DNA of 64,000 nucleotides from NCBI GenBank assembly GCA_030647355.1, contig JAUSIS010000009.1:512-64511 (forward strand). Reading direction: 5' to 3'. Below the pieces are notes generated by a model, which made no database searches, was not told the DNA's origin, and saw nothing but the letters and a program-made list of their open reading frames with translations. A program made the position numbers and the translations under genes. The DNA comes from a bacterium (lineage in GTDB: Bacteria; Patescibacteriota; UBA1384; VFKW01). Every line of letters begins with the position of its first letter. Positions within the stretch are counted from its first letter, which is position 1. Of this stretch, positions 1 through 64,000 are shown piece after piece.

Positions 1-196
1 GGAAATTTAAGGTGAAATTTGATATAATAAGTATGTTGGAATACAAAAATAGCCCTGAATACTTTCAACAAGGCTTGTTTTTTTCGTCAAAGACGAGCAT
101 TAGGCGATTAAGCCAACCGAGAAGGTGTTCGAAAGAAAGTGTCTCAAGGGCGCCTATAGTATTGTGAAAAGGCAGTCTTTTAAATATAATAAGATC

Positions 197-907
197 ATGA
201 AACACACTCCGTTTCCCTATATATTAATCGCACTCGGAATTATGATAGGCCTATTTTTGACGGCTCAATGGAAAGTTCCACCAGTGAGGAATGTAAATCC
301 AATAGCGCCTTATTTGGCGCTGCGCGATACGCGTAATGACCTTGCAGACGAGCAAGCCAATCTCAAGCAAGAAATTAGTAATCTACAAAAAAATATTGAT
401 CAGGAAAACTCGGTAAAAAATAAAGACAGCGAATCGATTAATCTCATCAATCAATCACAGCGATTAAAAGATAAGGCCGGTTTAACGAAAAAATCCGGGT
501 CAGGATTAGTTATGACGCTAAACGATGCGTCAAGCGGCCCAGGTACTATTGACAATATAACTCATGCAGCCGACCTGCGAGATATTGTAAATGTGCTCTG
601 GCAAAATGGCGCTGAGGCGATTTCGATTAATGGCGAGCGAGTAGTGATGAATACTTCGATAGATTGTATTGTTAATACTATTTTAATAAATAATACTAAA
701 ACCACGCCGCCTTTTACAATTTTAGCCGCCGGAGATTCCTATAAATTAGAGAAGGGATTGAGAGACAGCGCTAGTTTGAACGATTTGTGGAAGCGAGTGA
801 AGAATGCCGGACTTGTTTTTGAAATTAAATCTTCCTGGAAAGTAGATATTCAGCCATTTAATGGGTCCTTTGTACTACACTTTGCACAGAAAGCGAGTAG
901 TAAATGA
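197..907 (+). CDS. DUF881 family protein (YlxW/YlxX-like, cell-division associated); ORF track starts at 125 but TM helix begins at in-frame ATG 197
   Basis: N-terminal TM helix, coiled-coil region, C-terminal block ...DLRDIVNVLWQNGAEAISINGERV... typical of DUF881. Confidence 0.65.
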   Translation: MKHTPFPYILIALGIMIGLFLTAQWKVPPVRNVNPIAPYLALRDTRNDLADEQANLKQEISNLQKNIDQENSVKNKDSESINLINQSQRLKDKAGLTKKSGSGLVMTLNDASSGPGTIDNITHAADLRDIVNVLWQNGAEAISINGERVVMNTSIDCIVNTILINNTKTTPPFTILAAGDSYKLEKGLRDSASLNDLWKRVKNAGLVFEIKSSWKVDIQPFNGSFVLHFAQKASSK

Positions 908-1503
908 AAATCAGAAGAAATATATTATTAGTAGTAGCGGCGTGTCTATTACTTGGGTTTATCTTGTCCAGGCAATTTTTCTTGCAAAAAAAATTAAAAA
1001 CAGAAACCCAGCCAGAGCAAGAGAGGGAGCTGGCAATTGAAGTAAGTCGCTTAATTAAGGGAAATCAGGAATTGACTTTGGAAAGAAATAAATTGACCGA
1101 TCAATATTCTCTTATTCGTAAAAGTTCGGACGATAAGGAGGCGGCGCTAGAATCAATGCAGAGCTCGATTGAGCAATATAATATAATTTTAGGGAAAGTC
1201 GCAGTTACCGGTTCTGGTGTGGTGATACAGTTTGACGAAATGCTTGATACAACTCAAATAACTGACTTAATGAATGCGCTTAGAAATATTGGAGCCGAAG
1301 CGATTGCGATAAACGGAAAACGGATTACTCCTACGACAGGATGGGATTATAAAACTTTTTCGTCTCCTTATAAAATCCAAGCGATTGGCGACAGTAAGCT
1401 ATTAAAAGATTCTCTAGAGAGGCGAGGCGGTATTATGGAGAATGTGGGATTTTCGGGTACGGTAAGCGAGGAGAAGAAAATATCCCTACCGGCGGCTAAA
1501 TAA
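904..1503 (+). CDS. DUF881 family protein, tandem paralog of the upstream gene
   Basis: Same architecture (TM, coiled coil, ...LMNALRNIGAEAIAINGKRI...); ATGA overlap with upstream gene suggests translational coupling. Confidence 0.65.
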   Translation: MKIRRNILLVVAACLLLGFILSRQFFLQKKLKTETQPEQERELAIEVSRLIKGNQELTLERNKLTDQYSLIRKSSDDKEAALESMQSSIEQYNIILGKVAVTGSGVVIQFDEMLDTTQITDLMNALRNIGAEAIAINGKRITPTTGWDYKTFSSPYKIQAIGDSKLLKDSLERRGGIMENVGFSGTVSEEKKISLPAAK

Positions 1504-1532
1504 CAAGTTATATTGATTAAGTAAACGAAAAG

Positions 1533-2564
1533 TTGGATAATAAACATGGAGATAATATGGAACAAGAAAAGAAACTTGTGTTAGATATACCGGTGGCGAC
1601 TATTCTTAAGGTTTTTGCGGTTATTATTGGGTTAGTACTACTCTATCTGGTAAAAGACGTAATTATATTATTTATATTGGTGTTAATATTTTTCTCTGTT
1701 TTGAATCCAATTATCAATAGGTGGGAAGAAGAAATGTCGCGTAGAGCGGCTATTGCCGCCTTATTTATTATTATTATATTATTCGTTGTTGCAGTCGGAT
1801 TGTTGATCATTCCACCTTTAGTAGGGCAAGTGCAATCATTTATCAACCATCTTCCAACTTATATCAAAAAGATAGCACCACTTTTAAGCGAACCGATTCT
1901 TAAGGGTTCGGAAGGAGCATTGTCGTCTTTGTCGGGACAGATAGGGCGATTTGGCGTCACAATATTTAATACGACGATTGGCTTTTTTGGCGGGTTGGTA
2001 GCGATATTCACAGTTATTGTTTCAACCTTCTATCTACTGTCAGATAAGGCGAAAGCAAGTAAATTTGTGATGGGTCTTCCAATTAGACACAAAGAGGCTT
2101 ATTATCGCTTATTTGATCAAATTAGCGATAAGATGGGCTTATGGGTAAGAGGGCAGTTAACATTAATGCTTGTAGTGGGTACTTTGGATTTAATCGGACT
2201 ATTAATATTAGGTGTTCCCTATGCATTAACCCTAGGTGTCTGGTCGGGATTGACGGAATTAATTCCTTATGTGGGTCCGATATTAGGTGCTATTCCGGCA
2301 GTTCTGATTGCGCTATCACTAAGTCCACTGAAGGCGCTGGGTGTGGTCATTGTTTATATTATAGTTCAGCAGATTGAAGCTCAGGTATTAGTCCCCCGAA
2401 TAATGGGTAAAGCAGTTGGATTAAGCCCAGTAGTGATAATTTTTGCTATATTAATCGGAGCGAAGCTGATGGGTCTACTAGGTATCTTACTGGCCGTTCC
2501 TATTGCAGCAGCAATTAGCGTATTAGTTCGCGAGTATCCAAATTTATTCCCCGATAAGGGTTAG
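1533..2564 (+). CDS. AI-2E family transporter (PerM/YhhT-like, UPF0118)
   Basis: 8 predicted TM helices and conserved C-terminal block ELIPYVGPILGAIPAVLIAL...QQIEAQVLVPRIMGKAVGLSPVVI. Confidence 0.8.
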   Translation: MDNKHGDNMEQEKKLVLDIPVATILKVFAVIIGLVLLYLVKDVIILFILVLIFFSVLNPIINRWEEEMSRRAAIAALFIIIILFVVAVGLLIIPPLVGQVQSFINHLPTYIKKIAPLLSEPILKGSEGALSSLSGQIGRFGVTIFNTTIGFFGGLVAIFTVIVSTFYLLSDKAKASKFVMGLPIRHKEAYYRLFDQISDKMGLWVRGQLTLMLVVGTLDLIGLLILGVPYALTLGVWSGLTELIPYVGPILGAIPAVLIALSLSPLKALGVVIVYIIVQQIEAQVLVPRIMGKAVGLSPVVIIFAILIGAKLMGLLGILLAVPIAAAISVLVREYPNLFPDKG

Positions 2565-2601
2565 TTCTCCAAGTTTAGAAAGTTAGTATATAGTAGTTTG
2601 T

Positions 2602-3459
2602 TTACCGATCGAGTAGTTTTTCTGTATCAATTAAACCATTATTTTGACTCACTAGAGTGCCTTTTTGCAAAACAGGTATTTGTTTTTCATAAGTTGGACC
2701 CGAGGCTTCATGAATAACGCCAATAGGAATATGGTCTCCCCACAGCCTTACTTTTTCGAAGGCTTGGGTAAGATCGGACTTATCATAAGTAGCATCATCA
2801 ACTAACTTATAAACCCTGCTTTTGTAATATTCTAGAGTATTAATCTTGTTAAAAGAAACACAGGGCGACAGGACATCAACAATCGAGAATCCATCATGAG
2901 AAATTGCTTGGGCAAATATTTCGCTTAAACCTGTATTATCTCCTGCCCAGCCTCTGGCTATAAAAGTGGCGCCAGAAGCGAGAGCAACTAAGAGCGGATT
3001 TATAGGATTTTCGATAGTTCCTTCTGGGGTGGGACCACTGATGAACTTTTTTTCGCTAGTAGGAGACGCCTGACCTTTTGTTAGGGCGTAGACTTGGTTA
3101 TCATTTACTATGACAGTGATGTTAATATTTCGTCGGGCGGCATGCAAGATATGATTGCCCCCTTCGGCAAATAAACCCCCGTCACCACCAATAGCAATAA
3201 CATGAAGTTTGTGGTTTGCTAGTTTTATACCTTGAGCCAAGGGAATAACACGACCATGCAGACCGGTAAATGTATTCACTTCGACATAGTCTGTAAGTTT
3301 ACTAGAGCAACCAATATCGCCAGCTAAGACAATATCGTGCGGTTTATAGTTCAATGTTTTCAATGCGTTCTTCAGGGCGGCAATGATGCTAAAATTCCCA
3401 CAACCCGGACACCAGGTGATTTGATTTTTATTATCAAAATTGTTTTCTGGTTCAGTCAT
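2602..3459 (-). CDS. korB: 2-oxoacid:ferredoxin oxidoreductase beta subunit (TPP-binding)
   Basis: WCPGCGNF motif near N-terminus, GDIGCS and TPP-binding GDG...N motif; 8-bp overlap with upstream alpha subunit. Confidence 0.85.
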   Translation of the reverse strand: MTEPENNFDNKNQITWCPGCGNFSIIAALKNALKTLNYKPHDIVLAGDIGCSSKLTDYVEVNTFTGLHGRVIPLAQGIKLANHKLHVIAIGGDGGLFAEGGNHILHAARRNINITVIVNDNQVYALTKGQASPTSEKKFISGPTPEGTIENPINPLLVALASGATFIARGWAGDNTGLSEIFAQAISHDGFSIVDVLSPCVSFNKINTLEYYKSRVYKLVDDATYDKSDLTQAFEKVRLWGDHIPIGVIHEASGPTYEKQIPVLQKGTLVSQNNGLIDTEKLLDR

Positions 3460-5209
3460 TTTTTTCCTTTATATCGGCTTGGGCTTTAAGCGGTGTATTT
3501 AGAATACTCTTTACTTTTTTAACAATTTCCTCTGGTAGAAAGGGCCGACCATCAAATTTTAAGAGTTTGTTAGTGATGCGTCTCCCAGTCAGAGATCTGA
3601 TATATCTGGTCATCTGACCAGAATAGTTGTTTTCGACTATCAAAGCGGCTTTAGTATGATCGAAGATCTTAGCTACTTCATATGCCGGAAAAGGCATAAC
3701 ATATAATAGGTGGAGATAGTTCGCTTTAATCCCCTCTTTGTCTAGTAATTTGAGCGCATCCAAAATAATGCTCTTATTAGATCCCCAGCCGAAGATGGTG
3801 ATTTCGGCATCTTTTTCTCCATATAAAATAGGTTCCGGCAGTTCTTTGGCTAAGTTATTAATTTTCTTCATTCTTTTTTCCATCATAGAAATGCGGATTG
3901 TCGGATCATCACTGTCACGGCCTAAAGCGTCATGCTCATAACTATCAGCATGCGTTACCGCACCTGGCGATCCGGGTAATAACCTTGAAGATACGCCATC
4001 TTCTTCTAATTCATAGCGGGAATAAGTCTCATTCCCAGAAGTTGTGATTTTTCCCCGGTCGATTTTCCATTCCGACATATCGGGTTTATTAATAGTATAT
4101 AAACTACTGGCCAGATATTTATCGGTCAGGATGATAACCGGCAGCTGGTATTTATCAGCTAAATTAAAAGCATTAAAAGTCGCCTCAATACATTCGGTCG
4201 GGTCTCCTGGCGCTAATACTATCCGAGGGAATTCTCCGTGACCGGCATAAAGGACAAAATCCAAGTCAGATTGTTCTGTCTTAGTTGGCATAGCAGAGCT
4301 CGGCCCGCTTCTCATGCCTTCAACTACCACTAAAGGAATCTCCGCCATACCAGCTAATCCCAATCCTTCAGTCATTAAGCAGAACCCTCCTCCCGAGGTG
4401 GCTGTCAGACTTCGAGCACCACTATAACTTGCACCAATAGTCATGATGATAGCAGATATTTCGTCTTCGGGTTCTTTGACAACCAGATTAAAGTTGTTTT
4501 GTTCGGCGGCTAGGTAATCGAGGATACTAGTGACAGGAGTCATTGGATAAATAGCGGCAAATTTTAAGCCGGAGCGAATTGCCCCGATACAAATCGCATC
4601 GTTTCCATTCAAGAGAATTCTTTGAGAATCTATTTGTTTGTGTTTAATTGATAAGTCAAAAGAGCTGCCGGCTCCCTGGGTAAAACGATACCCTTTGAGA
4701 GCGGCGCGAACATTCATATCAATTACTTCTTGTCCTTTTTTTTCGAAGGTTGACTTAAGAGTTTCCTCAAGAATTGAAAAATTACCTTTGAGTAATCCGA
4801 TTGCAGCGCCGATAGCGACAGTATTTCTAATAATTTCGCCGCCCGATTCTTTGGCTATAGTAGTAAGCGGAACTCCTTGAATTGTTATTCCATCCACTTT
4901 TTCAAGTTCAATGATATCAGAATCATAAATAATAGCAGAGCCTTCTTTTAGCTCGCGTTCGTGAAGTTTAACCGTTTGCTCATTTAAGGCAACCAGAATA
5001 TCAATTTTTTGGGTGAGGGAGTTAGTTTCATTTTCAGTAATATGGACCATCGCAAAATTATGCCCTCCTCTTATCAGTGAGGGATACTCGCTGGCCATAA
5101 AGGAAAAAAGACCACTGGCAAGAGCATATTTTGCTAGTAGGTGTCCGGATTCCATAATCCCGGCGCCGGCAACACCTCCAATAGCAACTACTATGTTCTG
5201 ACTTTCCAC
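3452..5209 (-). CDS. korA: 2-oxoacid:ferredoxin oxidoreductase alpha subunit with fused N-terminal gamma domain
   Basis: 585 aa; N-terminal gamma-like domain (VVAIGGVAGAG...) followed by alpha-subunit pyrimidine-binding domain; GTG start with AGGAGG SD. Confidence 0.85.
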   Translation of the reverse strand: MESQNIVVAIGGVAGAGIMESGHLLAKYALASGLFSFMASEYPSLIRGGHNFAMVHITENETNSLTQKIDILVALNEQTVKLHERELKEGSAIIYDSDIIELEKVDGITIQGVPLTTIAKESGGEIIRNTVAIGAAIGLLKGNFSILEETLKSTFEKKGQEVIDMNVRAALKGYRFTQGAGSSFDLSIKHKQIDSQRILLNGNDAICIGAIRSGLKFAAIYPMTPVTSILDYLAAEQNNFNLVVKEPEDEISAIIMTIGASYSGARSLTATSGGGFCLMTEGLGLAGMAEIPLVVVEGMRSGPSSAMPTKTEQSDLDFVLYAGHGEFPRIVLAPGDPTECIEATFNAFNLADKYQLPVIILTDKYLASSLYTINKPDMSEWKIDRGKITTSGNETYSRYELEEDGVSSRLLPGSPGAVTHADSYEHDALGRDSDDPTIRISMMEKRMKKINNLAKELPEPILYGEKDAEITIFGWGSNKSIILDALKLLDKEGIKANYLHLLYVMPFPAYEVAKIFDHTKAALIVENNYSGQMTRYIRSLTGRRITNKLLKFDGRPFLPEEIVKKVKSILNTPLKAQADIKEKND

Positions 5210-5248
5210 TAAGTCCCCTCCTTTTTTGATTTTAATCAGTTATCTTCT

Positions 5249-5638
5249 TTACTTTGGGGTCATTGCAAAATAGTAATATAGCAGGGCAGCAATAATTATA
5301 AAATTGACCACAATAATTATTATTTTAGTTTTGTGCTTTCGTTTTTCTTTTTTTACCGCTAGAGTGGCAGGATCATCTTCTTGTTTTGGCTGGGCTGGGG
5401 TTGCAACTGCCGGTTTTGATTCGGCTGGAGGACTAACGGGCGGTGGAGATTCAGTTTCTTTCGTTTCCGGTTGGCTTTTTGTTTCGACAGGATTTTCTTT
5501 GGGGGGTTCGGTTTGGGAATTAGGCGTGGGGGTTACTTCCTCGGTTGGACTACTGATAGCCCCTGGCGCAGCAGGCGTCTCGATAGATGGAATAATGAGT
5601 GATTCGGTTTTTGGTTCTTGTGTTTGATCTGGATCCAT
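5249..5638 (-). CDS. Pro/Thr/Glu-rich low-complexity protein with C-terminal TM anchor
   Basis: Starts MDPDQT; PT-rich disordered region then one hydrophobic helix; paralogous N-terminus to next gene. Confidence 0.45.
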   Translation of the reverse strand: MDPDQTQEPKTESLIIPSIETPAAPGAISSPTEEVTPTPNSQTEPPKENPVETKSQPETKETESPPPVSPPAESKPAVATPAQPKQEDDPATLAVKKEKRKHKTKIIIIVVNFIIIAALLYYYFAMTPK

Positions 5639-5669
5639 ATATTGCTCCTATAGTTTATTTATTTTCTAC

Positions 5670-6272
5670 CTATTTAAGATTTATGTCTGGGAAGGTTGTG
5701 TTAACAGGAGTTGTGCGAGCAGCTATAACTACCATAGCGGCAATTATACCAATCGTTAGAAGAATATTTAATATGAAGATGATAAGTCCCCATTTTGCCC
5801 AGGCTTTTTGAACTGCTTTGAATTGTTCAACGCTTTCGAATTTACGGTTTTGCCAGGCCCATTCATTTCCCTTAAGACCTAAAATAACCATCATGATGGG
5901 GCCGAGGACGAAAGCTAGGAGCCCAATCCAGGTTTGATTGCCGATTGCCCATATCCAATTGAGAAAGAACGCTCCCCAGTTCCAACCTTTTATTTCTGCC
6001 GGAATATCTGTCGAGGTAGCTGGCGCTGTTCCAGTCGGAGCGGTACTCGCAGGAACCGCCTGCTCTGTGTTTGTTGTGTTCGGCTCTGGAGTAGTACCGG
6101 TTGGCGCAGGTTCGGTAGGTTTTGCAATATCCGAAACTATCGCTCCAGATGTTGCTTGCGGTTGTATGGGGGATGTTGATTCAGCTTTCACTTCTTTCGG
6201 AAAAGAAGTCGGCTCACTGGTGGGTGCCTCTATGGGTTTCTCCTCTTCGGCAGAAGTTGTTTGTGGATCCAT
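5670..6272 (-). CDS. Pro/Thr-rich N-terminal region fused to Trp-rich two-TM domain (DUF2628-like)
   Basis: Starts MDPQTT; C-terminal block GWNWGAFFLNWIWAIGNQTW...KGNEWAWQNRKF with two TM helices. Confidence 0.5.
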   Translation of the reverse strand: MDPQTTSAEEEKPIEAPTSEPTSFPKEVKAESTSPIQPQATSGAIVSDIAKPTEPAPTGTTPEPNTTNTEQAVPASTAPTGTAPATSTDIPAEIKGWNWGAFFLNWIWAIGNQTWIGLLAFVLGPIMMVILGLKGNEWAWQNRKFESVEQFKAVQKAWAKWGLIIFILNILLTIGIIAAMVVIAARTTPVNTTFPDINLK

Positions 6273-6310
6273 TAGGACCTCCTTATTTAATTTAATTACT
6301 TACTAATAAA

Positions 6311-7291
6311 TTATACCCTTGATTTTTTTTCCAAATAGTCAATCGCTCGATATGCGATTGTCCAGTAAGAGGAGAAATAAGATGTATATATCCCACCCAG
6401 TACGAACAAAATAGCAAGAAAAATAAGTACAGCAATAATTGAATAACCAATCAGAACTCCAATACCGGCCTGTGATGCCAAATATCCTAAGCCGACAAAA
6501 ATTGCTGTCAATACAGCACTCGCTATTCCAACGACTATGGCGAAACCAATATAAAGGGCAATATTGATGAGCCACGCTAGCAGAGTGTGCTTTAGTTGAT
6601 GGCGCACAAGTTTTTTCCCTCTCTGTAAGGCAACTAAAATACTGACATCGTTAAGCACTAGTGTCCTGGCACCAAGCATAGCACTCAGAGACAAATAAAT
6701 TGATAATACTATAAGCGCCAATAAACCCAAGAAGGCAAAGATACCGGTTATTACATAGGTTGCTGTACCGGCTTGGAATATCAGTGCTAAAGCTATAGGC
6801 AAAAATACCACTAGAAGAAGACCGAATATTATAAGACCGATCAGCAAGTTAAGGCCAAAAAGCCGCCAGGCATATTGAGTCCCCTTATGGAACGCCGAGC
6901 CAAAAGTTTCTTCTTGTTGATTTTCCTCTAATTGGTTCACCGATAGAATTAGTCCGGCGTGAGCTGAATTTGACAGATATGCAATTAAAATTGCAAGGAG
7001 CAAAATTATTCCTGTTACTATTACTATAAGCGGCCATACATCAGATAGCTGGGATCCAAACATAAGGATAAATCCTCGCGCCATTTTCTCTCGAGGAATA
7101 GAAGAGCCTAAAACTTGCCGTAGGAAATCTGTCAAGCTGCCAAGCGAGGCAAAAGCAACGGCAAGGATGCCTAGCCACCAGAGGTAGCGACGTTTTTTTA
7201 TAATGTCCCAAGCCCGAGTGATGATTTTTGCATAATCCATATAAAAAACCCTCCCTCTCTTAACTATAGGGGTATTGAAGAGTGTTGTCAA
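6311..7291 (-). CDS. polytopic membrane protein of unknown function (likely start at internal Met, about 7240)
   Basis: 6-7 predicted TM helices; N-terminal motif YAKIITRAWDIIKKRRYLWWLG. Confidence 0.5.
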   Translation of the reverse strand: MTTLFNTPIVKRGRVFYMDYAKIITRAWDIIKKRRYLWWLGILAVAFASLGSLTDFLRQVLGSSIPREKMARGFILMFGSQLSDVWPLIVIVTGIILLLAILIAYLSNSAHAGLILSVNQLEENQQEETFGSAFHKGTQYAWRLFGLNLLIGLIIFGLLLVVFLPIALALIFQAGTATYVITGIFAFLGLLALIVLSIYLSLSAMLGARTLVLNDVSILVALQRGKKLVRHQLKHTLLAWLINIALYIGFAIVVGIASAVLTAIFVGLGYLASQAGIGVLIGYSIIAVLIFLAILFVLGGIYTSYFSSYWTIAYRAIDYLEKKSRV

Positions 7292-7327
7292 TGATAATAA
7301 CTACTTCACTGCCACTCATAATTTGTC

Positions 7328-7364
7328 AATAAAAATACCCCGCTCTTTCTGGGAAAGGCGGGGT
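7328..7364 (-). terminator. rho-independent terminator downstream of gpsA-like gene
   Basis: CCCCGC/GCGGGG stem with 14-nt loop followed by T-run on minus strand. Confidence 0.6.
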
Positions 7365-7374
7365 TTGTGTGGAA

Positions 7375-8445
7375 TCACCGGGTCTGTCGTTGCTTGATTC
7401 CCTCGATGCACTTATCGAGGGGCATCTTGCGACCGATCAGCTGGCTAAGGTAGTAGAGGTAGGGATAGCCTGATATTGCAGGATCATCCGAGTTTTCGGT
7501 TTCCAGGAAGATACCGCCCCGAGCAAGTAGTTTCTGAACTATCCTGATATTGCGATAGCTTTCCACTACTCCCTTTTCCTGGGCTCGGCGCAAGGCCATA
7601 TCAACCGGCATTCCCTCGGCTAGGTATTGGCCGAATGCCGTGTTCCGGCTGATATTGCCCGGTTGCTGGCAAAGTAAGAGGTCTGCCATGAGCGTCATCT
7701 TCTCGTCAGAGCCATCTTGGCGAGTTTGCCGCTTTGTCCCCAGGACTTTCAGCAGACGCCAGTACTCATCGTATATACCCGCCATCGCTGTGGCATAACT
7801 ACCGAGCTCACCTGATAGGCAATGCTGGACGATGGACGTTTCGCAGGAGGTAATGGTCCGGAGGAAACCTCCATAGCACATTCCGGTCGGATCCAAGCTC
7901 AACCGCCCCCAGATCTTTGTTCCTGTGAATAGATCCCGGAAGCGCTTGGCAGAATCCCAGCTTCTCTTGCCAGATGCGATTATCATACGTGTCCATTCAC
8001 CGGCTGCCATATTCTCACCGAAGCCGGCGCCGGTATACTGGATAATATGCGCCAGCGGAAAGTGATGGCGAACAACCTGGAACGGCGTCTCGAGATTGTC
8101 GTTCAATCCCTTCTGCATAGTCACCAGGGTAGCCGTCTTCTCGTTGAGATTATCGATGAGTTGTAAGGTCGGTTCAAGCCCCGCCATTGAAGGGGCTAGC
8201 AGTATATAGTCGTAACCGTTTGCATTGATACGGTCACTGGTGACTATAGCCAGTCCATCCGGTGTATCATAGTCTTGCATCCAAGGGTATCGACTGCAGT
8301 AGTCGAATGTCTGCCAGCTGTCCATCATCCTACGATCAATATCCCAAATGGACGTAGGGACACCGGCTTGCTTGGTCAAGACCATTGCTGTGCCGAAACC
8401 GAAGGTACCGGCACCGAGGATGAGGATTCTGGGCTGCTCAGTCAT
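7375..8445 (-). CDS. gpsA: NAD(P)H-dependent glycerol-3-phosphate dehydrogenase-like protein
   Basis: N-terminal Rossmann ILILGAGTFGFGTAMVL, C-terminal GpsA-like helical domain; high GC; ATGA overlap with plsY fusion gene. Confidence 0.6.
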   Translation of the reverse strand: MTEQPRILILGAGTFGFGTAMVLTKQAGVPTSIWDIDRRMMDSWQTFDYCSRYPWMQDYDTPDGLAIVTSDRINANGYDYILLAPSMAGLEPTLQLIDNLNEKTATLVTMQKGLNDNLETPFQVVRHHFPLAHIIQYTGAGFGENMAAGEWTRMIIASGKRSWDSAKRFRDLFTGTKIWGRLSLDPTGMCYGGFLRTITSCETSIVQHCLSGELGSYATAMAGIYDEYWRLLKVLGTKRQTRQDGSDEKMTLMADLLLCQQPGNISRNTAFGQYLAEGMPVDMALRRAQEKGVVESYRNIRIVQKLLARGGIFLETENSDDPAISGYPYLYYLSQLIGRKMPLDKCIEGIKQRQTR

Positions 8446-10166
8446 TTCACACCTCCAGGAAGATCGGCGGCGGCGAGGAAGGCTCGAAAACGAGAATCGG
8501 TAAGCGGCTCATCGAACTGCCGTCTGCCAACTACCCGGAAGCCATGTTGGTCAGCCAGTTCGGAGAGATAATCCAGCCATTCTGGAGAAATCCCATCTGA
8601 GATGGAATATACTCCGTTTTTACGACCAGCCAATCCCAGCAGAAATGTTTCGGTCATACAGCCAAACAGCGTACCGGGACGGAAGCCGAAGTTGAATGTC
8701 TGGTCTAACACCTCGGGCGCTGCGACAATCCCACCATCTATAACCAAGAGGGACTGGCGCCTATCAACCTCTCTGGCAATGTCGCGCGGGCGAGCCAGGT
8801 CAATGATGATAGACCCGCGTTGGAAGTCTTCGCTTTCGATCTTCAGTCCACCAATTGCACTGGTGACTGTGACAAAAAGCTTAGAGCTTTTCAGCGCCTC
8901 ACTTAGCGTTACTACCCGAGCGTTGGTCAGTTGATACCGTCTTATGAACGGCTCTAGATCGGCCTGATGCTTGACCAGCAGCAGTTCCTTGACATGTGGC
9001 GCCAGGAGAATTGCTACCGACTTACCCACAGAACCGACTCCAACGATGGCAACTGATTCCCGGGAGAGATCATAACCGGCCTTCCCGACGATCGCCATGA
9101 ATGCTTCGACACCGCTGACGGATGTGTAGCCGTTGCCAGTAGTTATGGCGAGTCTGTCCTTGAACGTATCGCCGATAACCTTGCCGCCTTCACCGGCAAT
9201 CGAGGTATAGCCGCCGAGGCCAACAACCGCGCATCCCTGCATTTCCAGGTACCCAACGGCTTTGGTGATAACTGGTACTGTTTTGCAAGAGGGCCACTTT
9301 TTGAGCTCGCTGGCAGTGAGAGGCACTCCATGGAAGATCATCTCGATAACTTGTCCGGTTCGACTGCGGATAGTGATTCTACCCATTGAGTAGAAAACAA
9401 CCGGGATCGCTCGACGAAGGACATTGAAGACAAACCGAGCCGGCAGGTATTTCATGAACTTAAACTTCTGGGAGGCTTTCTCTTTGAAGAACTTCGGATC
9501 GTTTGTTGTGTTGACAACAAATCCCATCCGGAGAACACCAGGGCGAGGCGGTTTCTTTGCCCACTTCTTTTTTGTTAAGTCTTCCCAGATCGTTGGTTCC
9601 TTTCCTGCCCACAGTCGCTTGATGTTGGAGTGATGCTTGAGGATGATGAGCAAGGAAAAGATAGACAGCGGCACAGAAATCCAGTGGCTTGGCTCGAAGA
9701 GGAGAGAAAGCAGAGCCAGAGCAAGGGCAGCGATGATTGTGGCAAGTGACACATAGCCCCCTAGGATCAGGGCAACTAGCCAGATGCCAAAGACAATGAA
9801 GCCCAGAGCAGGGTTCACTCCAAAGACAACGCCAAGCGAGGTAGCGGCGGCTTTGCCGCCTTTGAACTTGAGGAATACCGAGCAGAAATGCCCGAGGATT
9901 GCCATGCCCCCAACTAAGATAATACCATCAGGAAGAGCATGACAAAGACGGTAGATAACAACCGGCAGAAGACCTTTCGTCACGTCGAGAAAGAAGGTCG
10001 CGATCCCCCAAGGTACCCAACCAATAACTCGACCGACATTGGTGGCGCCGATGTTTCCGCTTCCCATCTTCATGAGATTTACCCCTTTGGCCTTACAGAT
10101 CCAGACTCCAAAGGGAAGAGAACCGATGAAGTACGATACGATGCTGAACGCTATCAGCAGTTTCAT
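8442..10166 (-). CDS. plsY: glycerol-3-phosphate acyltransferase PlsY fused to C-terminal acyl-ACP reductase (AAR)-like NAD(P)-binding dehydrogenase domain
   Basis: N-terminal 200 aa: 5 TM helices and PlsY signature GSGNIGATN. C-terminal 370 aa: GLGGYTSIAGEG...ITTGNGYTS...AIVGVGSVGKS...IDGG...FGCMTETFLLGLAG aligns by eye to cyanobacterial AAR blocks including catalytic Cys. Confidence 0.7.
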   Translation of the reverse strand: MKLLIAFSIVSYFIGSLPFGVWICKAKGVNLMKMGSGNIGATNVGRVIGWVPWGIATFFLDVTKGLLPVVIYRLCHALPDGIILVGGMAILGHFCSVFLKFKGGKAAATSLGVVFGVNPALGFIVFGIWLVALILGGYVSLATIIAALALALLSLLFEPSHWISVPLSIFSLLIILKHHSNIKRLWAGKEPTIWEDLTKKKWAKKPPRPGVLRMGFVVNTTNDPKFFKEKASQKFKFMKYLPARFVFNVLRRAIPVVFYSMGRITIRSRTGQVIEMIFHGVPLTASELKKWPSCKTVPVITKAVGYLEMQGCAVVGLGGYTSIAGEGGKVIGDTFKDRLAITTGNGYTSVSGVEAFMAIVGKAGYDLSRESVAIVGVGSVGKSVAILLAPHVKELLLVKHQADLEPFIRRYQLTNARVVTLSEALKSSKLFVTVTSAIGGLKIESEDFQRGSIIIDLARPRDIAREVDRRQSLLVIDGGIVAAPEVLDQTFNFGFRPGTLFGCMTETFLLGLAGRKNGVYSISDGISPEWLDYLSELADQHGFRVVGRRQFDEPLTDSRFRAFLAAADLPGGVK

Positions 10167-10246
10167 TTTGTGCCCCTCCTTAAGGTGCTAGTTTGATATA
10201 AATATGTTAAGGTAATGTCTACCTGTAATGCTGACATTATATCTTC

Positions 10247-10300
10247 TCGTCTCAAAAAGAGCAACCCTCACTAAGGTGCCAAGCGAGGGTTGCTCTTTTT
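10247..10300 (-). terminator. terminator (bidirectional-looking) after PRTase gene
   Basis: AGAGCAACCCTC...GAGGGTTGCTCT 12-bp stem flanked by A-run and T-run. Confidence 0.6.
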
Positions 10301-10306
10301 ATTTAA

Positions 10307-10957
10307 TTATGAAAGCTCTTGGGCGTTTTTTGATAGGAGTTCAACGACTTCATCATCTGTTACCTGAGGAAAGTTTTCATAGTAACCACCGATTGCTCCA
10401 AGAAAAAATTCTGGATTAGTAGCCACTACCAGATCGTCTACTTTGTTGTTTATTTGGGTGGCGACATCAGGTGGTGCAACAGGTACGGCAACGACGACTT
10501 TCTTGGGATTTCTTTTTTTGATTTCATGAATGGCAGCCAGCATAGTAAGACCGGTGGCAATCCCATCGTCAATAATGATGGCAATTTTATTCTTGACATC
10601 AACAGATTCGTGTCCATTAAGATACACCACTCGCCTTCTTTTAGCTTCTTCTCTTTGTTTTTCTATTTCCTCCACAAGCCAGGTTTGGTCAAGGGATGCT
10701 AATGTTGCCTTGTCGCCAACCAAAAAGCCATCTTCCGTAATTGCCCCGACAGCATATTCAGGATTAAGCGGGTGACCTATTTTACGTGTAATCACAATAT
10801 CGAGCGGGCAATGAAACAATTGAGCTACTTCGGAGGCAACAACAACTCCTCCCCGAGGCAAACCATAAATAACAGCCGGTTTACTATAATATGTTTTTAG
10901 TTTGGCTGCTAACTTGCGTCCCGCATCATTTCTATCGAGAAAATATGTATCATCCAT
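10307..10957 (-). CDS. type I phosphoribosyltransferase family protein (COG1926-like)
   Basis: PRPP-binding loop IAIIIDDGIATGLTM; about 215 aa. Confidence 0.75.
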   Translation of the reverse strand: MDDTYFLDRNDAGRKLAAKLKTYYSKPAVIYGLPRGGVVVASEVAQLFHCPLDIVITRKIGHPLNPEYAVGAITEDGFLVGDKATLASLDQTWLVEEIEKQREEAKRRRVVYLNGHESVDVKNKIAIIIDDGIATGLTMLAAIHEIKKRNPKKVVVAVPVAPPDVATQINNKVDDLVVATNPEFFLGAIGGYYENFPQVTDDEVVELLSKNAQELS

Positions 10958-11236
10958 TTGAACCTTCTTTTATGGTTCCATTAAAACATCTGTTCGATAG
11001 TCATTCTTTGGGAAAAATCACTAGGGAGAAAAGTGGGCATTTGCTTTATTAGAATAATTATATGATTTGCCTAATGTTTTGCAATAGATTTGTTAAAATG
11101 AGTGTTCTAGTAAAATACTCCTCGATTTAGTGGAAAACGGGTGGCGATTACCCAATTGTTTCTTTTGTTGTTTTGCACAATGACTTTAGCTTCCAAGAAG
11201 TTGATAATAGCTTTGAATTAAAAGAAAGGAAAACAT

Positions 11237-11398
11237 ATGTGGGGACAATGGGTCATCATCATAGCCGGTATCTGGGTAATCATCTCAGGTTATTTGTTCG
11301 AAGGCGCCGCCCTGATCGCTAACCTGTGGATTACCGGGATAATCATTATCGCCCTGGGTATTTGGGGCGCTTCAATGGCATCAAAAATGATGAAATAG
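11237..11398 (+). CDS. small two-TM membrane protein (53 aa), not in the ORF track
   Basis: MWGQWVIIIAGIWVIISGYLFEGAALIANLWITGIIIIALGIWGASMASKMMK; AAAGGAAA SD 7 nt upstream; terminator immediately downstream. Confidence 0.4.
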   Translation: MWGQWVIIIAGIWVIISGYLFEGAALIANLWITGIIIIALGIWGASMASKMMK

Positions 11399-11420
11399 TT
11401 TAAAGTGGAAAATTAAAATA

Positions 11421-11470
11421 GCCGCCAGTTGGAATCAAACCCTCATTGTAAGGTTTCTGGCGGTTTTTTT
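11421..11470 (+). terminator. rho-independent terminator, probably bidirectional (small ORF and mazG-like)
   Basis: GCCGCCAG...CTGGCGG stem followed by TTTTTTT. Confidence 0.6.
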
Positions 11471-11795
11471 ATTTAGTTAGTTCAGCAGAAACTCTGTTTT
11501 CCAATTTTCCCATAGTATCTAAAAAACTTTTTTCAAGATCAATATTATAATTGTTGGCAAGAACAAATAAGCAATACAGGCAATCAGAAAGCTCGTGGGC
11601 AAGTTCCTCGTCACTATTTGGCTCTGTCCGCCTGCCCTCTTTGGCCATGATTAGCTTTCCAAGATCGCCGATATCGCCGACTAGGCCTTGATAAATCTCC
11701 TGATTGGACCATTTTGATCCGAATCTTTTTTCTTGTAGTTCGATGTATTTTTGTCTGACTTGCATCGCGCGATAGGTCGCTTCTTTAATTGTCAT
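11469..11795 (-). CDS. MazG-like nucleotide pyrophosphohydrolase (small single-domain form)
   Basis: 108 aa; EExxE-type motif ELAHELSDCLYCLFVLANNYNIDLE typical of MazG/YpjD family. Confidence 0.65.
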   Translation of the reverse strand: MTIKEATYRAMQVRQKYIELQEKRFGSKWSNQEIYQGLVGDIGDLGKLIMAKEGRRTEPNSDEELAHELSDCLYCLFVLANNYNIDLEKSFLDTMGKLENRVSAELTK

Positions 11796-12004
11796 ATATC
11801 TCCTAATAGTTCAATTCTACTACTTAGGTAGAAATTTGCAACGAACAGGTTTGACACATGTTTTTGTTTATAATAGTATGAGCTTGCCTTTAATAAGGTC
11901 ATTTGGATGTTTTTTATCCGCTCGTTCTTTGATAATTCATTGGAAAAGGAGGCAAAGTAAAGCCAAAAATCATTTTGTCCGAACGAATCTAAAGGAGAAG
12001 CGAT

Positions 12005-14863
12005 TTGACAATCAAGGCAAAACCAGAAAAGACGGGAACGAAAAAGGTAAAGCGCCGTAGGATAACGACTATCTACGTGCGCACCAACAGCGATCCCGAG
12101 GCGATTAGTCTGTTGAAAGACCTTAAGAGCCAAGGATATTTGCTGGACGACTTGAGAATTGAGCATGTCTACCGCGTAGAGGGCACGGCGCAGGCGAGCG
12201 ATCTGCTCCCGATGTTTGCCAATCCCCTGTACCAGATGTTCGATCGCAAGACGATGCTCACCGACAATGAAGGGCCGATCGTCGAGATTGGCTATCAGCG
12301 GGCAGTAACCGATCCGGAGAAGCATAGCGCTCTCGATGGCGCGAAGGCTCTTGGGATCGAAGGTGTTGATTGGGTGCGTTTGAGTAAACGCTATCAGTTC
12401 ATCGGCGCAACACCAGCGGAAGCAGAGCGTATCGCCAGAGAGCAGCTCTACAACCCAATCATCCAGGCAGTCATTGATCCTGCCAAGCCGTGGGAGTCAC
12501 TGAAGCCAAGCGGGAAGCCCGATCCGATCAGGCGTATCAGCTTGAAGGGTATGACAGGCAAACGACTCATCAAGCTGAGCGAAGACAACTCCTGGTATGC
12601 GCCGTTGTCGCAGTTGAAAGCATTGCAGGCCTACGAACACAAGATCGGCCGGCCACTGACTGACGCAGAGATTGAAATCACAGTACAATCGTGGTCCGAT
12701 CACTGCTATCACACGACTTGGCGCGGCTTGGGCCTGCTAGAGAAACTGCAGGCGGCGACAGCGCGGATCAACCATCCGCTGGTCGTATCGGTATTCCATG
12801 ACAATGCCGGAGCTATGCGACTTGGACCGAATGGGGATCAAGTAGTACTCATTAAAGGCGAGACGCACAACTTCCCGTCGGCTATTGCTACTTTCGGCGG
12901 AGTCGCTACCAAGCACGGCGGAGTCATTCGTGACGCGATCGGTTTCGGTCGGGGCGGTTATCCGATCGGCGGCTCGACAATCATGGGCACGATGGATCCG
13001 CGCACAGCGATGGCGGATGTGCCGAAAGGCGCTCTCCATCCACGCAAGATCCTTGTTGAGTCCATTCAGGCAACAGGTTATTACTGCAACCCGATGGGCA
13101 TTCCCATGATGAAGCCGGCATACTATATACATCCCGGATTTCCCAAGTGTTTGGCGCTCGGTCACACGCTAGGGATAATCCCGTATATGTATGCGCTGAA
13201 GGAGGATCCCAAGCCCGGCGACAAGGTAGTGCTGTTCGGAGGCCTGACGGGACGGGACGGAGTGCATGGCGCAACTGCCAGTTCGGCAGCCATGACTTCC
13301 GAAACTCTCACCAAGGACAAGGCGGCGGTGCAAATCGGATTGCCAATCATCGAGCGTAAGTTCATGACGGCAGTTCCCGAATGGCGCGACCGTAGTTGCC
13401 TAAGGTCAATCACTGATCTGGGAGCCGGCGGTATCTCGTGTGCCGTCGGCGAGCTCGGGAAGCGAGGGGTCAAGATCCATTCGGATCGTGTGCCCCTCAA
13501 AGACAGTAGCTTGTCTCCCTGGGAGATCCTGCTATCAGAATCCCAGGAGAGAATGCTGGCGGCTGTGCCGCCCGAGAAGATAGATGAATTCATCGAGATC
13601 GCGGAGAAGTACGATATTCAGTACACGATCCTCGGCGAATTCAACGACAGTGGGAAGTATTCCGTCTTCCATGGTGACGAGCAGTTCGTTGATTTGGACA
13701 TGAACTTCCTCTGGAAGCAATGTCCAATTGACAATGTCATCGTGGAGCCGGCAATACGACCGTATGTCGAATTGAATATTGACGAGCCGACGACTGCAGA
13801 CGAGTGGCGAGCAGCGGCAATTGAGCTGCTTCGACACTGGCATTGCTGCGATCAATCGGCGGCCGGTACTCAATTCGATTCGACAGTCCAGGGGCAAACG
13901 GTTGTCGGACCGTACGGGGGAGCGCATGGAGACATGCCAACCGGAGCGACGGTGCTGGCACCGCTCGAGGATGCATTCGACGGAGTAGCGTTCTCCATTG
14001 CCTATCACCCGTATTACGGAGATCTCGATCCGGCCGGAATGGCGAGATTGGCCGTAATAGAAGCCATCGCCAAGCTGATATCGGCCGGAGTTCCTTTAAG
14101 CCAAATTGGACTTTGCGATAACTTCTACGCTCCCAAGATTCGACCGGATGTTGCGGCTGATCTAGTTGGAGTAGTGGATGTAATCTGCGAAGCTTCCGAG
14201 GTCTTTGGGACACCGTTCATCTCCGGTAAGGACTCGAGCTCGGGGACATTCAAAGCCGATGACGGAACCCTGATTGACGTGCCCTTCAGTCTGGTAGTTG
14301 CCGGCATGGGAATTCTGCCGGATGTGCGAAAGACGGTCACATCGGAGTTCAAGGAAGCAGGCAACCAGCTTATCTATGTGGGAGCGTGCTGGCCGAACAA
14401 GAGATTTCTCGGTGCATCTACTTATGCTGTCATGGAAGATAAGAAAGGCGGTCGGCTGCCGAGAGATGGGACCTTATCCGAGCACAAGACGACATTCGAG
14501 GCGATTCATGAGCTGATGGAGAGAGGTCTTGTCCGTTCTGCTTCCGCCATGACAAGCGGCGGCATCTGGGCAAGTATCTTCAAGTCATGCTTGGGATCGG
14601 ATCTCGGTGCTGAGCTGACTCTCAACCAGATCAGCGATCAGTTGTCAGCTCCTTTGTTCGGAGAAGCGCCAGGCGGTTTCATTCTGGAATTCGATCAGAA
14701 GACCGACGCTAAAGTACTAATGGGCTTAGACTGGTGTGAGATAGGCACAGTTACCCAAGATCCAGTCGTTCGAGTACTCTGGCGGGGTGAAGAGAAGTTC
14801 CAGGCGACAGTTGAAGAGCTGGCGAAAGAATGGCGCCAGCCGTTTGCGGAGGTGATCGGATGA
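12005..14863 (+). CDS. purL: phosphoribosylformylglycinamidine synthase PurS-PurL fusion (FGAM synthase II with N-terminal PurS-like repeats)
   Basis: 952 aa; TTG start with AAGGAG SD; two PurS-like segments in first 200 aa, then PurL motifs SDHCYH, GETHNFPSAIATFGG; high GC. Confidence 0.85.
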   Translation: MTIKAKPEKTGTKKVKRRRITTIYVRTNSDPEAISLLKDLKSQGYLLDDLRIEHVYRVEGTAQASDLLPMFANPLYQMFDRKTMLTDNEGPIVEIGYQRAVTDPEKHSALDGAKALGIEGVDWVRLSKRYQFIGATPAEAERIAREQLYNPIIQAVIDPAKPWESLKPSGKPDPIRRISLKGMTGKRLIKLSEDNSWYAPLSQLKALQAYEHKIGRPLTDAEIEITVQSWSDHCYHTTWRGLGLLEKLQAATARINHPLVVSVFHDNAGAMRLGPNGDQVVLIKGETHNFPSAIATFGGVATKHGGVIRDAIGFGRGGYPIGGSTIMGTMDPRTAMADVPKGALHPRKILVESIQATGYYCNPMGIPMMKPAYYIHPGFPKCLALGHTLGIIPYMYALKEDPKPGDKVVLFGGLTGRDGVHGATASSAAMTSETLTKDKAAVQIGLPIIERKFMTAVPEWRDRSCLRSITDLGAGGISCAVGELGKRGVKIHSDRVPLKDSSLSPWEILLSESQERMLAAVPPEKIDEFIEIAEKYDIQYTILGEFNDSGKYSVFHGDEQFVDLDMNFLWKQCPIDNVIVEPAIRPYVELNIDEPTTADEWRAAAIELLRHWHCCDQSAAGTQFDSTVQGQTVVGPYGGAHGDMPTGATVLAPLEDAFDGVAFSIAYHPYYGDLDPAGMARLAVIEAIAKLISAGVPLSQIGLCDNFYAPKIRPDVAADLVGVVDVICEASEVFGTPFISGKDSSSGTFKADDGTLIDVPFSLVVAGMGILPDVRKTVTSEFKEAGNQLIYVGACWPNKRFLGASTYAVMEDKKGGRLPRDGTLSEHKTTFEAIHELMERGLVRSASAMTSGGIWASIFKSCLGSDLGAELTLNQISDQLSAPLFGEAPGGFILEFDQKTDAKVLMGLDWCEIGTVTQDPVVRVLWRGEEKFQATVEELAKEWRQPFAEVIG

Positions 14864-15609
14864 GAAACCTCATCAAGAAAGTGGCGATCCTCTGCGGACC
14901 CGGCACCAATTGCCACGCCGAGACGGCGCGGGCCCTCCGGCTGGTCGGTCTGGATAGCGCGATCGTACAGATCAGCGAGATCCTGAACGGTCAGGTCAGA
15001 CTGAACGACTACTGGGCACTCGTCATTCCCGGCGGATTTTCCTGGGGAGACCACTTCGGATCGGGGCGGATATTTGCCCTTTTCCTGAGACGATTCCAGG
15101 ACGATCTCCGCCAGATGGTCGAGGGTGATTCGCCTATCCTGGGGATATGCAACGGTTTCCAGGTGTTGACGGAAACAGGATTACTGCCCGATCTGACAAT
15201 CGGTGAGCCAAAAGTGGCACTTGTGACCAACGCATTGGCTCGGTTTGAGAGCCGATCGGTTGATCTGTGGGTTCCCGAAACCAAGAGTTTCTGGACCAAG
15301 GGTCTTGGCGGTTCAGTTCTCCGCCGGTTGCCGGTAGCCCACGGCGAAGGAAACCCATTCATCCCAACCGGGACGGATATATTGCCCGGAGTATTCTACG
15401 CCAAGGATGGCAAACCGACCACCGAGTATCCTTTCTGCCCCAATGGTTCCCCGGGCGGTATAGCGGGACTCATTGATAGCAAGAAGAAGCTGGTGTTCGG
15501 CCTGATGCCGCATCCCGAGCGGGCATGCCGCCAAGGCGTTCATCCTTCAAGCGACGGATTGAAGATCTTCCAGAATCTGGCGGATTACCTGAACAGTCGT
15601 CCTCTGTAG
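14860..15609 (+). CDS. purQ: phosphoribosylformylglycinamidine synthase glutaminase subunit
   Basis: ATGA overlap with purL; class I glutamine amidotransferase GICNGFQ catalytic Cys and HPE motif MPHPERA. Confidence 0.85.
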   Translation: MRNLIKKVAILCGPGTNCHAETARALRLVGLDSAIVQISEILNGQVRLNDYWALVIPGGFSWGDHFGSGRIFALFLRRFQDDLRQMVEGDSPILGICNGFQVLTETGLLPDLTIGEPKVALVTNALARFESRSVDLWVPETKSFWTKGLGGSVLRRLPVAHGEGNPFIPTGTDILPGVFYAKDGKPTTEYPFCPNGSPGGIAGLIDSKKKLVFGLMPHPERACRQGVHPSSDGLKIFQNLADYLNSRPL

Positions 15610-15621
15610 GAGACTCACTGA

Positions 15622-15650
15622 CCGGACAACGATCTGTTGTCCGGTTTTTT
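15622..15650 (+). terminator. rho-independent terminator after purQ
   Basis: CCGGACAAC gatct GTTGTCCGG followed by TTTTTT. Confidence 0.75.
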
Positions 15651-15683
15651 CATTATCTAGAGAAATTTGTTTTTATATAATCC

Positions 15684-16004
15684 TCATTTATATTGTTTTT
15701 CAAGTTTTCTAAGAGCTTTGTCAAGATCCTTTGTTAGGAGTTCAATGTGCTGCTTGGCGACACTTAGGATTTTCCGGTTCTTCTTTTGATGCAGATATTT
15801 CAGGTGAAATTGAATCTCATCCTCCCTTTCTCGCATAGTATGCAACGAGCTGAGCCAAGTTTGATCGGCAGCTAGCCCTAACTTTTCAACTCGACCCTTC
15901 AACTGCTCCACATCATAAGCGTCTCTTTCGAGCTTTGCTCTCATTTTCTTGATATATATTTCACGATCTTTCATGTTACCTCCGTAACTGGTTAATAAAG
16001 TCAT
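15684..16004 (-). CDS. coiled-coil hypothetical protein
   Basis: Lys/Glu-rich heptad-like sequence; no recognizable domain. Confidence 0.4.
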   Translation of the reverse strand: MTLLTSYGGNMKDREIYIKKMRAKLERDAYDVEQLKGRVEKLGLAADQTWLSSLHTMREREDEIQFHLKYLHQKKNRKILSVAKQHIELLTKDLDKALRKLEKQYK

Positions 16005-16096
16005 TTTAAATATTTGGGCAAGTAAAGTCTATGGAGAGCACGCCAATTATGAATTTTCATAATTAAACGCTGAACTATTGAGTATACAATTAGGGC

Positions 16097-16450
16097 ATGA
16101 TAACTACTAAATCAATTTATAAACCCCCGAATTCGCATGACGGTTATCGTATTCTGGTTGAACGGTATTGGCCGGAAGGAGTAGTTGACGAAGAATCGGC
16201 GATCGATTTTTGGCTGCAGGAGATAGCACCAAGCGATGATTTAAAAAAGTTATATTCTGGGGATTTAAAAAAATGGTCTGAGTTTAAAGCTAAATACTTT
16301 GAGGAATTAGAAGATAAGAAAAGTGCAATCATGATAATAGTCAACCGAGCAAGGGAGGGTGATGTAACATTGCTACAGGCTTCAGGACGAGACATATATA
16401 CACCTGGAGAAGCTATCCGGGAATTTATTTATCGAAACTATAACTTATAA
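16097..16450 (+). CDS. DUF488 family protein (YeaO-like)
   Basis: ILVERYWPEGV...DFWLQEIAPSDDLKKLYSGDLKKWSEFKAKY matches DUF488 pattern. Confidence 0.65.
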   Translation: MITTKSIYKPPNSHDGYRILVERYWPEGVVDEESAIDFWLQEIAPSDDLKKLYSGDLKKWSEFKAKYFEELEDKKSAIMIIVNRAREGDVTLLQASGRDIYTPGEAIREFIYRNYNL

Positions 16451-16519
16451 CCCACTATCCGGGGCTTTTATGTAAATTACTTGACAAGTGGACAGCTCTA
16501 TGCTTTAATGAGTTAAAGC

Positions 16520-16834
16520 ATGAAAGCGATTATGGACAGAAGTATTGAAAAACAATTTATCACCAGAGACGCGATGCAATTCTATCAAGCGATTTATCGT
16601 CTTGGAGACGAGATAGAGGTTGCTATGTTTTTGCGCGATGTTATGACGCTAGAGGAACTAGAGGAAGTAATTCGCCGGTTTAAGGTAGCGAAGATGCTTT
16701 CTGAAGGTAAAACATTTAGAAATATTGCCAAAGAGACAGGAGTATCTTCGGCTACGGTTGCTCGGGTTAATAGTTGGTTAAATCATGGAACTGGGGGATA
16801 TGGAATTGCATTGAAGGATGTCTCGATTAGTTAG
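16520..16834 (+). CDS. TrpR/YerC-YecD-like DNA-binding protein
   Basis: 104 aa; C-terminal HTH NIAKETGVSSATVARVNSWL typical of Trp-repressor-like family; leaderless-like promoter TTGACA-17-TTTAAT at 16481-16509. Confidence 0.6.
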   Translation: MKAIMDRSIEKQFITRDAMQFYQAIYRLGDEIEVAMFLRDVMTLEELEEVIRRFKVAKMLSEGKTFRNIAKETGVSSATVARVNSWLNHGTGGYGIALKDVSIS

Positions 16835-16863
16835 ATACCTTTCAAAAGCACTTCTATATTTCC

Positions 16864-16892
16864 AAAAATCCGCTCTAAAGGCGGATTTTTGG
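16864..16892 (+). terminator. terminator hairpin after trpR-like gene
   Basis: AAATCCGC tctaaag GCGGATTT followed by TTGG; A-run upstream (bidirectional-looking). Confidence 0.5.
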
Positions 16893-16915
16893 TATCAACA
16901 CAAAGGAGAGACGGA

Positions 16916-17287
16916 ATGGATTACTCAAAGCTGAAAGCGGGTAAGGAGAAAGTCATCATGGCGGTGGTACAGGATGCTATGACAAAGAAAGTATTGATGG
17001 TGGGGGTGATGAACAAGGATGCGCTGGATAAGACATGTCGGACCGGAATGGCAACTTTCTGGTCAAGATCACGAAAAAAGCTATGGACCAAAGGAGAGAC
17101 AAGCGGGAACTACCTACGAGTGGAAAGGATTCAATTCGATTGCGATCAAGATTCCTTGCTGCTTTCGGTCAATCCAACTGGACCGATCATCTGTCATATG
17201 GGTGCAGAAAGTTGTTTTGAGCAGGTTAATGGGACTTTGAATATTATGTGGATTCGCGGTATGGAGCAAAATTTGTCCGACACTTGA
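16916..17287 (+). CDS. hisI: phosphoribosyl-AMP cyclohydrolase
   Basis: [18 protein letters not shown] and CDQDSLLL...GPICHMG...SCF motifs; AAAGGAG SD before ATG 16916. Confidence 0.8.
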
Positions 17288-17295
17288 ACTAATTG

Positions 17296-17317
17296 GGAGC
17301 TTCGGCTCCTTTTTTTC
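17296..17317 (+). terminator. rho-independent terminator after hisI
   Basis: GGAGC ttcg GCTCC followed by TTTTTTT. Confidence 0.75.
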
Positions 17318-17379
17318 TTGCAAAATACTGATTGAATGATAGAATTTAACCACAAACCAATCCGAGAGGGAGTGATTCA

Positions 17380-17961
17380 TTGTTAAGGGAATACAAATAC
17401 CTACTGCCCACAGAGGAAGCAGATGTTCTTACGGGCTTGATACTACTCGATGTGCTGCGGCGGATACCAGCCAAGCGCATCACAGTTGACGAACAACATA
17501 CTCGGGTCATGGATATCGCCCATGCGATTGAGAACTTGAGTGCCTTCAAGAAGCCAACTTCAAAGATGAAGCTCAAGGCAGTCCAGGGTGTTGCCAGCAG
17601 GGCGATTCGCCAGATTAGCGAGGCAGCAGGACGTCTGGCGAAGGAGACCACTGGCGACAAGTGGGAACGGGAGACTGCTTTCACTGAATATCGAGTGCAA
17701 CTTCGGGCGGCGCTGGTTTCACGGTTGATTCTGATTCGGACACACGATGGCATGGAACAATGGCGACTGGCGAGGGAGGCAGCGATCAAGATTGCGTTGA
17801 AGAAGGCCGGTGTTGCTGCGGCGTATGTGGTCGGAGCGGCTGCTGTTCTGATTGTAGCCAATGCGTTTCGAGGCGAAGACCTCGAGAAAGCGCATGCGAG
17901 AGGTGTCCGCAAGAGAGATGCGATCGAGCATGCCCGTCTTGACGCCCAGAATAAGAAGTGA
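17380..17961 (+). CDS. hypothetical protein with C-terminal hydrophobic helix (high GC)
   Basis: TTG start with GAGGGAG SD; the overlapping antisense ORF 17346..17972 has Ala/Arg/Ser-biased composition typical of an artefact. Confidence 0.45.
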   Translation: MLREYKYLLPTEEADVLTGLILLDVLRRIPAKRITVDEQHTRVMDIAHAIENLSAFKKPTSKMKLKAVQGVASRAIRQISEAAGRLAKETTGDKWERETAFTEYRVQLRAALVSRLILIRTHDGMEQWRLAREAAIKIALKKAGVAAAYVVGAAAVLIVANAFRGEDLEKAHARGVRKRDAIEHARLDAQNKK

Positions 17962-17983
17962 TCAGTTGACACAAGTTTGTTAT

Positions 17984-18009
17984 CCGGCTCGTCAGAGCCG
18001 GTTTTTTTA
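17984..18009 (+). terminator. rho-independent terminator
   Basis: CCGGCTC gtcaga GAGCCGG followed by TTTTTTT. Confidence 0.75.
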
Positions 18010-18116
18010 TACTAAAAACGTGGTAGAGTGGATTGACAGTAAGCGATCCTTTTCATACGATGCCAGCAGAAGACGAACGCTAATAATCAAAGATTATCTG
18101 GTAGGGAGGGTTTGGA

Positions 18117-18464
18117 ATGGGAAATACGGATTTGATTGTGGTAATCGCGCTCATCGCCGCGGTAACTGCACTCGTTGCTGTGGTAATGCATATCGTCTTA
18201 CAACGCCAGGCGGAAGCAGAGAATAAAGAGGAACGAGAAGACCTCATCAAAGTGCATGGCCGTCAAGCAGACTTGCTATACGAACTCGCCAAAAAAGGGA
18301 AAATGCCTGCGGAGGCGTGGATCGCAATCTATGCGGTACTATCACAGGATTGGGATCCTGACAGGCGGGCATTGCTCGAACGGCGGATTAAGGAGATGGG
18401 GCTGGAGGGCATCTCCGATCTGCTCAAAGCACTGCGAGAGGCGGCTTCTGGAGACACTAAATAA
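18117..18464 (+). CDS. small membrane-anchored hypothetical protein
   Basis: N-terminal TM helix, GGGAGGG SD. Confidence 0.45.
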   Translation: MGNTDLIVVIALIAAVTALVAVVMHIVLQRQAEAENKEEREDLIKVHGRQADLLYELAKKGKMPAEAWIAIYAVLSQDWDPDRRALLERRIKEMGLEGISDLLKALREAASGDTK

Positions 18465-18527
18465 GTTGCCTGCATCAACTCACTGCAGATTTCGATATTT
18501 ACGGGTGGAGATTCCACCCTCTTTTTA

Positions 18528-18866
18528 TCAATATAATTTTGAGCCGATGATGGCGTTTTCTTTGTCAGGAACCACGAGGATGCACTCATCTGATTCGTCA
18601 GGCGTGCCAAGGGTGAGCACTTCGGAAACAAATGGGCCGATTTGGCGAGGAGGAAAATTGATGACGCCAAGTATTTTCTTGCCGATTAATTCTTTTTTTT
18701 TATAATTGCTGGCAATACCAGCACTGGATAATTTGATGCCTATTTCGTCGCCGAAATTTATTTTTAGCTTATAGGAAGGGTGGCGTTTGGCTTCGGGGAA
18801 GTCATCGACTTCCACTATCTCCCCTACTCTGATGTCTAGTTTTTCATAATCTTCTATTGTTGCCAT
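18528..18866 (-). CDS. csaA: tRNA-binding domain protein (CsaA/Trbp111-like, EMAP fold)
   Basis: LDIRVGEIVEVDDFPEAKRHPSYKLKINFGDE...GIASNY...ELIGKKILGVINFPPRQIG pattern. Confidence 0.75.
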   Translation of the reverse strand: MATIEDYEKLDIRVGEIVEVDDFPEAKRHPSYKLKINFGDEIGIKLSSAGIASNYKKKELIGKKILGVINFPPRQIGPFVSEVLTLGTPDESDECILVVPDKENAIIGSKLY

Positions 18867-18902
18867 AGTTCTCCTTTGTTATTGATTTTATCTTATTGAT
18901 AG

Positions 18903-18936
18903 AAAAATAAAAAGAGCCTGCGGTTTAATGCAGGCT
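18903..18936 (-). terminator. terminator for tandem-PRTase gene
   Basis: GCCTGC ggtttaat GCAGGC hairpin followed by T-run on minus strand. Confidence 0.6.
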
Positions 18937-18950
18937 GTATGTCGGATAGA

Positions 18951-20036
18951 TCAGGAGTTGGTGATGGAGCCGCCGGCTGCCAGCCATTGCTGGCCTTGTA
19001 TCGTTGACACCCACGATCGCCCCTTGCCGTACTTGCCACTGACGGGCTTGCTCTCCGTGCATAGCGGGCATTCGGAATCTACCCAGGATTCCATCGCTAT
19101 CTTGACTAGCGCGCTTAGCGATACTCCACACAGGTCGTCAGAGGTGACTCCGCCACGATCAGCGATGACCGAAAGGCCGATAATCTCGGCGATTTCCTGG
19201 ATCGCTACGATCATTCTCTTGGCAGAACCGCCCGTGGTGGTGATGTCCTCGATTAGGCCGACTTTCTGACCCTCGATTTTCGACCGGAACGGTCCAAGGT
19301 CCATGGGGACATCGCGGGCGATTTGCCTGTCGAACTCCGTATAGACGGCTTTCACGGGCCGATTTCCCACGATTGAGAGATAGTCAGCGAATCCATGGGC
19401 AATCGGAATACCGGCGCCTGGAGGAGAAACGACTATCTCAACTTCACGCTCCAGGAATCGTTGGGCTTGTTGGAAGACTCCGATGGCCTTTGGGTATTCA
19501 CTGGTGATTGCCCAATCTAATCCGGTGAAGCAACCGTTGGCTATGTCAAAGATATCAACAATGCCGACGATGTTTCCTGGATTAGCGCGGAGAACCGTTT
19601 CCGTTGTTCTTCGCTCTCTTCTGAAGCCTTCAATGATTAGCACCCGATGGCCGGCGATGTCTTCATCGAACCCGCGCTTGAGGATTATGGGATCTGTATC
19701 TGTCCCCTCATAGCGCGGCTGGACGAAGGCAGCATTGACCGGGCGCTTCTCAACTCGGGAAATGTGGCGAGCAACGCCATGAGCAAAAGCGATACCACCT
19801 TCCGCCGGGCCGACGATTGTTGCCACTCCCGTTCCAAGGAACGGCTGTGCAAGTCCCCCATAGAAGGCTAGTACATCCGGATACAACCGGCCGATCGCAT
19901 CCTTATTGATATAGCGATCGGAATGCCGCCATACTCCGTCGGCCTTGGGGGTAAGAGCGAAGTGCCCTTCGAGCAGCGAGCCGGATTTCTTCAGTCCTTC
20001 TGAATAATCAGTTTGGTCTTTCTGCAAGTTTTTCAC
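18951..20036 (-). CDS. internally duplicated type I phosphoribosyltransferase (OPRT-like); N-terminal copy lacks PRPP loop, C-terminal copy intact; likely TTG start at 20018
   Basis: N-half: LKKSGSLLEGHFALTPKADG (OPRT-like hood) but RVLIIEGFRRERRT instead of a PRPP loop. C-half: KVGLIEDITTTGGSAKRMI canonical PRPP motif. C-terminal CPLC cysteine pair. Confidence 0.6.
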   Translation of the reverse strand: MKNLQKDQTDYSEGLKKSGSLLEGHFALTPKADGVWRHSDRYINKDAIGRLYPDVLAFYGGLAQPFLGTGVATIVGPAEGGIAFAHGVARHISRVEKRPVNAAFVQPRYEGTDTDPIILKRGFDEDIAGHRVLIIEGFRRERRTTETVLRANPGNIVGIVDIFDIANGCFTGLDWAITSEYPKAIGVFQQAQRFLEREVEIVVSPPGAGIPIAHGFADYLSIVGNRPVKAVYTEFDRQIARDVPMDLGPFRSKIEGQKVGLIEDITTTGGSAKRMIVAIQEIAEIIGLSVIADRGGVTSDDLCGVSLSALVKIAMESWVDSECPLCTESKPVSGKYGKGRSWVSTIQGQQWLAAGGSITNS

Positions 20037-20078
20037 CTCCTTTCCTGCAGAGTTTGAAGTTCGGTAGAACGGTGACGA

Positions 20079-20831
20079 TCATCCGCGCTGGATGAGCTGG
20101 CGGGTCATCTCCTGGGCGTTGAGCGCCATCTGGCGAGGCGAAGCAAGGATGCCTTTCGCCTTTTCGTAGACACCCGATCCGATGATCGGGGTGAAGTACG
20201 GACCGGCGACCTTTGCCGTTTCCGAGATGACACCCAACTGATCAATGAACCCGGGAGCCCACAGGCGGAAGAACCGCCCTCTGGGTACCAGACCGTCAAT
20301 CAGATCGAAGTACTTCTTGACGAATTCGACCTTGTTGCCCGGAACGACGAAGTTCCTCACTCCCAGCCCGACGGCGAGCCGGAAGATGCGCTCGGGAGCG
20401 TCATCGGCGATATAGCCGCCCTCGCAGACGAGGAATTGCGCGTGCGTCATGTGAGCACCCACGAGAACTTCCAGCCCGGCTTCCCGACAGGCTTCTGTCC
20501 ATGCTATCTGGGTTGTTGGGCCAGCCAGCGGGAAGAGAATAACTTCATCCACTCCCGCCGCCTTGAGCATCTTGGCGAACTTGACGCCCATCTGCGGAAT
20601 GTCGGTGCCCGCCTTCTGGTGATCGTAGACGATCGGCTTGTTGGTTATTGCCTTGATCCGGCCGACCTTGCGCTTGAGTCCTTCGTTGCCACCGGACAGC
20701 GTAATGCCGACTTTGAAGGCGGAAACACCGGGAACTTGGTGCGTCGCCTTGACGAGGACTGTCACTTCTTCCGATTCCACATCGCAAGCGATTGCGATTC
20801 CATTTGGACCTACTAACGGTACTGTTGCCAT
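20079..20831 (-). CDS. orotidine 5'-phosphate decarboxylase-like protein (OMPDC suprafamily); start taken at internal Met with AAGGAAG SD
   Basis: FKVGITL...IVYDHQKAGTDIPQMG (D-x-x-K-x-x-x-D variant of DxKxxD), VVPGNK and IIGSGVY blocks resemble PyrF. Confidence 0.55.
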   Translation of the reverse strand: MATVPLVGPNGIAIACDVESEEVTVLVKATHQVPGVSAFKVGITLSGGNEGLKRKVGRIKAITNKPIVYDHQKAGTDIPQMGVKFAKMLKAAGVDEVILFPLAGPTTQIAWTEACREAGLEVLVGAHMTHAQFLVCEGGYIADDAPERIFRLAVGLGVRNFVVPGNKVEFVKKYFDLIDGLVPRGRFFRLWAPGFIDQLGVISETAKVAGPYFTPIIGSGVYEKAKGILASPRQMALNAQEMTRQLIQRG

Positions 20832-21064
20832 AGTTTTTTCTTCCTTCGTTGTGTATTTGGACTTGCGGTAATACAATGGCGACTAGACTTCACCTCCAGG
20901 TGTCCGCATTGGAAAGCGGTAGATTGTATGGTACAAACCAATTCCAAAATTTGAAACTGGTTATTGTGAAGCGATTATATCTTAAGATTATAGGAAAAGC
21001 AAGGCGATGGAGCTAATATTGACTATGGGCATAAGGAAAGTTAAGCTAGAATCAAAGGAGGAAA

Positions 21065-21532
21065 ATGGATACAAATACAATTTTGGTAATAGTTGTGATC
21101 GTGGGAATCGTTGCCCTAGTTATTTATTTGTATATCAAGAGGTTAAACTCGGCCTGGAAAGGCACGCTTATCGACAAGCAGATTGTGCAAAGACAAGTTG
21201 TTGAGAATTCAGGAAGTCGTAATGCCAGTGGTATGAGAACAACAAGAATGGAAACGACTTATGAGATGAAATTTGATACCGAGGAAGGGAAACGAATCGT
21301 GTTATCTGTAAAGGAAGAGTTGTATAATTCATCAGTAGTGGGTGAAAAGTTTGAAAAAGTTAAGGGCGAATATATGCCAAAGAAAATAGAGGTAAATGCG
21401 CAGGAATCCACAGTTGTTCAACCGCCGATAGCTGCGCCAGAATCTTCCATTGCTCAAGCACCTTCAGTTGCAACCGATCAGACCACTATTCCCAATCAGC
21501 CGCCTTCTGACGAGGGGCAGGATCAAGTATAA
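21065..21532 (+). CDS. membrane-anchored hypothetical protein
   Basis: N-terminal TM helix; strong SD CAAAGGAGGAAA. Confidence 0.45.
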   Translation: MDTNTILVIVVIVGIVALVIYLYIKRLNSAWKGTLIDKQIVQRQVVENSGSRNASGMRTTRMETTYEMKFDTEEGKRIVLSVKEELYNSSVVGEKFEKVKGEYMPKKIEVNAQESTVVQPPIAAPESSIAQAPSVATDQTTIPNQPPSDEGQDQV

Positions 21533-21652
21533 AGTGGATTTTTTATTGAATATGTTGAGTGAGGTGGTTTCGGTACCGACATGCCATGTTTTGGCGCTGA
21601 CAACGCCAGAGGTTCAAAGGGAAGGATTTAGTAATTGAACAAAAAAGTACAT

Positions 21653-22966
21653 TCATTTGTTTCTCTCAATTATTTCTTTGATAATCTCTAAATTATTCTT
21701 TTTCCAATCGATTTTGTTTTTTTCTTCCTTCCACCAAAGCATAAGTGAAACTAAGCAATATATAGATCGAATTGCTTCATAATCATCAATCTGCATTCTT
21801 GATTTATGCGATACATTATTACGGTAGATTATTAGTTCATCAATATTTTTCGCAATTTGGCTCGGAAAAAGATAGGTTCGTTTTTCTTTTCCTGATAATT
21901 CATTTATTTTTGTATTGATTCTGCTCGTCTGAATATTAAAAAGTTGGAAAATTTTTCTAACTAAATCCAGATCAACTATTGTTTCTGGGTTATTTAGATC
22001 CATAGATAACTCTTCTCGGTTAATTTTTTTAGTTTCAGGCTGCTTATTCCCCATGGAATTAATTACTTTGTTGTAGATTAGGTTATAGATATTCCCTAAG
22101 GGCATCTCTGGGCAGGGATCTCGGAATAAGGTTTCGAATATTTGTATTAAGTACTCTTCAGCAAGTAAACCTGCGGAACTTATACTTGCAGAATACTGTC
22201 CATCTTTATACTCAGACGACATCTTCTCTACATGGGAGAATTCCCTTGGATCGCAGATATGGCTTGTTACAGATTCTAGAAAATAGACATACGGAGAAAA
22301 AACCTCCTCTTTTGGTGAGTATATTGGTAAAATCGAGGTATTCTTTACTTGCCCCAAAAGAAGAAAGAAATTATTGAGCTCTTCCAATGGCTTGGCGTTG
22401 ATGGAAGTGAAGGAAATTTTTCGGTCTTTATCGTTTCTATATGAATGTTCATAAGCCCGTGGGGTTGGCTTATCTAAAGGTATGATCATTCCTGATTTGA
22501 TTTTTATGAAGTTTTCATCTCTGATTAGAGGATTGAAATCTTCATAGTTGATGTGTTCTTTAAAATAATCTATTGCTTCATTGTATTGTTTTTTTATTTT
22601 TGTCAGACCAATAAATCTAACCACAGAAGACAGCTCGGATAATAAAAATTCATCATAGCGAATTTTTATACTTTGATCTGCTAGCAAGTAGAATAGCGAC
22701 AAAATCGCTGCCGGAGACAATATAAGTTGATTTATAATCTCCTCGATATTAGTTTGTTTAGAATTAATTTTATTGTCTTCTTTTTTGAGTTGGTTTTCTA
22801 GGAAGCCTGAAAACCCTTCATGCCTAGACCAATCTCCTTTAAAAATCCAAATGCCCGAATTAGTCGGGTTCTTTAAGTATCCACTTACTTGCCGGATATC
22901 TCTTTCATCTACAAGTATCTTCCTAATATTCGGTCGAAATATCCGTCTAGGACGATTAACTCTCAT
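21653..22966 (-). CDS. AT-rich orphan protein with C-terminal HEPN-like Rx4H motif (candidate abortive-infection/defense protein)
   Basis: 437 aa, about 28% GC between 55% GC neighbours; C-terminal YRNNVSHKSRMQ (R-x4-H) followed by hydrophobic helix; no other recognizable domain. Confidence 0.45.
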   Translation of the reverse strand: MRVNRPRRIFRPNIRKILVDERDIRQVSGYLKNPTNSGIWIFKGDWSRHEGFSGFLENQLKKEDNKINSKQTNIEEIINQLILSPAAILSLFYLLADQSIKIRYDEFLLSELSSVVRFIGLTKIKKQYNEAIDYFKEHINYEDFNPLIRDENFIKIKSGMIIPLDKPTPRAYEHSYRNDKDRKISFTSINAKPLEELNNFFLLLGQVKNTSILPIYSPKEEVFSPYVYFLESVTSHICDPREFSHVEKMSSEYKDGQYSASISSAGLLAEEYLIQIFETLFRDPCPEMPLGNIYNLIYNKVINSMGNKQPETKKINREELSMDLNNPETIVDLDLVRKIFQLFNIQTSRINTKINELSGKEKRTYLFPSQIAKNIDELIIYRNNVSHKSRMQIDDYEAIRSIYCLVSLMLWWKEEKNKIDWKKNNLEIIKEIIERNK

Positions 22967-23032
22967 ATTTTCCCTTTCTTGCCTTCAGGATAGCACTCGA
23001 GAATTTTTTGTCAAATTGGATTGAACAAAAAA

Positions 23033-23067
23033 GGGAATAAAAAGAGGGCTCGGATGGTTACGAGCCC
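23033..23067 (-). terminator. terminator overlapping tyrA stop codon
   Basis: GGGCTCG gatggtta CGAGCCC with T-run on minus strand. Confidence 0.55.
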
Positions 23068-24137
23068 TTGATGATGGTGAGTTCGGTGCTTTGGCTGATT
23101 CGATCCATGGCCGACTGCACTTCAGCAGACTCTGTGTTCTGCTGAAGTCCGAGCCGAAACCTGAATCCGCTCCCAGATGGATAGGAGAAGATCGAAGTCA
23201 GGTTAACGCCTGTCTCGCTTAGGATAGTTAGCGGCTGTACCAGGAGCCCAGGGAGGTCTTGTGTTGCCTCCAAAGTTACCTTGTACTCATGCGACCAGTC
23301 GGCAACTATACGGTTCAAATCCTGGAAGAGGTCGTATCCGTCCTGAATTACCGGCGCCGTGAAATGCTCACGGCTGGCGGTGAATTCATTGATGAAGCTG
23401 TCCCTGTCACCGGACTTGACAATCTCATACAGGTGTTGGACCGCTTGAACAAACGCATCCAAGACCTTGACTGTGGCTGGGTTGCACATCTGAATGTCAC
23501 AGTAAAGCTCGGGGTCTTGACGAAGAAGCCTTCCCATGAGGCTCTGCGATATACGGTAGAATGGGCTGGTGTAAGTGAGACTATCAGCCACATCAACACC
23601 AATTTCCCGTAAGACAGCCGCCGATGCCATCTGGTTGAAATGAGGCATCGCCTGGACAAAAGCCATCATGAGATCGTGGTCTACCGGATTGGCCATCTTG
23701 ACCTTGGCTTGCAGCCTCGTGAGCACTTCAAGCATCCAAGCGTTCCACCAGTCAGAACAGGGTTCTGTCAGGCAGGTGACTACTGTCTGACCATGCAAGT
23801 TGGTCGTAGGAGGGGCGCACATTGGGTGCAGCCCAACCACATTTGCTTCTGATTTGAGCATTGACTCCACTTGAAGTTCTTTCAATGAAGTAACGTCAAA
23901 CCAGAATTGAGTAGGACGGGCATATGGCACAACTTGCTCGATTACTTCACAGGTGACTCTCGGCGGTACCGAGAAGATCACCACATCGGATCGTTCGACG
24001 ACATCCCGATTGCTTAGATGGCTTTCCAAGATGTCAGACCCTATAACAGGGTAGCCCATCTGTTTGAATACCCGTTCGAGCCATTGACCATATCTGCCAC
24101 GAAGGCCAATGATACCGATGATGAGGTTTCTTTCCAA
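23058..24137 (-). CDS. tyrA: prephenate dehydrogenase with C-terminal ACT domain
   Basis: N-terminal Rossmann IIGIIGLRGRYG, PDH helical domain, C-terminal ACT-like 70 aa. Confidence 0.75.
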   Translation of the reverse strand: MERNLIIGIIGLRGRYGQWLERVFKQMGYPVIGSDILESHLSNRDVVERSDVVIFSVPPRVTCEVIEQVVPYARPTQFWFDVTSLKELQVESMLKSEANVVGLHPMCAPPTTNLHGQTVVTCLTEPCSDWWNAWMLEVLTRLQAKVKMANPVDHDLMMAFVQAMPHFNQMASAAVLREIGVDVADSLTYTSPFYRISQSLMGRLLRQDPELYCDIQMCNPATVKVLDAFVQAVQHLYEIVKSGDRDSFINEFTASREHFTAPVIQDGYDLFQDLNRIVADWSHEYKVTLEATQDLPGLLVQPLTILSETGVNLTSIFSYPSGSGFRFRLGLQQNTESAEVQSAMDRISQSTELTIIKGS

Positions 24138-24409
24138 GCGTCTTCCCTCCTTTTGCTTGGCGTTCTAGATTTTGGTATTTGCATGTTAAGAGTACTGCTC
24201 TGCGTATTATATATAGTATATACCACAGAGTCAAGAAAAAAGGTGGCTGGGTGAGGTTTGGCAAATTAGATTGAACAAAGGCTCCTTGGGAGGTTGACTT
24301 TCTTCAGTTGTTGTGGTATTATTGTACATTATCAGATTGCTTACTCTTAATACACCCATAGTGGGCTAGGGTAGGCATATGACGGAGGACTGGTTGGAGG
24401 TCTTCAGAT

Positions 24410-24892
24410 ATGACCGTAGAAACCCTGTATGACCAGCTTGACGAAATCGCTAAGCTCCCAAAGGAACAGCACCGAGAGGCGGCTCAACCCATCATTGACG
24501 GTATTATCGCGGGGCTGAATTCGTCAGACATCGGTGCAATAAGCCAGGCATCGGCAGCGATCAATCATGAAGTAATGAGCGGGGATGATGGCCTTTTCGG
24601 CGATGAGGTCGGCAAGGACATGATAGTCAACTGCGTCATCGCCCGCGCATTTGTGCAAGCACTTCAGGCGCAGACCGATCGTCGGCTTCGGGCAGAAATC
24701 ATCGAGAGTGCCTGGGAATTCGTTGACAACAACTTTCCCGGTGATGAGGCGGCACCCGAGCTGTACACTGCACTCCAGCAAGCCGCACGGAGCACTGAAG
24801 GAGAAGCTCTCGAGTATGCCAAGAAAGCGATCAAGATACTCGAGGAAGACTACCCTGAACTGCTGGCAGCGAATCCTGAACCCGGGGATTAG
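24410..24892 (+). CDS. acidic hypothetical protein
   Basis: GGAGGT SD; no recognizable domain. Confidence 0.45.
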   Translation: MTVETLYDQLDEIAKLPKEQHREAAQPIIDGIIAGLNSSDIGAISQASAAINHEVMSGDDGLFGDEVGKDMIVNCVIARAFVQALQAQTDRRLRAEIIESAWEFVDNNFPGDEAAPELYTALQQAARSTEGEALEYAKKAIKILEEDYPELLAANPEPGD

Positions 24893-24907
24893 ACATTCCC
24901 AACATAT

Positions 24908-24950
24908 GAAGACCGTAAGTGGCTACCCTAGCACCCGGTCTTCTTTTTTG
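24908..24950 (+). terminator. terminator-like hairpin with T-run
   Basis: GAAGACCG...CGGTCTTC stem (long loop) followed by TTTTTTG. Confidence 0.45.
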
Positions 24951-25179
24951 GGGTAGGGGATGTCAAGGTGGCGGTTGATTGAATATATATATTATGCTAC
25001 AGTGACATAAATAGGAACAACATGCTTTTGACAAAAACGATTAAAACTTGGTCAAGTTTCGCGCAAGAACTCGTTGCCTTCCGAGAGGGTAGGTTTTGAG
25101 TTCTCTTTGAGTACTTAAGACCTTGAAGCCTGCCCATCTCGGACGGGCTTTTTTGTTGTCCAAAAAAAAGGAGGGTATC

Positions 25180-25506
25180 GTGTCTGGAAAAGAAAAGTGG
25201 TATCTGTGCGTCTCGTTAATGCCCGGGGACAAGAAGCCGAAGGTGGAAATCCTTTCTTCAAATTATGTCCCTGCCGAGGGTGGGGAGATAAAAATCTTCG
25301 GTCAGTTTGACAGCGAAGATGACGCAAAAGAAGTCAGGAAGGGTCTCGGCGATCGGCAACTTCTGAATGATTGGAAAAGCGGGCTGATCAAGAACTATTC
25401 GAGACTATTGGAGATGGATTGCAATGGTTATTGTGGACTTTACCCCGAGCCACCGAGGGGAGAATTGGGAACTGACGGCAGATATTACGAAGACGATGGC
25501 GCGTGA
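25180..25506 (+). CDS. small hypothetical protein (GTG start preferred over ORF-track ATG 25123)
   Basis: AGGAGG 5 nt upstream of GTG 25180; upstream part of track ORF overlaps a hairpin/T-run. Confidence 0.4.
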   Translation: MSGKEKWYLCVSLMPGDKKPKVEILSSNYVPAEGGEIKIFGQFDSEDDAKEVRKGLGDRQLLNDWKSGLIKNYSRLLEMDCNGYCGLYPEPPRGELGTDGRYYEDDGA

Positions 25507-25522
25507 ATCAAATGCTATGCTT

Positions 25523-25551
25523 AGCGGTTGCTTCGGCAACCGCTTTTTTTG
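25523..25551 (+). terminator. rho-independent terminator
   Basis: AGCGGTTGC ttcg GCAACCGCT followed by TTTTTTT. Confidence 0.75.
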
Positions 25552-25579
25552 AAGTGGATGGTAAAGTCGGGGAATATTG

Positions 25580-25608
25580 AAAATAAAAATACCCCGCCGA
25601 GGCGGGGG
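25580..25608 (-). terminator. terminator for purN-like gene
   Basis: CCCCGCC ga GGCGGGG hairpin, T-run on minus strand. Confidence 0.6.
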
Positions 25609-25640
25609 TTGTGATAGGGTTGTGTTGAGAGATTGGCGAC

Positions 25641-26408
25641 CTAGCCTTTGACGCCAGCTGCTTGGGCGACAATGAAGACCTTCTGAATGAACTCTAGCAG
25701 AAAGCGTTCGCGGCGGGTGAAGTAGATTACCTTCTGCGTCGGAACACACTTGCCAGCTTCCAGGGCGCGCGCAATCATTTCCAGAGCGCGTATTTGCACC
25801 CGATGCTCCACGGGCAGAAGCCGTTGCTGAAGCTCATTGGCTTTCTCGTTCTTATCAACAGGTATGCCCTCACAGTGGATTATGGCTCCGCTATCGTACT
25901 GACCACCGACGAGTTGAGCGGTGGCAACGGTCTCCAATTCCCGCTTGACAAGCTGGGAGAGGACAACCATAGCGATGTGCGGCCAGATGCCGAAGAAGCT
26001 TTTTCCACCAACGCCGTTGGTTAAGGCGGGGTGCTGATTGACTCCCCAGTACTTCTCCAAGACATTCTCCGGCGTCTTCGGCAGCCAGCCATATTGTCCG
26101 AAGAGGTCAATCTTGAATTCGTCAAAGATTGCAATGAGCGCCCGGCCGAAAGCCACTTTGTCTTTGCCGTAGTCCTCCGGGTTGCAGGTACGGATGCAGT
26201 CTTTGGGGAATCCGGCGGCGATCAGCTTCTGTTTGGCGCCGGCACTGGGGTCGCTGATGACAACACAGACGACCTCAATCAAGCCGTGTAGGATTCCTGT
26301 AGCCAGTGTGGCCATGAAGACTGCCAAGGCGGTGGTGCCGCCGCCGGAAGCCAGGATAACCAGACGAAGTGGCAGCTTCTTGCGCAGGATTCGTTTCGTA
26401 AGATTCAT
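25641..26408 (-). CDS. formyltransferase family protein (PurN-like, N-terminally extended)
   Basis: RLVILASGGGT N-terminal motif and NQHPALTNG (cf. NIHPSLLP) block. Confidence 0.55.
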   Translation of the reverse strand: MNLTKRILRKKLPLRLVILASGGGTTALAVFMATLATGILHGLIEVVCVVISDPSAGAKQKLIAAGFPKDCIRTCNPEDYGKDKVAFGRALIAIFDEFKIDLFGQYGWLPKTPENVLEKYWGVNQHPALTNGVGGKSFFGIWPHIAMVVLSQLVKRELETVATAQLVGGQYDSGAIIHCEGIPVDKNEKANELQQRLLPVEHRVQIRALEMIARALEAGKCVPTQKVIYFTRRERFLLEFIQKVFIVAQAAGVKG

Positions 26409-26612
26409 TAAGTATACGATCCCCTTTCCAGATGTTGGGTTACTAAACCTATGTTAAGTATATACCGGCGGGGAAGATAAAAGTCAATCTAGATCACAGG
26501 GATTCTTATGAGATTGCTTTTTGAACTAATCAGCGATTGCGATTTAGCTACTTTATTAATAAAAATAGGGGCGGTATGGTAACCGACCCTTGGTTGGTGT
26601 GCTGGCTGATTC

Positions 26613-27068
26613 TTATTGCTCATCCTTTTCTGGTCCACCCTCGTTGTTTTCCCGTTTCAGGCATGCTATTTCGTCTTTCTTGAAACGCATGCGGCCGAGT
26701 ATCCGCTGGATGATGAAGATGGCTTCGAATTTGCTCATCGCATCCGTTGTATAATCCACAAAGACCATGATCGGTTGCGATATGACTATGAGGGCAGTCC
26801 AGGTGATCGGCACGTCCAGCCAATTATGCGTAACATGGACCGTTTGCCTTGAACATAGCTGCACTACGATCGCCACCCAGTGGGAGAAGCAGTAATGACA
26901 CTTGATAAGCTCAAGGTAGTCCTTGGCTGGGGTATTGCCGAACTTATCGGTCAGCCAAACACGAAATGCTTTGAATATTCGGGTACGGGTGACATCATAG
27001 CTGATGATCGCTACGAGCGTGCTTAGCGTAAGCAGCTGCAGGAAACTCAAATCAATCGCCTCCTCCAT
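26613..27068 (-). CDS. DUF1360 family membrane protein
   Basis: KCHYCFSHW motif with flanking TM helices. Confidence 0.5.
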   Translation of the reverse strand: MEEAIDLSFLQLLTLSTLVAIISYDVTRTRIFKAFRVWLTDKFGNTPAKDYLELIKCHYCFSHWVAIVVQLCSRQTVHVTHNWLDVPITWTALIVISQPIMVFVDYTTDAMSKFEAIFIIQRILGRMRFKKDEIACLKRENNEGGPEKDEQ

Positions 27069-27141
27069 GGTAAAATCAACTCGACGCGTTTGTATATCGC
27101 ATTATTATATTTTTTTGCTTCTCTGTCAAGCAATAAAGAGC

Positions 27142-28143
27142 TCATTTCAAGAGACTGCGGAGTTTTTCTAAATGGGTATCGAAATTATTTGTGTAGAATT
27201 CAAGACCGGGCAGTCCATTTATTAAAAACCGGTCGGGACGAAGATTACCTTTAATATAGTGAGCTTCCGGTATCCAAAGAGTGCAGAAGTATTTATAAAA
27301 ATATAGCAGTAAATTATCATTATATTCCTGCCTGCTTAACGGATAATTATTTTGATATTCATCAAATAAGATTTTGGCTTGACGGTAATTTTCCTCATTG
27401 AATTCATAGTGCAGGGCGACGAGATCAATTAAGCGGATGATTTCTTGAGCCCTGGGTCCTATACGGGCTTTTTCCCAATCATAGACATGAGTGACTTCGG
27501 CAGCTTTGTTGAAAAACACATTGTGTTCATGAAAATCACCATGGAGAATATGGTTTTGCTTAATATTTAAGTCGCCATACTCGATATTAACCTTTTTCGA
27601 TAGTTCTAATTTTATTTTGATGTGCTTGACTGCCGCTCTATCAAATTCGTCTTTGACTGGTTTTTTATTGATGATTGATAAATAATTTGCAGCGTCTTGA
27701 TATAATTTTTCTTTGTTCCACGCATGAAATTCACGGCTAGCGATATTGGGACAGTTGTCTTTAGTTGCCAAGTGAATTTTAGCCAGCATGGAGACGAGGG
27801 ATGATAAATGTTTTTTAGTTAATTCTCCCCGACCGGCGATTATTCCCGTGACGAAGGGAAAAAGTGTATAATATTTGCCTTGATAGAGAAAAAAGCTGTT
27901 ATTATTTTTGTCAGGGATAGGCATGATTACCGGAATGCCTGATTTTGAAAAAAAGAGTTTTACTTGATGAAGTTCTTGGAGAAGTTTTTCGTCGTCAAAG
28001 CGATATTGTTTGAGAAAGTAACGGGATTTTCCTTTGCCGATAGAAAAATTATCAGTAAGATAACCGCCTTTGACTTTTTCCCAAACGGGTGGGATTGAGA
28101 GGATGTAATTTTTATTTATATAAGCGATTATTTCGTCTGACAT
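27142..28143 (-). CDS. phosphotransferase enzyme family protein (APH/choline-kinase/HSK-II-like kinase)
   Basis: Brenner motif HGDFHEHNVFF and DWE motif; about 30% GC, far below neighbours. Confidence 0.7.
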   Translation of the reverse strand: MSDEIIAYINKNYILSIPPVWEKVKGGYLTDNFSIGKGKSRYFLKQYRFDDEKLLQELHQVKLFFSKSGIPVIMPIPDKNNNSFFLYQGKYYTLFPFVTGIIAGRGELTKKHLSSLVSMLAKIHLATKDNCPNIASREFHAWNKEKLYQDAANYLSIINKKPVKDEFDRAAVKHIKIKLELSKKVNIEYGDLNIKQNHILHGDFHEHNVFFNKAAEVTHVYDWEKARIGPRAQEIIRLIDLVALHYEFNEENYRQAKILFDEYQNNYPLSRQEYNDNLLLYFYKYFCTLWIPEAHYIKGNLRPDRFLINGLPGLEFYTNNFDTHLEKLRSLLK

Positions 28144-28194
28144 GTATTAAGGATATTTTTTGATACTCATTTTGTCAAATATTGATTATTAGGG

Positions 28195-28222
28195 TTGAGG
28201 TTTGACGATTTTTTGATATAAT
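28195..28222 (+). promoter_or_regulatory. candidate sigma70-type promoter for fabI (extended -10)
   Basis: TTGAGG-16 nt-TGaTATAAT. Confidence 0.4.
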
Positions 28223-28280
28223 GTGGCTGGCAGAATTACGGAAAATCCGAATACTATAATGGAAGGCAGGTGAAGAAAAG

Positions 28281-29102
28281 TTGGAAGTGAATAATGGTCT
28301 TCTGAAAGACAAGGTGGCTTTGGTCCTGGGCATTGCCAACGAGCGGTCTATCGGATCGGCAATCGCTCAGGCGTTCGCCCGCGAGGGGGCTCGGGTCATA
28401 GCTGCAGTTCAGACCCCGGAACTGGTAGATCGAGTCAAGAAATCTCATCCATTTCTGGAGGCACTCTGGAGTTGCGACGTTTCAATTTCAGACCAGATCG
28501 AAGCGCTTGCATCGAATCTAGCTCTGACGGTAGGAAAGGTGAACATAGTAGTTCACTCGCTTGCCTTTGCACAGCGGGAATCGCTGAAGATGCCGCTGCA
28601 CGAGATAAGCGCCGAGGTTTTACTCGAAGCTCTAAACATCTCGGCTGTGTCATTTCCTGTACTGACGGGCGAACTGCTCAGGCAGGGTGTCCTCAGCGAG
28701 GGATGCGTGCTGGAAACGCTAACCTACGCCGGCGGAGAAAGGTATGTCCCCGGGTATGCGCCGATGGGCATCTGCAAGGCGGCGCTTAACGCGTCAGTCT
28801 GGACAATGGCCAACGAGCTGGGTCCGCTTATTGGCGCCAGGGTCTATGGGATTGCCGCCGGGCCGATAAGCACTATGTCGGCGAGGGCAGTGCCTAACTT
28901 CCCCGCGTTGCTGAAGATGTTCCCGTCGCTTTGCGCTCTTAGACAGGAGCTCAAGCCGGAGCATGTGGCTAACGTGACCGTGATGTTGGCTAGCTATCTT
29001 TCGGAGGGAATGACCGGCAATATTATTGACGCCGATATGGGCTTGAGTACGAGGTTGGTGTCGGACAGTTCTCAGGCAGCCGAAGCCAAGTCGTCCGAAT
29101 AG
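28281..29102 (+). CDS. fabI: enoyl-[acyl-carrier-protein] reductase (NADH), SDR family
   Basis: GIANERSIGSAIA glycine-rich motif, Y-x6-K catalytic pair YAPMGICK, ISAGPIST; high GC. Confidence 0.75.
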   Translation: MEVNNGLLKDKVALVLGIANERSIGSAIAQAFAREGARVIAAVQTPELVDRVKKSHPFLEALWSCDVSISDQIEALASNLALTVGKVNIVVHSLAFAQRESLKMPLHEISAEVLLEALNISAVSFPVLTGELLRQGVLSEGCVLETLTYAGGERYVPGYAPMGICKAALNASVWTMANELGPLIGARVYGIAAGPISTMSARAVPNFPALLKMFPSLCALRQELKPEHVANVTVMLASYLSEGMTGNIIDADMGLSTRLVSDSSQAAEAKSSE

Positions 29103-29116
29103 TTCCCAAACATAAG

Positions 29117-29158
29117 TGCCTCCGACTGCATATTTGCATAGGAGGCATCTTTTTATTT
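29117..29158 (+). terminator. terminator after fabI
   Basis: TGCCTCC...GGAGGCA stem followed by TCTTTTTATTT. Confidence 0.6.
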
Positions 29159-29180
29159 ATTAAATAGTGCTTTAAGATTG

Positions 29181-29206
29181 AAAAAAGGAACGGATAATTC
29201 CGTTCC
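29181..29206 (-). terminator. terminator after Cys-rich gene
   Basis: GGAACGGA taat TCCGTTCC, T-run on minus strand. Confidence 0.65.
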
Positions 29207-29220
29207 ATGGATAGTGGGTC

Positions 29221-29607
29221 TTAAGTGAGCGGCTGGTTGGCCACGGAACCGGCTGACTCCAATCCGGACTCAAACTTACAGCGACACTGGTCAATGCTGA
29301 GTAGGTCGCACGCTAGCTTGTTGCAGGGCACCTTGCCACAGAGTGAGTACTCGCGGGTCCCGCTAATAGCATAGAGAATATTCGTGTTGATCCTCGTGTT
29401 GCCACCCGACATCACCCAGATGTACTTGTGGGATCCCGGCGAATCCGTTTTGTATGTGTGAACAGTTCCACATATTGAACAGACCCACGAAATCGCCGTT
29501 GGAACCTTGCTTATTACAAGGAATTTCTCCTGCCCTCCGCCACAGAATAAGCAGTCACCCCCCGGACCACGTTCGCGTAACTGACGTTTTACACCCGATG
29601 CTTTCAA
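29221..29607 (-). CDS. Cys-rich hypothetical protein (putative zinc-ribbon)
   Basis: CLFCGGG...CSICGT...CGKVPCNKLAC...CRC cysteine clusters. Confidence 0.4.
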   Translation of the reverse strand: MKASGVKRQLRERGPGGDCLFCGGGQEKFLVISKVPTAISWVCSICGTVHTYKTDSPGSHKYIWVMSGGNTRINTNILYAISGTREYSLCGKVPCNKLACDLLSIDQCRCKFESGLESAGSVANQPLT

Positions 29608-29774
29608 AAGGCATCCCTCCCAAAGACGTATTGTCGCGTGACATAGAAAGTATTATACCTGAAAATATTTATAAGGTCAACAATGCGCATTGTTTTGGAT
29701 GAGCATTTGTATTAATTTGAGAACATTTTGAGTGGCACGAGAGAGAGTATCGTTATTAAAAAGGGGTAGTATTA

Positions 29775-31163
<1,389 letters not shown>

Positions 31164-32036
31164 CTATGGATGATATGCCAGACAATCTGTGAAGCTCGCG
31201 TTGAGAGTGGCGACCTTTGATTTATGATTGCCACTTAGGTCGTTGGAGAGCAACACGGCCTTCGGAAGTTTCTGGCTAGTGCTCGCGACGTACGGGACGT
31301 AATAGAACGTTGTAGAGGTCGCCCAGACTGCCGGCATTGCGACACGCTTTACCAGCACACTCTCCTTGTCGGTGGAGAGGTTAATGATGTGGATGTCAAA
31401 TCCTTTTTCCGACCCCTTGGTAAAGAGAATGTGTTTGCCATCTGGTGAAACATCCAGGCAGCCAATCTTATCTATTGTCTTTGGCTGTCTGAAGACCTTG
31501 ATGATCTTGTTCGTGACAAGGTCGGCAATAGCAATCCTAAGCTGTGTGCCCTGACTGTTATTCAGGGCAAGAGCACATCGCTTCCCGTCAGGGAATTGAG
31601 CAATGTGACTCACAGCATCCAAGTATTTGAAGTGCATCTCATTATTGACGAAGATGATGCCACTCTCCGAGAAGGACAGTATCTGCCCAGAGGAAAGAGC
31701 GTTGGGCGATGTTCCTCTCTTTATCCACTTGGCTACCGGATACGATCTGGTGAAGTCAAGTGAATAGATCTGTGACGTATCCGTGCCGTCACCCCCATGT
31801 CCATAGCAGGAGAAGACGACAAGCGAGCCCTTTGCGGACCAGCGTAGACTACCAGGGTCTGGATACAGATCTTCCAAGGAAGAAGATTGAGATTCCTTCC
31901 CGCTTACCAAGTCCCGTACTCGCACTACCGATAGTTCGCCACCGGACTCCACATAGGCGAGTTTTCCAGCCCAAGCGATTGTTGTAACGCCCACGGCGAG
32001 CACTACGAGAATACAAACTACTAAAAACCTTTTCAT
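31164..32036 (-). CDS. secreted beta-propeller protein (TolB/PD40-like repeats)
   Basis: Signal peptide MKRFLVVCILVVLAVGVTTIAWA; repeated DVSPDGKHILF-type PD40 blades. Confidence 0.55.
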   Translation of the reverse strand: MKRFLVVCILVVLAVGVTTIAWAGKLAYVESGGELSVVRVRDLVSGKESQSSSLEDLYPDPGSLRWSAKGSLVVFSCYGHGGDGTDTSQIYSLDFTRSYPVAKWIKRGTSPNALSSGQILSFSESGIIFVNNEMHFKYLDAVSHIAQFPDGKRCALALNNSQGTQLRIAIADLVTNKIIKVFRQPKTIDKIGCLDVSPDGKHILFTKGSEKGFDIHIINLSTDKESVLVKRVAMPAVWATSTTFYYVPYVASTSQKLPKAVLLSNDLSGNHKSKVATLNASFTDCLAYHP

Positions 32037-32113
32037 TCAAATACCTCCATACAGAATGTAGTGAGTATATTTTAGTACAAAATAAGGATAAAATCAAGTG
32101 CATTATGAAGGAT

Positions 32114-32142
32114 TTGACAGGTGCATGTTAAGACAATATATT
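32114..32142 (+). promoter_or_regulatory. candidate promoter of tmk-thyA-folA operon
   Basis: TTGACA-17 nt-TATATT. Confidence 0.5.
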
Positions 32143-32168
32143 GAAGATGCAAGGGAACAAGGAGAATC

Positions 32169-32813
32169 GTGAAAAATCACCGAGAAAAAGGATTATTTAT
32201 AGCATTTGAAGGATTGGATGGATCCGGGTCTTCAACCCAGGTTGAGATGCTGCGAAAACGTTTAGTCAAAGAGGGTTACAAGACTTTTATTACCAAAGAA
32301 CCAACTGACAATCTGGTTGGCGGGTTAATTCGCGGCGTTTTAACAAAGCAATGGGAAATGCCGCCTGACGGTTTGCAACTTTTGTATGCAGCCGATCGTG
32401 CTCATCATTTACGTTTTAAGATAATACCGGCACTGGAAAAAAATAATATTATTATATCGGACCGATATGCGTTTTCTAGTATTGCTTTTGGCGCCTTAAG
32501 TGTTGATTTTGATTGGCTGGAAGATATTTATAAAAATTATATCTACCCGGACATTACATTTCTGGTTAAAAGTTCTCCAAAAACCTGCATTGAACGGATT
32601 GCTTCTACCAGATTGAGTTTTGAGCTTTTTGAGGAAGAGGAAAAGTTAAGGAAGATTTGGCGAAATTATGCAAAATTACTTAAGAACCCAAAAAATAAAA
32701 TGGTGGAGATCGGTGGAGAACAACCGGTGGAGAAAGTCGCTGAAGAAATATGGAGAAAAATGAAAAAGGTTTTAGCTGGTAAGTCTAAGAGTTTGGCAAA
32801 AATTAAGGATTAG
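32169..32813 (+). CDS. tmk: thymidylate kinase
   Basis: GTG start after AAGGAGAA; P-loop [14 protein letters not shown] motif. Confidence 0.85.
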
Positions 32814-32814
32814 T

Positions 32815-33627
32815 ATGAAAAAATATTTGGATTTATTGCAAAAAATTATGGACGAGGGGGTGGACAAAGACGACCGAACGGGTGTGGGAACAAGGAGTAT
32901 TTTTGGGCATCAAATAAGGTATGATCTTTCTGAAGGGTTTCCTATTTTAACGACAAAAAAAGTGCATTTGAAATCTATCATTTATGAGCTACTTTGGTTT
33001 TTGCGAGGAGATACTAATATTAAATATCTTAATGAGCATGGGGTAACGATATGGGACGAGTGGGCTGATGAAAAGGGCGAGCTCGGTCCCATTTATGGCA
33101 AGCAATGGCGCCGTTGGCAGGGATATAACGGGGAAAGTTTCGACCAGATTTCCGATGTAATTAATCAGCTGAAAAACAATCCCAATTCCAGGCGCATAAT
33201 TGTCAGCGGATGGAACGTGGCGGATTTGCAAGAGCTTATTAAGGGTAGAAAGAGCGCTCCCCCACCCTGCCATATGCTGTTTCACTTTTATGTGGCAAAG
33301 GGGAAACTTTCGTGTCTTTTATATCAGCGAAGCGCAGATACTTTTTTGGGAGTACCATTTAATATCGCCTCGTATTCGCTATTTACAATGATGATCGCCC
33401 AGGTCGTCGGTTTGAAGCCAGGTGAATTTATCCACACCACAGGCGATACTCATTTATATAAGAACCACTTTGAGCAGGTTGCTTTGCAGCTCAGCCGAGA
33501 GCCCAAAGAGTTGCCAACGATGAAAATAAATCCGAAAGTTAAAGATATTTTCAAGTTCAAGTTTGAGGATTTTGAATTGGTTGGGTATGATCCGTACCCC
33601 GGGATTAAGGCACCGATTGCTATTTAA
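32815..33627 (+). CDS. thyA: thymidylate synthase (ThyA type)
   Basis: [11 protein letters not shown] catalytic Cys block, [20 protein letters not shown]. Confidence 0.9.
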
Positions 33628-33635
33628 GGAGATGA

Positions 33636-34127
33636 ATGAAGAAACCAATAATATCAATCATTGCGGCTGTTGCTGAGAATTTGGCTATTGGGAAAGATAA
33701 TCGTTTGCTTTGGAATATTCCAGAGGACCTGCAGCATTTTAAGAAAATTACCTCCGGTCATCCGGTAATTATGGGAGAGAGAACATATTATTCTATTGGC
33801 AGACCGCTGCCTAATCGAACCAATATTGTTCTGACAGATAAGAAGGATTTAGAGATTGATGGCGTCAGTATTTGCCATTCTATTGAGGAAGCAGTAGAAA
33901 TAGCGAAAAGAGCTGACAAAGAAGAGATATTTTTCATTGGCGGAGGAATGGTCTATAAACAAGCCCTGCCAATTGCTGATAAACTCTATTTGACAATAGT
34001 AGAAGGAGAATTTGAAGCAGATACATTTTTTCCGGAATATAAAAATTTGTTCAAAAAAATTATTCGCAAAACAAAGCATTCAAATGAGAAATATAATTTT
34101 AGGTTTGTGGAATTAATTAGAGAATAG
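33636..34127 (+). CDS. folA: dihydrofolate reductase
   Basis: IISIIAAVAENLAIGKDNRLLWNIPEDLQHFKKITSGHPVIMGERTY. Confidence 0.85.
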   Translation: MKKPIISIIAAVAENLAIGKDNRLLWNIPEDLQHFKKITSGHPVIMGERTYYSIGRPLPNRTNIVLTDKKDLEIDGVSICHSIEEAVEIAKRADKEEIFFIGGGMVYKQALPIADKLYLTIVEGEFEADTFFPEYKNLFKKIIRKTKHSNEKYNFRFVELIRE

Positions 34128-34658
34128 TTACATATTGTCGTAGGTTTCCATCTCATTTGTTAGAACGACTAATGCGACGCCAGCTTGTCGAAAAATGTCG
34201 ATTGTATCTTGGGCAGCATGATAATGTTTTTCACAAACTACTCTTGTGATCCCGCAGTTGATTATTTGTTTGGCGCAGACTGAACAAGGTTCCATGCGAA
34301 CGTAGATCGTAGCACCTTCCAAAGGTATGCCTAGTTTGGCGGCTTGACAGATAGCATTTTGTTCAGCATGAATAGTTCGAACACAATGGTTGGTAATGGT
34401 CCCATCATCATGGATAGTTTTTTTGTAGAAATGACCAACATCGTCGCAATGCGGTAAGCCTTTTGGAGAGCCAACATAGCCAGTAGTCAAAATTTGTCTA
34501 TCTTTAACAATGACGCATCCAGAACGCCCTCTGTCACATGTGGCACGAGTAGCTACTATTTTTTGTATCTCTATAAAATATTCATCCCAGCTGGGACGGT
34601 TATATTTTTCTTTTTTTCCATTCTTAGCAGCGACTGGTTTGCTTTTGGCTCGAGGCAT
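34128..34658 (-). CDS. dCMP deaminase (ComEB-like)
   Basis: HAEQNAI and PCSVCA zinc-binding motifs; convergent with folA and abutting it. Confidence 0.8.
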   Translation of the reverse strand: MPRAKSKPVAAKNGKKEKYNRPSWDEYFIEIQKIVATRATCDRGRSGCVIVKDRQILTTGYVGSPKGLPHCDDVGHFYKKTIHDDGTITNHCVRTIHAEQNAICQAAKLGIPLEGATIYVRMEPCSVCAKQIINCGITRVVCEKHYHAAQDTIDIFRQAGVALVVLTNEMETYDNM

Positions 34659-34889
34659 AGTAAACTCCTTTGTTAGTTTTGCGATGCAGTAATAAAATCA
34701 CGTATACAATAATTACAATAGCAAAGTCAGCCAGTATTACAACATACTCATTTGCTAATATCTTTCGTATATTCATATTTAAGCCTAAAGTAATGGTTTT
34801 TTTATGAAAATGATAGATTTATCTATTTGGTTAAGATACTAGTGACTTTTAAATAGGTTAGCTGTATAATAAATTCGAAAGGAACAAAT

Positions 34890-35639
34890 ATGATATATGT
34901 ATTGATAGTTTTGTTTATTTTATTGCTTGCGGCAATAAGAATTGTTCAGCAATATGAGAAAGGCGTAGTTCTTCGGGTAGGGAGAGTTATCGGGGAAAAG
35001 CAACCGGGACTTAGATTGCTCATTCCAATCATTGATAGAATGTATAAAGTTACACTGCAGATTGTGACAATGCCCGTTCCTTCGCAAAAAATCATAACCA
35101 GAGACAATGTCTCAATTGATGTTGCGGCAGTGGCTTATTATCACGTAGTTAATGCAACAAAATCTATAGTAGCAATTCAAAATGTCTATTCGGCAGTCAA
35201 TCAGATTGCCCAGACAACGGTGAGAAATATTGTGGGGCAATTTATGCTCGACGAGGTTCTTTCCGACACGGATAAGATTAATAAAAAAATCAAAGAGATT
35301 ATTGATACTCACACTGAAGCTTGGGGTGTGCTAGTTACGACAGTCGAGATCAAGGATATTCAGTTGCCCGATACGATGCAGAGAGCAATGGCAAAACAGG
35401 CAGAGGCAGAAAGAGAAAAGCGGGCAAAGATTATTGCTGCTGAGGGAGAATTTCAGTCGGCAGATAAATTGGGCGGAGCGGCTGATATAATTGCTAAACA
35501 CCCAATTGCCCTGCAGCTCCGAAACTTACAAGTATTGTCAGAAATCGCCGTTGAGAAAAATTCGACAATTGTGTTCCCTAATTCATTTTTATCGACAGTT
35601 GACGATGTTAAAAAGTTTATGGCTTCCGAGAAAGTGTAA
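34890..35639 (+). CDS. SPFH/band-7 (stomatin/HflC-like) protein
   Basis: N-terminal [18 protein letters not shown]...[16 protein letters not shown] pattern; promoter GTGACT-17-TGtTATAAT at 34842-34870. Confidence 0.8.
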
Positions 35640-35642
35640 ATG

Positions 35643-35708
35643 ATAAAAATACAAAAAGCGCCTAGAGAAATCCGGGCGCTTTTTGTAAAATAATCACTTG
35701 GTGGAGCT
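35643..35708. repeat. 66-bp direct repeat copy 1 (terminator hairpin plus tmRNA 3'-end-like 10 nt)
   Basis: ATAAAAATACAAAAAGCGCCTAGAGAAATCCGGGCGCTTTTTGTAAAATAATCACTTGGTGGAGCT; identical except 1 nt to 37288-37353. Confidence 0.85.
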
Positions 35709-35975
35709 AGTGCAAAAGAATTGGCACTTAATTTGTGACAAAGTGAAGCACTGGAGAGAAATATTGGGTAATGATTATAATAAATGGAAGTTGTCAAATA
35801 ATAGCTCAAATATTGATTACATCCTTTAGGATAGTATCACTGTAATACACACTACTTGATTTTTTACCCTTGTTAGTATAGCATGCAGGTGTATAGATAA
35901 TAATATTGATATAGATAGTAAGTTAATAAGCGTTTAATTTTTCTCCTATTTAGGGGACGAGAAAGGAGCACTAGA

Positions 35976-36551
35976 ATGGAACCAAAAGAGAATAAGCGTA
36001 GAATGTCAACGGGTAAAAAATTCGGTCTAGGTTGTTTGGGGCTAATCGTTTTGATTATAATTATTTCAATTGCATCAAATAGTGGAAAAAATGACACTAG
36101 AAAGGTTGGTGATTCACCAACTGCTAGTACAACAAGTACAAGCAATGATAATAAGATTTATAAGGTTGGGGATAGCGTCCAATTGGGAAAAGCAATTGTA
36201 ACTGTAAATAAAGTTGAATCATCAACAGGGAGTACCTATACAAAGCCAGCAAGTGGGAATAAATGGATAAACTTAAATATCACTGTTGAAAATACAGATT
36301 CTTCTCAACAATATCTTACGACAATGGGGCAAATGTTCGTTAAGGATAGCGATGGCAATAGTTTTCAAGTTGCAGTAACCGATAAAGTTATGGAAAGTGT
36401 AAATAATTCACTTGACGGAACTATTATCGCAAAGAGCAAGAGAACTGGTTGGGTCGGATTTGAGGTAAAGAATGAATCGAAAGGTTTGCAGTTCCAATAT
36501 AATGCCTCTATGTGGGGTAGTGGTACTATTACCGTTGACCTAGGACAATAA
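35976..36551 (+). CDS. DUF4352 domain lipoprotein-like secreted protein
   Basis: N-terminal TM/signal anchor, YKVGDSVQLGKAIVTVNKVE...GNKWINLNITVENTDSS...VKDSDGNSF pattern. Confidence 0.6.
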   Translation: MEPKENKRRMSTGKKFGLGCLGLIVLIIIISIASNSGKNDTRKVGDSPTASTTSTSNDNKIYKVGDSVQLGKAIVTVNKVESSTGSTYTKPASGNKWINLNITVENTDSSQQYLTTMGQMFVKDSDGNSFQVAVTDKVMESVNNSLDGTIIAKSKRTGWVGFEVKNESKGLQFQYNASMWGSGTITVDLGQ

Positions 36552-36737
36552 GCAATCATAGTTCTTAACTAATACTCAATTAAGCAGAAAACCCTTGAGT
36601 AAAAATCGAGGGTTTTCTGTATTACATTGATCAAATACTGGCCCTAACGGGCTCTTGAGAATAGAAGCGAATCATGCCCGATTTGACAAAAAATGGTTAT
36701 ATAGGATAAAATAAAAACGCTTTAAGCATTTTTTTGT

Positions 36738-37211
36738 TTGGTACATACTTCCAATAATTCTGGAATTTTATATAATGAACAAATGATGATTAGTTTTCAA
36801 CCTATAATCAGAGCTTGCCGCGAAACAGATATAAAACTGTTGGAAAAGTATTTTTCTGGTGATGAGGAGAACCACCGGGCAAGATTAGATAGACAAAAGA
36901 AGGGTCTAAGTATTTATTTGATAGCTCTTATAGATAGTAGGCCTGTGGGTCATTTAGATATTAGATGGCAAGGGTGCAAAAATGAAAAAGTTAAGAATTT
37001 TGTGGGTGAATGTCCAGAACTGAGCGCTATTGCAGTTCGTCCAAATTTTCGTTCGAAAGGTATTGGAACAAATTTGGTTAAATCTGCAGAAAAAATAGTT
37101 GCCAATGAAAGGTTCGAACAAGTCGGAATAGGGGTTGGAATTGAAAACGAGAGAGCAAAAAAATTATATGAAAGATTGGGGACAAGGTATTTATATCGAC
37201 GCCTGGACTAA
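36738..37211 (+). CDS. GNAT family N-acetyltransferase (true start possibly 36783/36786)
   Basis: AIAVRPNFRSKGIGTNLVKSAEK acetyl-CoA binding motif (Q/RxxGxG/A). Confidence 0.7.
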   Translation: MVHTSNNSGILYNEQMMISFQPIIRACRETDIKLLEKYFSGDEENHRARLDRQKKGLSIYLIALIDSRPVGHLDIRWQGCKNEKVKNFVGECPELSAIAVRPNFRSKGIGTNLVKSAEKIVANERFEQVGIGVGIENERAKKLYERLGTRYLYRRLD

Positions 37212-37287
37212 AGAGTCAGGTGAAAAAGTTCGTGATGAAGCAATATTTCTTATAAAAAAATTTAACTTATAACAACTAAAATGAGTT

Positions 37288-37353
37288 ATAAAAACACAAA
37301 AAGCGCCTAGAGAAATCCGGGCGCTTTTTGTAAAATAATCACTTGGTGGAGCT
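37288..37353. repeat. 66-bp direct repeat copy 2 (contains tmRNA 3' end and its terminator)
   Basis: See copy 1; overlaps last 10 nt of ssrA (AGCTCCACCA on minus strand). Confidence 0.85.
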
Positions 37354-37724
37354 GGGGAGAATCGCACTCCCGTCCAGAAATTTTTCAACGTATCATCTAC
37401 AAGCTTAGTTTGTTCTTCATCTTTAGTACAATCTCTAGAACAAACGGAACAATTGCACTGCAGTCTCATAGAGACTTAGACTAACGCGAGACTTAATTAG
37501 TTTGCAATCCGATTTTTTGGCGTTCTGTCTAGTGCCTTCGGCATCGAGTCACTAGGGAACGGCTTTCGGTTTTAGGCGAAAGCTGGCGCAAAAGTCATGC
37601 CAGCAAAAGCTGTCTTGACTCTGCTAATAAATGTATTGGCACTTATTGTTGTGTTTAATTCGTATCGTGAATTTGACGACTTGCAGATACTGTCTTCCAA
37701 CCCCTGTCGAACTATAACAGCCCC
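37344..37724 (-). ncRNA. ssrA: tmRNA (SsrA), 381 nt
   Basis: Minus strand 5' GGGGCUGUUAUAGUUCGACAGGGG... 3' ...GGACGGGAGUGCGAUUCUCCCCAGCUCCACCA: G3-U70 acceptor stem, T-arm and encoded CCA, closely matching E. coli ssrA ends. SmpB gene at 49468. Candidate tag ORF ending ...AFA-UAA. Confidence 0.75.
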
Positions 37725-37773
37725 ATTAAATGATCATTATTAGATTGGTATGTTAAGGTATAAATCATGTCTT

Positions 37774-37802
37774 AATATAGCACATTTTAGCGGTTTTGTC
37801 AA
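37774..37802 (-). promoter_or_regulatory. candidate ssrA promoter
   Basis: Minus strand TTGACA-17 nt-TATATT about 50 nt upstream of mature 5' end. Confidence 0.5.
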
Positions 37803-37876
37803 TTGTAATGATAGTATTGAAAACTCAATTTATTATCATTATAATATTAATAAGATCTATAAAAAGAAAGGGAGAA

Positions 37877-38083
37877 ATGGTTAAATGCGCAGTGTGCGAG
37901 AGTTCGGTTGAGGAAGACGATCTTCCTATCTTCAGTGAATATGGCGGTAGACAATATTACTTTTGCTCGGTTGGATGTCGAGAAGAATTTGAGTATGATC
38001 AGGAGAAATATTTAAAAAATTTGGATAAAGAAGAAAATAGCCGAGAAGTCGCTACAGACGATGGAGCGGGTAATCTAGGATAA
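37877..38083 (+). CDS. small YHS/TRASH-like metal-binding zinc-ribbon protein (start at internal ATG with AAAGGGAG SD)
   Basis: MVKCAVCESSVEEDDLPIFSEYGGRQYYFCSVGCREEFEY matches C-x2-C...FCS-x2-C TRASH/YHS pattern. Confidence 0.5.
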   Translation: MVKCAVCESSVEEDDLPIFSEYGGRQYYFCSVGCREEFEYDQEKYLKNLDKEENSREVATDDGAGNLG

Positions 38084-38299
38084 TAAGTTCGGGACGGTTA
38101 TGCGGAAACACAGGCACAATTTAATATATATTTTATTAATATTACTTATTATTGCCCTGGTTGGACTTTTTAGTGCAAGTAACGGAAAGAAGATAGGTAA
38201 ATCAGGTAAGAAAGTGAGTGGTTTTAGTATTGAAAGATAGTAAAACTAAAATCAGAGTTCAAATTTCGATCTATTAGATCGGTTTTATTAGAATCTCTC

Positions 38300-38328
38300 T
38301 TGACATAATGTAAAGAAAACTTTACATT
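38300..38328 (+). promoter_or_regulatory. promoter with overlapping perfect palindromic operator
   Basis: TTGACA-17-TACATT; palindrome AATGTAAAG aaaa CTTTACATT (38307-38328) spans spacer and -10. Confidence 0.55.
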
Positions 38329-38345
38329 ATTTATGCGGAGAGAGA

Positions 38346-39029
38346 ATGAAAGAGATTGAAATAAGACTTAGAGATTTGAGGAAAGAGCACAATTTGAGCC
38401 AGGAAGAGTTGGCATCAAATCTTGGTGTTTCAAGGCAGTCAATAATTTCTTTGGAGCGAGGAGAATATTTACCATCATTACCATTAATTATTGATCTGGT
38501 TAAATTTTTTGAAATCCCTTTTGACGAAATTGTCTGTTGCGAAGGGATTAGAATCGAGAAAGGAGGTGAGATAGAGATGGCAAGAGAAATTACTCCATGG
38601 TCACCTTTTAGAGAGGTGAATAGTCTTCATGATGCAATCGACCGAATGTTTGACGATACTCTAGCTACTTCGCGCATATCACCTATGCCAGCGGTGACTC
38701 CCCCTTCTATCAACCTGAGAGAAACCGATAAATCTATTATTGCCGAGGTAGAATTGCCCGGGGTTAAAGACGAGGATATTGATGTTGAGATATCAGAAGA
38801 CTCGATCACCATCACAGGAGAAAAGAAAACCGAACAAGAAATAAAAGAAAAGGATTATTATCGCAAAGAATTCAGTTATGGATCTTTCGCTAGAACTATC
38901 CCTTTACCTGTTGTGGTAATTTCTGATAAGGCGGAAGCAAAGTTGAAAGAGGGCGTACTGACAGTAGAGGTGCCCAAGGCGGAGGCGCCAAAGGCAAAAG
39001 CGAAGAAGATACAGATTAAGAGGCAGTAA
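38346..39029 (+). CDS. XRE-family HTH domain fused in frame to Hsp20/alpha-crystallin small heat-shock protein; internal start at 38577 also likely
   Basis: Residues 1-65 LRDLRKEHNLSQEELASNLGVSRQSIISLERGE (Cro/C1 HTH); residues 78-227 alpha-crystallin domain (PSINLRETDKSIIAEVELPGVKDEDIDVEI...GVLTVEVPK); AAAGGAGGTGA SD 7 nt before in-frame ATG 38577; no stop between. Confidence 0.7.
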   Translation: MKEIEIRLRDLRKEHNLSQEELASNLGVSRQSIISLERGEYLPSLPLIIDLVKFFEIPFDEIVCCEGIRIEKGGEIEMAREITPWSPFREVNSLHDAIDRMFDDTLATSRISPMPAVTPPSINLRETDKSIIAEVELPGVKDEDIDVEISEDSITITGEKKTEQEIKEKDYYRKEFSYGSFARTIPLPVVVISDKAEAKLKEGVLTVEVPKAEAPKAKAKKIQIKRQ

Positions 39030-39035
39030 AACAAA

Positions 39036-39060
39036 AAACGTCCGAACGGGCGTTTTTTGA
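39036..39060 (+). terminator. terminator after hsp20
   Basis: AACGTCC gaac GGGCGTT followed by TTTTT. Confidence 0.55.
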
Positions 39061-39071
39061 ATTCTGTTGCC

Positions 39072-39100
39072 TTGAAAAATTGGCGGATATTTGCTATAAT
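39072..39100 (+). promoter_or_regulatory. candidate promoter for tRNA locus
   Basis: TTGAAA-17 nt-TATAAT. Confidence 0.5.
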
Positions 39101-39162
39101 TTATATTATTATGCTCATAGTTTTCGCTTCGCCGCTTGGCAAATAGAGAATTTTCGCTTTCC

Positions 39163-39195
39163 AGGCAGTTAGCTCAGCTGGTCAGAGCGCCCCTC
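39163..39195 (+). pseudogene. tRNA 5'-half-like fragment (acceptor + D-arm + start of anticodon stem only)
   Basis: AGGCAGTTAGCTCAGCTGGTCAGAGCGCCCCT has a canonical D-arm but no matching 3' half. Confidence 0.3.
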
Positions 39196-39211
39196 ACCTT
39201 TACAGCTATTT

Positions 39212-39285
39212 GGGCTCGTAGCTCAGTTGGTTAGAGCGTTTCCTTGACGTGGAAAAGGTCTGCAGTTCGAGTCTGCACGAGCCCA
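39212..39285 (+). tRNA. tRNA-Val (anticodon GAC)
   Basis: GGGCTCG TA GCTC AGTTGGTTA GAGC G TTTCC TTGACGT GGAAA AGGTC TGCAG TTCGAGT CTGCA CGAGCCC A: 74-nt cloverleaf, CCA not encoded. Confidence 0.85.
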
Positions 39286-39340
39286 CAAGAAAAAGAATGT
39301 CCCTAAAGATGTCCCTAATTAAGGTGAGGGGAGGTCACGG

Positions 39341-39368
39341 GTACAATCCGCCAGCTGGCGGATTGTAC
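39341..39368. other. perfect 28-bp palindrome between tRNA-Val and hydrolase gene
   Basis: GTACAATCCGCC AGCT GGCGGATTGTAC; no T-run follows. Confidence 0.5.
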
Positions 39369-39382
39369 TGCCCACTAAGTAT

Positions 39383-40168
39383 ATGAGGTTAGTTGTGGAA
39401 AAATTATTAATAAAGAATCGCAAGGGGCAAAATATCTCTGTTATTGTAGAAGGAAGTGAAAATCAAAGGGGTCTTGTCTTTGTTATGCATGGGCTCGGAG
39501 GGTTTAAGGAACAGGTCCATATTGAAAATTTTGCCAGTACGTTCTTAGAGAGAAGTTATACAGTTGTTAGGTTTGATACGACTAATACTTTGGGCGAGAG
39601 CGATGGTGATTATGCTAATGCGACCGTTACTAATTATTTTGAGGATTTAAGCGATGTTATTAAATGGGCGAAAGATCGGGACTGGTATATGGAGCCATTT
39701 GTACTAGTGGGCCATAGTTTAGGTGGGATTTGCACCGCTTTGTATGCCCAAAAATACCCGCAGAAAGTAAAAGCATTGGCGCCAATTTCGACCGTTGTTT
39801 CTGGTAAATTGAGCGTGGAAACATATTCCAAAGCAAAACTTAAGGATTGGGAGAAAACTGGGTGGTTGATAAAACCCAGTGCTTCTAAGCCAGGTATTAT
39901 GAAGAAACTTAAATGGTCCCATTTGGCGGATCGGCTGAAATATGATTTACTGCCAGATGTTAGTAAATTAACAATGCCAGTTTTATTGATTGTGGGAGAA
40001 GCGGATACTAGCACCTTACCTAGACATCAGAAGATACTCTTTGAAAAGTTGCCCGGACCAAGAGAATTACATATTATCAAAGGCGCACCGCATACTTTTG
40101 TCGATGCAAAACATTTAGAAGAAATAAAGCGGATAATACTTAATTGGATAGATAAAGAATTAAAGTAG
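39383..40168 (+). CDS. alpha/beta hydrolase fold protein
   Basis: Nucleophile elbow VLVGHSLGG, HG oxyanion motif VFVMHGLGG. Confidence 0.7.
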   Translation: MRLVVEKLLIKNRKGQNISVIVEGSENQRGLVFVMHGLGGFKEQVHIENFASTFLERSYTVVRFDTTNTLGESDGDYANATVTNYFEDLSDVIKWAKDRDWYMEPFVLVGHSLGGICTALYAQKYPQKVKALAPISTVVSGKLSVETYSKAKLKDWEKTGWLIKPSASKPGIMKKLKWSHLADRLKYDLLPDVSKLTMPVLLIVGEADTSTLPRHQKILFEKLPGPRELHIIKGAPHTFVDAKHLEEIKRIILNWIDKELK

Positions 40169-40170
40169 GA

Positions 40171-40791
40171 TTATTGGGTTAATAGTGAATCTATCTTCTT
40201 CCTGTAGAACTTTAGATCGCGAACTCCCTCTACTTTCTCACCGTTTATAAAGACGGTAGGAGTTGCCTTTATTCCTTTAGATATTCCTTCCTGGTAGTCG
40301 CGGTTGATTAAATCAGCGGTTTGCTTGGAACTAGTACAGGTATGGTATTTATCCATATCAAGACCTGCCTCTTTGGCATAATCATCAATCAATTGGACAT
40401 TTTGCATCCAGTTATCATAATTTTCAATTAGTAGATCGTGAAGTTGGGTAAATTTTTCTTGATCATTAGCACAGAAAGCTGCTGCGGCAGCCGGTTTGGC
40501 TTTATCGTGCTGGGATAATGGAAATTGCTTATAAACAAATCGGACTTTGTTTTTATATTCAGCTTTCAGGGTGGGCATTATTTGCGTGGCAAGGATCTGG
40601 CAGGCAGGGCATTCATAATCATAAAATTCAGCAAAAGTGACTTTGGCATTTCCTGGTCCAATTGATATACCTTGTTCGAATGTTTGCGAGGTACTTTTAT
40701 TTCCGGAATAAATCGCCAAGGCAATGAGTAAAATGATAAAAACTATCGCACTAATAATTGAAAGAGATGAGGGTTGATTTCTTGGTGTCAT
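40171..40791 (-). CDS. DsbA/BdbD-like thiol:disulfide oxidoreductase (start at internal Met with AAGGAG SD)
   Basis: N-terminal TM anchor, thioredoxin CPAC active site (FYDYECPACQ). Confidence 0.7.
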   Translation of the reverse strand: MTPRNQPSSLSIISAIVFIILLIALAIYSGNKSTSQTFEQGISIGPGNAKVTFAEFYDYECPACQILATQIMPTLKAEYKNKVRFVYKQFPLSQHDKAKPAAAAAFCANDQEKFTQLHDLLIENYDNWMQNVQLIDDYAKEAGLDMDKYHTCTSSKQTADLINRDYQEGISKGIKATPTVFINGEKVEGVRDLKFYRKKIDSLLTQ

Positions 40792-40913
40792 TTTATTCTC
40801 CTTATTGATTACCAAAACAATATAGCATATAGGGGAATTGTAAACAAGTTTTTCTTGATTGATCTTCTTGCTTATATACCATATATGAGGTATCATAGCT
40901 CTACGGAGAAAAA

Positions 40914-41843
40914 ATGAAAAATCCTTATCTCTCAGTAGTTATACCTTTTTATAACGAACAAGGTTCATTGGAGAAATTAACTCGGGAGTTGTTTGCGGTA
41001 CTTAAGAAAATGAACAAAAGTTTTGAAATAATTTTCGTTGATGACGGGAGTACCGATCGATCGCTTGAGATAGTGAAGAATCTAAACAAAGAGATTAAAG
41101 AGATTGAAATTTTGCATTTTTCCAGGAATCAAGGGAAATCGTCAGTCCTCCAAGCCGGATTCGATAGGGCAAGGGGTGAATATGTTGTAACGATGGACGC
41201 TGATTTACAAGACGACCCCAAAGAGATACCAAACCTATTAAAAGCTTTGGTTAATAAATACGATCTTATATCAGGATGGAAAAAAGATCGCCACGACCCA
41301 TGGCATAAAACCATACCTTCTTTTTTCTTTAATGGCATGATAAGGAGGTTCTCCGGTGTTGGTTTGCATGATATTAATTGCGGTTTGAAAATTTATAAAA
41401 ACGAAGTTGTTAAATCTTTATCAATCTATGGGGAACTATATAGATTTATACCGGTATTGGCGGCGCACAAAGGGTTCAAAGTCGGTGAGATTGTAGTCAA
41501 GCATCGCCCGAGACAGTTTGGTCAGTCAAAATATGGAATCTCAAGATTTTTACGGGGGTTTCTAGATCTACTGACGGTAATATTTTTAACGAAGTTCCTG
41601 AAACGACCACTTCATTTTTTTGGACCATTAGGAATTCTAATGCTGGTTGCCGGCATTGCTATTCTTGGCTACCTAACTTACTTACATTTTGCTTTAAGCC
41701 AGAGTATTGGAGACCGTCCGCTCCTTATTTTTGGCATGATATTTGTTATTGCCGGTTTGCAGTTGATTTTCACGGGATTACTCGCTGAATTAGTAACATA
41801 TTATGCCCAAACTGCAAATAAACTTAATCAAGAAGACAAATGA
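40914..41843 (+). CDS. GT2 polyprenol-phosphate glycosyltransferase (DPM1/GtrB/ArnC-like)
   Basis: LSVVIPFYNE, FVDDGSTD, TMDADLQDDP (DxD), C-terminal two TM helices. Confidence 0.8.
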   Translation: MKNPYLSVVIPFYNEQGSLEKLTRELFAVLKKMNKSFEIIFVDDGSTDRSLEIVKNLNKEIKEIEILHFSRNQGKSSVLQAGFDRARGEYVVTMDADLQDDPKEIPNLLKALVNKYDLISGWKKDRHDPWHKTIPSFFFNGMIRRFSGVGLHDINCGLKIYKNEVVKSLSIYGELYRFIPVLAAHKGFKVGEIVVKHRPRQFGQSKYGISRFLRGFLDLLTVIFLTKFLKRPLHFFGPLGILMLVAGIAILGYLTYLHFALSQSIGDRPLLIFGMIFVIAGLQLIFTGLLAELVTYYAQTANKLNQEDK

Positions 41844-44254
41844 TTAATTGGCTTTCCAATATATTGTCAAATCGTAATTCTTTAGTAAAGAAAGTAGCTG
41901 AAGTCATTGTTTTGATTCTAGCAGCCGTCTTTATTGGAAGATTTCTTTGGAGCGGTTGGCCGCAACTAGTGAATCACATTAAATATGCTAAGGTCGGGTT
42001 AATACTTCTCGGTTTAGTATTATTTTTTATATATTTTGCTTTAAGGTCAATTGCTTGGAAAGTAATAATGGGAACTCTAGGAGCCGATCTTTCGATTAAA
42101 AAGTCCGGGTACATTTGGTTTGTTTCGGAATTCAGCCGGTATATACCTGGAAATGTGTGGTCTTTTTTGGGCAGGGTATATCTTAGTAATAAAGAAAAGA
42201 TTCCTAAGCGAGTGACTAGTTTGAGTTTGATTTTTGAGATATTTTATTTAGTAGGCTCTAGTTTGGGTTTAGGGGTAGTCTTCTTTCTAGTTGGTCCTCC
42301 GGATGTTATAAGACTCCCTTGGTGGATAATATTAATTGTAATTCCCATCATTGTCACTATAATAAATCCAAAAATATTGGGTAGATTGGTTAATAAAGTT
42401 CTTAGGATACTCAAAAAAGATGAATTGAATGTAAAGCTGGGATTCGGCCATTCAATAGGTATATACTTTTTGTATACATTGTCTTGGTTATCGTATGGGT
42501 TAGCATCTTATTTTGTTGCCGCTGCATTTGTTGACATTAGGCATGTCTCTGTTGTCTGGCTGATTTGCGCTTTTGTATTATCTTGGGCAATCGGTTATTT
42601 AAGTTTTGTAACTCCGATGGGTTTAGGCGTACGCGAAGCAATTTTGGTGACAATCTTGAAAACGGTAATTTCAGGACCACTGGCAAGTTTAGTAGCGTTA
42701 GTTACTCGTGTGGCGTTGATCATTTCCGAACTAATCTCACTGAGTATTATTATGCTAATCAAGAAATATTCCGGTGAATGTCACCCTATTGTTAAGCTTG
42801 AAACGTACTGGAGGGGAAACAAACATCAGGCAATTTTGATATTGATGATCGTAATGTATATCGGTTATTTTGCAGTACTGACCTTTCTTCGCCATAGTAA
42901 CTATCTTTCATCTAGATTCGATCTTGGCAATATGGATCAGACTGTCTGGAATACAGCTTTTGGGAATTTTTTCCAGCTTACAAGTCCAGATACAGGTCTG
43001 CAGGTATCACGTTTTTCCATTCATGGTGATATATTTTTAGCGCTTCTGGCGCCTTTTTATCGAATATACGCCTCACCATATGTCCTACTTTTCGTTCAAA
43101 CTGTCATAGTGGCGTTCGGGGCACTGCCATTATATTGGCTGGCAAAAGATATATTAAAGAGTAAGGGCTTAGCCCTGGCTCTAGCATTCGCGTATTTGAT
43201 GAATCCAGGAACGCAGTGGGCAACTATTTTCGATTTCCATAGCGTGACTTTGGCTACCGCATTTTTAGTATATACTTTCTATTTTGCATATAAGAAGAAA
43301 TATTGGCTTTTTGCAATTTTTGCTCTTTTATCCCTAATGACAAAAGAGACGATAGCATTCTCTATTGTTTTGATTTCGCTGTATATAATCATCTCGCAAA
43401 AAAATTATAAAGCAGGAGTATTGGTTGGTACATTGGCTATTGTCTGGTTTGGATTACTGCTGGGTAAAATTATGCCGGAAGCGCGCGATGGGACTAGCTC
43501 TCATTTTGCACTGGGATATTATAAAAGTTTTGGTGCAACTCCAGTTGAAATAATTAAAAACGTTCTATCTCATCCATCATTGGTATTTGATTATATTCAA
43601 GAGAACGGAAGATGGAATTATTTAGGTTGGGTGCTAGCGCCAGCCGGATTTCTCGGGCTGTTGTCTCCGTTCATTTTATTAGCTGTACCTGCAATCGCTA
43701 TAAATGTTTTAAGCGATCAAAGTCAAATGACGAGAATGTATTATCACTACACTAGCGATATTGCGCCCTTTGTTTTTATTTCGACGGTGTTTGGGTTAAG
43801 CTTATTAATCAGAACTCTGCTACGATATATTAAAGTGAATGGTAAACAATTAGATATTAGTTTTTACCAGAAAAAGGCTATTATCTATTTAGTTGCAGTT
43901 ACACTGATAGGGAGTTGGCTGTGGTCTCCCTTGCCACTAGCAAGAAATGCTGATATCAAGGCATTTACTGATCGTAATCCTGCTAAGAATTATCTGGATG
44001 AATTAGCGGCGACCATACCTAAAAGCGCTAGTGTTTCGGCGACTAATCGAATGTCGCCACACTTTACTGACAGAAAGATAAGTTATTATTTTCCCGTTGG
44101 AGTTAACTATGCCGATTATATTGTTATTGAGAAGGGGTATGAGTTTGATATACCTGAAGTGGAAACTTCAAAGATAATTGAGAATTTGGAAGATAGTAGT
44201 AAGCACGACAAAATATATGATGAAAATAACATCGTAGTATTTAAAATGAAGTAG
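41840..44254 (+). CDS. large membrane protein: N-terminal flippase-like (LPG-synthase TM-type) domain fused to DUF2079 (GT-C-like) domain
   Basis: ATGA overlap with GT2 gene; about 20 TM helices; DUF2079-like block RFDLGNMDQTVWNTAFGNFF...SRFSIHGDIFLALLAPFYRIY. Confidence 0.55.
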   Translation: MINWLSNILSNRNSLVKKVAEVIVLILAAVFIGRFLWSGWPQLVNHIKYAKVGLILLGLVLFFIYFALRSIAWKVIMGTLGADLSIKKSGYIWFVSEFSRYIPGNVWSFLGRVYLSNKEKIPKRVTSLSLIFEIFYLVGSSLGLGVVFFLVGPPDVIRLPWWIILIVIPIIVTIINPKILGRLVNKVLRILKKDELNVKLGFGHSIGIYFLYTLSWLSYGLASYFVAAAFVDIRHVSVVWLICAFVLSWAIGYLSFVTPMGLGVREAILVTILKTVISGPLASLVALVTRVALIISELISLSIIMLIKKYSGECHPIVKLETYWRGNKHQAILILMIVMYIGYFAVLTFLRHSNYLSSRFDLGNMDQTVWNTAFGNFFQLTSPDTGLQVSRFSIHGDIFLALLAPFYRIYASPYVLLFVQTVIVAFGALPLYWLAKDILKSKGLALALAFAYLMNPGTQWATIFDFHSVTLATAFLVYTFYFAYKKKYWLFAIFALLSLMTKETIAFSIVLISLYIIISQKNYKAGVLVGTLAIVWFGLLLGKIMPEARDGTSSHFALGYYKSFGATPVEIIKNVLSHPSLVFDYIQENGRWNYLGWVLAPAGFLGLLSPFILLAVPAIAINVLSDQSQMTRMYYHYTSDIAPFVFISTVFGLSLLIRTLLRYIKVNGKQLDISFYQKKAIIYLVAVTLIGSWLWSPLPLARNADIKAFTDRNPAKNYLDELAATIPKSASVSATNRMSPHFTDRKISYYFPVGVNYADYIVIEKGYEFDIPEVETSKIIENLEDSSKHDKIYDENNIVVFKMK

Positions 44255-44264
44255 AGTTTTTAAA

Positions 44265-44293
44265 TTGACATAGGTTAAGGTAGGGAGTATAAT
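44265..44293 (+). promoter_or_regulatory. consensus sigma70 promoter for folD
   Basis: TTGACA-17 nt-TATAAT, 18 nt before folD ATG. Confidence 0.6.
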
Positions 44294-44310
44294 TTTTTAA
44301 TGGAGAAATC

Positions 44311-45096
44311 ATGATTCTATTATCGGGCAAGAAAATTAGTGAAAAAATAGAGAATGAGGCATTGAAGATAGTCCATGTAATGAGAAAGAAAAATATTGTT
44401 CCTCATCTGGCGGTTATTTTGGTTGGTCACAGAGCAGATAGTGAATTATATGTTGCAATAAAAAAGAAAAAGGCATCAGAATTAGGGATAGACTTTTCAC
44501 TTTATAGATTCGAGGAAGATGAATCTGAAGAATCAGTCATCGAGACGATAAACTATCTAAATGACGACCGGCAAATACATGGAATAATAGTACAATTGCC
44601 TTTGCCTAGTAGATTTGACACAGAAAAGGTGCTAAAAACCATAAATAGAGAGAAAGATGTAGATGATTTGAATGGATTGGGTAAATATTCAGGTCCTTCG
44701 TCAATGGCAGTCGTCACAATTCTTGATGAATATAAAATCGAAACATCCGAAAAAAATATAGTGATTGTAGGCCGCGGTAGATTAGTTGGTCAACCGCTAG
44801 CGAAGTTGCTGGAAAAAAGAGGACTCAATGTTGAATCTGTTGATATTGATACGCATGATTTGATTCGGGCTATTCGGGGAGCGGACATACTAATTGCCGC
44901 TACCGGTACACCGGGGATTATTACTGAAGAATTAGTTAAAAAGGGGTCGGTTGTTATAAGTATGGGAAATGAAGTGAATTTCGATAAAGTGAAGAATCGC
45001 GTAGAGGCAATTACTCCAGTTACCGGAGGTGTTGGTCCTATTACCGTTGCACTACTTTTCAAAAATACAGCTGATGCCGCGCAAGGAATTCGGTAG
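44311..45096 (+). CDS. folD: bifunctional methylenetetrahydrofolate dehydrogenase/cyclohydrolase
   Basis: LAVILVGHRADSELYV, GIIVQLPLP, GRGRLVGQPLAKLL motifs. Confidence 0.85.
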   Translation: MILLSGKKISEKIENEALKIVHVMRKKNIVPHLAVILVGHRADSELYVAIKKKKASELGIDFSLYRFEEDESEESVIETINYLNDDRQIHGIIVQLPLPSRFDTEKVLKTINREKDVDDLNGLGKYSGPSSMAVVTILDEYKIETSEKNIVIVGRGRLVGQPLAKLLEKRGLNVESVDIDTHDLIRAIRGADILIAATGTPGIITEELVKKGSVVISMGNEVNFDKVKNRVEAITPVTGGVGPITVALLFKNTADAAQGIR

Positions 45097-45155
45097 GCAA
45101 TCGTTTTTTCTCGAAACTGAGTTCTTTGTATTTGAATAGAAATTTTCCCATTCGA

Positions 45156-46886
45156 TTATCTTAGAGCTTCCTCAAGTAACTGGCTGATGGCCATCGCGCC
45201 AATATCCCCTTTTTCTCTGGATCGAACAGAGATATAAAGTTCGTCTTTGGTTGACTTTTCAGCTTCTTTGGGGCCAATAACGAGAATGTAAGGAATTTTT
45301 TGGAGTTCGGCGTTGCGAATTTTCTTTCCAAGAGTTTCATTAGACATATCTACATCCACTCTAATTCCTTGATTTATCAATTTAGTATATACTTTGCAGG
45401 CAAAATCGAAGTTTTTTTCTGAAACAGGTACAACTTGCATCTGAATAGGAGCTAGCCAAAATGGAAAAGCGCCAGCAAAATGTTCAATTAAAATTCCCAT
45501 AAATCGTTCAGGAGATCCGGCAATAGCGCTATGAATTAACACAGGGGTATATTGCTTACCGTCCTGACCAGTATATTCGAGCTTGAACCGCTGAGGCATA
45601 TTGAAATCAAGTTGAATAGTCGAGAGTTGCCACTCTCTGCCAATAGCATCTTTAGCCATAAGATCCATCTTTGGACCGTAAAAGGCAGCTTCACCGGGGG
45701 CTTTAATATAATCAATTTTCTTCTCAGCAAGCAGTCGTTCAAGTATTTTTTGTGATTTCTGCCAATTGTCATCCGTACCAATATAATTAGCTTTGTTTTC
45801 CTCGTCACGCAAGGACAATCGGATATAATATTCCATTGAGTATCGTTTCATTGCCTGACACACTACATCGAGAAGTTTTGAGAACTCCTCACTAATTTGG
45901 TCCTCGCGACAGAAACAGTGACCATCATCTTGTGAGAAACCCCGTAGTCGGGCTAAACCGTTTAGTTCCCCCGGTTTCTCGTCACGATAGAGATTGGCAA
46001 AATCAGCATATCGAATCGGTAAATCTTTATAACTATGCTTTGACGAGGCATAAATTTGGGTGTGCTGAGGACAGTTCATTGGTTTTAGGTAGTATTCTTC
46101 ATTCGTGTAATGTGATGTTACTTTCAGCATATCGTCTTTATATTTATCATAATGGCCAGAAATCTTAAATAGTTCAGCTTTATTTATCTGTTGAGTGTGA
46201 ACGAATTGGTAACCAATTTTTTCACGCAGTTCGGTGGAGAATTTAACAATTAAACGTCGAACTTCGGTGCCTTTAGGGGTGTAAAGCGGCAAGCCGGGGC
46301 CGACTAAATCAGAAAATACGAACAGTCCCAGTTCCCGCCCTAATTTGCGGTGGTCTCGTTTTTCAGCCTCAGAGAGTTGATGAATATATTTTTCCAATTC
46401 CTCTAAATTTGGGAAAGCAGTTCCATATATGCGGGTTAACATAGTATTTCTCTCGTCGCCATGCCAATAGGCACCGGCAATTGAAAGTAATTTATATGCA
46501 TTTATTTCACTTGTTTTTTTAACATGGGGACCGGCACATAGATCGGTAAAATCACCGATTGTATATATACTTACTTTCTCTTCGGGTAAATCATCAATCA
46601 ATTCGAGTTTGAATGGTTGATTGTGGAAAAGTTCTTTAGCTTTGGCTTTAGTGATCTCTGATTTTTCAAAAGGGAGATCGGCTTTAATAATCTCCTCCAT
46701 ATTTTTCTCTATTTTACCTAAATCATCGGGTGTAATTGATTTTTGAAATTTGAGGTCATAATAGAAGCCGTTCTCGACAGCCGGTCCGATGCCATATTTT
46801 ACATCAGGATAAAGTTTCTTTATCGCCGCTGCCATAACATGCGAAGTCGAATGCCTGAGTGTTTCTAAATTTTTCTGTCCTTCCAT
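45156..46886 (-). CDS. thrS: threonine--tRNA ligase (short form lacking N-terminal TGS/editing extension)
   Basis: Class II aaRS motifs, HRKLGRELGLF, C-terminal anticodon-binding domain; 576 aa. Confidence 0.9.
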   Translation of the reverse strand: MEGQKNLETLRHSTSHVMAAAIKKLYPDVKYGIGPAVENGFYYDLKFQKSITPDDLGKIEKNMEEIIKADLPFEKSEITKAKAKELFHNQPFKLELIDDLPEEKVSIYTIGDFTDLCAGPHVKKTSEINAYKLLSIAGAYWHGDERNTMLTRIYGTAFPNLEELEKYIHQLSEAEKRDHRKLGRELGLFVFSDLVGPGLPLYTPKGTEVRRLIVKFSTELREKIGYQFVHTQQINKAELFKISGHYDKYKDDMLKVTSHYTNEEYYLKPMNCPQHTQIYASSKHSYKDLPIRYADFANLYRDEKPGELNGLARLRGFSQDDGHCFCREDQISEEFSKLLDVVCQAMKRYSMEYYIRLSLRDEENKANYIGTDDNWQKSQKILERLLAEKKIDYIKAPGEAAFYGPKMDLMAKDAIGREWQLSTIQLDFNMPQRFKLEYTGQDGKQYTPVLIHSAIAGSPERFMGILIEHFAGAFPFWLAPIQMQVVPVSEKNFDFACKVYTKLINQGIRVDVDMSNETLGKKIRNAELQKIPYILVIGPKEAEKSTKDELYISVRSREKGDIGAMAISQLLEEALR

Positions 46887-46947
46887 AGTATTTGGCTCCT
46901 CTTATAAAATAATAACAGATTGGATGAGGCTTGTAAATTATATATAG

Positions 46948-47412
46948 CTACACCAGCTTGAGATGCTTATTGAGGATAGCGCGGAATACATCACCTTGAC
47001 TCACTACCCCAACTAGCTTTTTATTTTCCGTAACCGGCAGGCGTCTGATTCGATATAATACCATCATTGACGCCGCTTCCAAAATTGGCAGATCGGGCTG
47101 GGCGAAAATCAGCTCCGTCTCCATGATATCTTTGATTTTAATCTTACCCACTTCGACAGATTTATGCTCTAAGTTTTCAAGATCAAATTCATAAAGTGGG
47201 GTATCCGAGTCAACATCAAATAATTCTCCATAGGTTGGGAAAAGTGTCTTGAGTAAGTCTTTTTCCGAAACTATACCGATGCATTCATTATTTTGATTAA
47301 CCACAGGGAGACCACTGATGCGATTGGCGCTTATCAGCTTAGCGGCGTCTATGAATGAGTCTTCGGGACCGATAGTAATAACTCCGGTCGACATTATCTC
47401 TTTGACCTTCAT
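46948..47412 (-). CDS. CBS domain pair protein
   Basis: Two CBS repeats; 4-bp overlap with glyA. Confidence 0.7.
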   Translation of the reverse strand: MKVKEIMSTGVITIGPEDSFIDAAKLISANRISGLPVVNQNNECIGIVSEKDLLKTLFPTYGELFDVDSDTPLYEFDLENLEHKSVEVGKIKIKDIMETELIFAQPDLPILEAASMMVLYRIRRLPVTENKKLVGVVSQGDVFRAILNKHLKLV

Positions 47413-48740
47413 ATTATCTCCTTTTTAGTAATTCCCGGGACTGGATATTTTAGGGCGAATGATTTAATTTCTCCCTTTATATTAAGAAGTTCGGTATTTT
47501 GGGATATCTCTTTTCGAGCCTTTGTTATATATTCTTGACGCTCTGTCTTTTCTTGGGGAAGACGATACTTCTTTACCACGTTTAGAGCTTTGATAATCCA
47601 GCAGCCGATTAACTTCATATCCCGCTCTTTCATACCGCGAGTGGTGATAGCTGGAGTTCCCATGCGTATACCGCTTGGGTAAAAGGGAGAGCCGGGTTCT
47701 TTGGGGATAGTGTTTTTATTAGCAGTGATGCCAGCTGTTTCTAGGGCATCTTGAGCGAATACTCCGCCGCCTACTCCCAAAATCGGGACCAGATCAAGGA
47801 GTAACAAGTGGTTTTCGGTGCCGCTGCCTATCAGTTTAATCCCACCGTTTTGTAGAATTTTGGCTAGAGATTGGGCATTCTTAACAATTTGTTGTCCGTA
47901 TTTTTTGAAACTTTCGGTGCTTGCTTCCTTCAAGGCAATAGCAATAGCGGCAGTTTGATGATCGTGGGGACCTCCTTGTAAACCGGGAAAGACGGCTTTA
48001 TCAATTTTATCTGCCAATTCGGGGTCTTTATGTAATCCCTTCTCGGTTACCATAATTATTCCGCCACGCGGACCTCTTAGGGTCTTGTGGGTGGTTGTTG
48101 TTATAATGTGGGCATAATCTACAGGGCTGGGATGAACTCCGGCGGCAATTAACCCGGCAACATGGGCAATGTCCGCGGCATGATAGGCGCCGACACTATC
48201 AGCAATCTCACCAAAGGTTTTATAGTCATATTTATAAGAATAAGCCGTGGCGCCAGACCAAATTAGTTTGGGTTTGTTTTCTTTAGCTAAACGCCATATT
48301 TCATCGAAATCAATCCTACCGTTATCTTTAACATGGTACGGAATACTTTTATAAAAAATTGCTGTGGCGGAAACTTTCCAGCCATGTGTAAGGTGGCCGC
48401 CGTCAGGAAGATTCAAGCCCATAATAGTTTCGCCCGGGTCGCAGGTCGCAAGATAAACCGCGAGGTTTGCCGGGCTACCAGAATATGGCTGAACATTTGC
48501 ATGCGATACACCGAATAGCTTTTTGGCTCGCATTTGGGCGAGTATCTCTATATCATCAATAAATTCGTTTCCTCCATAGTAACGTTTTTTTGGATAGCCC
48601 TCGGAATATTTATTAGTTAAGATGCTACCCATGGCATCCATTACATCCTGAGATGTGTAATTTTCTGATGGAATCAGTTCGAGGCCTTCAAGCTGACGCC
48701 GGCTTTCTTTTTCAATAAAATTTTCCACTTCTTTATCCAT
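47409..48740 (-). CDS. glyA: serine hydroxymethyltransferase
   Basis: PLP-lysine block TTTTHKTLRGPRGG, YSGSPANLAVY. Confidence 0.9.
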   Translation of the reverse strand: MDKEVENFIEKESRRQLEGLELIPSENYTSQDVMDAMGSILTNKYSEGYPKKRYYGGNEFIDDIEILAQMRAKKLFGVSHANVQPYSGSPANLAVYLATCDPGETIMGLNLPDGGHLTHGWKVSATAIFYKSIPYHVKDNGRIDFDEIWRLAKENKPKLIWSGATAYSYKYDYKTFGEIADSVGAYHAADIAHVAGLIAAGVHPSPVDYAHIITTTTHKTLRGPRGGIIMVTEKGLHKDPELADKIDKAVFPGLQGGPHDHQTAAIAIALKEASTESFKKYGQQIVKNAQSLAKILQNGGIKLIGSGTENHLLLLDLVPILGVGGGVFAQDALETAGITANKNTIPKEPGSPFYPSGIRMGTPAITTRGMKERDMKLIGCWIIKALNVVKKYRLPQEKTERQEYITKARKEISQNTELLNIKGEIKSFALKYPVPGITKKEII

Positions 48741-48869
48741 GCAGACCTTTCGTGGGAAGATATTCTTTAACTTTTAATCTGTTTTCAATATAGTATCTTT
48801 TTTGGACAACTGCAAGTAAAACTTTTAATTCCCCTGTTTTTAGTATATACATATATAAGGAGGTATCAA

Positions 48870-49454
48870 ATGAGTAATAAATTGATATGTTTAGTGGGAA
48901 TGGCAGGGGCTGGAAAATCAGAAGTTGCAAATTACCTGATGAGCAAGAAAGAATTCGGCTTTTTTAGATTTGGACAAATTACCTTAGATACTATTAAAAA
49001 ACTGGGTCAAAAACCAACTGAAGCATTGGAGCGAGAGATACGCGAGGGACTAAGAAAAAAACATGGCATGGCAGCTTTTGCGATTCTAAACATGCCTAAA
49101 ATAGATGAATTATTAGTTAAGAGTGATGTTATTGGCGACGGACTCTATTCTTGGGAAGAATATTTGGTATTACAAGAAAAATATCCAAATAATTTTATTA
49201 CGATAGCAGTATATACTCCCCCTGGTCTAAGGTATGCTCGGTTAGAATCGCGATCAAATAGGCATGGCGAGGACAAAGATTTGCGTTTCAGGAGCTTTAC
49301 AAAAGAAGAAACCATAGCGAGAGATAAAGCTGAAATTGAGAACCTACATAAAGCGGGTCCAATCGCTATGGCCGATCATACTATTATAAATCAGGCTGGT
49401 CTTAATGATCTGAAGAAGCAAACGGATTCTATATTGGAACATATTTTCGGCTGA
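48870..49454 (+). CDS. P-loop nucleotide/nucleoside kinase family protein (dephospho-CoA kinase/adenylate kinase-like)
   Basis: Walker A GMAGAGKS; AAGGAGG SD. Confidence 0.5.
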   Translation: MSNKLICLVGMAGAGKSEVANYLMSKKEFGFFRFGQITLDTIKKLGQKPTEALEREIREGLRKKHGMAAFAILNMPKIDELLVKSDVIGDGLYSWEEYLVLQEKYPNNFITIAVYTPPGLRYARLESRSNRHGEDKDLRFRSFTKEETIARDKAEIENLHKAGPIAMADHTIINQAGLNDLKKQTDSILEHIFG

Positions 49455-49467
49455 CCTGTGTTATAAT

Positions 49468-49911
49468 TTGCTTATGAGTAAAGCTATAGCAGAAAATCGG
49501 AAAGCAAGATTTGATTATGATATTTTAGAAACCCTGGAAGCAGGGATTGTTTTGATTGGAGAGGAAGTTAAGGCAATTAGGGCTGGGAAAGTGAATTTAG
49601 CCGGGAGTTATGGGAAAATTTTAGCAATAGGCGGCAAACCGGAGGTTTGGCTAGTCGGAGCAAATATTGCTACAGCCGAGGGTGATCCCAGCAGAAGCCG
49701 CAAGCTACTTTTGAATCGCAGAGAAGTTGATAACTTAATCGGTAGGGCCCAAGAAAAAGGACTGACGATTTTACCTTTAAAAATGTATCTTAAGCGTGGC
49801 TATATTAAGCTTGAACTGGGAATAGGGCGCGGGAGAAAGAAATATGACAAGCGTGAAAGAATTAAAGAAAGGGAAGTCTCCAAAGAATTAAGGCAAAAGC
49901 GAATGAGCTAA
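49468..49911 (+). CDS. smpB: SsrA-binding protein
   Basis: NRKARFDY...EAGIVLIGEEVKAIRAGK...SRKLLLNRRE...KKYDKRE blocks. Confidence 0.85.
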   Translation: MLMSKAIAENRKARFDYDILETLEAGIVLIGEEVKAIRAGKVNLAGSYGKILAIGGKPEVWLVGANIATAEGDPSRSRKLLLNRREVDNLIGRAQEKGLTILPLKMYLKRGYIKLELGIGRGRKKYDKRERIKEREVSKELRQKRMS

Positions 49912-49957
49912 TTAGTTTAGATAATTTTTATTACTAAATTAGATTTGTGTTCAATAG

Positions 49958-50725
49958 CTATTTGGTGGAATAGCGATTAACTTCCAGTTCGGCATCACTG
50001 AGCGATTGTTGCATTTTAAGAACAAGTTTTTGTGAATCTGCGAGCGATTGTAAGAATTGCTCAAATGTTGAATTTGTATTAAAGTTTTTATCTATTCCGG
50101 AAACTAGTTGCTGATTGGTGCTTATGACAACTCGAATTTGTGATAGGATAGACTCAGCCTCCTCAACCTTGCTATTTAGGAGAGTGACATCTTTATTTTG
50201 AGATTTAAGTCGAGCCGATTCTGTTTTGATCGCATCTATATTTGATGCAGTATCGGTAGTGATATTGTCAAATTCGGAATTGAGCATTTGAGCTAGTGAA
50301 CTTTTATATAGAGTATGAGTGGACTGCCATAGATCAAGGATTAATTTTGAAATTGTTTTGAGATCATTTAGATTTTCAGCTAAAGCGATTTTGCTACTTT
50401 GTGCAACTATCTTATCAACTGACGTTTGGATAATGACAGCGAGTTGATTTTTTTGAGTTTGATCAATGCTCTGGAGGGTAAATATCATGTCTCGGTCACT
50501 ACTCAAAGAAACAACTAAAATGGAGGATATCTTAATTAGCTGTTCTTTTTTTATTGCCAGATATTCAGGACTTTCTTGGTTTGAGGATAATGTCGGTATT
50601 TTAGTTTTTATTTTTTGGTATTCGGAAATCGGTCCTTTTAAGTCCAAAGCGCGAGTAGATATTGGGGAAAGGAGGATAATTAATAATATGATGATTGTAA
50701 TTTTTAGATAATATTTCATAATCAA
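49958..50725 (-). CDS. secreted hypothetical protein
   Basis: Signal peptide; Ser/Gln-rich coiled-coil-like sequence. Confidence 0.4.
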   Translation of the reverse strand: MIMKYYLKITIIILLIILLSPISTRALDLKGPISEYQKIKTKIPTLSSNQESPEYLAIKKEQLIKISSILVVSLSSDRDMIFTLQSIDQTQKNQLAVIIQTSVDKIVAQSSKIALAENLNDLKTISKLILDLWQSTHTLYKSSLAQMLNSEFDNITTDTASNIDAIKTESARLKSQNKDVTLLNSKVEEAESILSQIRVVISTNQQLVSGIDKNFNTNSTFEQFLQSLADSQKLVLKMQQSLSDAELEVNRYSTK

Positions 50726-50994
50726 AAATTTTGTAAATCTTTAATAACATCACCCAGAGTATCATTAGAGTTCTCTTTCAGCACGGCAATATCTGCATTA
50801 AGGGCATTTAATGACTGGGAGATTCGTTGATTTTTTTCAACTTGTAAATCAGGATTATTAGTTATGATTCGTTTTACAATTGTAGTACTTGGCTCACTGT
50901 CAGCACTTAAACTGCCATAATAATAGAAGTATGACAAGATTATTATCAGTAGTATTGAAAGGGTAATTAATATATTTTTCCAATAATGCTTCAT
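50722..50994 (-). CDS. small membrane-anchored hypothetical protein
   Basis: N-terminal TM; 4-bp overlap with downstream gene. Confidence 0.4.
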   Translation of the reverse strand: MKHYWKNILITLSILLIIILSYFYYYGSLSADSEPSTTIVKRIITNNPDLQVEKNQRISQSLNALNADIAVLKENSNDTLGDVIKDLQNF

Positions 50995-51087
50995 TGAGCT
51001 CCTTTATTTAGAGTAGGTTAAGGCTAAGCTATTGTCAAGAAAACAAAATTTATTGCTTTTAGATAGTATTTCTTTTAAGTTTAATCT

Positions 51088-52479
51088 ATGAGGAAGTGTC
51101 TGTTAGTTATTTTTATTATTGGCTTGGCGATGAATATTCTAGGTTTGATTTGGCCGATTGGTCAGGATGAGGGAGTCTTTTTAGCTGTAGCCAAGCAAAT
51201 CAACCATGGTTTTTTACCTTATCGAGATATATTTGACCATAAACCGCCTGGGCTTTATTATTTTTTAAGTATATTTACAAATTTTACAAATTCGCCAGTG
51301 ACTATCCGATTACTTTTTTTACTCATTAACTTGCTGACTTGTTACATGATTTATAGAATCGGCCGAAACCGGTTTAGTGAAGCACATGGTTTGCTGGCGG
51401 CTGGGTTATATTTACTTATTTTACCACTATACGAGGGGCACTTAATACTAACAGAACCTCTAATGTCATTTTTTTTGGTAATTGGTTTATATCTTTATTT
51501 GTTATTTCTGGAAACTAAGAAAAATGTAATGATTTTCCTTGTTGGGGCATCGGTTGGCTTAGCTATGTTATGTAAGCAGCCGGCGTTAATTAATTTTGTG
51601 ACAATATTGCTGTTGCTAATTACAATGAAGAAGTGGGGAAATCTAAAGTATTTAATATTCCTCATGGGTGGATTAGTAGCTGTTTGGCTACCATGGGTAG
51701 GATATTATCAATATATGCATCAATTTGGAGGGTTTTGGCAACAAGTTATAGAACTCAATTTAACCAGTTACCCATCTTTGGATGATACGGAAAATGTTAA
51801 GAGATTAGCTTTGTCGGTCGCACAGTCTAGTATTGTTTGGTTTATGACATTCGGCGGTTTGGTGGGTTTCGTGCTTGCGATTTGGAAAAAAAAATATCCA
51901 TCATTGGAAAACATTGCGATTCTGACAATGGCTTTTATTCCGATCCCAATCTTATTTTACAGGCAATATCCCCATTATTGGCTTCAGGTCTTGCCATTTA
52001 TTTGCCTAGTTGCAGTGTCATTTTACCATAAAACTCGCTTCAAATATTTTCTTAATATACTAATAATTGCATGTGGTTTTCTTTCGTTATTAAATTTTGT
52101 ATATACTACTCTTGCAATTAAGGTGCCTCAAAGAAACGAGCAGTTGGAGATAAGTGAAAAAGTAAGAAATGGTACTTTGATTACAGATAAAGTATATTCA
52201 AATCGGGTATTTACAGGATTATATTTCTTGGCCGATAGACTGCCTGTTTCGCGTTATTTGTATGTCAGTGAAATAAACGAGAATTCGAAAGCGCAGGATT
52301 CGATTATAAAGAGTATAAAAATAAATAAACCAAAATTTATAGTTTGGCTACCAAAAAATAAGCAGTATAAGGATTCATATACAAAAGCAATCGGTGAGCA
52401 AATTAGTATATACTATAGACCAGTTGCACGTTACCCCAATACTGGCTTAACTTTGTATCGGGTTAGCGAACAACAATAG
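51088..52479 (+). CDS. GT-C fold glycosyltransferase (PMT_2/ArnT-like, family 39/83-like)
   Basis: 11+ TM helices; first extracytoplasmic loop WPIGQDEGVFLAVAKQI (DE motif), FDHKPPGLYYF. Confidence 0.65.
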   Translation: MRKCLLVIFIIGLAMNILGLIWPIGQDEGVFLAVAKQINHGFLPYRDIFDHKPPGLYYFLSIFTNFTNSPVTIRLLFLLINLLTCYMIYRIGRNRFSEAHGLLAAGLYLLILPLYEGHLILTEPLMSFFLVIGLYLYLLFLETKKNVMIFLVGASVGLAMLCKQPALINFVTILLLLITMKKWGNLKYLIFLMGGLVAVWLPWVGYYQYMHQFGGFWQQVIELNLTSYPSLDDTENVKRLALSVAQSSIVWFMTFGGLVGFVLAIWKKKYPSLENIAILTMAFIPIPILFYRQYPHYWLQVLPFICLVAVSFYHKTRFKYFLNILIIACGFLSLLNFVYTTLAIKVPQRNEQLEISEKVRNGTLITDKVYSNRVFTGLYFLADRLPVSRYLYVSEINENSKAQDSIIKSIKINKPKFIVWLPKNKQYKDSYTKAIGEQISIYYRPVARYPNTGLTLYRVSEQQ

Positions 52480-54523
52480 CAGTATTGCCAAACCAATGCC
52501 AGTATGAGTTGAATAGGGCAATATTATAATCCTTGCGCGGCCACCATGGGTCACTTACGGAGAAGGTTTTTGGATTATCCACTGTGCCAGTAAAGCCATT
52601 AACAACAACGGCATGCATGCCATTAACGGCGCGGATAGAAGTACCATCGGGTGTTTTCCATGATCTTTCAAAGCTTGGCCAGACGCCATTCACCCACCAG
52701 ATAACCACAGGGTTGCCATTAGCAATTTCGGTGGCAATTCCCTGGACATTCCAATTTTGTTTGATTTCGGCGGGGCGATGATAGTTTATTGCTTTGGCAA
52801 CAGGCGCCCAATGCACACCATATCCGGTACCTTTCGGACTACCCATTAGTGTACCGACAAATCCTACATCAGGATTTCCCCAGATATTGTTGGCAGTGTT
52901 CAGTGGTGTTGAATCGTATCCCACCTCGCTAAGTAAGCCCATTTCGGAAATATTTACTCCTTTGAAAGCAAGAGCCATACGAGCCGCTACAATACCGCAG
53001 GTATAGTAATGTTCTTGTTTATAAAAAGGTATGTTTAATTTCACTACCTGGTCAATGGTCGTGAATTTCGAAGAAAAGGTTTGGTTGGAATCTAGTCCTT
53101 TAGTTGATTTTATGCCGGCGGATAATGAAGCAGTATAAGAGGTACTATACTGATAGTTTGCCGATGGCTGGAACGTCATAATATTACCATGCCAGCTAAA
53201 GTTACCGGCTACTAGCGGAGAAATGCTAAAGTTTTTTTCGGCTGATTCGTGATCTACCTCTTGATTAAATGTAGCGATTATTGCTTTACTTAGACCGATT
53301 CGGCTGGAGCTATTAGCTGGAGAAAAAGAAGCCGTGACTGGACCTATTGTAGTGAACTGTGATATATAGTTGCTTTCGAACGGCATACCATACTTTGTAC
53401 TGGCAGATTGGCTGAGAATTATCTTGTATTGGGTATTTTTAGTGAAAACATTAGTTGGAATAAATGTCAGGTTAGTATCCCCTTCCCATGTAAAGTTTCC
53501 GGAAGTAACAGGTGAGATAGACCAAGCTTTTTTAACCGACTCAGTGTCCATTGGCTGGCGGAATTCAATTTTGATTGCCGTGTCCACTAATATACCACTG
53601 CCTGTTGGAGAAATCGATTTAACCGACGGGGAGACGACTGTTTTAAATGTTGAACCACCTACTTCTTGCGATTCCCCCCGTCTAATGACCTTATGACTTT
53701 TAAAGCTGTAGGCAATTGGAATTCGAAAAATTTTCAATTGATAAGTAAGGCCTTTCTGTAGCGGTGTTTCAGGTTTAACAACAATTGTTTTATTACCATT
53801 TTTTTTAATTGAAAGTTTTACCTCGGGAATTAGTTGGAAACTCCATTGTGTACGATATTGGTCACTAAAGTCAAAACTAACTACAATATCTTGATTAATA
53901 TCTACATTTTCTTCCCCGTTTTTTGGTAAGATCGAGGTAATTCCCGGTGATGGCGGAGTGTGCAGACTAAAAAGATACTCTTTACTTTTGGCTAGACCGA
54001 AGACACCTCCTGCCGAAGAGAGGGTAACTGAGTACTCTGCGTCAGGAGGTAGTGTTATTTGGGGATAAAAATAGAAACTGTGTTCCATGCGACCATGATT
54101 GAATTGAAAGCGATTTATCGTAATGCCAGCAATAGGCGGCTTGATTTGTATCTTAATCTCATTAGAGTTAACTGGGCGATCAAATGTAAAAATAATAGGA
54201 TGGGATTCATCGATATTCTTAGTACCGAAAGACGGATTGCGGGGAAAAATTATTTTGGGAGAGTTAATTACTATTATTAATACTACAGCCAAAGCGACAA
54301 GGAGTAGTCCAGATATAAGTAGAATTTTTCTTTTTGAGATAAAATTCAGTATTGAATAAAAGATTGATTTGATTTTAGATAAAGTAAAAATAGATTTGAC
54401 ATTCAGGGGATGAAGTATTTTTGAGATTATAGACAATATTATTATTAGGAATATCAGGGTAAGGGTAATCCAGAGAGTGTAATACAATAGTACGATTGTA
54501 ATTATTTCTTTTTTGTCAATCAT
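52463..54523 (-). CDS. membrane-anchored protein with Ig-like (SbsA_Ig/Big-type) repeats and C-terminal papain-like C39-family peptidase domain
   Basis: N-terminal TM; repeated beta-rich 90-aa modules; C-terminal YYTCGIVAARMALAF (Cys nucleophile) ... HAVVVNG (His); 17-bp tail-to-tail overlap with GT-C gene. Confidence 0.5.
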   Translation of the reverse strand: MIDKKEIITIVLLYYTLWITLTLIFLIIILSIISKILHPLNVKSIFTLSKIKSIFYSILNFISKRKILLISGLLLVALAVVLIIVINSPKIIFPRNPSFGTKNIDESHPIIFTFDRPVNSNEIKIQIKPPIAGITINRFQFNHGRMEHSFYFYPQITLPPDAEYSVTLSSAGGVFGLAKSKEYLFSLHTPPSPGITSILPKNGEENVDINQDIVVSFDFSDQYRTQWSFQLIPEVKLSIKKNGNKTIVVKPETPLQKGLTYQLKIFRIPIAYSFKSHKVIRRGESQEVGGSTFKTVVSPSVKSISPTGSGILVDTAIKIEFRQPMDTESVKKAWSISPVTSGNFTWEGDTNLTFIPTNVFTKNTQYKIILSQSASTKYGMPFESNYISQFTTIGPVTASFSPANSSSRIGLSKAIIATFNQEVDHESAEKNFSISPLVAGNFSWHGNIMTFQPSANYQYSTSYTASLSAGIKSTKGLDSNQTFSSKFTTIDQVVKLNIPFYKQEHYYTCGIVAARMALAFKGVNISEMGLLSEVGYDSTPLNTANNIWGNPDVGFVGTLMGSPKGTGYGVHWAPVAKAINYHRPAEIKQNWNVQGIATEIANGNPVVIWWVNGVWPSFERSWKTPDGTSIRAVNGMHAVVVNGFTGTVDNPKTFSVSDPWWPRKDYNIALFNSYWHWFGNTAIVVR

Positions 54524-57420
54524 TGTGCGCTCTCCGGTAAAGTGAAGGCTTGGTAAACTTGTTCGGTAGTGGCATAGATGACCGGACCATTATCCAGATC
54601 ATAGTAGAATTGATCTACGTAAGTGAATAGTTCATCAACTCTTTTTTGTTCGGCAGAATTAAACCAGTGTGGATGAGTAAGATAGGTTATTTGCTGTTTT
54701 TGGGAAAGTGGCGAGCCGTTGTAGTTCATTTTAAATCTCTGGATCATATCTTGAGCTGAAAAAGAGTAAGAATCCGCTCCGTTATTGGGAATTTCGAGAA
54801 GTGACAGATTGGGGGACGGGTATGAAGAATTTTGGTTTGACACAGACGGATAGTAAGGTCGGTCAGTCGGCTTTAAATCCCAAAAACCGGGTTGTTTTCT
54901 AGCGCCAAAGGCGTAGGTAGTTCGACCGGAACTGTCAACTTTGATTCCAGCGTCTTGAATTGCACGCAGGGTTTCTTCATTGGCATACCAGCCGCCAGTG
55001 CGGTAAGCCGTCGGCACTCCTAATCCGTTCAGTTCAAAATATTGTTTAGCGCGGTTTATCATTTTTAAAATTTCGTCGTAGCTGTAGGCGGTTGTCAAGA
55101 TATCATAGCCATCTTGGTAAAAACCCCAGCGGGGACTGTCTTTAACTATTACGCCGGAATCGCTGACAAAATCCGGGAACATATGGAGGTGAAGTGCTAT
55201 CTGTTCGCCAAAATTGTCTCGGCGGTTTTTTACCCAATCGGTCAGGTATTGACGTCGTTCAGGTGAAATATTAGGGGCGGTATAAATTCGCGGACTGAAG
55301 AAATGCGTCATTTTTATACTGTGGTGTTTGAGGGAAAGCTGTTCCATATCATTCAGGTAGGATTGGCTCACGTCATAGCCCTCCCAATCCCAACTCCAAG
55401 TTACATAAAGAGGGTACGAAACGTTGAAACCAATACTTTGGCTCAATTCAGTCTCGCCCCTTGCATCCTCAATGATGCATCTTGCTCGATAGGAGCCCGG
55501 CGAAAGAGAGGAAACATCAATTTGGGCTTCCCATATATTTTCTTCGGTTTGAGAAGGAGACAGGGTTCCATTTAATCCTGTGCCAACCACTTCATATTTG
55601 ACCAGCAAGCTAGTATTTCGAGAGGATTGTTTGGATTCTAAGGTTAGAATTAGTGGTTCGGTTTTGGCAATATAATCGCTTTTTAAAAACCATTGACGAT
55701 TACTTTTTGCAAAATATGGGCGTGTTTCTTCTCCGCTTAGAATAAGTTCGGCCAGCGAATTAGTGCTTGAAACAATTGTGTTGGTTAAGGGAGAGTCGGC
55801 CAATAGATTACCATAGTAAAGAAAGTACTGCAGAGAAGTTTTGTTTGCACCAATGTTATTTGACAGCTGGAAAGAAACAAGAGAATTATCGCTATTCCAG
55901 TTATTAACAATCTGGCGGGGAATATCATGAAAACTATGACCGTCAAAGAATAATATCCTTATGTCATTGCCACTAATAAGTGATTTTTGGTCTTGGACTA
56001 GCTGGCGGTGGTTAATGGAGAGCAGAACTGGCGTTCCAGATTTTATCATAGTAACGGACTGGTTATTTTTTATTGTGATTGGCTGTTTGTATGAATACTC
56101 CATATTCCACCATCTAGTACTTCTTTTCGGTTCAGCAAATATTTTATTTTGGGTTGCTGTAAAAAAAGATATCATGGCAAAAAATAAGGCGATACCGACA
56201 GCTACATAGGCAAATCGGAAGTGAAATTTAGGCTTATGACTGATATCCTCTGCGATTTGGTAGATCGGGGGGAGATAAGATTGGTTATAGGAAAAAAATG
56301 GACGCCCGCTACTTTCTCTAACAAAAGTTAGGTGAAAGCCGAAATTGAATGGGACAAAAGTAGCCAGGGCTAGGGAAGTAAGTATTAGGACGATCAACAT
56401 TACCGCAACTAAAATTGGGGAGCTTACAGTGATACCACCTGCCATTTTGTATAGTTTCAGTAGAAAAATGTGGGCCCAATAAAGGGCAAGAGCATTTTGA
56501 CCCAAGAGCAAGAGAGTATCACGAATAAAGGGATGGTGGCGATATTCTTTTGAAGAGTAAACATTTCTAAAGAGGATAAAAATGGCTAATAAGCCAGTTA
56601 GTAGAAATGGCACAGAAGGAGGCCAGCGCAGAAAGATATGGGAAATGGGAGTATTCATTAATAAATAAACTGCGACAGAAATAATCAAAATTCCTGCGGT
56701 TAGCCAAAGGAGTATCTGTGAAGTAATACCTTTTTCTTTAACATTCGAGGTATTAACAAGGTACCGTCCCCATTGCAAACCGAAGATATAAATAGGGAAA
56801 TATTGAAAGATTGGGAAACGATAAATCGAGTCGTGACCTACTAATAATGCTTTCCACGGAATCAGATATGAAGGCAAAGATATGTGATACAGGAGCATAC
56901 CAAGCGCGTAAATGCCAAGAGATACCGTGATCGCAAGAGGTATGTTCTCCGCCAGTTTGGTCATCGTTTTGCGCAGGGGAATTATTAGGAGACTAAACAG
57001 CAAAAACGGAATTAAAAATTCAGTATAGGAAGGGACATTGCGGAAAAGTAGGACATCGAGAATTAGCCGCAATTGATCATATAGAGAGGCGGATATTATT
57101 TTGTCAAATAAACTTATACAGACCAAAACATAGTATGAGCCTAATAAAAGACCTAATCGCCTACCAATATGGTGAAAGAGAGTTTTTTCAGAGTAATGAT
57201 TCTTTAAATAAACCAAGTAAGCGATAGCACCAGATAGAAAAAGAAATATTGTAAAAGTAATTGTATTAATGGATATGACAAGATAATGAAGGAATGTACT
57301 AGATCCATCGTGATAAAAATCGATCGCATGAGCAATGATCATTATAAGAACGACAATCCCCCGTATTATGTCGAGGGAATAATCTCGAGCTGGTTTTGAA
57401 TTACTCAAATGGTTAGGCAC
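54520..57420 (-). CDS. acyltransferase-3/DUF1624-like polytopic membrane domain fused to large extracytoplasmic domain (possible deacetylase/glycoside-hydrolase-like)
   Basis: N-terminal RDYSLDIIRGIVVLIMIIAHAIDF motif and 10 TM helices; C-terminal 550 aa soluble domain with HLHMF, HPHWF His pairs; 4-bp overlap with downstream gene. Confidence 0.45.
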   Translation of the reverse strand: MPNHLSNSKPARDYSLDIIRGIVVLIMIIAHAIDFYHDGSSTFLHYLVISINTITFTIFLFLSGAIAYLVYLKNHYSEKTLFHHIGRRLGLLLGSYYVLVCISLFDKIISASLYDQLRLILDVLLFRNVPSYTEFLIPFLLFSLLIIPLRKTMTKLAENIPLAITVSLGIYALGMLLYHISLPSYLIPWKALLVGHDSIYRFPIFQYFPIYIFGLQWGRYLVNTSNVKEKGITSQILLWLTAGILIISVAVYLLMNTPISHIFLRWPPSVPFLLTGLLAIFILFRNVYSSKEYRHHPFIRDTLLLLGQNALALYWAHIFLLKLYKMAGGITVSSPILVAVMLIVLILTSLALATFVPFNFGFHLTFVRESSGRPFFSYNQSYLPPIYQIAEDISHKPKFHFRFAYVAVGIALFFAMISFFTATQNKIFAEPKRSTRWWNMEYSYKQPITIKNNQSVTMIKSGTPVLLSINHRQLVQDQKSLISGNDIRILFFDGHSFHDIPRQIVNNWNSDNSLVSFQLSNNIGANKTSLQYFLYYGNLLADSPLTNTIVSSTNSLAELILSGEETRPYFAKSNRQWFLKSDYIAKTEPLILTLESKQSSRNTSLLVKYEVVGTGLNGTLSPSQTEENIWEAQIDVSSLSPGSYRARCIIEDARGETELSQSIGFNVSYPLYVTWSWDWEGYDVSQSYLNDMEQLSLKHHSIKMTHFFSPRIYTAPNISPERRQYLTDWVKNRRDNFGEQIALHLHMFPDFVSDSGVIVKDSPRWGFYQDGYDILTTAYSYDEILKMINRAKQYFELNGLGVPTAYRTGGWYANEETLRAIQDAGIKVDSSGRTTYAFGARKQPGFWDLKPTDRPYYPSVSNQNSSYPSPNLSLLEIPNNGADSYSFSAQDMIQRFKMNYNGSPLSQKQQITYLTHPHWFNSAEQKRVDELFTYVDQFYYDLDNGPVIYATTEQVYQAFTLPESAQ

Positions 57421-57472
57421 AATCAGCCCCTCCTAAATAAATTATAGCACAGATTAGATTAATTTATGATTA

Positions 57473-58747
57473 TTAAGATCTTATTATCAGGGAAGCGGCT
57501 TGTTCGGCTAATTCAATGGCTTTTTCAATACCTCGATCGTCCGGATAAATATGGGCAATTGAAATGTTATAGACATTTTTCAGTGGGGTTTCAATCTGGG
57601 GTAGATGAGTATAATATTGTTTATCAGCCACGTGCTGGGTAAATTGAGAGCTGAACAAATGGGAAGATTTTATCCAATTCGGTGAAAAATTTTTATTTAT
57701 TTTTTTTAATAATGGTATAGCGGTGTTCAGTATCTCTTCTTTGTTTTTAGGGTAAGGACCGTTTCCCGGCGGACAGTATTGGCTCAAATAAACCAAATGC
57801 TGGCCATTATAATCATCAACAGAGCGGAAATTGGTATGTTCGACTAAGGCAATAAATTTGGATTTAGGATCGTTAATATTTATCCAATAATATTGTGTAA
57901 GAGGATGTTTTAAGGCCAGAATCAGGCATTGGGCTTTGATATAACGAATAGAAAGTTGTTGTTTAACAAAATCAGGCGATAAGACCTTGCTGGCAATTTT
58001 TTTGAATACCGGAAGGGGGGTTGCAAAAAGTACATGAGTGAAGATATGGTTTTTTCCTCCTGCTTTTAGAATAATACATTGGTCTTTGATTGCCATGTCG
58101 TCAACAGCGGATCCTCTGATTCTGACGCCATTCTCTGATAATTTCTCGGCGAGCCGATCGATCAAACATTGGAAGCTACCATTTAAGTACCCAAGTTTTT
58201 TGGATCGCTGTGTTATTCTAGCCCACAGCCATGGCATCATAACAGTATCCGTATAAGAACCAAACTTTTTTTCAACCAATGGTTGCCATATTATTTTATA
58301 GGCATGATTACCTAAATATTCTGGTAGAAATTTTGTGATTGGATATTTGATCAGCTTTTGCCATTTCTGGTGTTTCAAGCGAATTGTATTAATACCAAGG
58401 CGGATTTTTTGTTTGAAGTCGAGGGGCGGAAAATTAAAAAAATTAATAATTGTCGAGAAGGGGATGGTTTTTCTACCTGTAAAGAGACCAATTTTTGTAT
58501 TGGTAAATTGAACTTTTTCTTTTAAGCCTAATTCGCTTAACAGGGAGAGTGTGTTTTTGTTGTGGGGAAAAATATGATGGTAGAATTTCTCCAGACGGTT
58601 AGCGCCAATTGGAAATGTGGAAAGGAGACCACCCAATTCTTTGGGTTCAAATAGATTTACTTTAAAACCCTCTTGAGAGAGGCGATAGGCAGCAACGAGT
58701 CCGGAGATTCCCCCGCCTACAACAGCTATACTAACTTTATTTTTCAT
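57473..58747 (-). CDS. FAD/NAD(P)-binding oxidoreductase (amine-oxidase/UDP-galactopyranose-mutase-like)
   Basis: IAVVGGGISGLVAAYRL dinucleotide fold, GGLL and HHIFPHN motifs. Confidence 0.55.
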   Translation of the reverse strand: MKNKVSIAVVGGGISGLVAAYRLSQEGFKVNLFEPKELGGLLSTFPIGANRLEKFYHHIFPHNKNTLSLLSELGLKEKVQFTNTKIGLFTGRKTIPFSTIINFFNFPPLDFKQKIRLGINTIRLKHQKWQKLIKYPITKFLPEYLGNHAYKIIWQPLVEKKFGSYTDTVMMPWLWARITQRSKKLGYLNGSFQCLIDRLAEKLSENGVRIRGSAVDDMAIKDQCIILKAGGKNHIFTHVLFATPLPVFKKIASKVLSPDFVKQQLSIRYIKAQCLILALKHPLTQYYWININDPKSKFIALVEHTNFRSVDDYNGQHLVYLSQYCPPGNGPYPKNKEEILNTAIPLLKKINKNFSPNWIKSSHLFSSQFTQHVADKQYYTHLPQIETPLKNVYNISIAHIYPDDRGIEKAIELAEQAASLIIRS

Positions 58748-58865
58748 ACATGAATTATAACAAATTAACTCAAAAGACAGGCATCAGCGAAAACCCGGCT
58801 GTTTATTATTCTATCTTTGTTGGGTTGTTGTGTTATAATTTATTCAGATAGTATGGAGGGGTTCT

Positions 58866-60950
58866 ATGGATCTAGAAAAATTATTCTATCCAAAAAGTAT
58901 CGCAGTTATCGGAGCGTCAAACCAGGCGGGATCGGTTGGTAATGATTTGGTGAATAATTTAATGAAGGGTTTTGGGGGGACACTCTATTTTGTTAATTTG
59001 AAGGGTAAAGAGATCAATGGTATCAAAAGTTATCCGAAGGTTTCAAATATATACCACTCTGTAGATTTGGCGGTTATTGCAGTACCATCAATCGCGGTGT
59101 CTGAGGTTTTAGAAGAAGTTGGACAGAAAGACATAGGCGCGGCAGTAATAATCTCTGCCGGGTTCAAGGAAGCCGGCAGAGCGGATCTGGAAAAAAATAT
59201 CATCACAATATGCAAGAAATATAATATCGCCCTTATCGGTCCAAACTGTTTAGGAATAATTAATCCAGAAATCAAGATGAACGCCTCATTTGCCGCTTCG
59301 ATGCCGGCAGAAGGGGCGGTGGCGTTTGTTTCCCAAAGCGGAGCCCTTTGCACTGCAGTAATTGATTATGCTAAATTCTACGGGGTGGGATTTTCTAAAT
59401 TTGTCAGTATTGGAAATAAAGCGGTTGTGGATGATATTGACCTACTTGAGTACCTTTTTAAGGATGAGAAAACAAAAGTGATAGCGATGTACATAGAGAG
59501 TCTGAATCATCCGCAGGAATTTATTCAGCTGATAAATAACGCACAACGTGGCAATCCTAAGCCGGTAATCGTCATTAAGTCCGGGCGGACGTCTGCCGGA
59601 GCTTCGGCAACTCTATCGCACACAGGAGCCTTAGCGGGAAGTGACAGCGCTTATGATGCTCTATTCCGTCAAGCAGGCGTCATAAGAGCTCAAAGTGTAG
59701 AGGATTTATTTGATTTAGTAAGGGTGTTCACTGATAATGAATTGGCGGTTTGTGATGGTGTGGCAGTTATTACAAATGCCGGAGGACCCGGTGTATTGTC
59801 AACGGATGAAATAATCGCTAACGGATTACAAATGGCAAAATTAAATCCGGGGACTTTGGAAAGATTAAAATCAATTCTGCCGGCGGCAGCTAATATTCAT
59901 AATCCAATCGACATTCTTGGAGATGCTAAGGCAATACGCTATGGAACTGTACTGAAGGTTATTTCTCAAGATGAGAATGTGAAGAGCATTGTAGTAATTC
60001 TGACACCGCAGTCCATGACAGAAATAAAGGAAACAGCGCAAGTAATTGCTCAGACAAAAAGAGCAACAAAGAAACCAATTGTTGTGACGTTTATGGGAGA
60101 AGCGACAGTGGAGGCGGGTGTTAAACTTCTACAAAGAGAGAATGTAGCGGCAGTAAATTTTCCCGAGCAAGCGGCGAAAGTTTTGGCAACAATGAACAGA
60201 TATGCTGTTTCTTGTAAGAATCCAGATGGCAGTGAATTTAAATTTAACAATATTGATAAAGCAGGGGCGCAAAAGATTATCAGCTCTGTCGGGCGCAAGG
60301 TACTGCCGGAGGCAGAGGCATTATCGGTTTTGGATAAGTATGGTTTTGTAACTCTGAAGCGGCAGGTGGTGAAAACAGCAAAGGAAGCAAAGGCAGCAGC
60401 AAAAAAGATCGGGACTAATCTGGCGATGAAGATTGTTTCCGAGGATATTCCCCACAAAAGTGATTCGGGCGGAGTACGTTTGGATATAGCACCGGAGAAA
60501 GCGGGCGAAAAGTTTACTGAGATAATTAAAACTATCAGGAAGAATGTGCCTTCGGCAAAAATTGACGGGGTTTTACTGATGGAAATGGCGCCTAAAGTTG
60601 GTTTTGAATTTATTTTGGGCTCAAGTAGAGATCCGGCTTTGGGCAATTTAATGATGGTTGGTTTGGGCGGGATTTTAGTTGAAGTTTTGAGAGATGTCAC
60701 ATTCGCCCTGCCGCCAATAGATAAAGCAGATGCAAAAAGCATGCTTGAGCTCATTAAAGCAAATAAGATTTTCGGCGGAGTTAGGGGTATGCCGCCACTG
60801 GACAGTAGCGCTTTGGTTGATTGCTTGGGCAGACTTTCTCAATTGTTAATTGATTTTCCGCAAATAAAAGAGATGGATATCAATCCCCTACTGGTACTAC
60901 CTAAGGGACAAGGGGTATTGGCGTTGGATGGACGAATGGTGCTCGAATAA
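58866..60950 (+). CDS. acetate--CoA ligase (ADP-forming), fused alpha-beta (NDP-forming acyl-CoA synthetase)
   Basis: CoA-binding SIAVIGAS, phosphohistidine loop SHTGALAG, C-terminal ATP-grasp; 694 aa. Confidence 0.8.
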   Translation: MDLEKLFYPKSIAVIGASNQAGSVGNDLVNNLMKGFGGTLYFVNLKGKEINGIKSYPKVSNIYHSVDLAVIAVPSIAVSEVLEEVGQKDIGAAVIISAGFKEAGRADLEKNIITICKKYNIALIGPNCLGIINPEIKMNASFAASMPAEGAVAFVSQSGALCTAVIDYAKFYGVGFSKFVSIGNKAVVDDIDLLEYLFKDEKTKVIAMYIESLNHPQEFIQLINNAQRGNPKPVIVIKSGRTSAGASATLSHTGALAGSDSAYDALFRQAGVIRAQSVEDLFDLVRVFTDNELAVCDGVAVITNAGGPGVLSTDEIIANGLQMAKLNPGTLERLKSILPAAANIHNPIDILGDAKAIRYGTVLKVISQDENVKSIVVILTPQSMTEIKETAQVIAQTKRATKKPIVVTFMGEATVEAGVKLLQRENVAAVNFPEQAAKVLATMNRYAVSCKNPDGSEFKFNNIDKAGAQKIISSVGRKVLPEAEALSVLDKYGFVTLKRQVVKTAKEAKAAAKKIGTNLAMKIVSEDIPHKSDSGGVRLDIAPEKAGEKFTEIIKTIRKNVPSAKIDGVLLMEMAPKVGFEFILGSSRDPALGNLMMVGLGGILVEVLRDVTFALPPIDKADAKSMLELIKANKIFGGVRGMPPLDSSALVDCLGRLSQLLIDFPQIKEMDINPLLVLPKGQGVLALDGRMVLE

Positions 60951-60965
60951 AATTATTTTAGATTT

Positions 60966-61406
60966 TTAGTTTGTAAAATTATCGCCACGATAATAGTATT
61001 TGCCATTAAAAGTTATCGGCAGGGGCACGGGCGTCCTTTCGTTCGATAAATTGACACGAAAAGCCATAATATGCAAATGCGGTCCATCGGTGAAGCCGCT
61101 ATCACCTATCAGGCCCACCTTCTGACCGACTGTAATTTGATCGCCAACTTTTACCAATACAGAGTTCGATTTGAAATGAACAAGTGAAATACTGAATCCA
61201 TTACAGCCAATCACTACATAATTAGCTTCACTCGATTTACCTTTTATTCCAATCGGCATATCTGGAAAGCTTTGCTCTGTCTTTTTCACAATACCAGAAC
61301 AAGGACTATAAATAGGTGTCCCATAGGTGTCATTAGACTCCAGTTTGGTGTTGCGAAACTGAAACCGATTTTCGATGAATGATTCATGTTCGCTTCCTTT
61401 TGTATA
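60966..61406 (-). pseudogene. M23/LytM peptidase domain fragment lacking start codon and first HxxxD motif
   Basis: Frame open from stop at 61407-61409 without ATG/GTG/TTG until GTG 61289; contains GTPIYSPCSGIV, VHF and GPHLHIMAF (HxH) but no HxGxD. Confidence 0.4.
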
Positions 61407-61605
61407 TTATGGAATTTATTACTGAGCCGATTGCCCAACCAAAAATTCCCCCTACAATTGTCATTATGGCTGTAATATATGGATAGGATGGTGGTGGGCA
61501 GCTGTCTGGTCCGCCACAGATTGACGCAGTTGAAAGATAATAGTAAGTAAAATATGCTCCGAGTATGGTTGTAATGATTAGAATTATTATCTTTATTGTT
61601 TTCAT
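61384..61605 (-). CDS. small two-TM membrane protein with CGGPDSCPPP loop
   Basis: 73 aa; two hydrophobic helices flank a Cys/Pro-rich loop. Confidence 0.35.
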   Translation of the reverse strand: MKTIKIIILIITTILGAYFTYYYLSTASICGGPDSCPPPSYPYITAIMTIVGGIFGWAIGSVINSIIYKRKRT

Positions 61606-61833
61606 TGTCTCCCTTTCCTTGAATTATAATTTCTGTTTTTTATTCCTCTATTGCTACTACTAGAAACGGCCGGTCTGTTCCCGAGAGATGTGGTGAGCTG
61701 ACCATAGGGGGCGGATTGTAGTTATTTGATGATTTATTAGCCCCTGATTGCGGATACATAATTTGTTTCATTATTAACGAAAGCTCGTCTTCAGGTAAGG
61801 CCATACCTTCCTTCCTTTATTCTAATATTGGAT

Positions 61834-62331
61834 TTATTTTCCTCCGGTAGTGATTAATAGGAGCGTTAAGGCGCTACCGAGAAGACCAAGATCGCGGACA
61901 AACATAGATGAGGCTTTCCAGAAAACAATTAAAATCAAAGCCAGTAGAGCGGTGGCAATAAGAGAAGCTAGGTCTAAGTAGAAACCGGTAAGCAAGGCGA
62001 TGGATAGCAATATCTCTACTATGCCCTGCAGGCGGCCGAATGTTTGAAGATTGAAATCATGTTTGATGCCAAGCTTTTCCAAAAATACATCGCCGATATT
62101 GTCGAATCCTTCAGGGTGGGCTAAATTATCGATACCGAACCACATAAAAACGAAAGCAAGACTGATTTTTAATGGAAGGAGGGACCAATGGGTAATAAGT
62201 AATCCGATATTAGAGTCAGGATTGGTGAATAATCGGTGGGTTGGTAAAGAGGCAAAAAATTCCGGGAAGATGAATTGTAGAAGGAAGATAATCCCAATAA
62301 TAATGGTTATTGCCAAGTTTCGATTCCGCAT
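61834..62331 (-). CDS. DoxX-like membrane protein
   Basis: 4 TM helices, small size, adjacent to clearer DoxX paralog. Confidence 0.5.
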   Translation of the reverse strand: MRNRNLAITIIIGIIFLLQFIFPEFFASLPTHRLFTNPDSNIGLLITHWSLLPLKISLAFVFMWFGIDNLAHPEGFDNIGDVFLEKLGIKHDFNLQTFGRLQGIVEILLSIALLTGFYLDLASLIATALLALILIVFWKASSMFVRDLGLLGSALTLLLITTGGK

Positions 62332-62351
62332 AGATGCTCCCTACCGATAGG

Positions 62352-62840
62352 TTATTGTAAAAATGGATGTTTTTTGACTAAACCGGTTGTTGACCACCAA
62401 CGGCCAAAGCCAAGATATTGTCCAGCATTTGCTGAAGCAAGACCAATAAGAATGAGTATATAGATAATGTGCTCGTCTAGAAAAGGATTGTTTGCGGGCG
62501 GCAAAGCGGCTGACCACATAAGTAATAATAAAACAGTACCAACATAACTAGCAATTTTGATACCAATGCCAAGAATCAAAGCAAGACCGAGGGCTAAAAG
62601 TCCGAGCATGAATAGCCAATCAACTACCGAGTTGCCAGCAATTCCCTGATAAAATGAGGCGAACGGTCCATGAGTACCGAACTTGAGAAATCCCAGGGTT
62701 GGAGAACCGCCGGAGAGCCAGGATTTTGCCGATGTAGTGGCAAATCCCAATCCCCATAGCTTGTCAATAAATGCCCAAAGAAAAACCCATCCTAGACTTA
62801 GTCTTAGTAAACCGCACACAGATTCAATTTTTTTAGACAT
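62352..62840 (-). CDS. DoxX family membrane protein
   Basis: LLRLSLGWVFLWAFIDKLWG N-terminal DoxX motif, 4 TM. Confidence 0.6.
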   Translation of the reverse strand: MSKKIESVCGLLRLSLGWVFLWAFIDKLWGLGFATTSAKSWLSGGSPTLGFLKFGTHGPFASFYQGIAGNSVVDWLFMLGLLALGLALILGIGIKIASYVGTVLLLLMWSAALPPANNPFLDEHIIYILILIGLASANAGQYLGFGRWWSTTGLVKKHPFLQ

Positions 62841-62905
62841 GATGTCTCCTTATTATTATGCTACCAACTAATGATTTATTATGCAAATTAATATTGGGAT
62901 TATCT

Positions 62906-63187
62906 TCAAATCTCTCGCGTCTTTTGCAAATTGAATTTAATAAAAAGAAGACTGCTGGTGCAGTCTTTGTTATTGGTCAGTAGAGCGATTTGTCGGGCTT
63001 GTAGATGTGGTGACAGCTCACGCACCGAAAGATGGTCGTGAGTAAATTTGTTCTCCTTGCCAGCGACTATCTTGTGCCAGTGGAGACTATTGCAGCTCGG
63101 ACATTCGCGCTTGATGCGGAACAGTTCCAGCGAAGCCACGAGAACCGGTTGCTTCTCGTCAGGTATGATCCTTGCCGCGACCCGCAT
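62906..63187 (-). CDS. doubtful small ORF (CPSC motif), reads through a terminator hairpin
   Basis: 93 aa; weak SD; hairpin AAGACTGC tggt GCAGTCTT + T-run lies inside its 3' end. Confidence 0.2.
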   Translation of the reverse strand: MRVAARIIPDEKQPVLVASLELFRIKRECPSCNSLHWHKIVAGKENKFTHDHLSVRELSPHLQARQIALLTNNKDCTSSLLFIKFNLQKTREI

Positions 63188-63298
63188 CTTCTGGTATTCG
63201 TAGAAGTCTTCTTCTCGGAAGGGCGAGGAGGTAAGAAAAGCGGTGGTGAGTGATTGAGGCGAGGTGGGTATTTTGGCGGTTGATTGGGCTGCGGGGGC

Positions 63299-63327
63299 TT
63301 GATTATTCTGTGTTTTAGTGGTACAAT
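63299..63327 (+). promoter_or_regulatory. candidate promoter for L,D-transpeptidase gene
   Basis: TTGATT-17 nt-TACAAT. Confidence 0.5.
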
Positions 63328-63382
63328 TTTTTCATTGTTTTGTTATCAGCGAATATCGGTGAGTAAAATAAGGGGGGACAGA

Positions 63383-64000
63383 TTGAGGCTATTGATTGTA
63401 TTGGTATGCGGGATTCTTCTGATGAGCAGGGTGTGTTGGGCAGCGGATATTCCAACCGACCTTCCTTCTACTGACAGTACTCAAGACGAGGTAGTATCGC
63501 CTCCGGCGACAGAATCGCCGCAGAATGAAGCGCGGGGACAGGTAGGAAACGGCTTCATTTTGTTGCCGAAAGAGTGTCCGTTTGACTACCTCGAGCAGAC
63601 TGACTGGGACGAGTTTCTGAACTTTGTCGATCATGGTGGGAAATGGGTATTTGCCAACTTCTACCATGATAAAAACGCGAAGCAATTCTACATCGCGTTT
63701 GAGGGCGACGTTGGGTTCATGAGCGGTTTGGTGAGCGGAGCGCAGCCAGTTAAGGGCGGGGAGATTGATTGTTTGCCGGGTAAACCTAGTCCGAAGGCGT
63801 ATCACAATCACCTGGGGCTATTTACCGTCTCTTCTAAGGAGCAAATGCACTACTCCACTCTTTACGACTGCAATATGCCCTTCTCGCTCTTCTACAACGA
63901 GGGTCAGGCATTCCACGCGACCAGTCGGCAGAATATTCGATTTCTCGGACAGCCGGCGTCTCACGGCTGTACGCGGCTCAATCCTAAAGAGGCGCCCAAG
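63383..64000 (+). CDS. L,D-transpeptidase (YkuD-like), partial at window end; absent from ORF track
   Basis: TTG start after GGGGGG SD; signal peptide LRLLIVLVCGILLMSRVCWA; catalytic motif FHATS...GQPASHGCTRL near window end. Confidence 0.65.
   Translation, partial: MRLLIVLVCGILLMSRVCWAADIPTDLPSTDSTQDEVVSPPATESPQNEARGQVGNGFILLPKECPFDYLEQTDWDEFLNFVDHGGKWVFANFYHDKNAKQFYIAFEGDVGFMSGLVSGAQPVKGGEIDCLPGKPSPKAYHNHLGLFTVSSKEQMHYSTLYDCNMPFSLFYNEGQAFHATSRQNIRFLGQPASHGCTRLNPKEAPK

Follow-up and report, generated by a model that had tools for sequence, protein, structure and literature searches.

A genome of the ultra-small Patescibacteria contains a two-gene operon whose first gene encodes a bifunctional membrane protein that joins the acyltransferase PlsY to a domain related to acyl-ACP reductase (AAR), and whose second gene is gpsA-like. 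The linkage of plsY with the AAR-like gene, often together with the gpsA-like gene, is old and conserved in both fused and abutting forms, and the trio apparently has not been described hitherto. Our best guess, to which we give about an even chance of being right, is that the AAR-like domain acts as a functional counterpart of PlsX, supplying PlsY with acyl groups by way of an acyl-S-Cys intermediate. If this is true, the trio may show how PlsX-poor bacteria supply the acyl donor of PlsY. Coordinates refer to the window, i.e. the whole stretch of 64,000 nucleotides that was analysed. The locus comprises:

8442..10166, minus strand: fusion gene, a single uninterrupted ORF of 574 aa, in which a short basic linker joins a PlsY domain to an AAR-like domain
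7375..8445, minus strand: gpsA-like gene of 356 aa, a distinct subfamily of the NAD(P)-dependent glycerol-3-phosphate dehydrogenase family (PF01210, PF07479)
8442..8456, minus strand: translational-coupling junction, GGAGG (8452-8456) and then ATGA (8442-8445), read directly from the sequence
10167..10306, minus strand: AT-rich upstream region of the fusion gene, also a direct reading

The predicted 4 bp overlap between the two genes is present and supports translational coupling. In the junction sequence, GGAGGTGTGAAATGA, the ATG of the gpsA-like gene (8445..8443) overlaps the TGA of the fusion gene (8444..8442), and the Shine-Dalgarno-like GGAGG of the former sits within the 3' end of the latter. 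In the upstream region lie the hairpin that terminates the preceding gene (about 10254-10297), a TATAAT box at 10236-10241 and, 8 nt ahead of the ATG, an AGGAGG (10175-10180). The promoter is a visual call only, because it is absent from the list produced by the consensus scan.

An unusual fusion might result from a chimeric assembly or a missed stop or frameshift, or its C-terminal domain might really be a shikimate dehydrogenase or a glutamyl-tRNA reductase (GluTR). The GC content of the gene is atypical for the contig, the Rossmann part of the domain weakly matches Shikimate_DH (24.1 bits) and hemA (E = 2e-5), and close stand-alone relatives are named 'shikimate dehydrogenase' by NCBI. Against this, the identical fusion gene is present in an independent Logan assembly of SRR13727527, GC3 is uniform over its two halves (0.59 and 0.56), and we found no stop or frameshift between the domains. 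Divergent full-length homologues exist, and the AAR and PigE models score better by 15-40 orders of magnitude, with AAR as the top fold match. We therefore rejected artefact and mis-assignment as extremely improbable. The AlphaFold2 model of the fusion protein has a pLDDT of 89.7 and a pTM of 0.80.

The fusion is neither an assembly artefact nor a singleton. Its full-length homologues form about 25 clusters (at least 25, at a 50% identity threshold) with 25-38% identity, among them one in a Candidatus Berkelbacteria genome, and single ORFs were confirmed in the 9 lineages with DNA. In three metagenomic lineages (L150/L151, L152 and L116) plsY is not fused to the AAR-like gene but directly adjoins it. 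Immediately downstream, seven lineages (this one and six others) have a gpsA-like gene of the same distinct subfamily, so that the linkage recurs in distant relatives; in 3-4 fusion lineages it is absent from this position. The fused and split forms together serve as Rosetta-stone evidence that the activities work in one module. Conservation was counted in an alignment of 24 fusions, in a survey of the cysteine in 109 AAR-like domains, and in 7 gpsA-like partner proteins.

The original prediction contrasted 55% GC in these two genes with a 36% GC genome. The pair is indeed GC-rich, but these values were overstated, because both genes are at 52-53%, in a window that averages 42.6% and whose flanking and low-GC3 genes mostly lie at roughly 34-44%. 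Nor is high GC special to this pair: at least 13 genes at 7-32 kb have a GC3 of 0.57-0.69, whereas the other genes in the window have roughly 0.28-0.47 (mostly 0.30-0.39). The pair is part of a larger mosaic of high-GC3 genes and shares its composition with many neighbours.

The N-terminal part of the fusion, up to the linker, has the following features:

9582..10166, minus strand: PlsY domain (aa 1-195), acyl-phosphate:glycerol-3-phosphate acyltransferase fold (PF02660, TIGR00023, Foldseek)
10038..10064, minus strand: PlsY motif 1, GSGNIGATN (aa 35-43), with S36, T42 and N43 (alignment of 24 fusions)
9846..9863, minus strand: PlsY loop KGGKAA (aa 102-107), which by alignment with Aquifex aeolicus PlsY (aaPlsY) forms the 'phosphate hole' for acyl-phosphate and contributes K105 to the glycerol-3-phosphate (G3P) clamp
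9624..9635, minus strand: PlsY motif 3, HHSN, from H178 to N181 (alignment of 24 fusions)
9543..9581, minus strand: Lys/Arg-rich linker (aa 196-208), DLTKKKWAKKPPR

The PlsY domain matches PF02660 (E = 2e-44) and TIGR00023 (152.6 bits, cut-off 137.2). It is thus the canonical PlsY that had been predicted, except that the fold has seven transmembrane helices and not five (PMC5700162; AlphaFold2/Foldseek). In motif 1, S36 (24/24 fusions) and T42 (21/24) match Ser35 of aaPlsY, the clamp for the G3P phosphate, and Thr41, which contacts the acyl-phosphate carbonyl (PMC5700162); N43 is kept in 23/24. The role of the KGGKAA loop (G104 in 24/24, K105 in 23/24) is taken from aaPlsY Lys104-Ala107, and the invariant H178 and N181 correspond to His177 and Asn180, which position G3P (PMC5700162). 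Since the residues for both substrates are conserved in the fusions (S36, T42, R46, K105, H178, N181), PlsY still needs acyl-phosphate and G3P, and the domain is predicted to be complete and catalytically intact. The 13-residue linker is the stretch of lowest pLDDT in the model (68-75). By the positive-inside rule, it would place the C-terminal domain in the cytoplasm, directly after the PlsY active-site helix.

This C-terminal domain has four features of interest:

8469..9542, minus strand: AAR / PigE-N / TAD-fold domain, aa ~209-566 (NF053554, TIGR04058, PDB sequences, Foldseek)
9024..9041, minus strand: dinucleotide-binding loop GVGSVG (G376, G378, G381), invariant in the 24 fusions and aligned with AAR 162-GATGDIG-168
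8784..8792, minus strand: R459-P460-R461 beside the active site, from the alignment (AAR equivalent Y247-P248-K249)
8658..8660, minus strand: codon of Cys503, the predicted acyl-accepting nucleophile, aligned with AAR Cys294 and PigE Cys296

The sequence blocks quoted in the original prediction (GSGNIGATN, GLGGYTSIAGEG, ITTGNGYTS, AIVGVGSVGKS, IDGG, FGCMTETFLLGLAG and DQHGF) are all found in the translation, and profile, PDB-sequence and fold matches support both domains. The C-terminal domain matches the PigE reductase-domain region of NF053554 (positions 47-352, E = 8e-44) and the AAR model TIGR04058 (E = 4.5e-20). Among PDB sequences it matches PigE 4ppm (E = 2e-28) and AAR 6jzq (E = 2.5e-13) with the cysteines aligned, and Foldseek retrieves AAR 6jzz (TM 0.80) and TAD 9e56 (TM 0.70). 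AAR, PigE and TAD are thus its top sequence and fold matches. Shikimate dehydrogenase, under its cut-off (24.3 bits), and GluTR were rejected as identities, both matches covering the Rossmann part only. PlsX was rejected for want of homology; Pfam and NCBIfam profile searches gave no match to PlsX, DegV or Dak2 in this domain. AAR equivalog status was also rejected (72 bits, against the TIGR04058 cut-off of 449.7 bits). Two fusions are named 'fatty aldehyde-generating acyl-ACP reductase' by JGI.

The anticipated catalytic cysteine and Rossmann GxGxxG are both invariant in the 24 fusions, and Cys503 is present in 109/109 AAR-like domains compared (fusions and relatives); AAR Cys294 and PigE Cys296 are its catalytic counterparts (PMC8341465, PMC7089970). 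The reductase residues are all kept (C503, G376/378/381, T348, E506, D456, P460), and, at the position following strand beta-2 that binds the ribose phosphate in AAR, most fusions have a basic residue. In AAR, NADPH and the ADP part of acyl-CoA can both occupy the corresponding cleft (PMC7089970). Beside the active site, P460 is found in 24/24 fusions, R459 in 20/24 and R461 in 18/24; the R461 position is Pro in most reductase-type multidomain relatives. An anion- or phosphate-binding role for RPR is purely speculative.

Two sites characterize the gpsA-like partner:

7858..7860, minus strand: R196 in the subfamily signature LRT, at a position occupied by K-N in canonical GpsA
7642..7650, minus strand: S266-R267-N268, which lines up with the SRN motif conserved among solved GpsA proteins

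The protein exceeds the cut-offs of PF01210 (48.6 bits) and PF07479 (28.7 bits), and a profile of the 7 partner proteins matches GpsA 3k96 over its full length (E = 1.7e-24). The NCBIfam GpsA models give 73.6 bits, far under their cut-off of 202. S266-R267-N268 is invariant in the 7 partners and aligned with the SRN of 3k96, a motif that presumably binds the substrate phosphate. R196, equally invariant, falls where Coxiella and Archaeoglobus GpsA have KN. Because R-T replaces the K-N of the aligned solved proteins, the substrate of the partner is not certain. Linkage of gpsA to plsY is common, and PlsY-GpsA fusions exist too (P0195, P0202, P0283).

Where would PlsY obtain its acyl-phosphate? 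The relatives of its ThrRS place the window in Patescibacteria. Nealsonbacteria, one lineage of that group, were reported to have PlsY and PlsC without PlsX or ACP, and the origin of acyl-phosphate was posed as a question (Probst et al. 2020, PMC7242380). Within the 64-kb window we found no plsX, fab, acpP or fakA/fakB. The three activities could form a lysophosphatidic-acid module. The GpsA-like enzyme would produce G3P. An acyl chain would form a thioester with C503; its most plausible donor is acyl-CoA or acyl-ACP, whose ADP or pantetheine part would lie in the Rossmann cleft, as in AAR. The acyl group on C503 would then be exchanged with phosphate, and the acyl-phosphate passed to the adjacent PlsY site; alternatively, acyl-phosphate taken from the PlsY site might yield a thioester for PlsC. 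The domain would then do the job of PlsX without being its homologue, in a lineage that often lacks PlsX and ACP.

Several precedents exist for parts of this scheme. In AAR, acyl-S-Cys forms spontaneously from acyl-CoA, CoA occupies the NADPH cleft, and the product is channelled to a partner (PMC7089970). The same cysteine is proposed to serve non-reductive acyl transfer in TAD (preprint 10.1101/2024.10.28.620694), and PlsY is already found fused to a C-terminal FakB-like acyl-phosphate carrier (PMC5700162). The phosphorolysis hand-off is the least certain part of the proposal, although a plausible hypothesis. We know of no member of the AAR/GluTR/TAD superfamily that phosphorolyses its acyl-enzyme. 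Against phosphorolysis, the PlsY-linked clade keeps every residue conserved in proven reductases. Among the 24 fusions there is no clade-specific invariant phosphate-site signature, RPR being present in 18-20/24 and also in stand-alone relatives.

The same conservation fits an ordinary NAD(P)H-dependent thioester reductase that makes fatty aldehyde beside PlsY. Its product could serve ether or vinyl-ether (alkyl/alkenyl-glycerol-phosphate) lipids, like myxobacterial ElbD, or the reaction could drain surplus acyl chains. Homology to AAR and PigE makes this the default, and the basic residue after strand beta-2 and the JGI names agree with it. We nevertheless consider it unlikely: the acyl-phosphate and G3P sites of PlsY are fully conserved, aldehyde is not a PlsY substrate, and no known chemistry joins aldehyde to G3P in PlsY. 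Moreover, the enzymes that elsewhere act after these reductases, namely aldehyde-deformylating oxygenase (ADO), aminotransferase and alcohol-forming reductase, are not linked at these loci, and a CPR-enriched size fraction yielded only acylglycerols as lipids (PMC7242380).

The domain might also run in reverse, using fatty aldehyde and NAD(P)+ to form acyl-S-Cys and then phosphate to release acyl-phosphate for PlsY, like GAPDH or aspartate-semialdehyde dehydrogenase. Such Cys/phosphate chemistry is established in phosphorylating aldehyde dehydrogenases. This would use the cysteine, the nicotinamide site, the acyl-phosphate need of PlsY and the recurrent GpsA-like neighbour together; as the neighbour would consume NAD(P)H in converting DHAP to G3P, the module would be redox-neutral. 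It is nonetheless improbable, because no plausible bulk source of fatty aldehyde is known for these organisms, the direction lacks precedent in the AAR-like family, and the adjacent gpsA-like gene is missing in 3-4 fusion lineages. Finally, the domain could be mainly regulatory or structural, an NAD(P)(H)- or acyl-CoA-sensing gate on PlsY. The nucleotide-binding cleft is conserved, the domain is tethered tightly beside the PlsY active-site helix, and regulation would be expected at the committed step of phospholipid synthesis, which is the reaction of PlsY (PMC5700162). We give such a gate little credence, since a nucleophilic cysteine invariant at 25-38% identity, together with T348, E506 and D456, argues for catalysis, and the split forms keep the AAR-like gene as a separate enzyme-sized protein.

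The fusion and its partner can be compared with known systems. The PlsY domain resembles Aquifex aeolicus PlsY (PDB 5XJ5-5XJ9; TIGR00023), with a Foldseek TM of 0.91, an rmsd of 1.6 and 38% identity to 5XJ5, and keeps all its substrate-binding residues; canonical PlsY has about 200 aa, whereas the fusion adds a C-terminal domain of about 370 aa that is predicted to be cytoplasmic. The gpsA-like partner shares the GxGxxG, KG lysine, Asp, SRN and VE motifs with GpsA (Coxiella 3K96, Archaeoglobus 1TXG), but an invariant R-T (LRT) in place of the K-N pair sets its subfamily apart.

Synechococcus elongatus AAR (6JZQ/6JZU/6JZY/6JZZ) has the same three-subdomain fold, and its GxGxxG loop, T134, D244, P248 and E297, like Cys294, all have equivalents in the fusion. 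The two are about 21% identical and fall in different clades of a rough NJ tree. Y247 and K249 are replaced by R459 and R461, and aldehyde formation is only a possible activity of the fusion domain. Whereas the partner of AAR is aldehyde-deformylating oxygenase, this domain is fused or adjacent to PlsY. The best sequence match is the N-terminal thioester reductase of PigE (4PPM; NF053554), from prodiginine/tambjamine reductase-aminotransferase fusions, although the fusion falls under the full-length NF053554 cut-off of 850 bits. Each protein couples the domain covalently to a consumer of its product: in PigE a PLP aminotransferase that uses the aldehyde and, on the proposed reading, PlsY in the fusion, which consumes acyl-phosphate. 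The CarI TAD (9E4S-9E56; 10.1101/2024.10.28.620694) has an AAR-like fold (TM ~0.70) with an invariant cysteine beside a bound dinucleotide. Its proposed acyl-S-Cys transfer to a small nucleophile, ammonia, itself unproven, is the closest parallel to a transfer onto phosphate. TAD differs in lying at the end of NRPS modules, in using NAD and not NADP, and in an N-terminal subdomain strongly diverged from that of AAR, and its sequence similarity to the fusion domain is only E = 1e-5.

The myxobacterial ether-lipid enzyme ElbD (acyl ligase-ACP-reductase-acyltransferase) likewise joins a fatty-acyl reductase covalently to a glycerol-phosphate-type acyltransferase. Its reductase is SDR-type and its acyltransferase PlsC-type, ligase and carrier domains are part of the same protein, and it has no known sequence relationship to the fusion. 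Acyl-phosphate is known to reach PlsY from PlsX (acyl-ACP:phosphate transacylase) and from FakA/FakB (fatty acid kinase). These proteins have the role proposed here, delivery to the membrane-bound PlsY, without homology to the fusion domain. To our knowledge, PlsX does not use covalent Cys catalysis, unlike the mechanism proposed for the fusion. The fusions of PlsY to a C-terminal DegV (FakB-like) domain are a direct architectural precedent (PMC5700162).

The locus consists of two open reading frames, here as translated:

8442..10166, minus strand, fusion gene, an uninterrupted ORF of 574 codons
7375..8445, minus strand, gpsA-like gene, an ORF of 356 codons

Read directly in the sequence, the junction between the fusion and gpsA-like genes is GGAGGTGTGAAATGA. 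The stop codon of the fusion shares bases with the gpsA-like start in an ATGA, in agreement with the 4-bp overlap described in the original prediction, and a GGAGG lies 6 nt 5' of that start. On the 5' side of the fusion gene, the terminator hairpin of the previous gene is accompanied by a TATAAT box, and an AGGAGG stands 8 nt ahead of the ATG; the promoter was called by eye and is absent from the output of the consensus promoter scan. Because of the ATGA overlap, the GGAGG, and the upstream terminator and promoter-like box, the two genes look like an operon of their own. Every sequence block quoted earlier for the protein was found in the translation. We rejected an assembly chimera, since an identical fusion gene is present in the Logan assembly of run SRR13727527, and we regard the idea that the fusion is an artefact as hardly credible.

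We first consider the N-terminal half (residues 1-195), which had been read as a PlsY. This identity holds in both profile libraries: the match to PF02660 has an E-value of 2e-44 (151.9 bits for a cut-off of 24.1), and that to TIGR00023 scores 152.6 bits, above the equivalog cut-off of 137.2. The half is 38% identical to Aquifex PlsY, in which the phosphate of glycerol-3-phosphate (G3P) is clamped by Ser35, Arg45, Lys104 and Asn180, His177 helps to position G3P, and the acyl-phosphate occupies a 'phosphate hole' with Thr41 (PMC5700162). The equivalent residues (S36, R46, K105, N181, H178 and T42) are all there, and each is kept in 21-24 of 24 fusions. When these 24 fusions are aligned, the invariant or nearly invariant positions of the PlsY half are S36, T42, N43, R46, K64, G104, K105, H178 and N181, which corresponds exactly to the G3P clamp, His177 and acyl-phosphate contacts of the Aquifex enzyme (PMC5700162). 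The AlphaFold2 model, built from the 24 fusion sequences, predicts the seven-TM PlsY fold (TM-score of 0.91 and rmsd of 1.6 Å over 193 columns with 5XJ5). At the level of residue conservation, the PlsY half is shown to be intact, so that binding of acyl-phosphate and of G3P must have been kept. A function as a mere membrane anchor is ruled out by the invariance of the active-site residues.

The C-terminal domain had been aligned by eye with the cyanobacterial acyl-ACP reductase (AAR), and profile and structure searches confirm that the two are related. The AAR model TIGR04058 matches the fusion with an E-value of 4.5e-20. Since the score of 72.2 bits misses the equivalog cut-off of 449.7, the domain is, by its sequence, a homologue of AAR and not an equivalog. 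Residues ~258-562 match positions 47-352 of NF053554, i.e. the reductase-domain part of the thioester reductase-aminotransferase PigE (E = 8e-44). Proteins of the PigE type require more than 850 bits over the full length and a class-III aminotransferase domain, whereas the fusion scores 150 bits and lacks the aminotransferase domain. Among PDB sequences, the best matches were PigE (4ppm, E = 2e-28) and AAR (6jzq, E = 2.5e-13). The FGCMTE motif of the fusion aligns with the catalytic-Cys motifs GCMAE of PigE (Cys296) and FACFAE of AAR (Cys294) (PMC8341465, PMC7089970). C503 and G376/G378/G381, which align with AAR Cys294 and the GxGxxG dinucleotide loop, are invariant; with F216, G344, T348 and P460 they make up the (near-)invariant positions of the domain in the 24 fusions. 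The structural model has a mean pLDDT of 89.7 and a pTM of 0.80, and confidence falls in the linker alone (68-75). Foldseek searches of the PDB with this model point to the three-subdomain fold of AAR (6jzz, TM-score of 0.80, E = 1e-15), then to the terminal amidation domain (TAD) of carmabin (TM-score of ~0.70), and to nothing specific beyond the AAR, TAD and Aquifex PlsY groups.

Two other identities had been named as alternatives, and neither holds. A shikimate/quinate dehydrogenase is rejected because PF01488 scores 24.1 bits, below its cut-off of 24.3, and covers only residues 366-473, the Rossmann part. A glutamyl-tRNA reductase (GluTR) is rejected on the same grounds: the hemA model TIGR01035 gives 23.6 bits for a cut-off of 209.55, again only in the Rossmann part. 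The catalytic Cys is kept and the reading frame is uninterrupted, so that both the profile and the AlphaFold analyses uphold the two-domain reading of the original prediction. The Pfam and NCBIfam scans gave no PlsX match for the fusion protein, and if the domain plays the part of PlsX it can do so only as an analogue.

The fusion seemed a singleton in a word-indexed homologue search, a result overturned by running the full-length protein through HMMER exhaustively against 1.84 billion representatives. The scan retrieved ~25 clusters (at 50% identity) of 565-629 aa that align from end to end with 25-38% identity. A word-indexed search with the 24-fusion profile returned three fusions and otherwise mostly plain PlsY proteins. 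Among the loci examined as DNA, the fusion is a single ORF in nine distinct lineages, one of which is a Candidatus Berkelbacteria MAG. PlsY-AAR-like fusions thus recur in other lineages; the original prediction had called for a survey of related ones. The names given to these proteins in public annotations are just PlsY or 'fatty aldehyde-generating acyl-ACP reductase'. On the Berkelbacteria contig, a 310-aa ORF (L007, 4597-5529, minus strand) that lies downstream of the fusion by about 2 kb is CdsA-like by eye (PGHGGxxDRxD-type motif); if it is CdsA, the phosphatidate cytidylyltransferase, it would be a second phospholipid-pathway neighbour.

The two domains are also found as separate genes. 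Within the PlsY-linked AAR-like clade, these genes begin exactly at the domain boundary. In two loci (L150/L151), a 203-aa plsY stops 1 nt ahead of a 369-aa AAR-like gene; in L152, the (partial) plsY, AAR-like and gpsA-like genes overlap by 4 and 8 nt, and L116 has the same split trio. A rough neighbour-joining tree sets the PlsY-linked domains apart from SeAAR, from the PigE/aminotransferase- and NRPS-linked reductases, and from a large stand-alone clade of Armatimonadota and other phyla that does not adjoin plsY. The stand-alone genes (loci L009-L035 and L097-L135) come in many cases from MAGs labelled Armatimonadota, and bear the NCBI name 'shikimate dehydrogenase'. Their recurrent neighbours, identified by eye from the sequences, are Dus-like (19 loci), CoaX-like (15), BirA-like (6) and LysRS-like (6); Translin-like, MerR and CsrA families appear in the Pfam tables. 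This clade looks like it sits in a conserved housekeeping neighbourhood. One stand-alone gene belongs instead to the PlsY-linked clade (P0047, L008 5929-7116, uncultured Candidatus Saccharibacteria, CAYOQP010000005). There is no plsY within 6 kb of it on the contig of this MAG, which suggests that the AAR-like domain can also work unlinked in CPR genomes.

PlsY takes part in many other fusions (P0195, P0202, P0283, P0286, P0287, P0190, P0198 and many matches containing PF13664). Besides PF13664, the partners include PF01210/PF07479, which we take to be GpsA domains, as well as PF01926, PF01871 and PF01300, presumably a GTPase, AMMECR1 and Sua5/YciO/YrdC, respectively. Some of the PF13664-PlsY fusions are proteins named from Gemmataceae. 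Several PlsY proteins of 565-613 aa have C-terminal halves that match no Pfam family and are not AAR-like.

The gpsA-like gene lies directly downstream in seven lineages (the window, L087/88, L089, L139, L143, L116 and L152), and unsupervised clustering of neighbours gave it as the sole recurrent neighbour specific to PlsY-linked loci. Its product is above the gathering scores of PF01210 (48.6 versus 23.1) and PF07479 (28.7 versus 25), and below the cut-offs of the NCBIfam GpsA models (best NF000940, 73.6 bits for a cut-off of 202). A profile of the subfamily matches solved GpsA proteins over their full length (3k96, E = 1.7e-24, positions 6-352; 1txg, E = 1.2e-16). In the seven partner proteins GxGxxG, Q111-K112, D255, S266-R267-N268 and V294-E295 are invariant. 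Hence, of the motifs seen in solved GpsA (the KG lysine, Asp, SRN and VE(G)), K112, D255, S266-R267-N268 and E295 are retained, whereas the K-N pair is replaced by R196-T197 in all seven. Judging from these residues, the partners form a subfamily of their own.

Taken together, the sequence comparisons show a tightly tethered domain, predicted to be cytoplasmic, in which the catalytic core of enzymes that process thioesters through a Cys is complete, accompanied by a conserved partner of the G3P-dehydrogenase family. We consider it improbable that such a domain is a sensor or a regulator. In AAR, the acyl chain loads spontaneously onto the Cys from acyl-CoA, the ADP moiety of CoA and NADPH bind the same cleft, and the product leaves by an acyl tunnel whose exit, made of N-terminal residues, docks to the enzyme that comes next (PMC7089970). 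A similar channelling is thought likely for PigE and GluTR (PMC8341465). In the TAD, the same thioester is proposed to be resolved by a small nucleophile and not by hydride (preprint 10.1101/2024.10.28.620694). The existence of PlsY-FakB-like fusions indicates that a supplier of acyl-phosphate can join the C-terminus of PlsY (PMC5700162). In our protein, the N-terminal subdomain of the AAR-like domain starts ~25 residues past the last helix of PlsY, which carries the active-site residues H178 and N181.

By analogy with these enzymes, the domain may be an exchanger between acyl-thioester and acyl-phosphate that feeds PlsY, while the GpsA-like enzyme would supply G3P. Like the reactions of PlsX and Pta, thioester phosphorolysis runs slightly uphill, and it would be pulled by PlsY. 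The exchange might also run in the other direction and drain PlsY towards PlsC. In this scheme the domain would be a non-homologous replacement of PlsX or FakAB and, with the GpsA-like enzyme, would form a self-contained lysophosphatidate module. We see acyl supply to PlsY, taken overall, as about an even bet. The more specific proposal, that the PlsY-linked AAR-fold domain represents a new enzyme class that forms acyl-phosphate (or acts as an acyl-phosphate:thiol transacylase), the acyl-S-Cys being resolved by phosphate and not by hydride, is tentative and somewhat doubtful.

Our confidence is limited because the residues of the reductases are all kept and there is no invariant anion site specific to the clade. 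Compared with proven reductases, the PlsY-linked clade has lost no conserved residue, which favours a domain that truly reduces its substrate to an aldehyde, possibly for ether lipids; we nevertheless find this unlikely. The positions enriched in the clade are weak ones only (G262, R461 and R549). The R459-P460-R461 stretch near the active site is present in 18-20 of the 24 fusions, but one fusion subclade lacks it and stand-alone relatives have it too, so its reading as a phosphate site is unsupported. Since CoA and NADPH share the AAR cleft, conservation of the GxGxxG loop and of the basic residue that follows strand beta-2 does not separate a reductase from a transacylase either. With a partner of the G3P-dehydrogenase family at hand, the domain could also run in the oxidative, phosphorylating direction, like GAPDH, and be redox-coupled to the GpsA-like enzyme, a reading to which we give little weight.

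The host is a member of the Patescibacteria: all named close relatives of the threonyl-tRNA synthetase (ThrRS) of the window are from this group (Parcubacteria, Liptonbacteria, Niyogibacteria, Paceibacterota and Buchananbacteria). Among the annotated genes of the 64-kb window there is no plsX, fab, acpP, fakA/fakB, plsC or acyl-CoA synthetase. Only two suppliers of acyl-phosphate for PlsY are known: PlsX, which uses acyl-ACP, and FakAB, a fatty acid kinase. The Candidate Phyla Radiation, or Patescibacteria, have ordinary ester-lipid membranes and no fatty acid synthesis, and their lipid metabolism is an acknowledged gap. In a size fraction enriched in these bacteria the lipids were all acylglycerols, and Nealsonbacteria were found to have PlsY and PlsC but neither PlsX nor ACP-related enzymes, the source of acyl-phosphate being posed as a question (Probst et al. 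2020, PMC7242380).

The composition of the gene pair differs from that of its surroundings. The fusion gene has a GC content of 0.52 and a GC3 of 0.57, its halves being alike in GC3 (0.59 and 0.56), and the gpsA-like gene has 0.53 and 0.61, whereas the immediate neighbours of the pair have a GC3 of 0.32-0.39. At least 11 further genes between 12 and 32 kb have a GC3 of 0.57-0.69 and are interleaved with low-GC genes (GC3 mostly of 0.30-0.39). With the fusion and gpsA-like genes, the high-GC3 set has at least 13 genes between positions 7375 and 32036 of the window:

12005-14863, purL
14830-15609, purQ
17380-17961, high-GC3 gene
18951-20036, phosphoribosyltransferase-like (faint Pfam match)
20079-20876, high-GC3 gene
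23058-24137, prephenate dehydrogenase
24410-24892, high-GC3 gene
25641-26408, Formyl_trans_N gene, which we read as purN
26613-27068, high-GC3 gene
28281-29102, SDR
31164-32036, high-GC3 gene

Since they share their high GC3 with at least 11 other genes, the pair belongs to a larger, compositionally foreign mosaic. These genes, most of them metabolic, appear to have entered the low-GC Patescibacteria genome by horizontal transfer. The uniform composition of the pair makes it probable that it arrived as a unit in which the fusion had already taken place; no close donor is known, because no relative exceeds 38% identity.

Other genes of the window deserve mention. An alpha/beta-hydrolase (39383-40168, plus strand; best Pfam match Hydrolase_4) follows directly on a tRNA-Val. 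Its family presumably includes lysophospholipases and monoglyceride lipases, and one may speculate that it frees fatty acids from scavenged lipids. Three large proteins are envelope-related: one of 804 aa with LPG_synthase_TM and DUF2079 (41840-44254, plus strand), one of 966 aa with Acyl_transf_3 (54520-57420, minus strand) and one of 686 aa with Big_5 and Peptidase_C39_2 (52463-54523, minus strand). Two adjacent genes (5249-5638 and 5670-6272, both on the minus strand) encode proteins with long N-terminal regions of low complexity, rich in Pro/Thr/Glu/Ser, and hydrophobic C-terminal segments resembling membrane anchors; neither product matched a Pfam family. A 227-aa protein (38346-39029, plus strand) joins an N-terminal XRE-type HTH_3 DNA-binding domain to a C-terminal HSP20/alpha-crystallin domain, a combination not known to have been described. 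The tmRNA gene (37344-37724, minus strand) has a predicted tag peptide of 22 residues, ANTFISRVKTAFAGMTFAPAFA, and smpB lies elsewhere in the window (a PF01668 gene).

Full-text searches of the literature retrieved no paper on this architecture. Its parts come from known families. What appears undescribed is their combination and the fact that it is conserved both fused and split, together with the distinct gpsA-like partner and the occurrence in Patescibacteria. A PlsY joined to a Cys-dependent acyl-handling domain, as a conserved fusion or, elsewhere, as two closely set genes, is a concrete and clonable candidate for the missing acyl-phosphate step, and makes it possible to test directly where PlsY obtains acyl-phosphate when an organism has neither PlsX nor ACP. 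If the acyl-phosphate reading is true, it would explain how phospholipid synthesis starts in Patescibacteria with PlsY but without PlsX and ACP. A domain that makes or uses acyl-phosphate would bring a reaction new to the AAR/GluTR/TAD superfamily and give bacterial phospholipid synthesis a new entry point; a true reductase would instead reveal an unrecognised pathway to aldehyde- or ether-linked lipids. Neither a gene for an aldehyde-deformylating oxygenase nor one for a ferritin-like protein is listed beside the fusion, be it in the window or in those related loci that have gene tables. AAR partners with this oxygenase in the alkane pathway, whereas the recurrent partners of the fusion domain are PlsY and the GpsA-like gene.

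Follow-up and report, generated by a model that had tools for sequence, protein, structure and literature searches.

The window, a 64-kb stretch of DNA from an uncultured Berkelbacteria-like bacterium (CPR), raises the question of how the 3' end of a tmRNA gene (ssrA) and the terminator behind it came to stand on both sides of a pair of genes. An earlier note on this DNA had taken the arrangement for an att-like scar or a minimal islet at ssrA. The gene, the repeat, the interval and the corresponding loci of relatives were studied in turn.

The tmRNA gene, its tag and SmpB

The earlier note had placed a tmRNA on the minus strand and had suggested running Rfam and ARAGORN on that strand; both programs call a full-length gene, with the same coordinates. 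The features of this part of the locus, together with the partner protein of tmRNA, are as follows.

37344-37724, minus strand: tmRNA gene (ssrA), one-piece, CCA encoded (ARAGORN and Rfam RF00023)
37572-37640, minus strand: tag reading frame, resume codon GCC to UAA (ARAGORN, gene positions 85-153)
37774-37802, minus strand: promoter-like site for ssrA, TTGACA-17-TATATT plus extended TG (consensus scan, 11/12)
49468-49911, plus strand: SmpB gene (PF01668, E-value=1.3e-45)

The RF00023 match reaches 118.2 bits against a gathering score of 47 (E-value=1.5e-45) and covers the entire model (1-374 of 374). All parts of the tRNA-Ala-like domain of a tmRNA are present, namely a 7-bp acceptor stem (5' GGGGCUG with CAGCUCC, then ACCA) containing the G3-U pair, a T-arm (GGGAG-UGCGAUU-CUCCC) and an encoded 3' CCA, and the sequence thus bears out the termini that had been described. 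The candidate tag frame, proposed to start about 85 nt from the 5' end, is the one that ARAGORN translates as ANTFISRVKTAFAGMTFAPAFA*. It opens with an alanine resume codon without AUG and closes with a hydrophobic end and a stop codon, as in a tmRNA; the tag is conserved in the relative L003, whose ssrA encodes ANTFVSKIKTAFAGMTFAPAFA. The promoter-like site, a consensus match only, lies about 50 nt upstream of the mature 5' end, and SmpB is encoded at 49468, where the earlier note had it. As far as sequence can tell, the ssrA of the window is intact and functional-looking.

The direct repeat and its hairpins

On its 3' side ssrA converges with a slipin/band-7 gene, and the repeat lies between the two. 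Both copies were delimited by repeat search, exact core search and alignment.

34890-35639, plus strand: slipin/band-7 gene, the left flank, convergent with ssrA (PF01145, E-value=9e-37)
35643-35708: direct repeat copy 1, 65/66 identical to copy 2, with a displaced ssrA 3' fragment of 10 nt (35699-35708)
35653-35684: terminator hairpin of copy 1 (fold -23.4 kcal/mol, z -4.8)
37288-37353: direct repeat copy 2, made up of 56 nt of trailer and the 10 nt that end ssrA (37344-37353)
37298-37329: bidirectional intrinsic-terminator hairpin of copy 2 (fold -22 kcal/mol on both strands, z -4.4 and -4.6)

The pair had been marked in the earlier note as differing at 1 nt, and the alignment of the copies that it proposed agrees. 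Each copy is 66 nt long, the distance from start to start is 1,645 nt, and the sole mismatch is a T/C difference at repeat position 8, at the outer edge of the repeat, which leaves an exact core of 58 nt. Copy 1 begins 3 nt past the band-7 stop codon. Of the 66 repeated bases, 10 belong to ssrA and 56 lie beyond it, and the locus thus has a direct repeat with the ssrA 3' end at the distal border, as an island at ssrA does. Because the repeat includes these 10 nt, copy 1 is a displaced piece of the ssrA 3' end, not a terminator of independent origin.

The borders of the repeat are sharp, with no similarity past either one by short-word blastn of both flanks and by alignment. Short-word blastn of the flanks for a degraded second tmRNA or more homology beside copy 1 gave chance-level words only; one such word match is 17 nt long (35714-35730 / 37629-37645). 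The 56-nt repeat core occurs exactly twice in the window, with 0 occurrences expected in shuffles; the window contains no third copy of the repeat, and searches of the viral collection and of all retrieved loci did not turn it up again.

For the repeat hairpin, AAAAAGCGCC-N12-GGCGCUUUUU, the predicted folding energy is -22 kcal/mol on either strand (z about -4.5), and a U-run follows it on both. In copy 2 it starts 14 nt past the CCA, where other tmRNA genes likewise have terminators, and is predicted to terminate ssrA on the minus strand and the transcript of the GNAT gene (see below) on the plus strand. The hairpin of copy 1 appears now to serve the band-7 gene as terminator.

A copy lies at each of the two places that call for a terminator, behind band-7 and behind GNAT/ssrA, and the copies could in principle be two independent look-alike terminators or belong to a dispersed terminator repeat family, with no insertion event at all. 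This is very improbable. The 65/66 identity includes 10 nt of the acceptor/CCA end of ssrA, two copies only are found in 64 kb, and the terminators that follow ssrA in relatives have no sequence relationship to the repeat; by these three observations two independent terminators are effectively refuted. At the end of the contig L044, from one of the relatives, a hairpin loop resembles the repeat loop but has the opposite orientation and was taken as a coincidence.

The genes between the repeats

As described earlier, the interval holds only a DUF4352 gene and a GNAT acetyltransferase gene, both on the strand opposite to ssrA (PF11611, PF00583).

35976-36551, plus strand: cargo gene 1, DUF4352 protein with an N-terminal membrane anchor, 191 aa (PF11611, E-value=4.6e-22)
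36584-36620, plus strand: strong terminator hairpin between the DUF4352 and GNAT genes (fold -25.2 kcal/mol, z -8.05)
36683-36712, plus strand: promoter-like site for GNAT, TTGACA-18-TAAAAT (consensus scan, 11/12)
36783-37272, plus strand: cargo gene 2, GNAT acetyltransferase, frameshifted (PF00583, E-value=6.8e-15; second frame; alignment to P0188)

Each cargo gene has a promoter-like site of its own in the consensus scan. The DUF4352 protein also matches the phage family phrog_806 (E-value=1.8e-21). A homologue with 70% amino acid and 75% nucleotide identity is present, in another gene context, in the Logan runs SRR30681655-59. This divergence (75% at the nucleotide level) is about the same as that of core genes from their relatives, which suggests that the DUF4352 gene may be native to the lineage.

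The GNAT gene is broken, a feature absent from the earlier note. Frame A (36783-37211) carries the PF00583 match; at about 37174-37182 there is a frameshift, and the conserved C-terminal part continues in another frame to a stop codon at 37270-37272, 15 nt before repeat copy 2. The alignment to P0188 covers both frames (LYESLGYRDWGHGI against LYERLG / DWGQGI). P0188, with 44% identity, is the single homologue among 5.8 billion proteins, and its gene context appears Planctomycete-like from the Pfam families of the neighbouring genes. The frameshifted sequence is identical in the Logan contig L001. With a GNAT gene that is both rare and frameshifted the cargo looks accessory, and because of the frameshift the islet would now be decaying. 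The G+C content of the insert, ~35-37%, is no different from that of the flanks.

Assembly of the locus

In the Logan k=31 assembly of SRR13727527, which is independent of that of the MAG, the cassette is a separate contig of 1,647 nt (window positions 35679-37325) and the band-7 contig ends at 35680, so that both break 30 nt (k-1) into the 58-nt exact core. A graph node with two ways in and two ways out at k=31 fits the contig arrangement and equally an empty site plus a 1,645-bp circle. The contig may accordingly have been threaded through the repeat, the chromosome reading band-7, one repeat copy and ssrA, with the 1,645-bp unit as a circle or tandem array, or with a mixed population. We consider this quite unlikely, since a 58-nt repeat is shorter than ordinary Illumina reads and the MAG assembler would probably have been able to span it; the T/C difference just outside the exact core is consistent across both assemblies; the composition of the cassette is host-like; and its DUF4352 gene has a relative in the lineage. 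An excised islet with an empty site would, moreover, still be the same kind of element.

Relatives and the search for a recombinase

Only one population with the window sequence is on record, and the collections searched contained no relative nearer than about 70-75% nucleotide identity. The closest, L003, is ~75% identical in orthologous DNA, as against 65/66 for the two repeat copies. It is syntenic with the window on the 5' side of ssrA (tRNA-Val, HTH-Hsp20, YHS). Convergent with its ssrA, and overlapping the last 65 nt of that gene, is an ORF for a large serine recombinase with matches to Recombinase, Zn_ribbon_recom and phrog_95 'integrase' (E-value=2.9e-42).

The genes 3' of ssrA were different in every relative examined. 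GpsA/PlsY occupy this position in L032, and in L044 a Cyt-b5-like gene follows band-7. The latter locus (P0016/L044) is alone in being partly syntenic (dCMP deaminase ... band-7), and its contig ends 770 nt past band-7. The HTH-Hsp20 anchor led to L032 to L035, in which the 5' side of ssrA is syntenic and the 3' side is unconserved, or the contigs break within or upstream of ssrA. No empty site, with a single repeat copy, was found among these relatives, which are ~70-75% identical and non-syntenic 3' of ssrA. Nor did the band-7 protein used as an anchor lead to one; it returned homologues of 85-86% in unrelated contexts (L027-L031, L045), the protein being too conserved across CPR to mark the lineage. 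Scanning with the T-arm/acceptor pattern of ssrA gave 4 matches in GTDB species genomes and 20 in JGI metagenomes, L003 being the only close relative. Most of the other matches have only the final 32-44 nt in common with the window, a few about 70 nt, and some of them had the look of two-piece tmRNAs.

The absence of an integrase, reported in the earlier note, was upheld. The interval between the repeats contains no integrase or recombinase gene, the L003 recombinase found no match in the window by tblastn, and no integrase-like ORF was seen on inspection of the 64 kb. The window likewise lacks a recognisable recombinase remnant, and the intergenic spaces within the insert, of 267 and about 230 nt, are too short to contain a degraded one. 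A large serine recombinase with the layout of DsiB, overlapping the ssrA 3' end, is thus absent from the window and present in L003. Four scans of viral contigs, with the repeat hairpin, the DUF4352 protein, the GNAT with its frame repaired and the recombinase of L003 as queries, were all negative, and no PDB sequence matched this recombinase either. An integron gene cassette was rejected, there being no RYYYAAC / GTTRRRY core sites in the repeat and no IntI-like ORF, while promoter-like sites stand before both cargo genes; for want of core sites, and with only two copies, integron attC, MITE and dispersed-repeat readings were discarded as well.

Origin of the insert

The two-gene insert is probably, though by no means certainly, a decayed or cis-mobilizable islet that was inserted by recombination at the 3' end of ssrA. 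Before the insertion, the trailer with its bidirectional terminator would probably have lain between the convergent band-7 and ssrA genes. A unit of 1,645 bp, made up of the DUF4352 and GNAT genes and one 66-bp segment, would have entered by one reciprocal recombination, with the crossover at the very 3' end of ssrA, within the 58-66 bp that the chromosome shared with the incoming DNA. Islands enter tRNA and tmRNA genes by an event of this type. It would have regenerated ssrA and left the common segment as a direct repeat on both sides, copy 1 now ending band-7 and copy 2 ending GNAT and ssrA. Since the common segment carries a terminator, the insertion would have been transcriptionally neutral. 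If the crossover took place within the 58 identical nt, a difference between the incoming and the resident copy farther out would survive as a mismatch at the outer edge, as observed. As the insert has no recombinase, it would either have decayed from a larger element or be a cis-mobilizable islet that an enzyme supplied in trans has moved, for which a large serine recombinase, as found at this position in the nearest relative, is a candidate type of enzyme. The islet could be lost again through recombination between the repeats. The tmRNA, the repeat, the terminators, the gene content, the frameshift and the recombinase of L003 are observed; we infer that the event was an insertion, that it was site-specific and which enzyme carried it out.

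The earlier suggestion of an att-like scar or minimal islet thus stands as the most economical reading, with circumstantial strengthening from the recombinase gene at the same ssrA 3' end in L003, from the variable gene content 3' of ssrA and from the decaying GNAT gene. The position at a documented integration site, the phage-family match of DUF4352 and the different gene context of DUF4352 in a relative also speak for it. What fits it less well is that the locus is atypical for a classical island in the share of the repeat outside ssrA (56/66 bases), in its flank-like G+C content and in the divergence of DUF4352. The missing recombinase, the failure to find an empty site in the collections searched and the single population on record also count against it.

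The locus would also fit a RecA-dependent (Campbell-type) integration of a circle or a sister-strain fragment, or to some other duplication or repair, with no site-specific recombinase or att. The circle would be non-replicating and would carry the 66-bp ssrA-trailer segment, and the resulting topology is that of the islet. The length of the repeat (58 nt exact, 66 overall), its location mostly in plain trailer and terminator and not in the tRNA-like part, the lack of an integrase, an insert composition equal to that of the flanks and a DUF4352 gene that appears to belong to the lineage all agree with such an origin. It is nevertheless rather doubtful, since it requires a circle of unexplained origin in which cargo and ssrA trailer were already joined; the inner border lies inside ssrA, exactly where a relative has a recombinase gene; and a shared stretch of 58-66 bp would be close to the shortest that RecA exchanges efficiently.

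Comparison with other elements at gene 3' ends

Classical tyrosine-integrase islands and prophages at tRNA and tmRNA genes, reportedly treated by Williams in 2002/2003, share with the window the use of a gene 3' end as the site, the regeneration of the gene and a partial copy at the far border. The window differs from them in having no integrase beside the intact gene and no compositional signature, and its identity block reaches far into the trailer, including the terminator, whereas the classical blocks lie mainly within the gene.

In Dehalococcoides the ssrA islands lie directly downstream of the single-copy gene, with ssrA on one side and a 20-bp repeat of its 3' end on the other; roughly half are without an integration module and have been discussed as cis-mobilizable or fixed, and dsiB lies on the opposite strand and overlaps ~70 nt of the ssrA 3' end (PMC3146451). 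The insert of the window likewise follows directly on ssrA and has as its borders this gene and a copy of the gene's 3' end, and the L003 recombinase, on the opposite strand across the last 65 nt of ssrA, is likened to DsiB by layout. The window differs in lacking a recombinase, in a repeat of 66 bp with only 10 bp inside ssrA, in a size of 1.6 kb and two genes against about 7 kb or more, and in its CPR/Berkelbacteria-like host.

CIMEs (cis-mobilizable elements) have been described for ICE/IME systems in Firmicutes, where they derive from recognisable ICE relatives (Guedon et al. 2017, PMC5704250). The window resembles them in having a cargo-only segment between direct repeats at the 3' end of a target gene, without recombinase genes; unlike them it has no known parent element, and its repeats are only putative att sites. 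Partial tRNA/tmRNA repeats also flank the tycheposons of Prochlorococcus, and degenerate remnants and tandem accretion are common in tycheposons and tRNA/tmRNA islands (bioRxiv 10.1101/2020.12.28.424599). SCCmec, with CcrAB, at rlmH (orfX) is discussed in PMC3146451. The likeness here is that elements with a large serine recombinase insert at the 3' end of an essential gene present in one copy, with short direct repeats as the result; the window differs in target gene, host and cargo, and has no ccr-like gene. Recombinase-less SCC-like remnants are known.

Significance

Most likely the feature is what an islet without an integrase has left at a classic hot spot of integration, tidy but ordinary; it introduces no new mechanism and opens no long-standing question. 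It is unlikely that the 1,645-bp unit is a live, minimal, recombinase-less mobile cassette, cut out and inserted at the ssrA trailer in trans by a DsiB/CcrB-like large serine recombinase from a helper island of the L003 type, with an attachment site that would embed the ssrA terminator hairpin. Were that so, CPR bacteria would have their first described case of ssrA-island traffic, and with it their smallest hitchhiker of this type.

If the insert is an islet of the kind favoured above, accessory DNA would use the tmRNA gene as a landing pad even where the genome is tiny and streamlined, as in a CPR/Berkelbacteria-like bacterium, and very small cargo-only segments would be able to persist at ssrA without a recombinase of their own. 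For annotators, a repeat of an ssrA 3' fragment plus terminator would be a practical marker that delimits strain-variable DNA in MAGs. Taken with the recombinase element of L003, the islet would carry the pattern of the Dehalococcoides ssrA islands into one more deep-branching group of uncultured bacteria.

Transfer-messenger RNA gene

ARAGORN and Rfam analysis of the minus strand bore out the proposal in the earlier note of an ssrA gene: ARAGORN called a tmRNA at 37344-37724 (-), and RF00023 matched end-to-end at the same coordinates (118.2 bits versus a gathering score of 47). As had been read by eye, the termini (5' GGGGCUG; 3' CAGCUCCACCA) form an acceptor stem with a G3-U pair and the CCA is encoded. 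The tag ORF, expected from about 85 nt after the 5' end, is the ARAGORN coding part at gene positions 85-153 (ANTFISRVKTAFAGMTFAPAFA*). At 22 residues this tag is long; that of L003, a related MAG locus, is nearly identical, though the locus is ~25% nucleotide-diverged. A strong promoter-like site (TTGACA-17-TGnTATATT) lies ~50 nt upstream of ssrA, and the SmpB gene was indeed found at 49468, extending to 49911.

Features of the ssrA region (window positions)
35643-35708, repeat copy 1, 66 nt
35976-36551, plus strand, DUF4352 protein with N-terminal membrane anchor (PF11611; also phage family phrog_806)
37288-37353, repeat copy 2, 66 nt
37572-37640, minus strand, tmRNA tag frame (ANTFISRVKTAFAGMTFAPAFA, 22 residues)

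Direct repeat and terminator

Alignment of the two copies, which are spaced 1,645 nt apart, upheld the 66-bp repeat that includes the last 10 nt of ssrA and its terminator, and placed their one mismatch (T/C) at repeat position 8. The window contains exactly two occurrences of the 56-nt core, versus zero expected, and no similarity was found past either repeat border. In copy 2 the last 10 nt of ssrA are followed by 14 nt of spacer and then by a hairpin (AAAAAGCGCC-N12-GGCGCTTTTT) of ~-22 kcal/mol; since this can form on both strands, with a U-run after it on each, it is a bidirectional intrinsic terminator. The other tmRNA genes fetched have a terminator at the same position, in each case their own and unrelated to that of the window. 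The option that the repeat is simply two independent terminators is effectively excluded. Because the repeat contains the terminator, an insertion would keep termination of the band-7 (slipin) gene, the GNAT gene and ssrA intact.

Genes between the repeats

The interval holds two independent transcription units, the DUF4352 and GNAT acetyltransferase genes, both on the plus strand and thus opposite to ssrA, as described earlier. The former has its own downstream terminator (-25 kcal/mol), the latter a promoter near consensus. The G+C content of the insert, 35-37%, equals that of its flanks. The closest DUF4352 homologue (70% amino acid, 75% nucleotide identity; L040 1058-1660 (+), Logan SRR30681659) lies in another gene context, without GNAT or ssrA; on one side of it is an uncharacterised protein of 348 aa, on the other are small membrane proteins and zinc-ribbon proteins without family matches.

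The GNAT reading frame is broken, one frame stopping at 37211 (…KKLYERLGTRYLYRRLD) and a second continuing (…DWGQGIYIDAWTKESGEKVRDEAIFLIKKFNL) to 37272. The sole homologue found among 5.8 billion proteins, P0188 (44% identity), reads LYESLGYRDWGHGI across the break, so both frames are homologous; we infer a frameshifting deletion at overlapping GATTGGGG, consistent with a loss of ~14 nt flanked by short repeats. An independently assembled Logan contig carries the identical sequence, which makes a sequencing error unlikely. The N-terminal 134 residues and the conserved C-terminal strands (GIYIDAWTKESGEKVRDEAIFLIKKFNL; 37174-37272 (+)) are in different frames, and the NCBI annotation gives a 142-aa truncated product alone (P0187). 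The stop codon of the repaired gene is 15 nt ahead of copy 2, and GNAT therefore relies on the repeated terminator.

Inspection of ORFs showed none resembling an integrase in the interval or the whole 64 kb, and a relative's serine recombinase used as a tblastn query found no match in the window, in agreement with the earlier note.

Elsewhere, between 7000 and 32000, there is a strong G+C mosaic: blocks of 49-56% G+C alternate with blocks of 36-39%, the remaining window being ~35-42%. Read by eye, ORFs in the high-G+C blocks appear to be PlsY/GpsA-, PurL-, PRTase- and OMP-decarboxylase-like; the mosaic may reflect repeated uptake of foreign DNA or chimeric assembly.

Assembly evidence

The window is part of an 82,673-bp NCBI MAG contig, and the same population was found in Logan run SRR13727527. 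In that assembly a separate contig of 1,647 nt (window 35679-37325) contains the cassette, and the contig with band-7 stops at 35680; these contigs independently confirm all four half-junctions. Both breaks lie exactly k-1 = 30 nt inside the 58-nt exact core, so the k=31 graph fits either arrangement: the integrated form and an empty site plus a 1,645-bp circle are indistinguishable in it. It is improbable that the assembler picked one of two paths through a two-in, two-out node, or that the population is mixed; either case would imply the same kind of element anyway.

Comparison with relatives

Sampling of the lineage is thin; in the 90%-identity clusters of the band-7 and Hsp20 proteins the window's own sequence is the only member. 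The nearest relative is L003 (Candidatus Berkelbacteria MAG VFKW01000103), with ~75% nucleotide identity over ssrA-YHS-HTH/Hsp20-tRNA-Val. L003 and the window remain alignable for about 20 nt of trailer beyond the CCA, and similarity stops where the window hairpin starts. In this MAG an ORF (L003 2198-3451 (-), VFKW01000103.1) directly 3' of ssrA converges on the gene, overlaps its final 65 nt and is cut off by the contig end. Matches to Recombinase, Zn_ribbon_recom and phrog_95 'integrase' (E 2.9e-42) identify it as a large serine recombinase gene, of which the C-terminal two-thirds are present.

L032, another relative, shows ~10 kb of synteny on the ssrA 5' side; 3' of ssrA come its own terminator and then GpsA/PlsY (PlsY-fusion and GpsA genes, 5945-8695 (+)). 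In the window these genes are ~27 kb off at 7375-10166 (-), inverted relative to L032 and in a high-G+C block, and hence a rearrangement breakpoint falls at the 3' end of ssrA. The L032 tmRNA (8896-9293 (-)) was missed by ARAGORN and scores 115 bits in Rfam; it ends ...CUCCACUA, not ...CUCCACCA, so its CCA is not encoded. The partly syntenic L044 (dCMP deaminase ... band-7) has, after band-7, a gene for a Cyt-b5-like membrane protein that is missing from the window. By sequence comparison, the DNA 3' of ssrA differs in every relative examined; none of those compared, the nearest being ~75% identical, has a true empty site with a single repeat copy.

Tandem 33-nt units directly follow the ssrA CCA end in Colwellbacteria-type loci (L004 2775-2900, L021, L025), as do 23-nt units in L015. 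Window 38346-39029 (+) encodes an unusual fusion of HTH_3 (XRE-type) DNA-binding and Hsp20/alpha-crystallin domains (66 database hits), kept beside the YHS-domain gene, ssrA and tRNA-Val in syntenic relatives.

Nature of the insert

The anatomy is that expected when one reciprocal crossover joins a DNA circle to the chromosome inside 58-66 bp carried by both at the 3' end of ssrA: such an event regenerates ssrA and leaves the shared stretch as a direct repeat, and the outer T/C mismatch is retained on the sides expected of it. With this anatomy and the match to known tmRNA-gene islands, the reading as a decayed or cis-mobilizable islet is modestly favoured. The att-like scar or minimal islet of the earlier note is thus partly supported: anatomy and island biology agree with it, but no recombinase is present, the repeat is largely trailer sequence outside ssrA and there is no compositional signal. 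The same three features would suit a Campbell-type insertion by RecA, or a duplication by some other route, which is plausible, if rather unlikely.

In Dehalococcoides, islands lie between ssrA and a 20-bp direct copy of the gene's 3' end, and about half of them have no integration module; these are discussed as cis-mobilizable (PMC3146451). CIMEs by definition have lost their integration genes and retained attL and attR (PMC5704250), and Prochlorococcus islands are marked by partial tRNA/tmRNA repeats and degenerate remnants (bioRxiv 10.1101/2020.12.28.424599). The window islet, likewise situated at ssrA with a far border repeating the ssrA 3' end, would by this analogy belong to the already known biology of tmRNA-gene islands. 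A by-product is more notable than the islet: the Dehalococcoides serine recombinase gene dsiB lies on the other strand and overlaps ssrA by ~70 bp (PMC3146451), and the L003 recombinase ORF has the same layout in a CPR genome, a Berkelbacteria MAG.

What the first reader, a model, noticed from the sequence alone, without database searches (positions are those of the whole stretch)
38300..39029. In-frame XRE-HTH plus Hsp20 fusion with internal ribosome-binding site and palindromic operator in its own promoter
A 65-aa Cro/C1-type HTH runs without any stop codon through a 12-aa linker (CCEGIRIEKGGEIE) into a complete alpha-crystallin small heat-shock protein. The linker DNA encodes a strong Shine-Dalgarno (AAAGGAGGTGA) 7 nt upstream of the in-frame ATG at 38577.

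The locus can therefore yield a fused regulator-chaperone of 227 aa. It may also yield a stand-alone Hsp20 from internal initiation.

The promoter (TTGACA-17-TACATT) is overlapped by a perfect 9-4-9 palindrome, AATGTAAAGaaaaCTTTACATT, covering the spacer and the -10 element. That is the expected position for autorepression by the HTH.

A heat-shock regulator physically fused to its chaperone is unusual. It could sense unfolded-protein load directly through titration of the Hsp20 moiety.
Basis: seen in the sequence. Interest (0 to 1): 0.6.

Follow-up and report, generated by a model that had tools for sequence, protein, structure and literature searches.

The report
Repressor fused to small heat-shock chaperone
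One gene in an uncultured ultra-small (CPR) bacterium joins a DNA-binding repressor domain to a small heat-shock chaperone, can apparently also make the chaperone alone from an internal start, and its binding site also sits in front of the main chaperone operons of related bacteria, so it looks like an undescribed heat-shock regulator standing where HrcA stands in other CPR bacteria.

Summary
ORF 38346-39029 encodes 227 aa: an XRE helix-turn-helix, a linker and a complete Hsp20. The internal Shine-Dalgarno (SD) site, the ATG at 38577 and the palindrome over the promoter are all present.

It is not a sequencing error. More than 75 protein clusters and 51 genome loci, all Patescibacteria/CPR, carry the same fusion at 35-69% identity.

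1. The promoter-operator cTTGACAaaATGTAAAG-N4-CTTTACATT is nearly invariant upstream of the fusion gene in 50 of 51 homologous loci, plus the window.
2. The internal ATG with AAGGAG(G) is kept in every member that retains the sHSP N-terminal region. The motif sits in different codon phases and shows strong synonymous-codon bias. The first start usually lacks an SD and lies 6-8 nt after the -10, so the long form is probably leaderless.
3. The same promoter-operator precedes grpE-dnaK-dnaJ and groES-groEL on Berkelbacteria-like contigs that lack hrcA and CIRCE. CPR loci with hrcA have CIRCE and no such operator.

Best reading: an autoregulated heat-shock repressor with a built-in chaperone sensor. 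DNA binding, the two protein products and titration are untested. The regulon has not been shown in a genome that carries the fusion.

The parts
38266..38290 (+). Terminator-like hairpin plus T-run that closes the upstream small ORF and isolates the fusion gene as its own transcription unit
   Evidence: stem 38266-38282, then TTTTATT; I4.
38300..38305 (+). -35 hexamer TTGACA
   Evidence: The same position reads TTGAC in 85-92% of 52 fusion promoters (51 homologous loci plus the window).
38305..38330 (.). Operator: perfect 11-4-11 palindrome ATAATGTAAAG-aaaa-CTTTACATTAT. The conserved core TGTAAAG-N4-CTTTACA is at 38309-38326.
   Evidence: The core is exact in 49 of 51 homologous loci and in the window, with one mismatch in L010. 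Per-position conservation is 0.98-1.0.
38323..38328 (+). -10 hexamer TACATT, lying inside the right operator half-site
38337..38345 (+). Weak SD-like GGAGAGAGA in a predicted 5' UTR of about 10-11 nt, ahead of the first start codon
   Evidence: Duplex energy with the anti-SD is -6.6 kcal/mol. Most homologues have no leader at all.
38346..39029 (+). Long ORF, 227 aa: HTH, linker and full sHSP (the long isoform, the putative repressor)
38367..38531 (+). XRE/Cro-C1 helix-turn-helix domain (residues 8-62). The recognition helix S29-R30-Q31 is invariant in the family.
   Evidence: PF01381. (invariant Q19, S29, R30, Q31, E37, G39, P43, S44). (pLDDT above 90). (nearest solved structures: 9k3w PbsX-family, CylR2).
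38535..38576 (+). Linker (residues 64-77, CCEGIRIEKGGEIE), predicted to be flexible
   Evidence: pLDDT 50-56. Linker length is variable in the family.
38559..38569 (+). Internal Shine-Dalgarno AAAGGAGGTGA, 7 nt before the internal ATG
   Evidence: Duplex energy is -13.2 kcal/mol.
38577..39029 (+). Nested in-frame ORF, 150 aa: a canonical stand-alone sHSP (the short isoform)
   Evidence: 68 of 77 family members have Met in this alignment column. Stand-alone sHSPs of 142-150 aa align from their residue 1 to about this profile position.
38577..38702 (+). sHSP N-terminal region (residues 78-119) with the P-W-x-P-F motif
   Evidence: One search gives a helix at 89-104 and disorder at 100-116.
38703..38978 (+). 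Alpha-crystallin domain (about residues 120-211)
   Evidence: Invariant residues R183, A198, G203, L205, P210, K211.
39009..39017 (+). C-terminal I-x-I anchoring motif (I222-Q-I224)
   Evidence: Read from the sequence. An I/V-x-I/V motif is conserved at this position in the alignment.
39032..39059 (+). Intrinsic terminator-like hairpin after the stop codon

Best explanation
The gene encodes an autoregulated stress repressor whose sensor is a chaperone fused to it.

**Proposed mechanism**
1. The long product is HTH, linker and sHSP. It binds as a dimer or higher oligomer to the palindrome TGTAAAG-N4-CTTTACA. The half-site centres are 11 bp apart.
2. The palindrome fills the -35/-10 spacer and contains the -10 hexamer, so a bound protein would exclude RNA polymerase.
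3. The same mRNA carries a strong internal SD and an in-frame ATG. This start would produce an ordinary 150-aa sHSP in larger amounts than the long form. In most relatives the long form starts on a leaderless or SD-less mRNA.
4. In the clade to which this organism belongs (Berkelbacteria and relatives), the identical promoter-operator also precedes grpE-dnaK-dnaJ and groES-groEL. The protein therefore probably acts as the heat-shock repressor of the clade, in the place HrcA/CIRCE holds in other CPR bacteria.
5. Induction is proposed to occur when unfolded clients, or a temperature-driven change in sHSP oligomer state, draw the sHSP moiety of the long form away from DNA. Repression would return when free sHSP capacity, mostly the short isoform, is restored.

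**Shown by sequence and comparison**
- The fusion itself.
- The conserved operator.
- The conserved internal start.
- The operator in front of chaperone operons.
- The mutual exclusion between this operator and hrcA/CIRCE.

**Inferred**
- DNA binding by this protein.
- Production of two proteins.
- That the chaperone operons are controlled by this protein in the same cell.
- The titration step.
For: **The fusion is real and old**
- Pfam finds HTH_3 plus HSP20.
- More than 75 clusters at 90% identity carry both domains at 35-69% identity to the window protein.
- 51 genome loci carry the fusion, all from Patescibacteria MAGs.
- Roughly 75-90 full-length representatives appear at the 50% clustering level (my rough count from the 150 rows listed).

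**Operator**
- The core is exact in 49 of 51 homologous loci and in the window.
- The consensus is cTTGACaaaATGTAAAGttTaCTTTACATT, with core positions 0.98-1.0 conserved.
- The HTH recognition-helix residues are invariant.
- Stand-alone 65-75-aa XRE genes with the same signature sit next to the same motif in other phyla. This indicates a cognate HTH-operator pair.

**Internal start**
- An ATG is present in 43 of 43 loci that keep the sHSP N-terminal region.
- Median anti-SD duplex energy is -9.4 kcal/mol, against -2.6 for background. 86% of sites reach -8 or lower, against 2.9% of background (Mann-Whitney p = 5e-28).
- The GGAG core occupies all three codon phases, in 25, 14 and 3 loci.
- K-E dipeptides at the site are encoded AAGGAG in 20 of 23 cases, against 13 of 164 elsewhere in the same ORFs (Fisher p = 2e-15).
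- The window organism uses SD-led starts in general.
- The main start has no SD in most loci. In 13 loci it lies 6 nt after the -10, and in about 32 loci within 13 nt of it.

**Regulon**
- The metagenome scan found the TTGACA-nn-operator architecture upstream of grpE-dnaK (L113, L132, L144, L153), of dnaK (L062, L066) and of groES-groEL (L095).
- Six GrpE homologues were then chosen by protein similarity only. All six have the operator 25-100 nt upstream of grpE-dnaK-dnaJ with 0-1 mismatch. They are L175, L176, L177, L183, L184 and L190.
- The three GrpE loci that have hrcA upstream (L185, L194, L196-198) have CIRCE and no such operator. The operator-bearing loci have no CIRCE and no adjacent hrcA.

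**Structure and analogy**
- AlphaFold gives two confident domains joined by a low-confidence linker.
- E. coli IbpA is a documented sHSP that senses aggregates and represses its own expression and that of sigma-32 (bioRxiv 10.1101/2020.04.20.050740; PMC10410725).
Against: - No genome was shown to carry both the fusion gene and an operator-controlled chaperone operon. The chaperone loci and the fusion loci lie on different contigs or MAGs. The window and all fusion loci with flanks of 3-10 kb contain only the one operator.
- Stand-alone XREs with the same operator exist in other phyla. A separate small XRE could therefore be the regulator of dnaK and groES.
- Several sub-clades have lost the sHSP N-terminal region and the internal start (L031, L040-L047, L043). 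The two-isoform design is thus not obligatory, and the main client-binding region is dispensable for whatever those proteins do.
- Nothing tests binding, translation from either start, or client titration.
- The efficiency of leaderless translation in CPR bacteria is unknown, so the isoform ratio is a guess.
- The anti-SD sequence was assumed rather than read from this genome's 16S rRNA.
Confidence: 0.6

Rival explanations
1. The protein is an autoregulator only. It represses its own promoter so that sHSP output is self-limiting, with the alpha-crystallin domain serving merely as the dimerisation or oligomerisation module of the repressor. The chaperone operons that carry the same operator are controlled by another protein, a stand-alone XRE paralogue, or they belong to organisms that lack the fusion.
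For: - Only one operator is found in the window and within 3-10 kb of every fusion locus.
- Stand-alone XREs with the same operator are common.
- No same-genome link was obtained.
- Variants lacking the sHSP N-terminal region keep the HTH, the alpha-crystallin domain and the operator.
Against: - The promoter-operator architecture at grpE and groES is identical base for base to that of the fusion gene.
- The chaperone loci come from the same CPR lineage. GrpE relatives are named Berkelbacteria or Patescibacteria, and Berkelbacteria MAGs carry the fusion.
- The chaperone loci lack hrcA and CIRCE, so they need some other regulator.
- Fusion to a heat-shock protein is hard to explain for a regulator unrelated to heat shock.
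Confidence: 0.2
2. The protein is an intrinsic thermosensor rather than a client-titration sensor. Temperature shifts the sHSP oligomer-dimer equilibrium or unfolds part of the fusion, and this directly lowers operator affinity without any need for unfolded clients. This would resemble RheA of Streptomyces albus, CtsR, or HrcA of Campylobacter.
For: - From general knowledge of sHSPs, not tested here: their oligomers are temperature-dependent.
- Variants without the client-binding N-terminal region still keep the HTH, the alpha-crystallin domain and the operator.
- Intrinsic thermosensing repressors are documented (PMC8533110, seen only as a title and abstract in the hit list; the paper was not opened).
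Against: - Most members keep a complete sHSP with the N-terminal region and the I-x-I motif, which are the parts needed for client binding and oligomer assembly.
- No data here discriminate between the two modes, and they are not mutually exclusive.
Confidence: 0.15
3. The internal SD and ATG are a relic of the ancestral gene junction, or a by-product of a Lys/Glu/Gly-rich linker. Only the 227-aa fusion is made.
For: - Linkers rich in K, E and G give purine-rich codons.
- Some clades do without the internal start.
Against: - The motif is kept at 35% protein identity and changes codon phase between clades.
- Synonymous choice is strongly biased: 87% AAGGAG at the site against 8% elsewhere.
- The Met coincides with residue 1 of stand-alone sHSPs.
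- The motif is lost exactly in those members that lost the sHSP N-terminal region.
Confidence: 0.05

Closest known systems
HrcA/CIRCE with GroEL feedback, the classical repressor of dnaK and groE operons in many bacteria
   Same: Negative control of grpE-dnaK-dnaJ and groESL through an inverted repeat at the promoter. Feedback through a chaperone is proposed here too. CPR lineages such as the Moranbacteria-type loci still use HrcA/CIRCE.
   Different: There is no homology. The protein has an XRE HTH instead of the HrcA fold, and the operator is TGTAAAG-N4-CTTTACA instead of TTAGCACTC-N9-GAGTGCTAA. The chaperone is covalently part of the repressor rather than a separate partner, and it is an ATP-independent sHSP rather than GroEL.
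E. coli IbpA as an aggregation sensor (bioRxiv 10.1101/2020.04.20.050740; PMC10474464; PMC10410725)
   Same: An sHSP that represses its own synthesis and reports free sHSP capacity. Sequestration on aggregates relieves repression. IbpA also acts on the master heat-shock regulator.
   Different: IbpA acts on translation by binding mRNA 5' UTRs. The system here would act on transcription through a fused DNA-binding domain. Most family members have no 5' UTR at all, and no thermometer-like RNA fold was found.
RheA/hsp18 (Streptomyces albus), HspR/HAIR and CtsR: dedicated heat-shock repressors (from general knowledge)
   Same: A repressor that controls an sHSP or chaperone gene from an inverted repeat overlapping the promoter, with autoregulation.
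   Different: In those systems the regulator and the chaperone are separate genes and unrelated protein families. None carries an alpha-crystallin domain.
Small stand-alone XRE repressors of the CylR2/PbsX type (PDB 9k3w, 1utx)
   Same: These are the closest solved relatives of the HTH. Proteins of 65-75 aa with the same V-S-R-Q..I..E.G.Y.PS signature sit next to the same ATGTAAAG-N4-CTTTACAT motif in other phyla.
   Different: They have no chaperone domain. In the metagenome hits, membrane-protein genes also follow the motif; heat-shock genes follow it only on the CPR-like contigs.
Genes that give two isoforms by in-frame internal initiation (ClpB 95/80 kDa, IF2 alpha/beta, CheA L/S; from general knowledge)
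   Same: One mRNA, two in-frame starts, and a short form that lacks an N-terminal functional domain. ClpB is itself a heat-shock chaperone.
   Different: Here the N-terminal extension is a sequence-specific DNA-binding domain. The two forms would therefore be a regulator and its effector, and the long form is typically leaderless.

Membership tests
Small heat-shock protein (Hsp20/alpha-crystallin, PF00011) | Alpha-crystallin domain scoring above the curated threshold | tested here: met
   76.1 bits against a cut-off of 20.8; matches to solved sHSPs 6ewn, 3w1z and 1gme; beta-sandwich with pLDDT about 90.
Small heat-shock protein (Hsp20/alpha-crystallin, PF00011) | Conserved Arg of strand beta7 and the A-x-x-x-x-G-V-L motif | tested here: met
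   R183, A198, G203 and L205 are invariant in 77 family members.
Small heat-shock protein (Hsp20/alpha-crystallin, PF00011) | C-terminal I/V-x-I/V anchoring motif and an N-terminal region | tested here: met
   IQI at residues 222-224, and P-W-S-P-F in the N-terminal region.
Small heat-shock protein (Hsp20/alpha-crystallin, PF00011) | Oligomer formation and holdase activity | not testable with these tools
   Needs protein biochemistry.
XRE/Cro-C1 helix-turn-helix repressors (PF01381) | HTH_3 domain scoring above the curated threshold | tested here: met
   56.4 bits against a cut-off of 23; five-helix bundle with pLDDT above 90.
XRE/Cro-C1 helix-turn-helix repressors (PF01381) | Palindromic operator at the regulated promoter, conserved together with the protein | tested here: met
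XRE/Cro-C1 helix-turn-helix repressors (PF01381) | Demonstrated sequence-specific DNA binding and repression | not testable with these tools
   Needs EMSA, footprinting or a reporter assay.
HrcA/CIRCE heat-shock regulon | HrcA domain (PF01628) in the regulator | tested here: not met
   no HrcA match. The protein resembles this regulon in proposed function only.
HrcA/CIRCE heat-shock regulon | CIRCE element TTAGCACTC-N9-GAGTGCTAA at chaperone promoters | tested here: not met
   no CIRCE in the window or in any operator-bearing chaperone locus. CIRCE is present only in loci with hrcA.
Two-isoform genes with in-frame internal initiation | In-frame internal start codon with its own ribosome-binding site, conserved | tested here: met
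Two-isoform genes with in-frame internal initiation | Two protein products detected | not testable with these tools
   Needs western blotting, N-terminal proteomics or Ribo-seq.
IbpA-type sHSP self-regulation through mRNA binding | A structured 5' UTR or RNA thermometer that the sHSP binds | tested here: not met
   Most family members are leaderless. The fold around the internal SD is no better than shuffled sequence (z = -0.11).

The most novel reading that the evidence does not exclude
In a whole branch of the Candidate Phyla Radiation, HrcA has been replaced by a repressor that is itself a chaperone. On this reading one leaderless mRNA yields a rare DNA-bound HTH-sHSP and an abundant free sHSP, and the two co-assemble. 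The partition of the long form between the operator and unfolded-protein or sHSP assemblies would then set transcription of all major chaperone operons: the fusion gene itself, grpE-dnaK-dnaJ and groESL. That would be chaperone titration in its most direct form, with sensor and effector in one polypeptide.
Probability: 0.4. Interest if true: 0.85.

Novelty: new variant of a known kind. Interest (0 to 1): 0.75.

Why it matters
- **CPR proteostasis.** How bacteria with the smallest genomes control proteostasis is largely unknown. CPR organisms are mostly uncultured, so regulators have to be read from sequence. This locus, with its relatives, points to a complete candidate heat-shock circuit with a regulator, an operator, a regulon and an internal feedback element. 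None of this was found in the searched literature.
- **Mechanism.** The chaperone-titration model (sigma-32/DnaK, HrcA/GroEL, HspR/DnaK, IbpA/mRNA) is usually hard to dissect, because sensor and regulator are separate and bind weakly. A natural covalent fusion is small (227 aa) and has a defined 22-bp operator. The model therefore becomes directly testable in vitro and in E. coli.
- **Translation.** The locus is a clean natural case of a leaderless long form and an SD-led short form on one mRNA.
- **Use.** It could serve as a compact stress-responsive repressor module.

Tried and rejected
- **Sequencing error or lost stop codon.** Rejected. 51 independent genome loci and more than 75 protein clusters are fused in the same way.
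- **Second operator copies.** None was found in the window at up to 3 mismatches. At 4 mismatches only chance-like hits appear. None was found within 3-10 kb of any fusion locus.
- **dnaK, grpE or groES near the fusion.** tblastn found none in the window or in L001-L053. No fusion gene lies on the chaperone contigs.
- **Same-genome link between the fusion and operator-controlled chaperone operons.** Four routes failed:
  - Comparing WGS prefixes and assemblies from GrpE look-ups with the fusion MAGs gave no overlap.
  - By accession proximity, the window protein MDO8513528.1 and GrpE MDO8472082.1 come from the same submission batch but different MAGs.
  - A third homologue search with a Berkelbacteria GrpE gave no named hit from a fusion-bearing MAG.
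- **RNA thermometer masking the internal SD.** The fold is no better than shuffled sequence (z = -0.11). The 5' end of the mRNA gives z = -1.5. Not supported.
- **L053 (Clostridia).** This is an ordinary small XRE followed by membrane proteins, with a chance-like operator match. It was set aside.
- **Literature.** Five full-text searches found no description of an HTH-Hsp20 fusion, of this operator, or of a CPR heat-shock regulator. Absence from that library does not prove absence from all literature.
- **Structure search.** No fold search was run with the AlphaFold model, because the sequence search of the PDB already identified both domains.
Full report
**1. What is in the window**

The + strand carries a single open frame from 38346 to 39029, 227 aa. 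Pfam places an XRE/Cro-C1 helix-turn-helix (HTH) at residues 8-62 (HTH_3, E 3e-15). It places an Hsp20/alpha-crystallin domain at residues 126-225 (E 2.6e-21). NCBIfam adds only sub-threshold similarity to Hsp18/Hsp14 and to phage-type XRE repressors.

The sHSP part is complete:
- An N-terminal region with P-W-S-P-F.
- The alpha-crystallin domain.
- A C-terminal I-Q-I anchoring motif.

AlphaFold2, run with a 77-sequence alignment, gives two confident domains. The HTH has pLDDT above 90 and the alpha-crystallin domain about 90. A low-confidence linker and N-terminal region join them, and pTM is 0.41, meaning no fixed mutual orientation.

Upstream lie TTGACA (38300-38305), a 17-nt spacer and TACATT (38323-38328). 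A perfect 11-4-11 palindrome, ATAATGTAAAG-aaaa-CTTTACATTAT, spans 38305-38330. It is unique in the window even at three mismatches, where 0.05 matches are expected by chance.

Inside the linker, AAAGGAGGTGA (38559-38569) precedes the in-frame ATG at 38577 by 7 nt. Terminator-like hairpins flank the unit at 38266-38282 and 39032-39059.

**2. The fusion is a conserved family, not an artefact**

A search of 5.8 billion proteins returned the identical protein from an NCBI MAG, named 'Hsp20 family protein [bacterium]'. It also returned more than 75 further clusters that carry both domains, at 35-69% identity and 203-277 aa. The named ones come from Patescibacteria and Berkelbacteria.

A scan of one genome per species found 53 loci. 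Of these, 51 encode the fused protein, all in Patescibacteria/CPR MAGs. One is the complete Berkelbacteria genome CP011213.1.

An exhaustive profile search of 1.84 billion representatives shows roughly 75-90 full-length fusions among the listed top hits at the 50% clustering level (my rough count). The HTH recognition helix (S29-R30-Q31) and the classic sHSP residues (R183, A198, G203, L205) are invariant. No homologous locus has the two halves as separate genes.

**3. The operator is conserved almost base for base**

In 49 of 51 homologous loci and in the window, the core TGTAAAG-N4-CTTTACA is exact upstream of the fusion gene. L010 has one mismatch and L052 has no site. The four spacer bases vary.

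The whole promoter reads cTTGACaaaATGTAAAGttTaCTTTACATT, with the -10 hexamer inside the right half-site. The proteins are only 35-69% identical, so this degree of DNA conservation indicates selection on a binding site. Its position is the classical one for repression by occlusion.

The half-site centres are 11 bp apart, about one helical turn. That spacing fits a dimer bound on one face of the DNA (inference).

**4. The internal start is under nucleotide-level selection**

Every locus that retains the sHSP N-terminal region (43 of 43) has an in-frame ATG a few residues before the P-W-x-P-F motif. AAGGAG(G) lies mostly 6-11 nt upstream of it.
- Predicted pairing with the anti-SD has a median of -9.4 kcal/mol, against -2.6 for all other positions in the same ORFs.
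- 86% of these sites reach -8 or lower, against 2.9% of background (Mann-Whitney p = 5e-28).
- The motif lies in different codon phases in different clades: K-G-G-E is AAA GGA GGT GAG, G-K-E is GGA AAG GAG, and N-K-E-A is AAT AAG GAG GCA.
- K-E dipeptides at the site are written AAGGAG in 20 of 23 cases, against 13 of 164 elsewhere in the same genes (Fisher p = 2e-15).

The Met column is occupied by Met in 68 of 77 family members. Stand-alone sHSPs of 142-150 aa align from their first residue to about this position. Members that lost the N-terminal region (L031, L040-L047, L043) lost the ATG and the SD together. The window organism uses SD-led initiation generally. A functional internal initiation site that yields a canonical 150-aa sHSP is therefore well supported, though still only by sequence.

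**5. The long form is usually leaderless**

In 13 loci the first ATG lies exactly 6 nt after the -10 hexamer, so its A is the expected transcription start. About 32 loci have at most 13 nt between the -10 and the ATG. Most first starts have no SD, with a median duplex energy near zero.

The window is a mild exception. It has 17 nt between the -10 and the ATG, containing GGAGAGAGA (-6.6 kcal/mol).

The recurring design is thus a leaderless or weakly initiated long form and a strongly SD-led short form on one mRNA. That this gives little regulator and much chaperone is an inference.

**6. The same promoter-operator precedes the main chaperone operons**

- **Non-CPR contigs.** The motif precedes 65-75-aa stand-alone XRE genes with the same V-S-R-Q..I..E.G.Y.PS signature. 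The HTH and the operator are therefore an old cognate pair. The nearest solved structures are a PbsX-family regulator (9k3w) and CylR2.
- **TTGACA-nn-operator architecture.** Here the motif precedes fusion genes, grpE-dnaK (L113, L132, L144, L153), dnaK (L062, L066) and groES-groEL (L095). Gene identities were confirmed by tblastn and Pfam.

I then took GrpE homologues chosen only by protein similarity. Their named relatives are Berkelbacteria and Patescibacteria. I fetched their genomic context.
- Six of six without an adjacent hrcA have the operator upstream of grpE-dnaK-dnaJ at 0-1 mismatch. They are L175, L176, L177, L183, L184 and L190, the last being Berkelbacteria GW2011_GWA2_38_9.
- Three of three with hrcA upstream have CIRCE and no such operator. 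They are L185 (Moranbacteria), L194 and L196-198.

The chaperone-promoter consensus is CTTGACAaAATGTAAAG-N4-CTTTACATT, the same as that of the fusion gene.

**7. Interpretation**

The most economical reading is that the HTH-sHSP protein is the repressor acting at this operator. It would autoregulate and, in this CPR branch, occupy the place of HrcA/CIRCE at the dnaK and groE operons.

The fused sHSP is the obvious candidate sensor. Either unfolded clients or temperature-dependent changes in oligomer state would remove the long form from DNA. The short isoform from the same mRNA would restore free capacity and allow re-repression.

E. coli IbpA shows that an sHSP can act as an aggregation sensor. 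IbpA represses its own synthesis and that of sigma-32, although it does so at the level of mRNA (bioRxiv 10.1101/2020.04.20.050740; PMC10474464; PMC10410725).

My confidence by step:

| Step | Confidence |
|---|---|
| Real conserved fusion | about 0.99 |
| Autoregulation through the operator | about 0.85 |
| Functional internal start | about 0.85 |
| The fusion is the regulator of the chaperone operons | about 0.6-0.7 |
| Client titration as the signal | about 0.4-0.5 |

**8. Main weaknesses**

- I could not show the fusion gene and an operator-controlled chaperone operon in one genome. They lie on different contigs, and the routes I tried failed.
- Stand-alone XREs with the same operator exist, so another protein could serve the chaperone promoters.
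- Some sub-clades have dropped the N-terminal region and the short isoform. In those the protein may be a pure regulator.
- No RNA thermometer was found around either start.
- Five literature searches found no prior description. This limits the novelty claim to the library searched.

**9. Verdict**

- It works like a chaperone-feedback heat-shock repressor but is not a member of the HrcA, HspR, CtsR or RheA families.
- It is a member of both the Hsp20 and the XRE families by their sequence criteria.
- I rate it a new variant of a known kind of system, with high interest. It offers a compact, directly testable form of the chaperone-titration idea and a candidate master stress regulator for a large uncultured lineage.

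Noticed in passing
window 37344-37724 (-); 39212-39286 (+): A tmRNA gene with tag peptide ANTFISRVKTAFAGMTFAPAFA lies just upstream of the locus, and a tRNA-Val(GAC) lies just downstream.
   Followed up: no
window 37796-38083 (+); L191 9687-9872: A small YHS-domain (Cys-rich, metal-binding type) ORF sits directly upstream of the fusion gene. The order YHS, fusion, DsbA-like thioredoxin, glycosyltransferase is kept in a relative, GCA_040961635.1.
   Followed up: partly
L084, L090, L099, L100, L103, L118, L125, L128, L147, L157, L158, L163, L172: ATGTAAAG-N4-CTTTACAT also lies immediately upstream of 65-75-aa stand-alone XRE genes on metagenome contigs that look non-CPR. On other contigs it lies upstream of small membrane-protein genes. 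This points to a widespread autoregulated small-XRE family that shares the operator.
   Followed up: partly
L185 4122-4148; L194 179-205; L196 4931-4957: Other CPR lineages (Moranbacteria-type) keep hrcA-grpE-dnaK with a perfect or near-perfect CIRCE and lack the TGTAAAG operator. The two regulatory systems look mutually exclusive.
   Followed up: yes
P0198, P0203, P0205, P0208, P0210, P0215, P0221: GrpE fused to a NUDIX hydrolase domain (PF01025 plus PF00293) recurs among relatives of the CPR GrpE proteins. This is another unusual chaperone-system fusion.
   Followed up: no
P0298, P0318, P0323, P0420: Proteins of 700-1000 aa show 8-11 separate matches to the HTH part of the profile. They appear to be long arrays of tandem XRE helix-turn-helix domains.
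   Followed up: no
L051 2992-3420; L052 2971-3399: Two Berkelbacteria loci encode a 142-aa HTH fused to only a truncated alpha-crystallin domain. L052 has no operator and sits between a permease-like gene and a probable pyrH (UMP kinase; my reading of the sequence, not tested).
   Followed up: partly
L176 3954-3971; L010 854-871 and L183 1928-1945: Two operator variants were seen. In L176 the right half-site reads CTTGACA and no TTGACA lies upstream, so the half-site may double as the -35. The variant TGTCAAG occurs both at a fusion gene (L010) and at a grpE promoter (L183), in different MAGs.
   Followed up: no
window 38333-38359 (+): An out-of-frame ATG lies at about the predicted transcription start. 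It opens an 8-codon mini-ORF (ATG CGG AGA GAG AAT GAA AGA GAT TGA) that overlaps the main start codon (seen).
   Followed up: no
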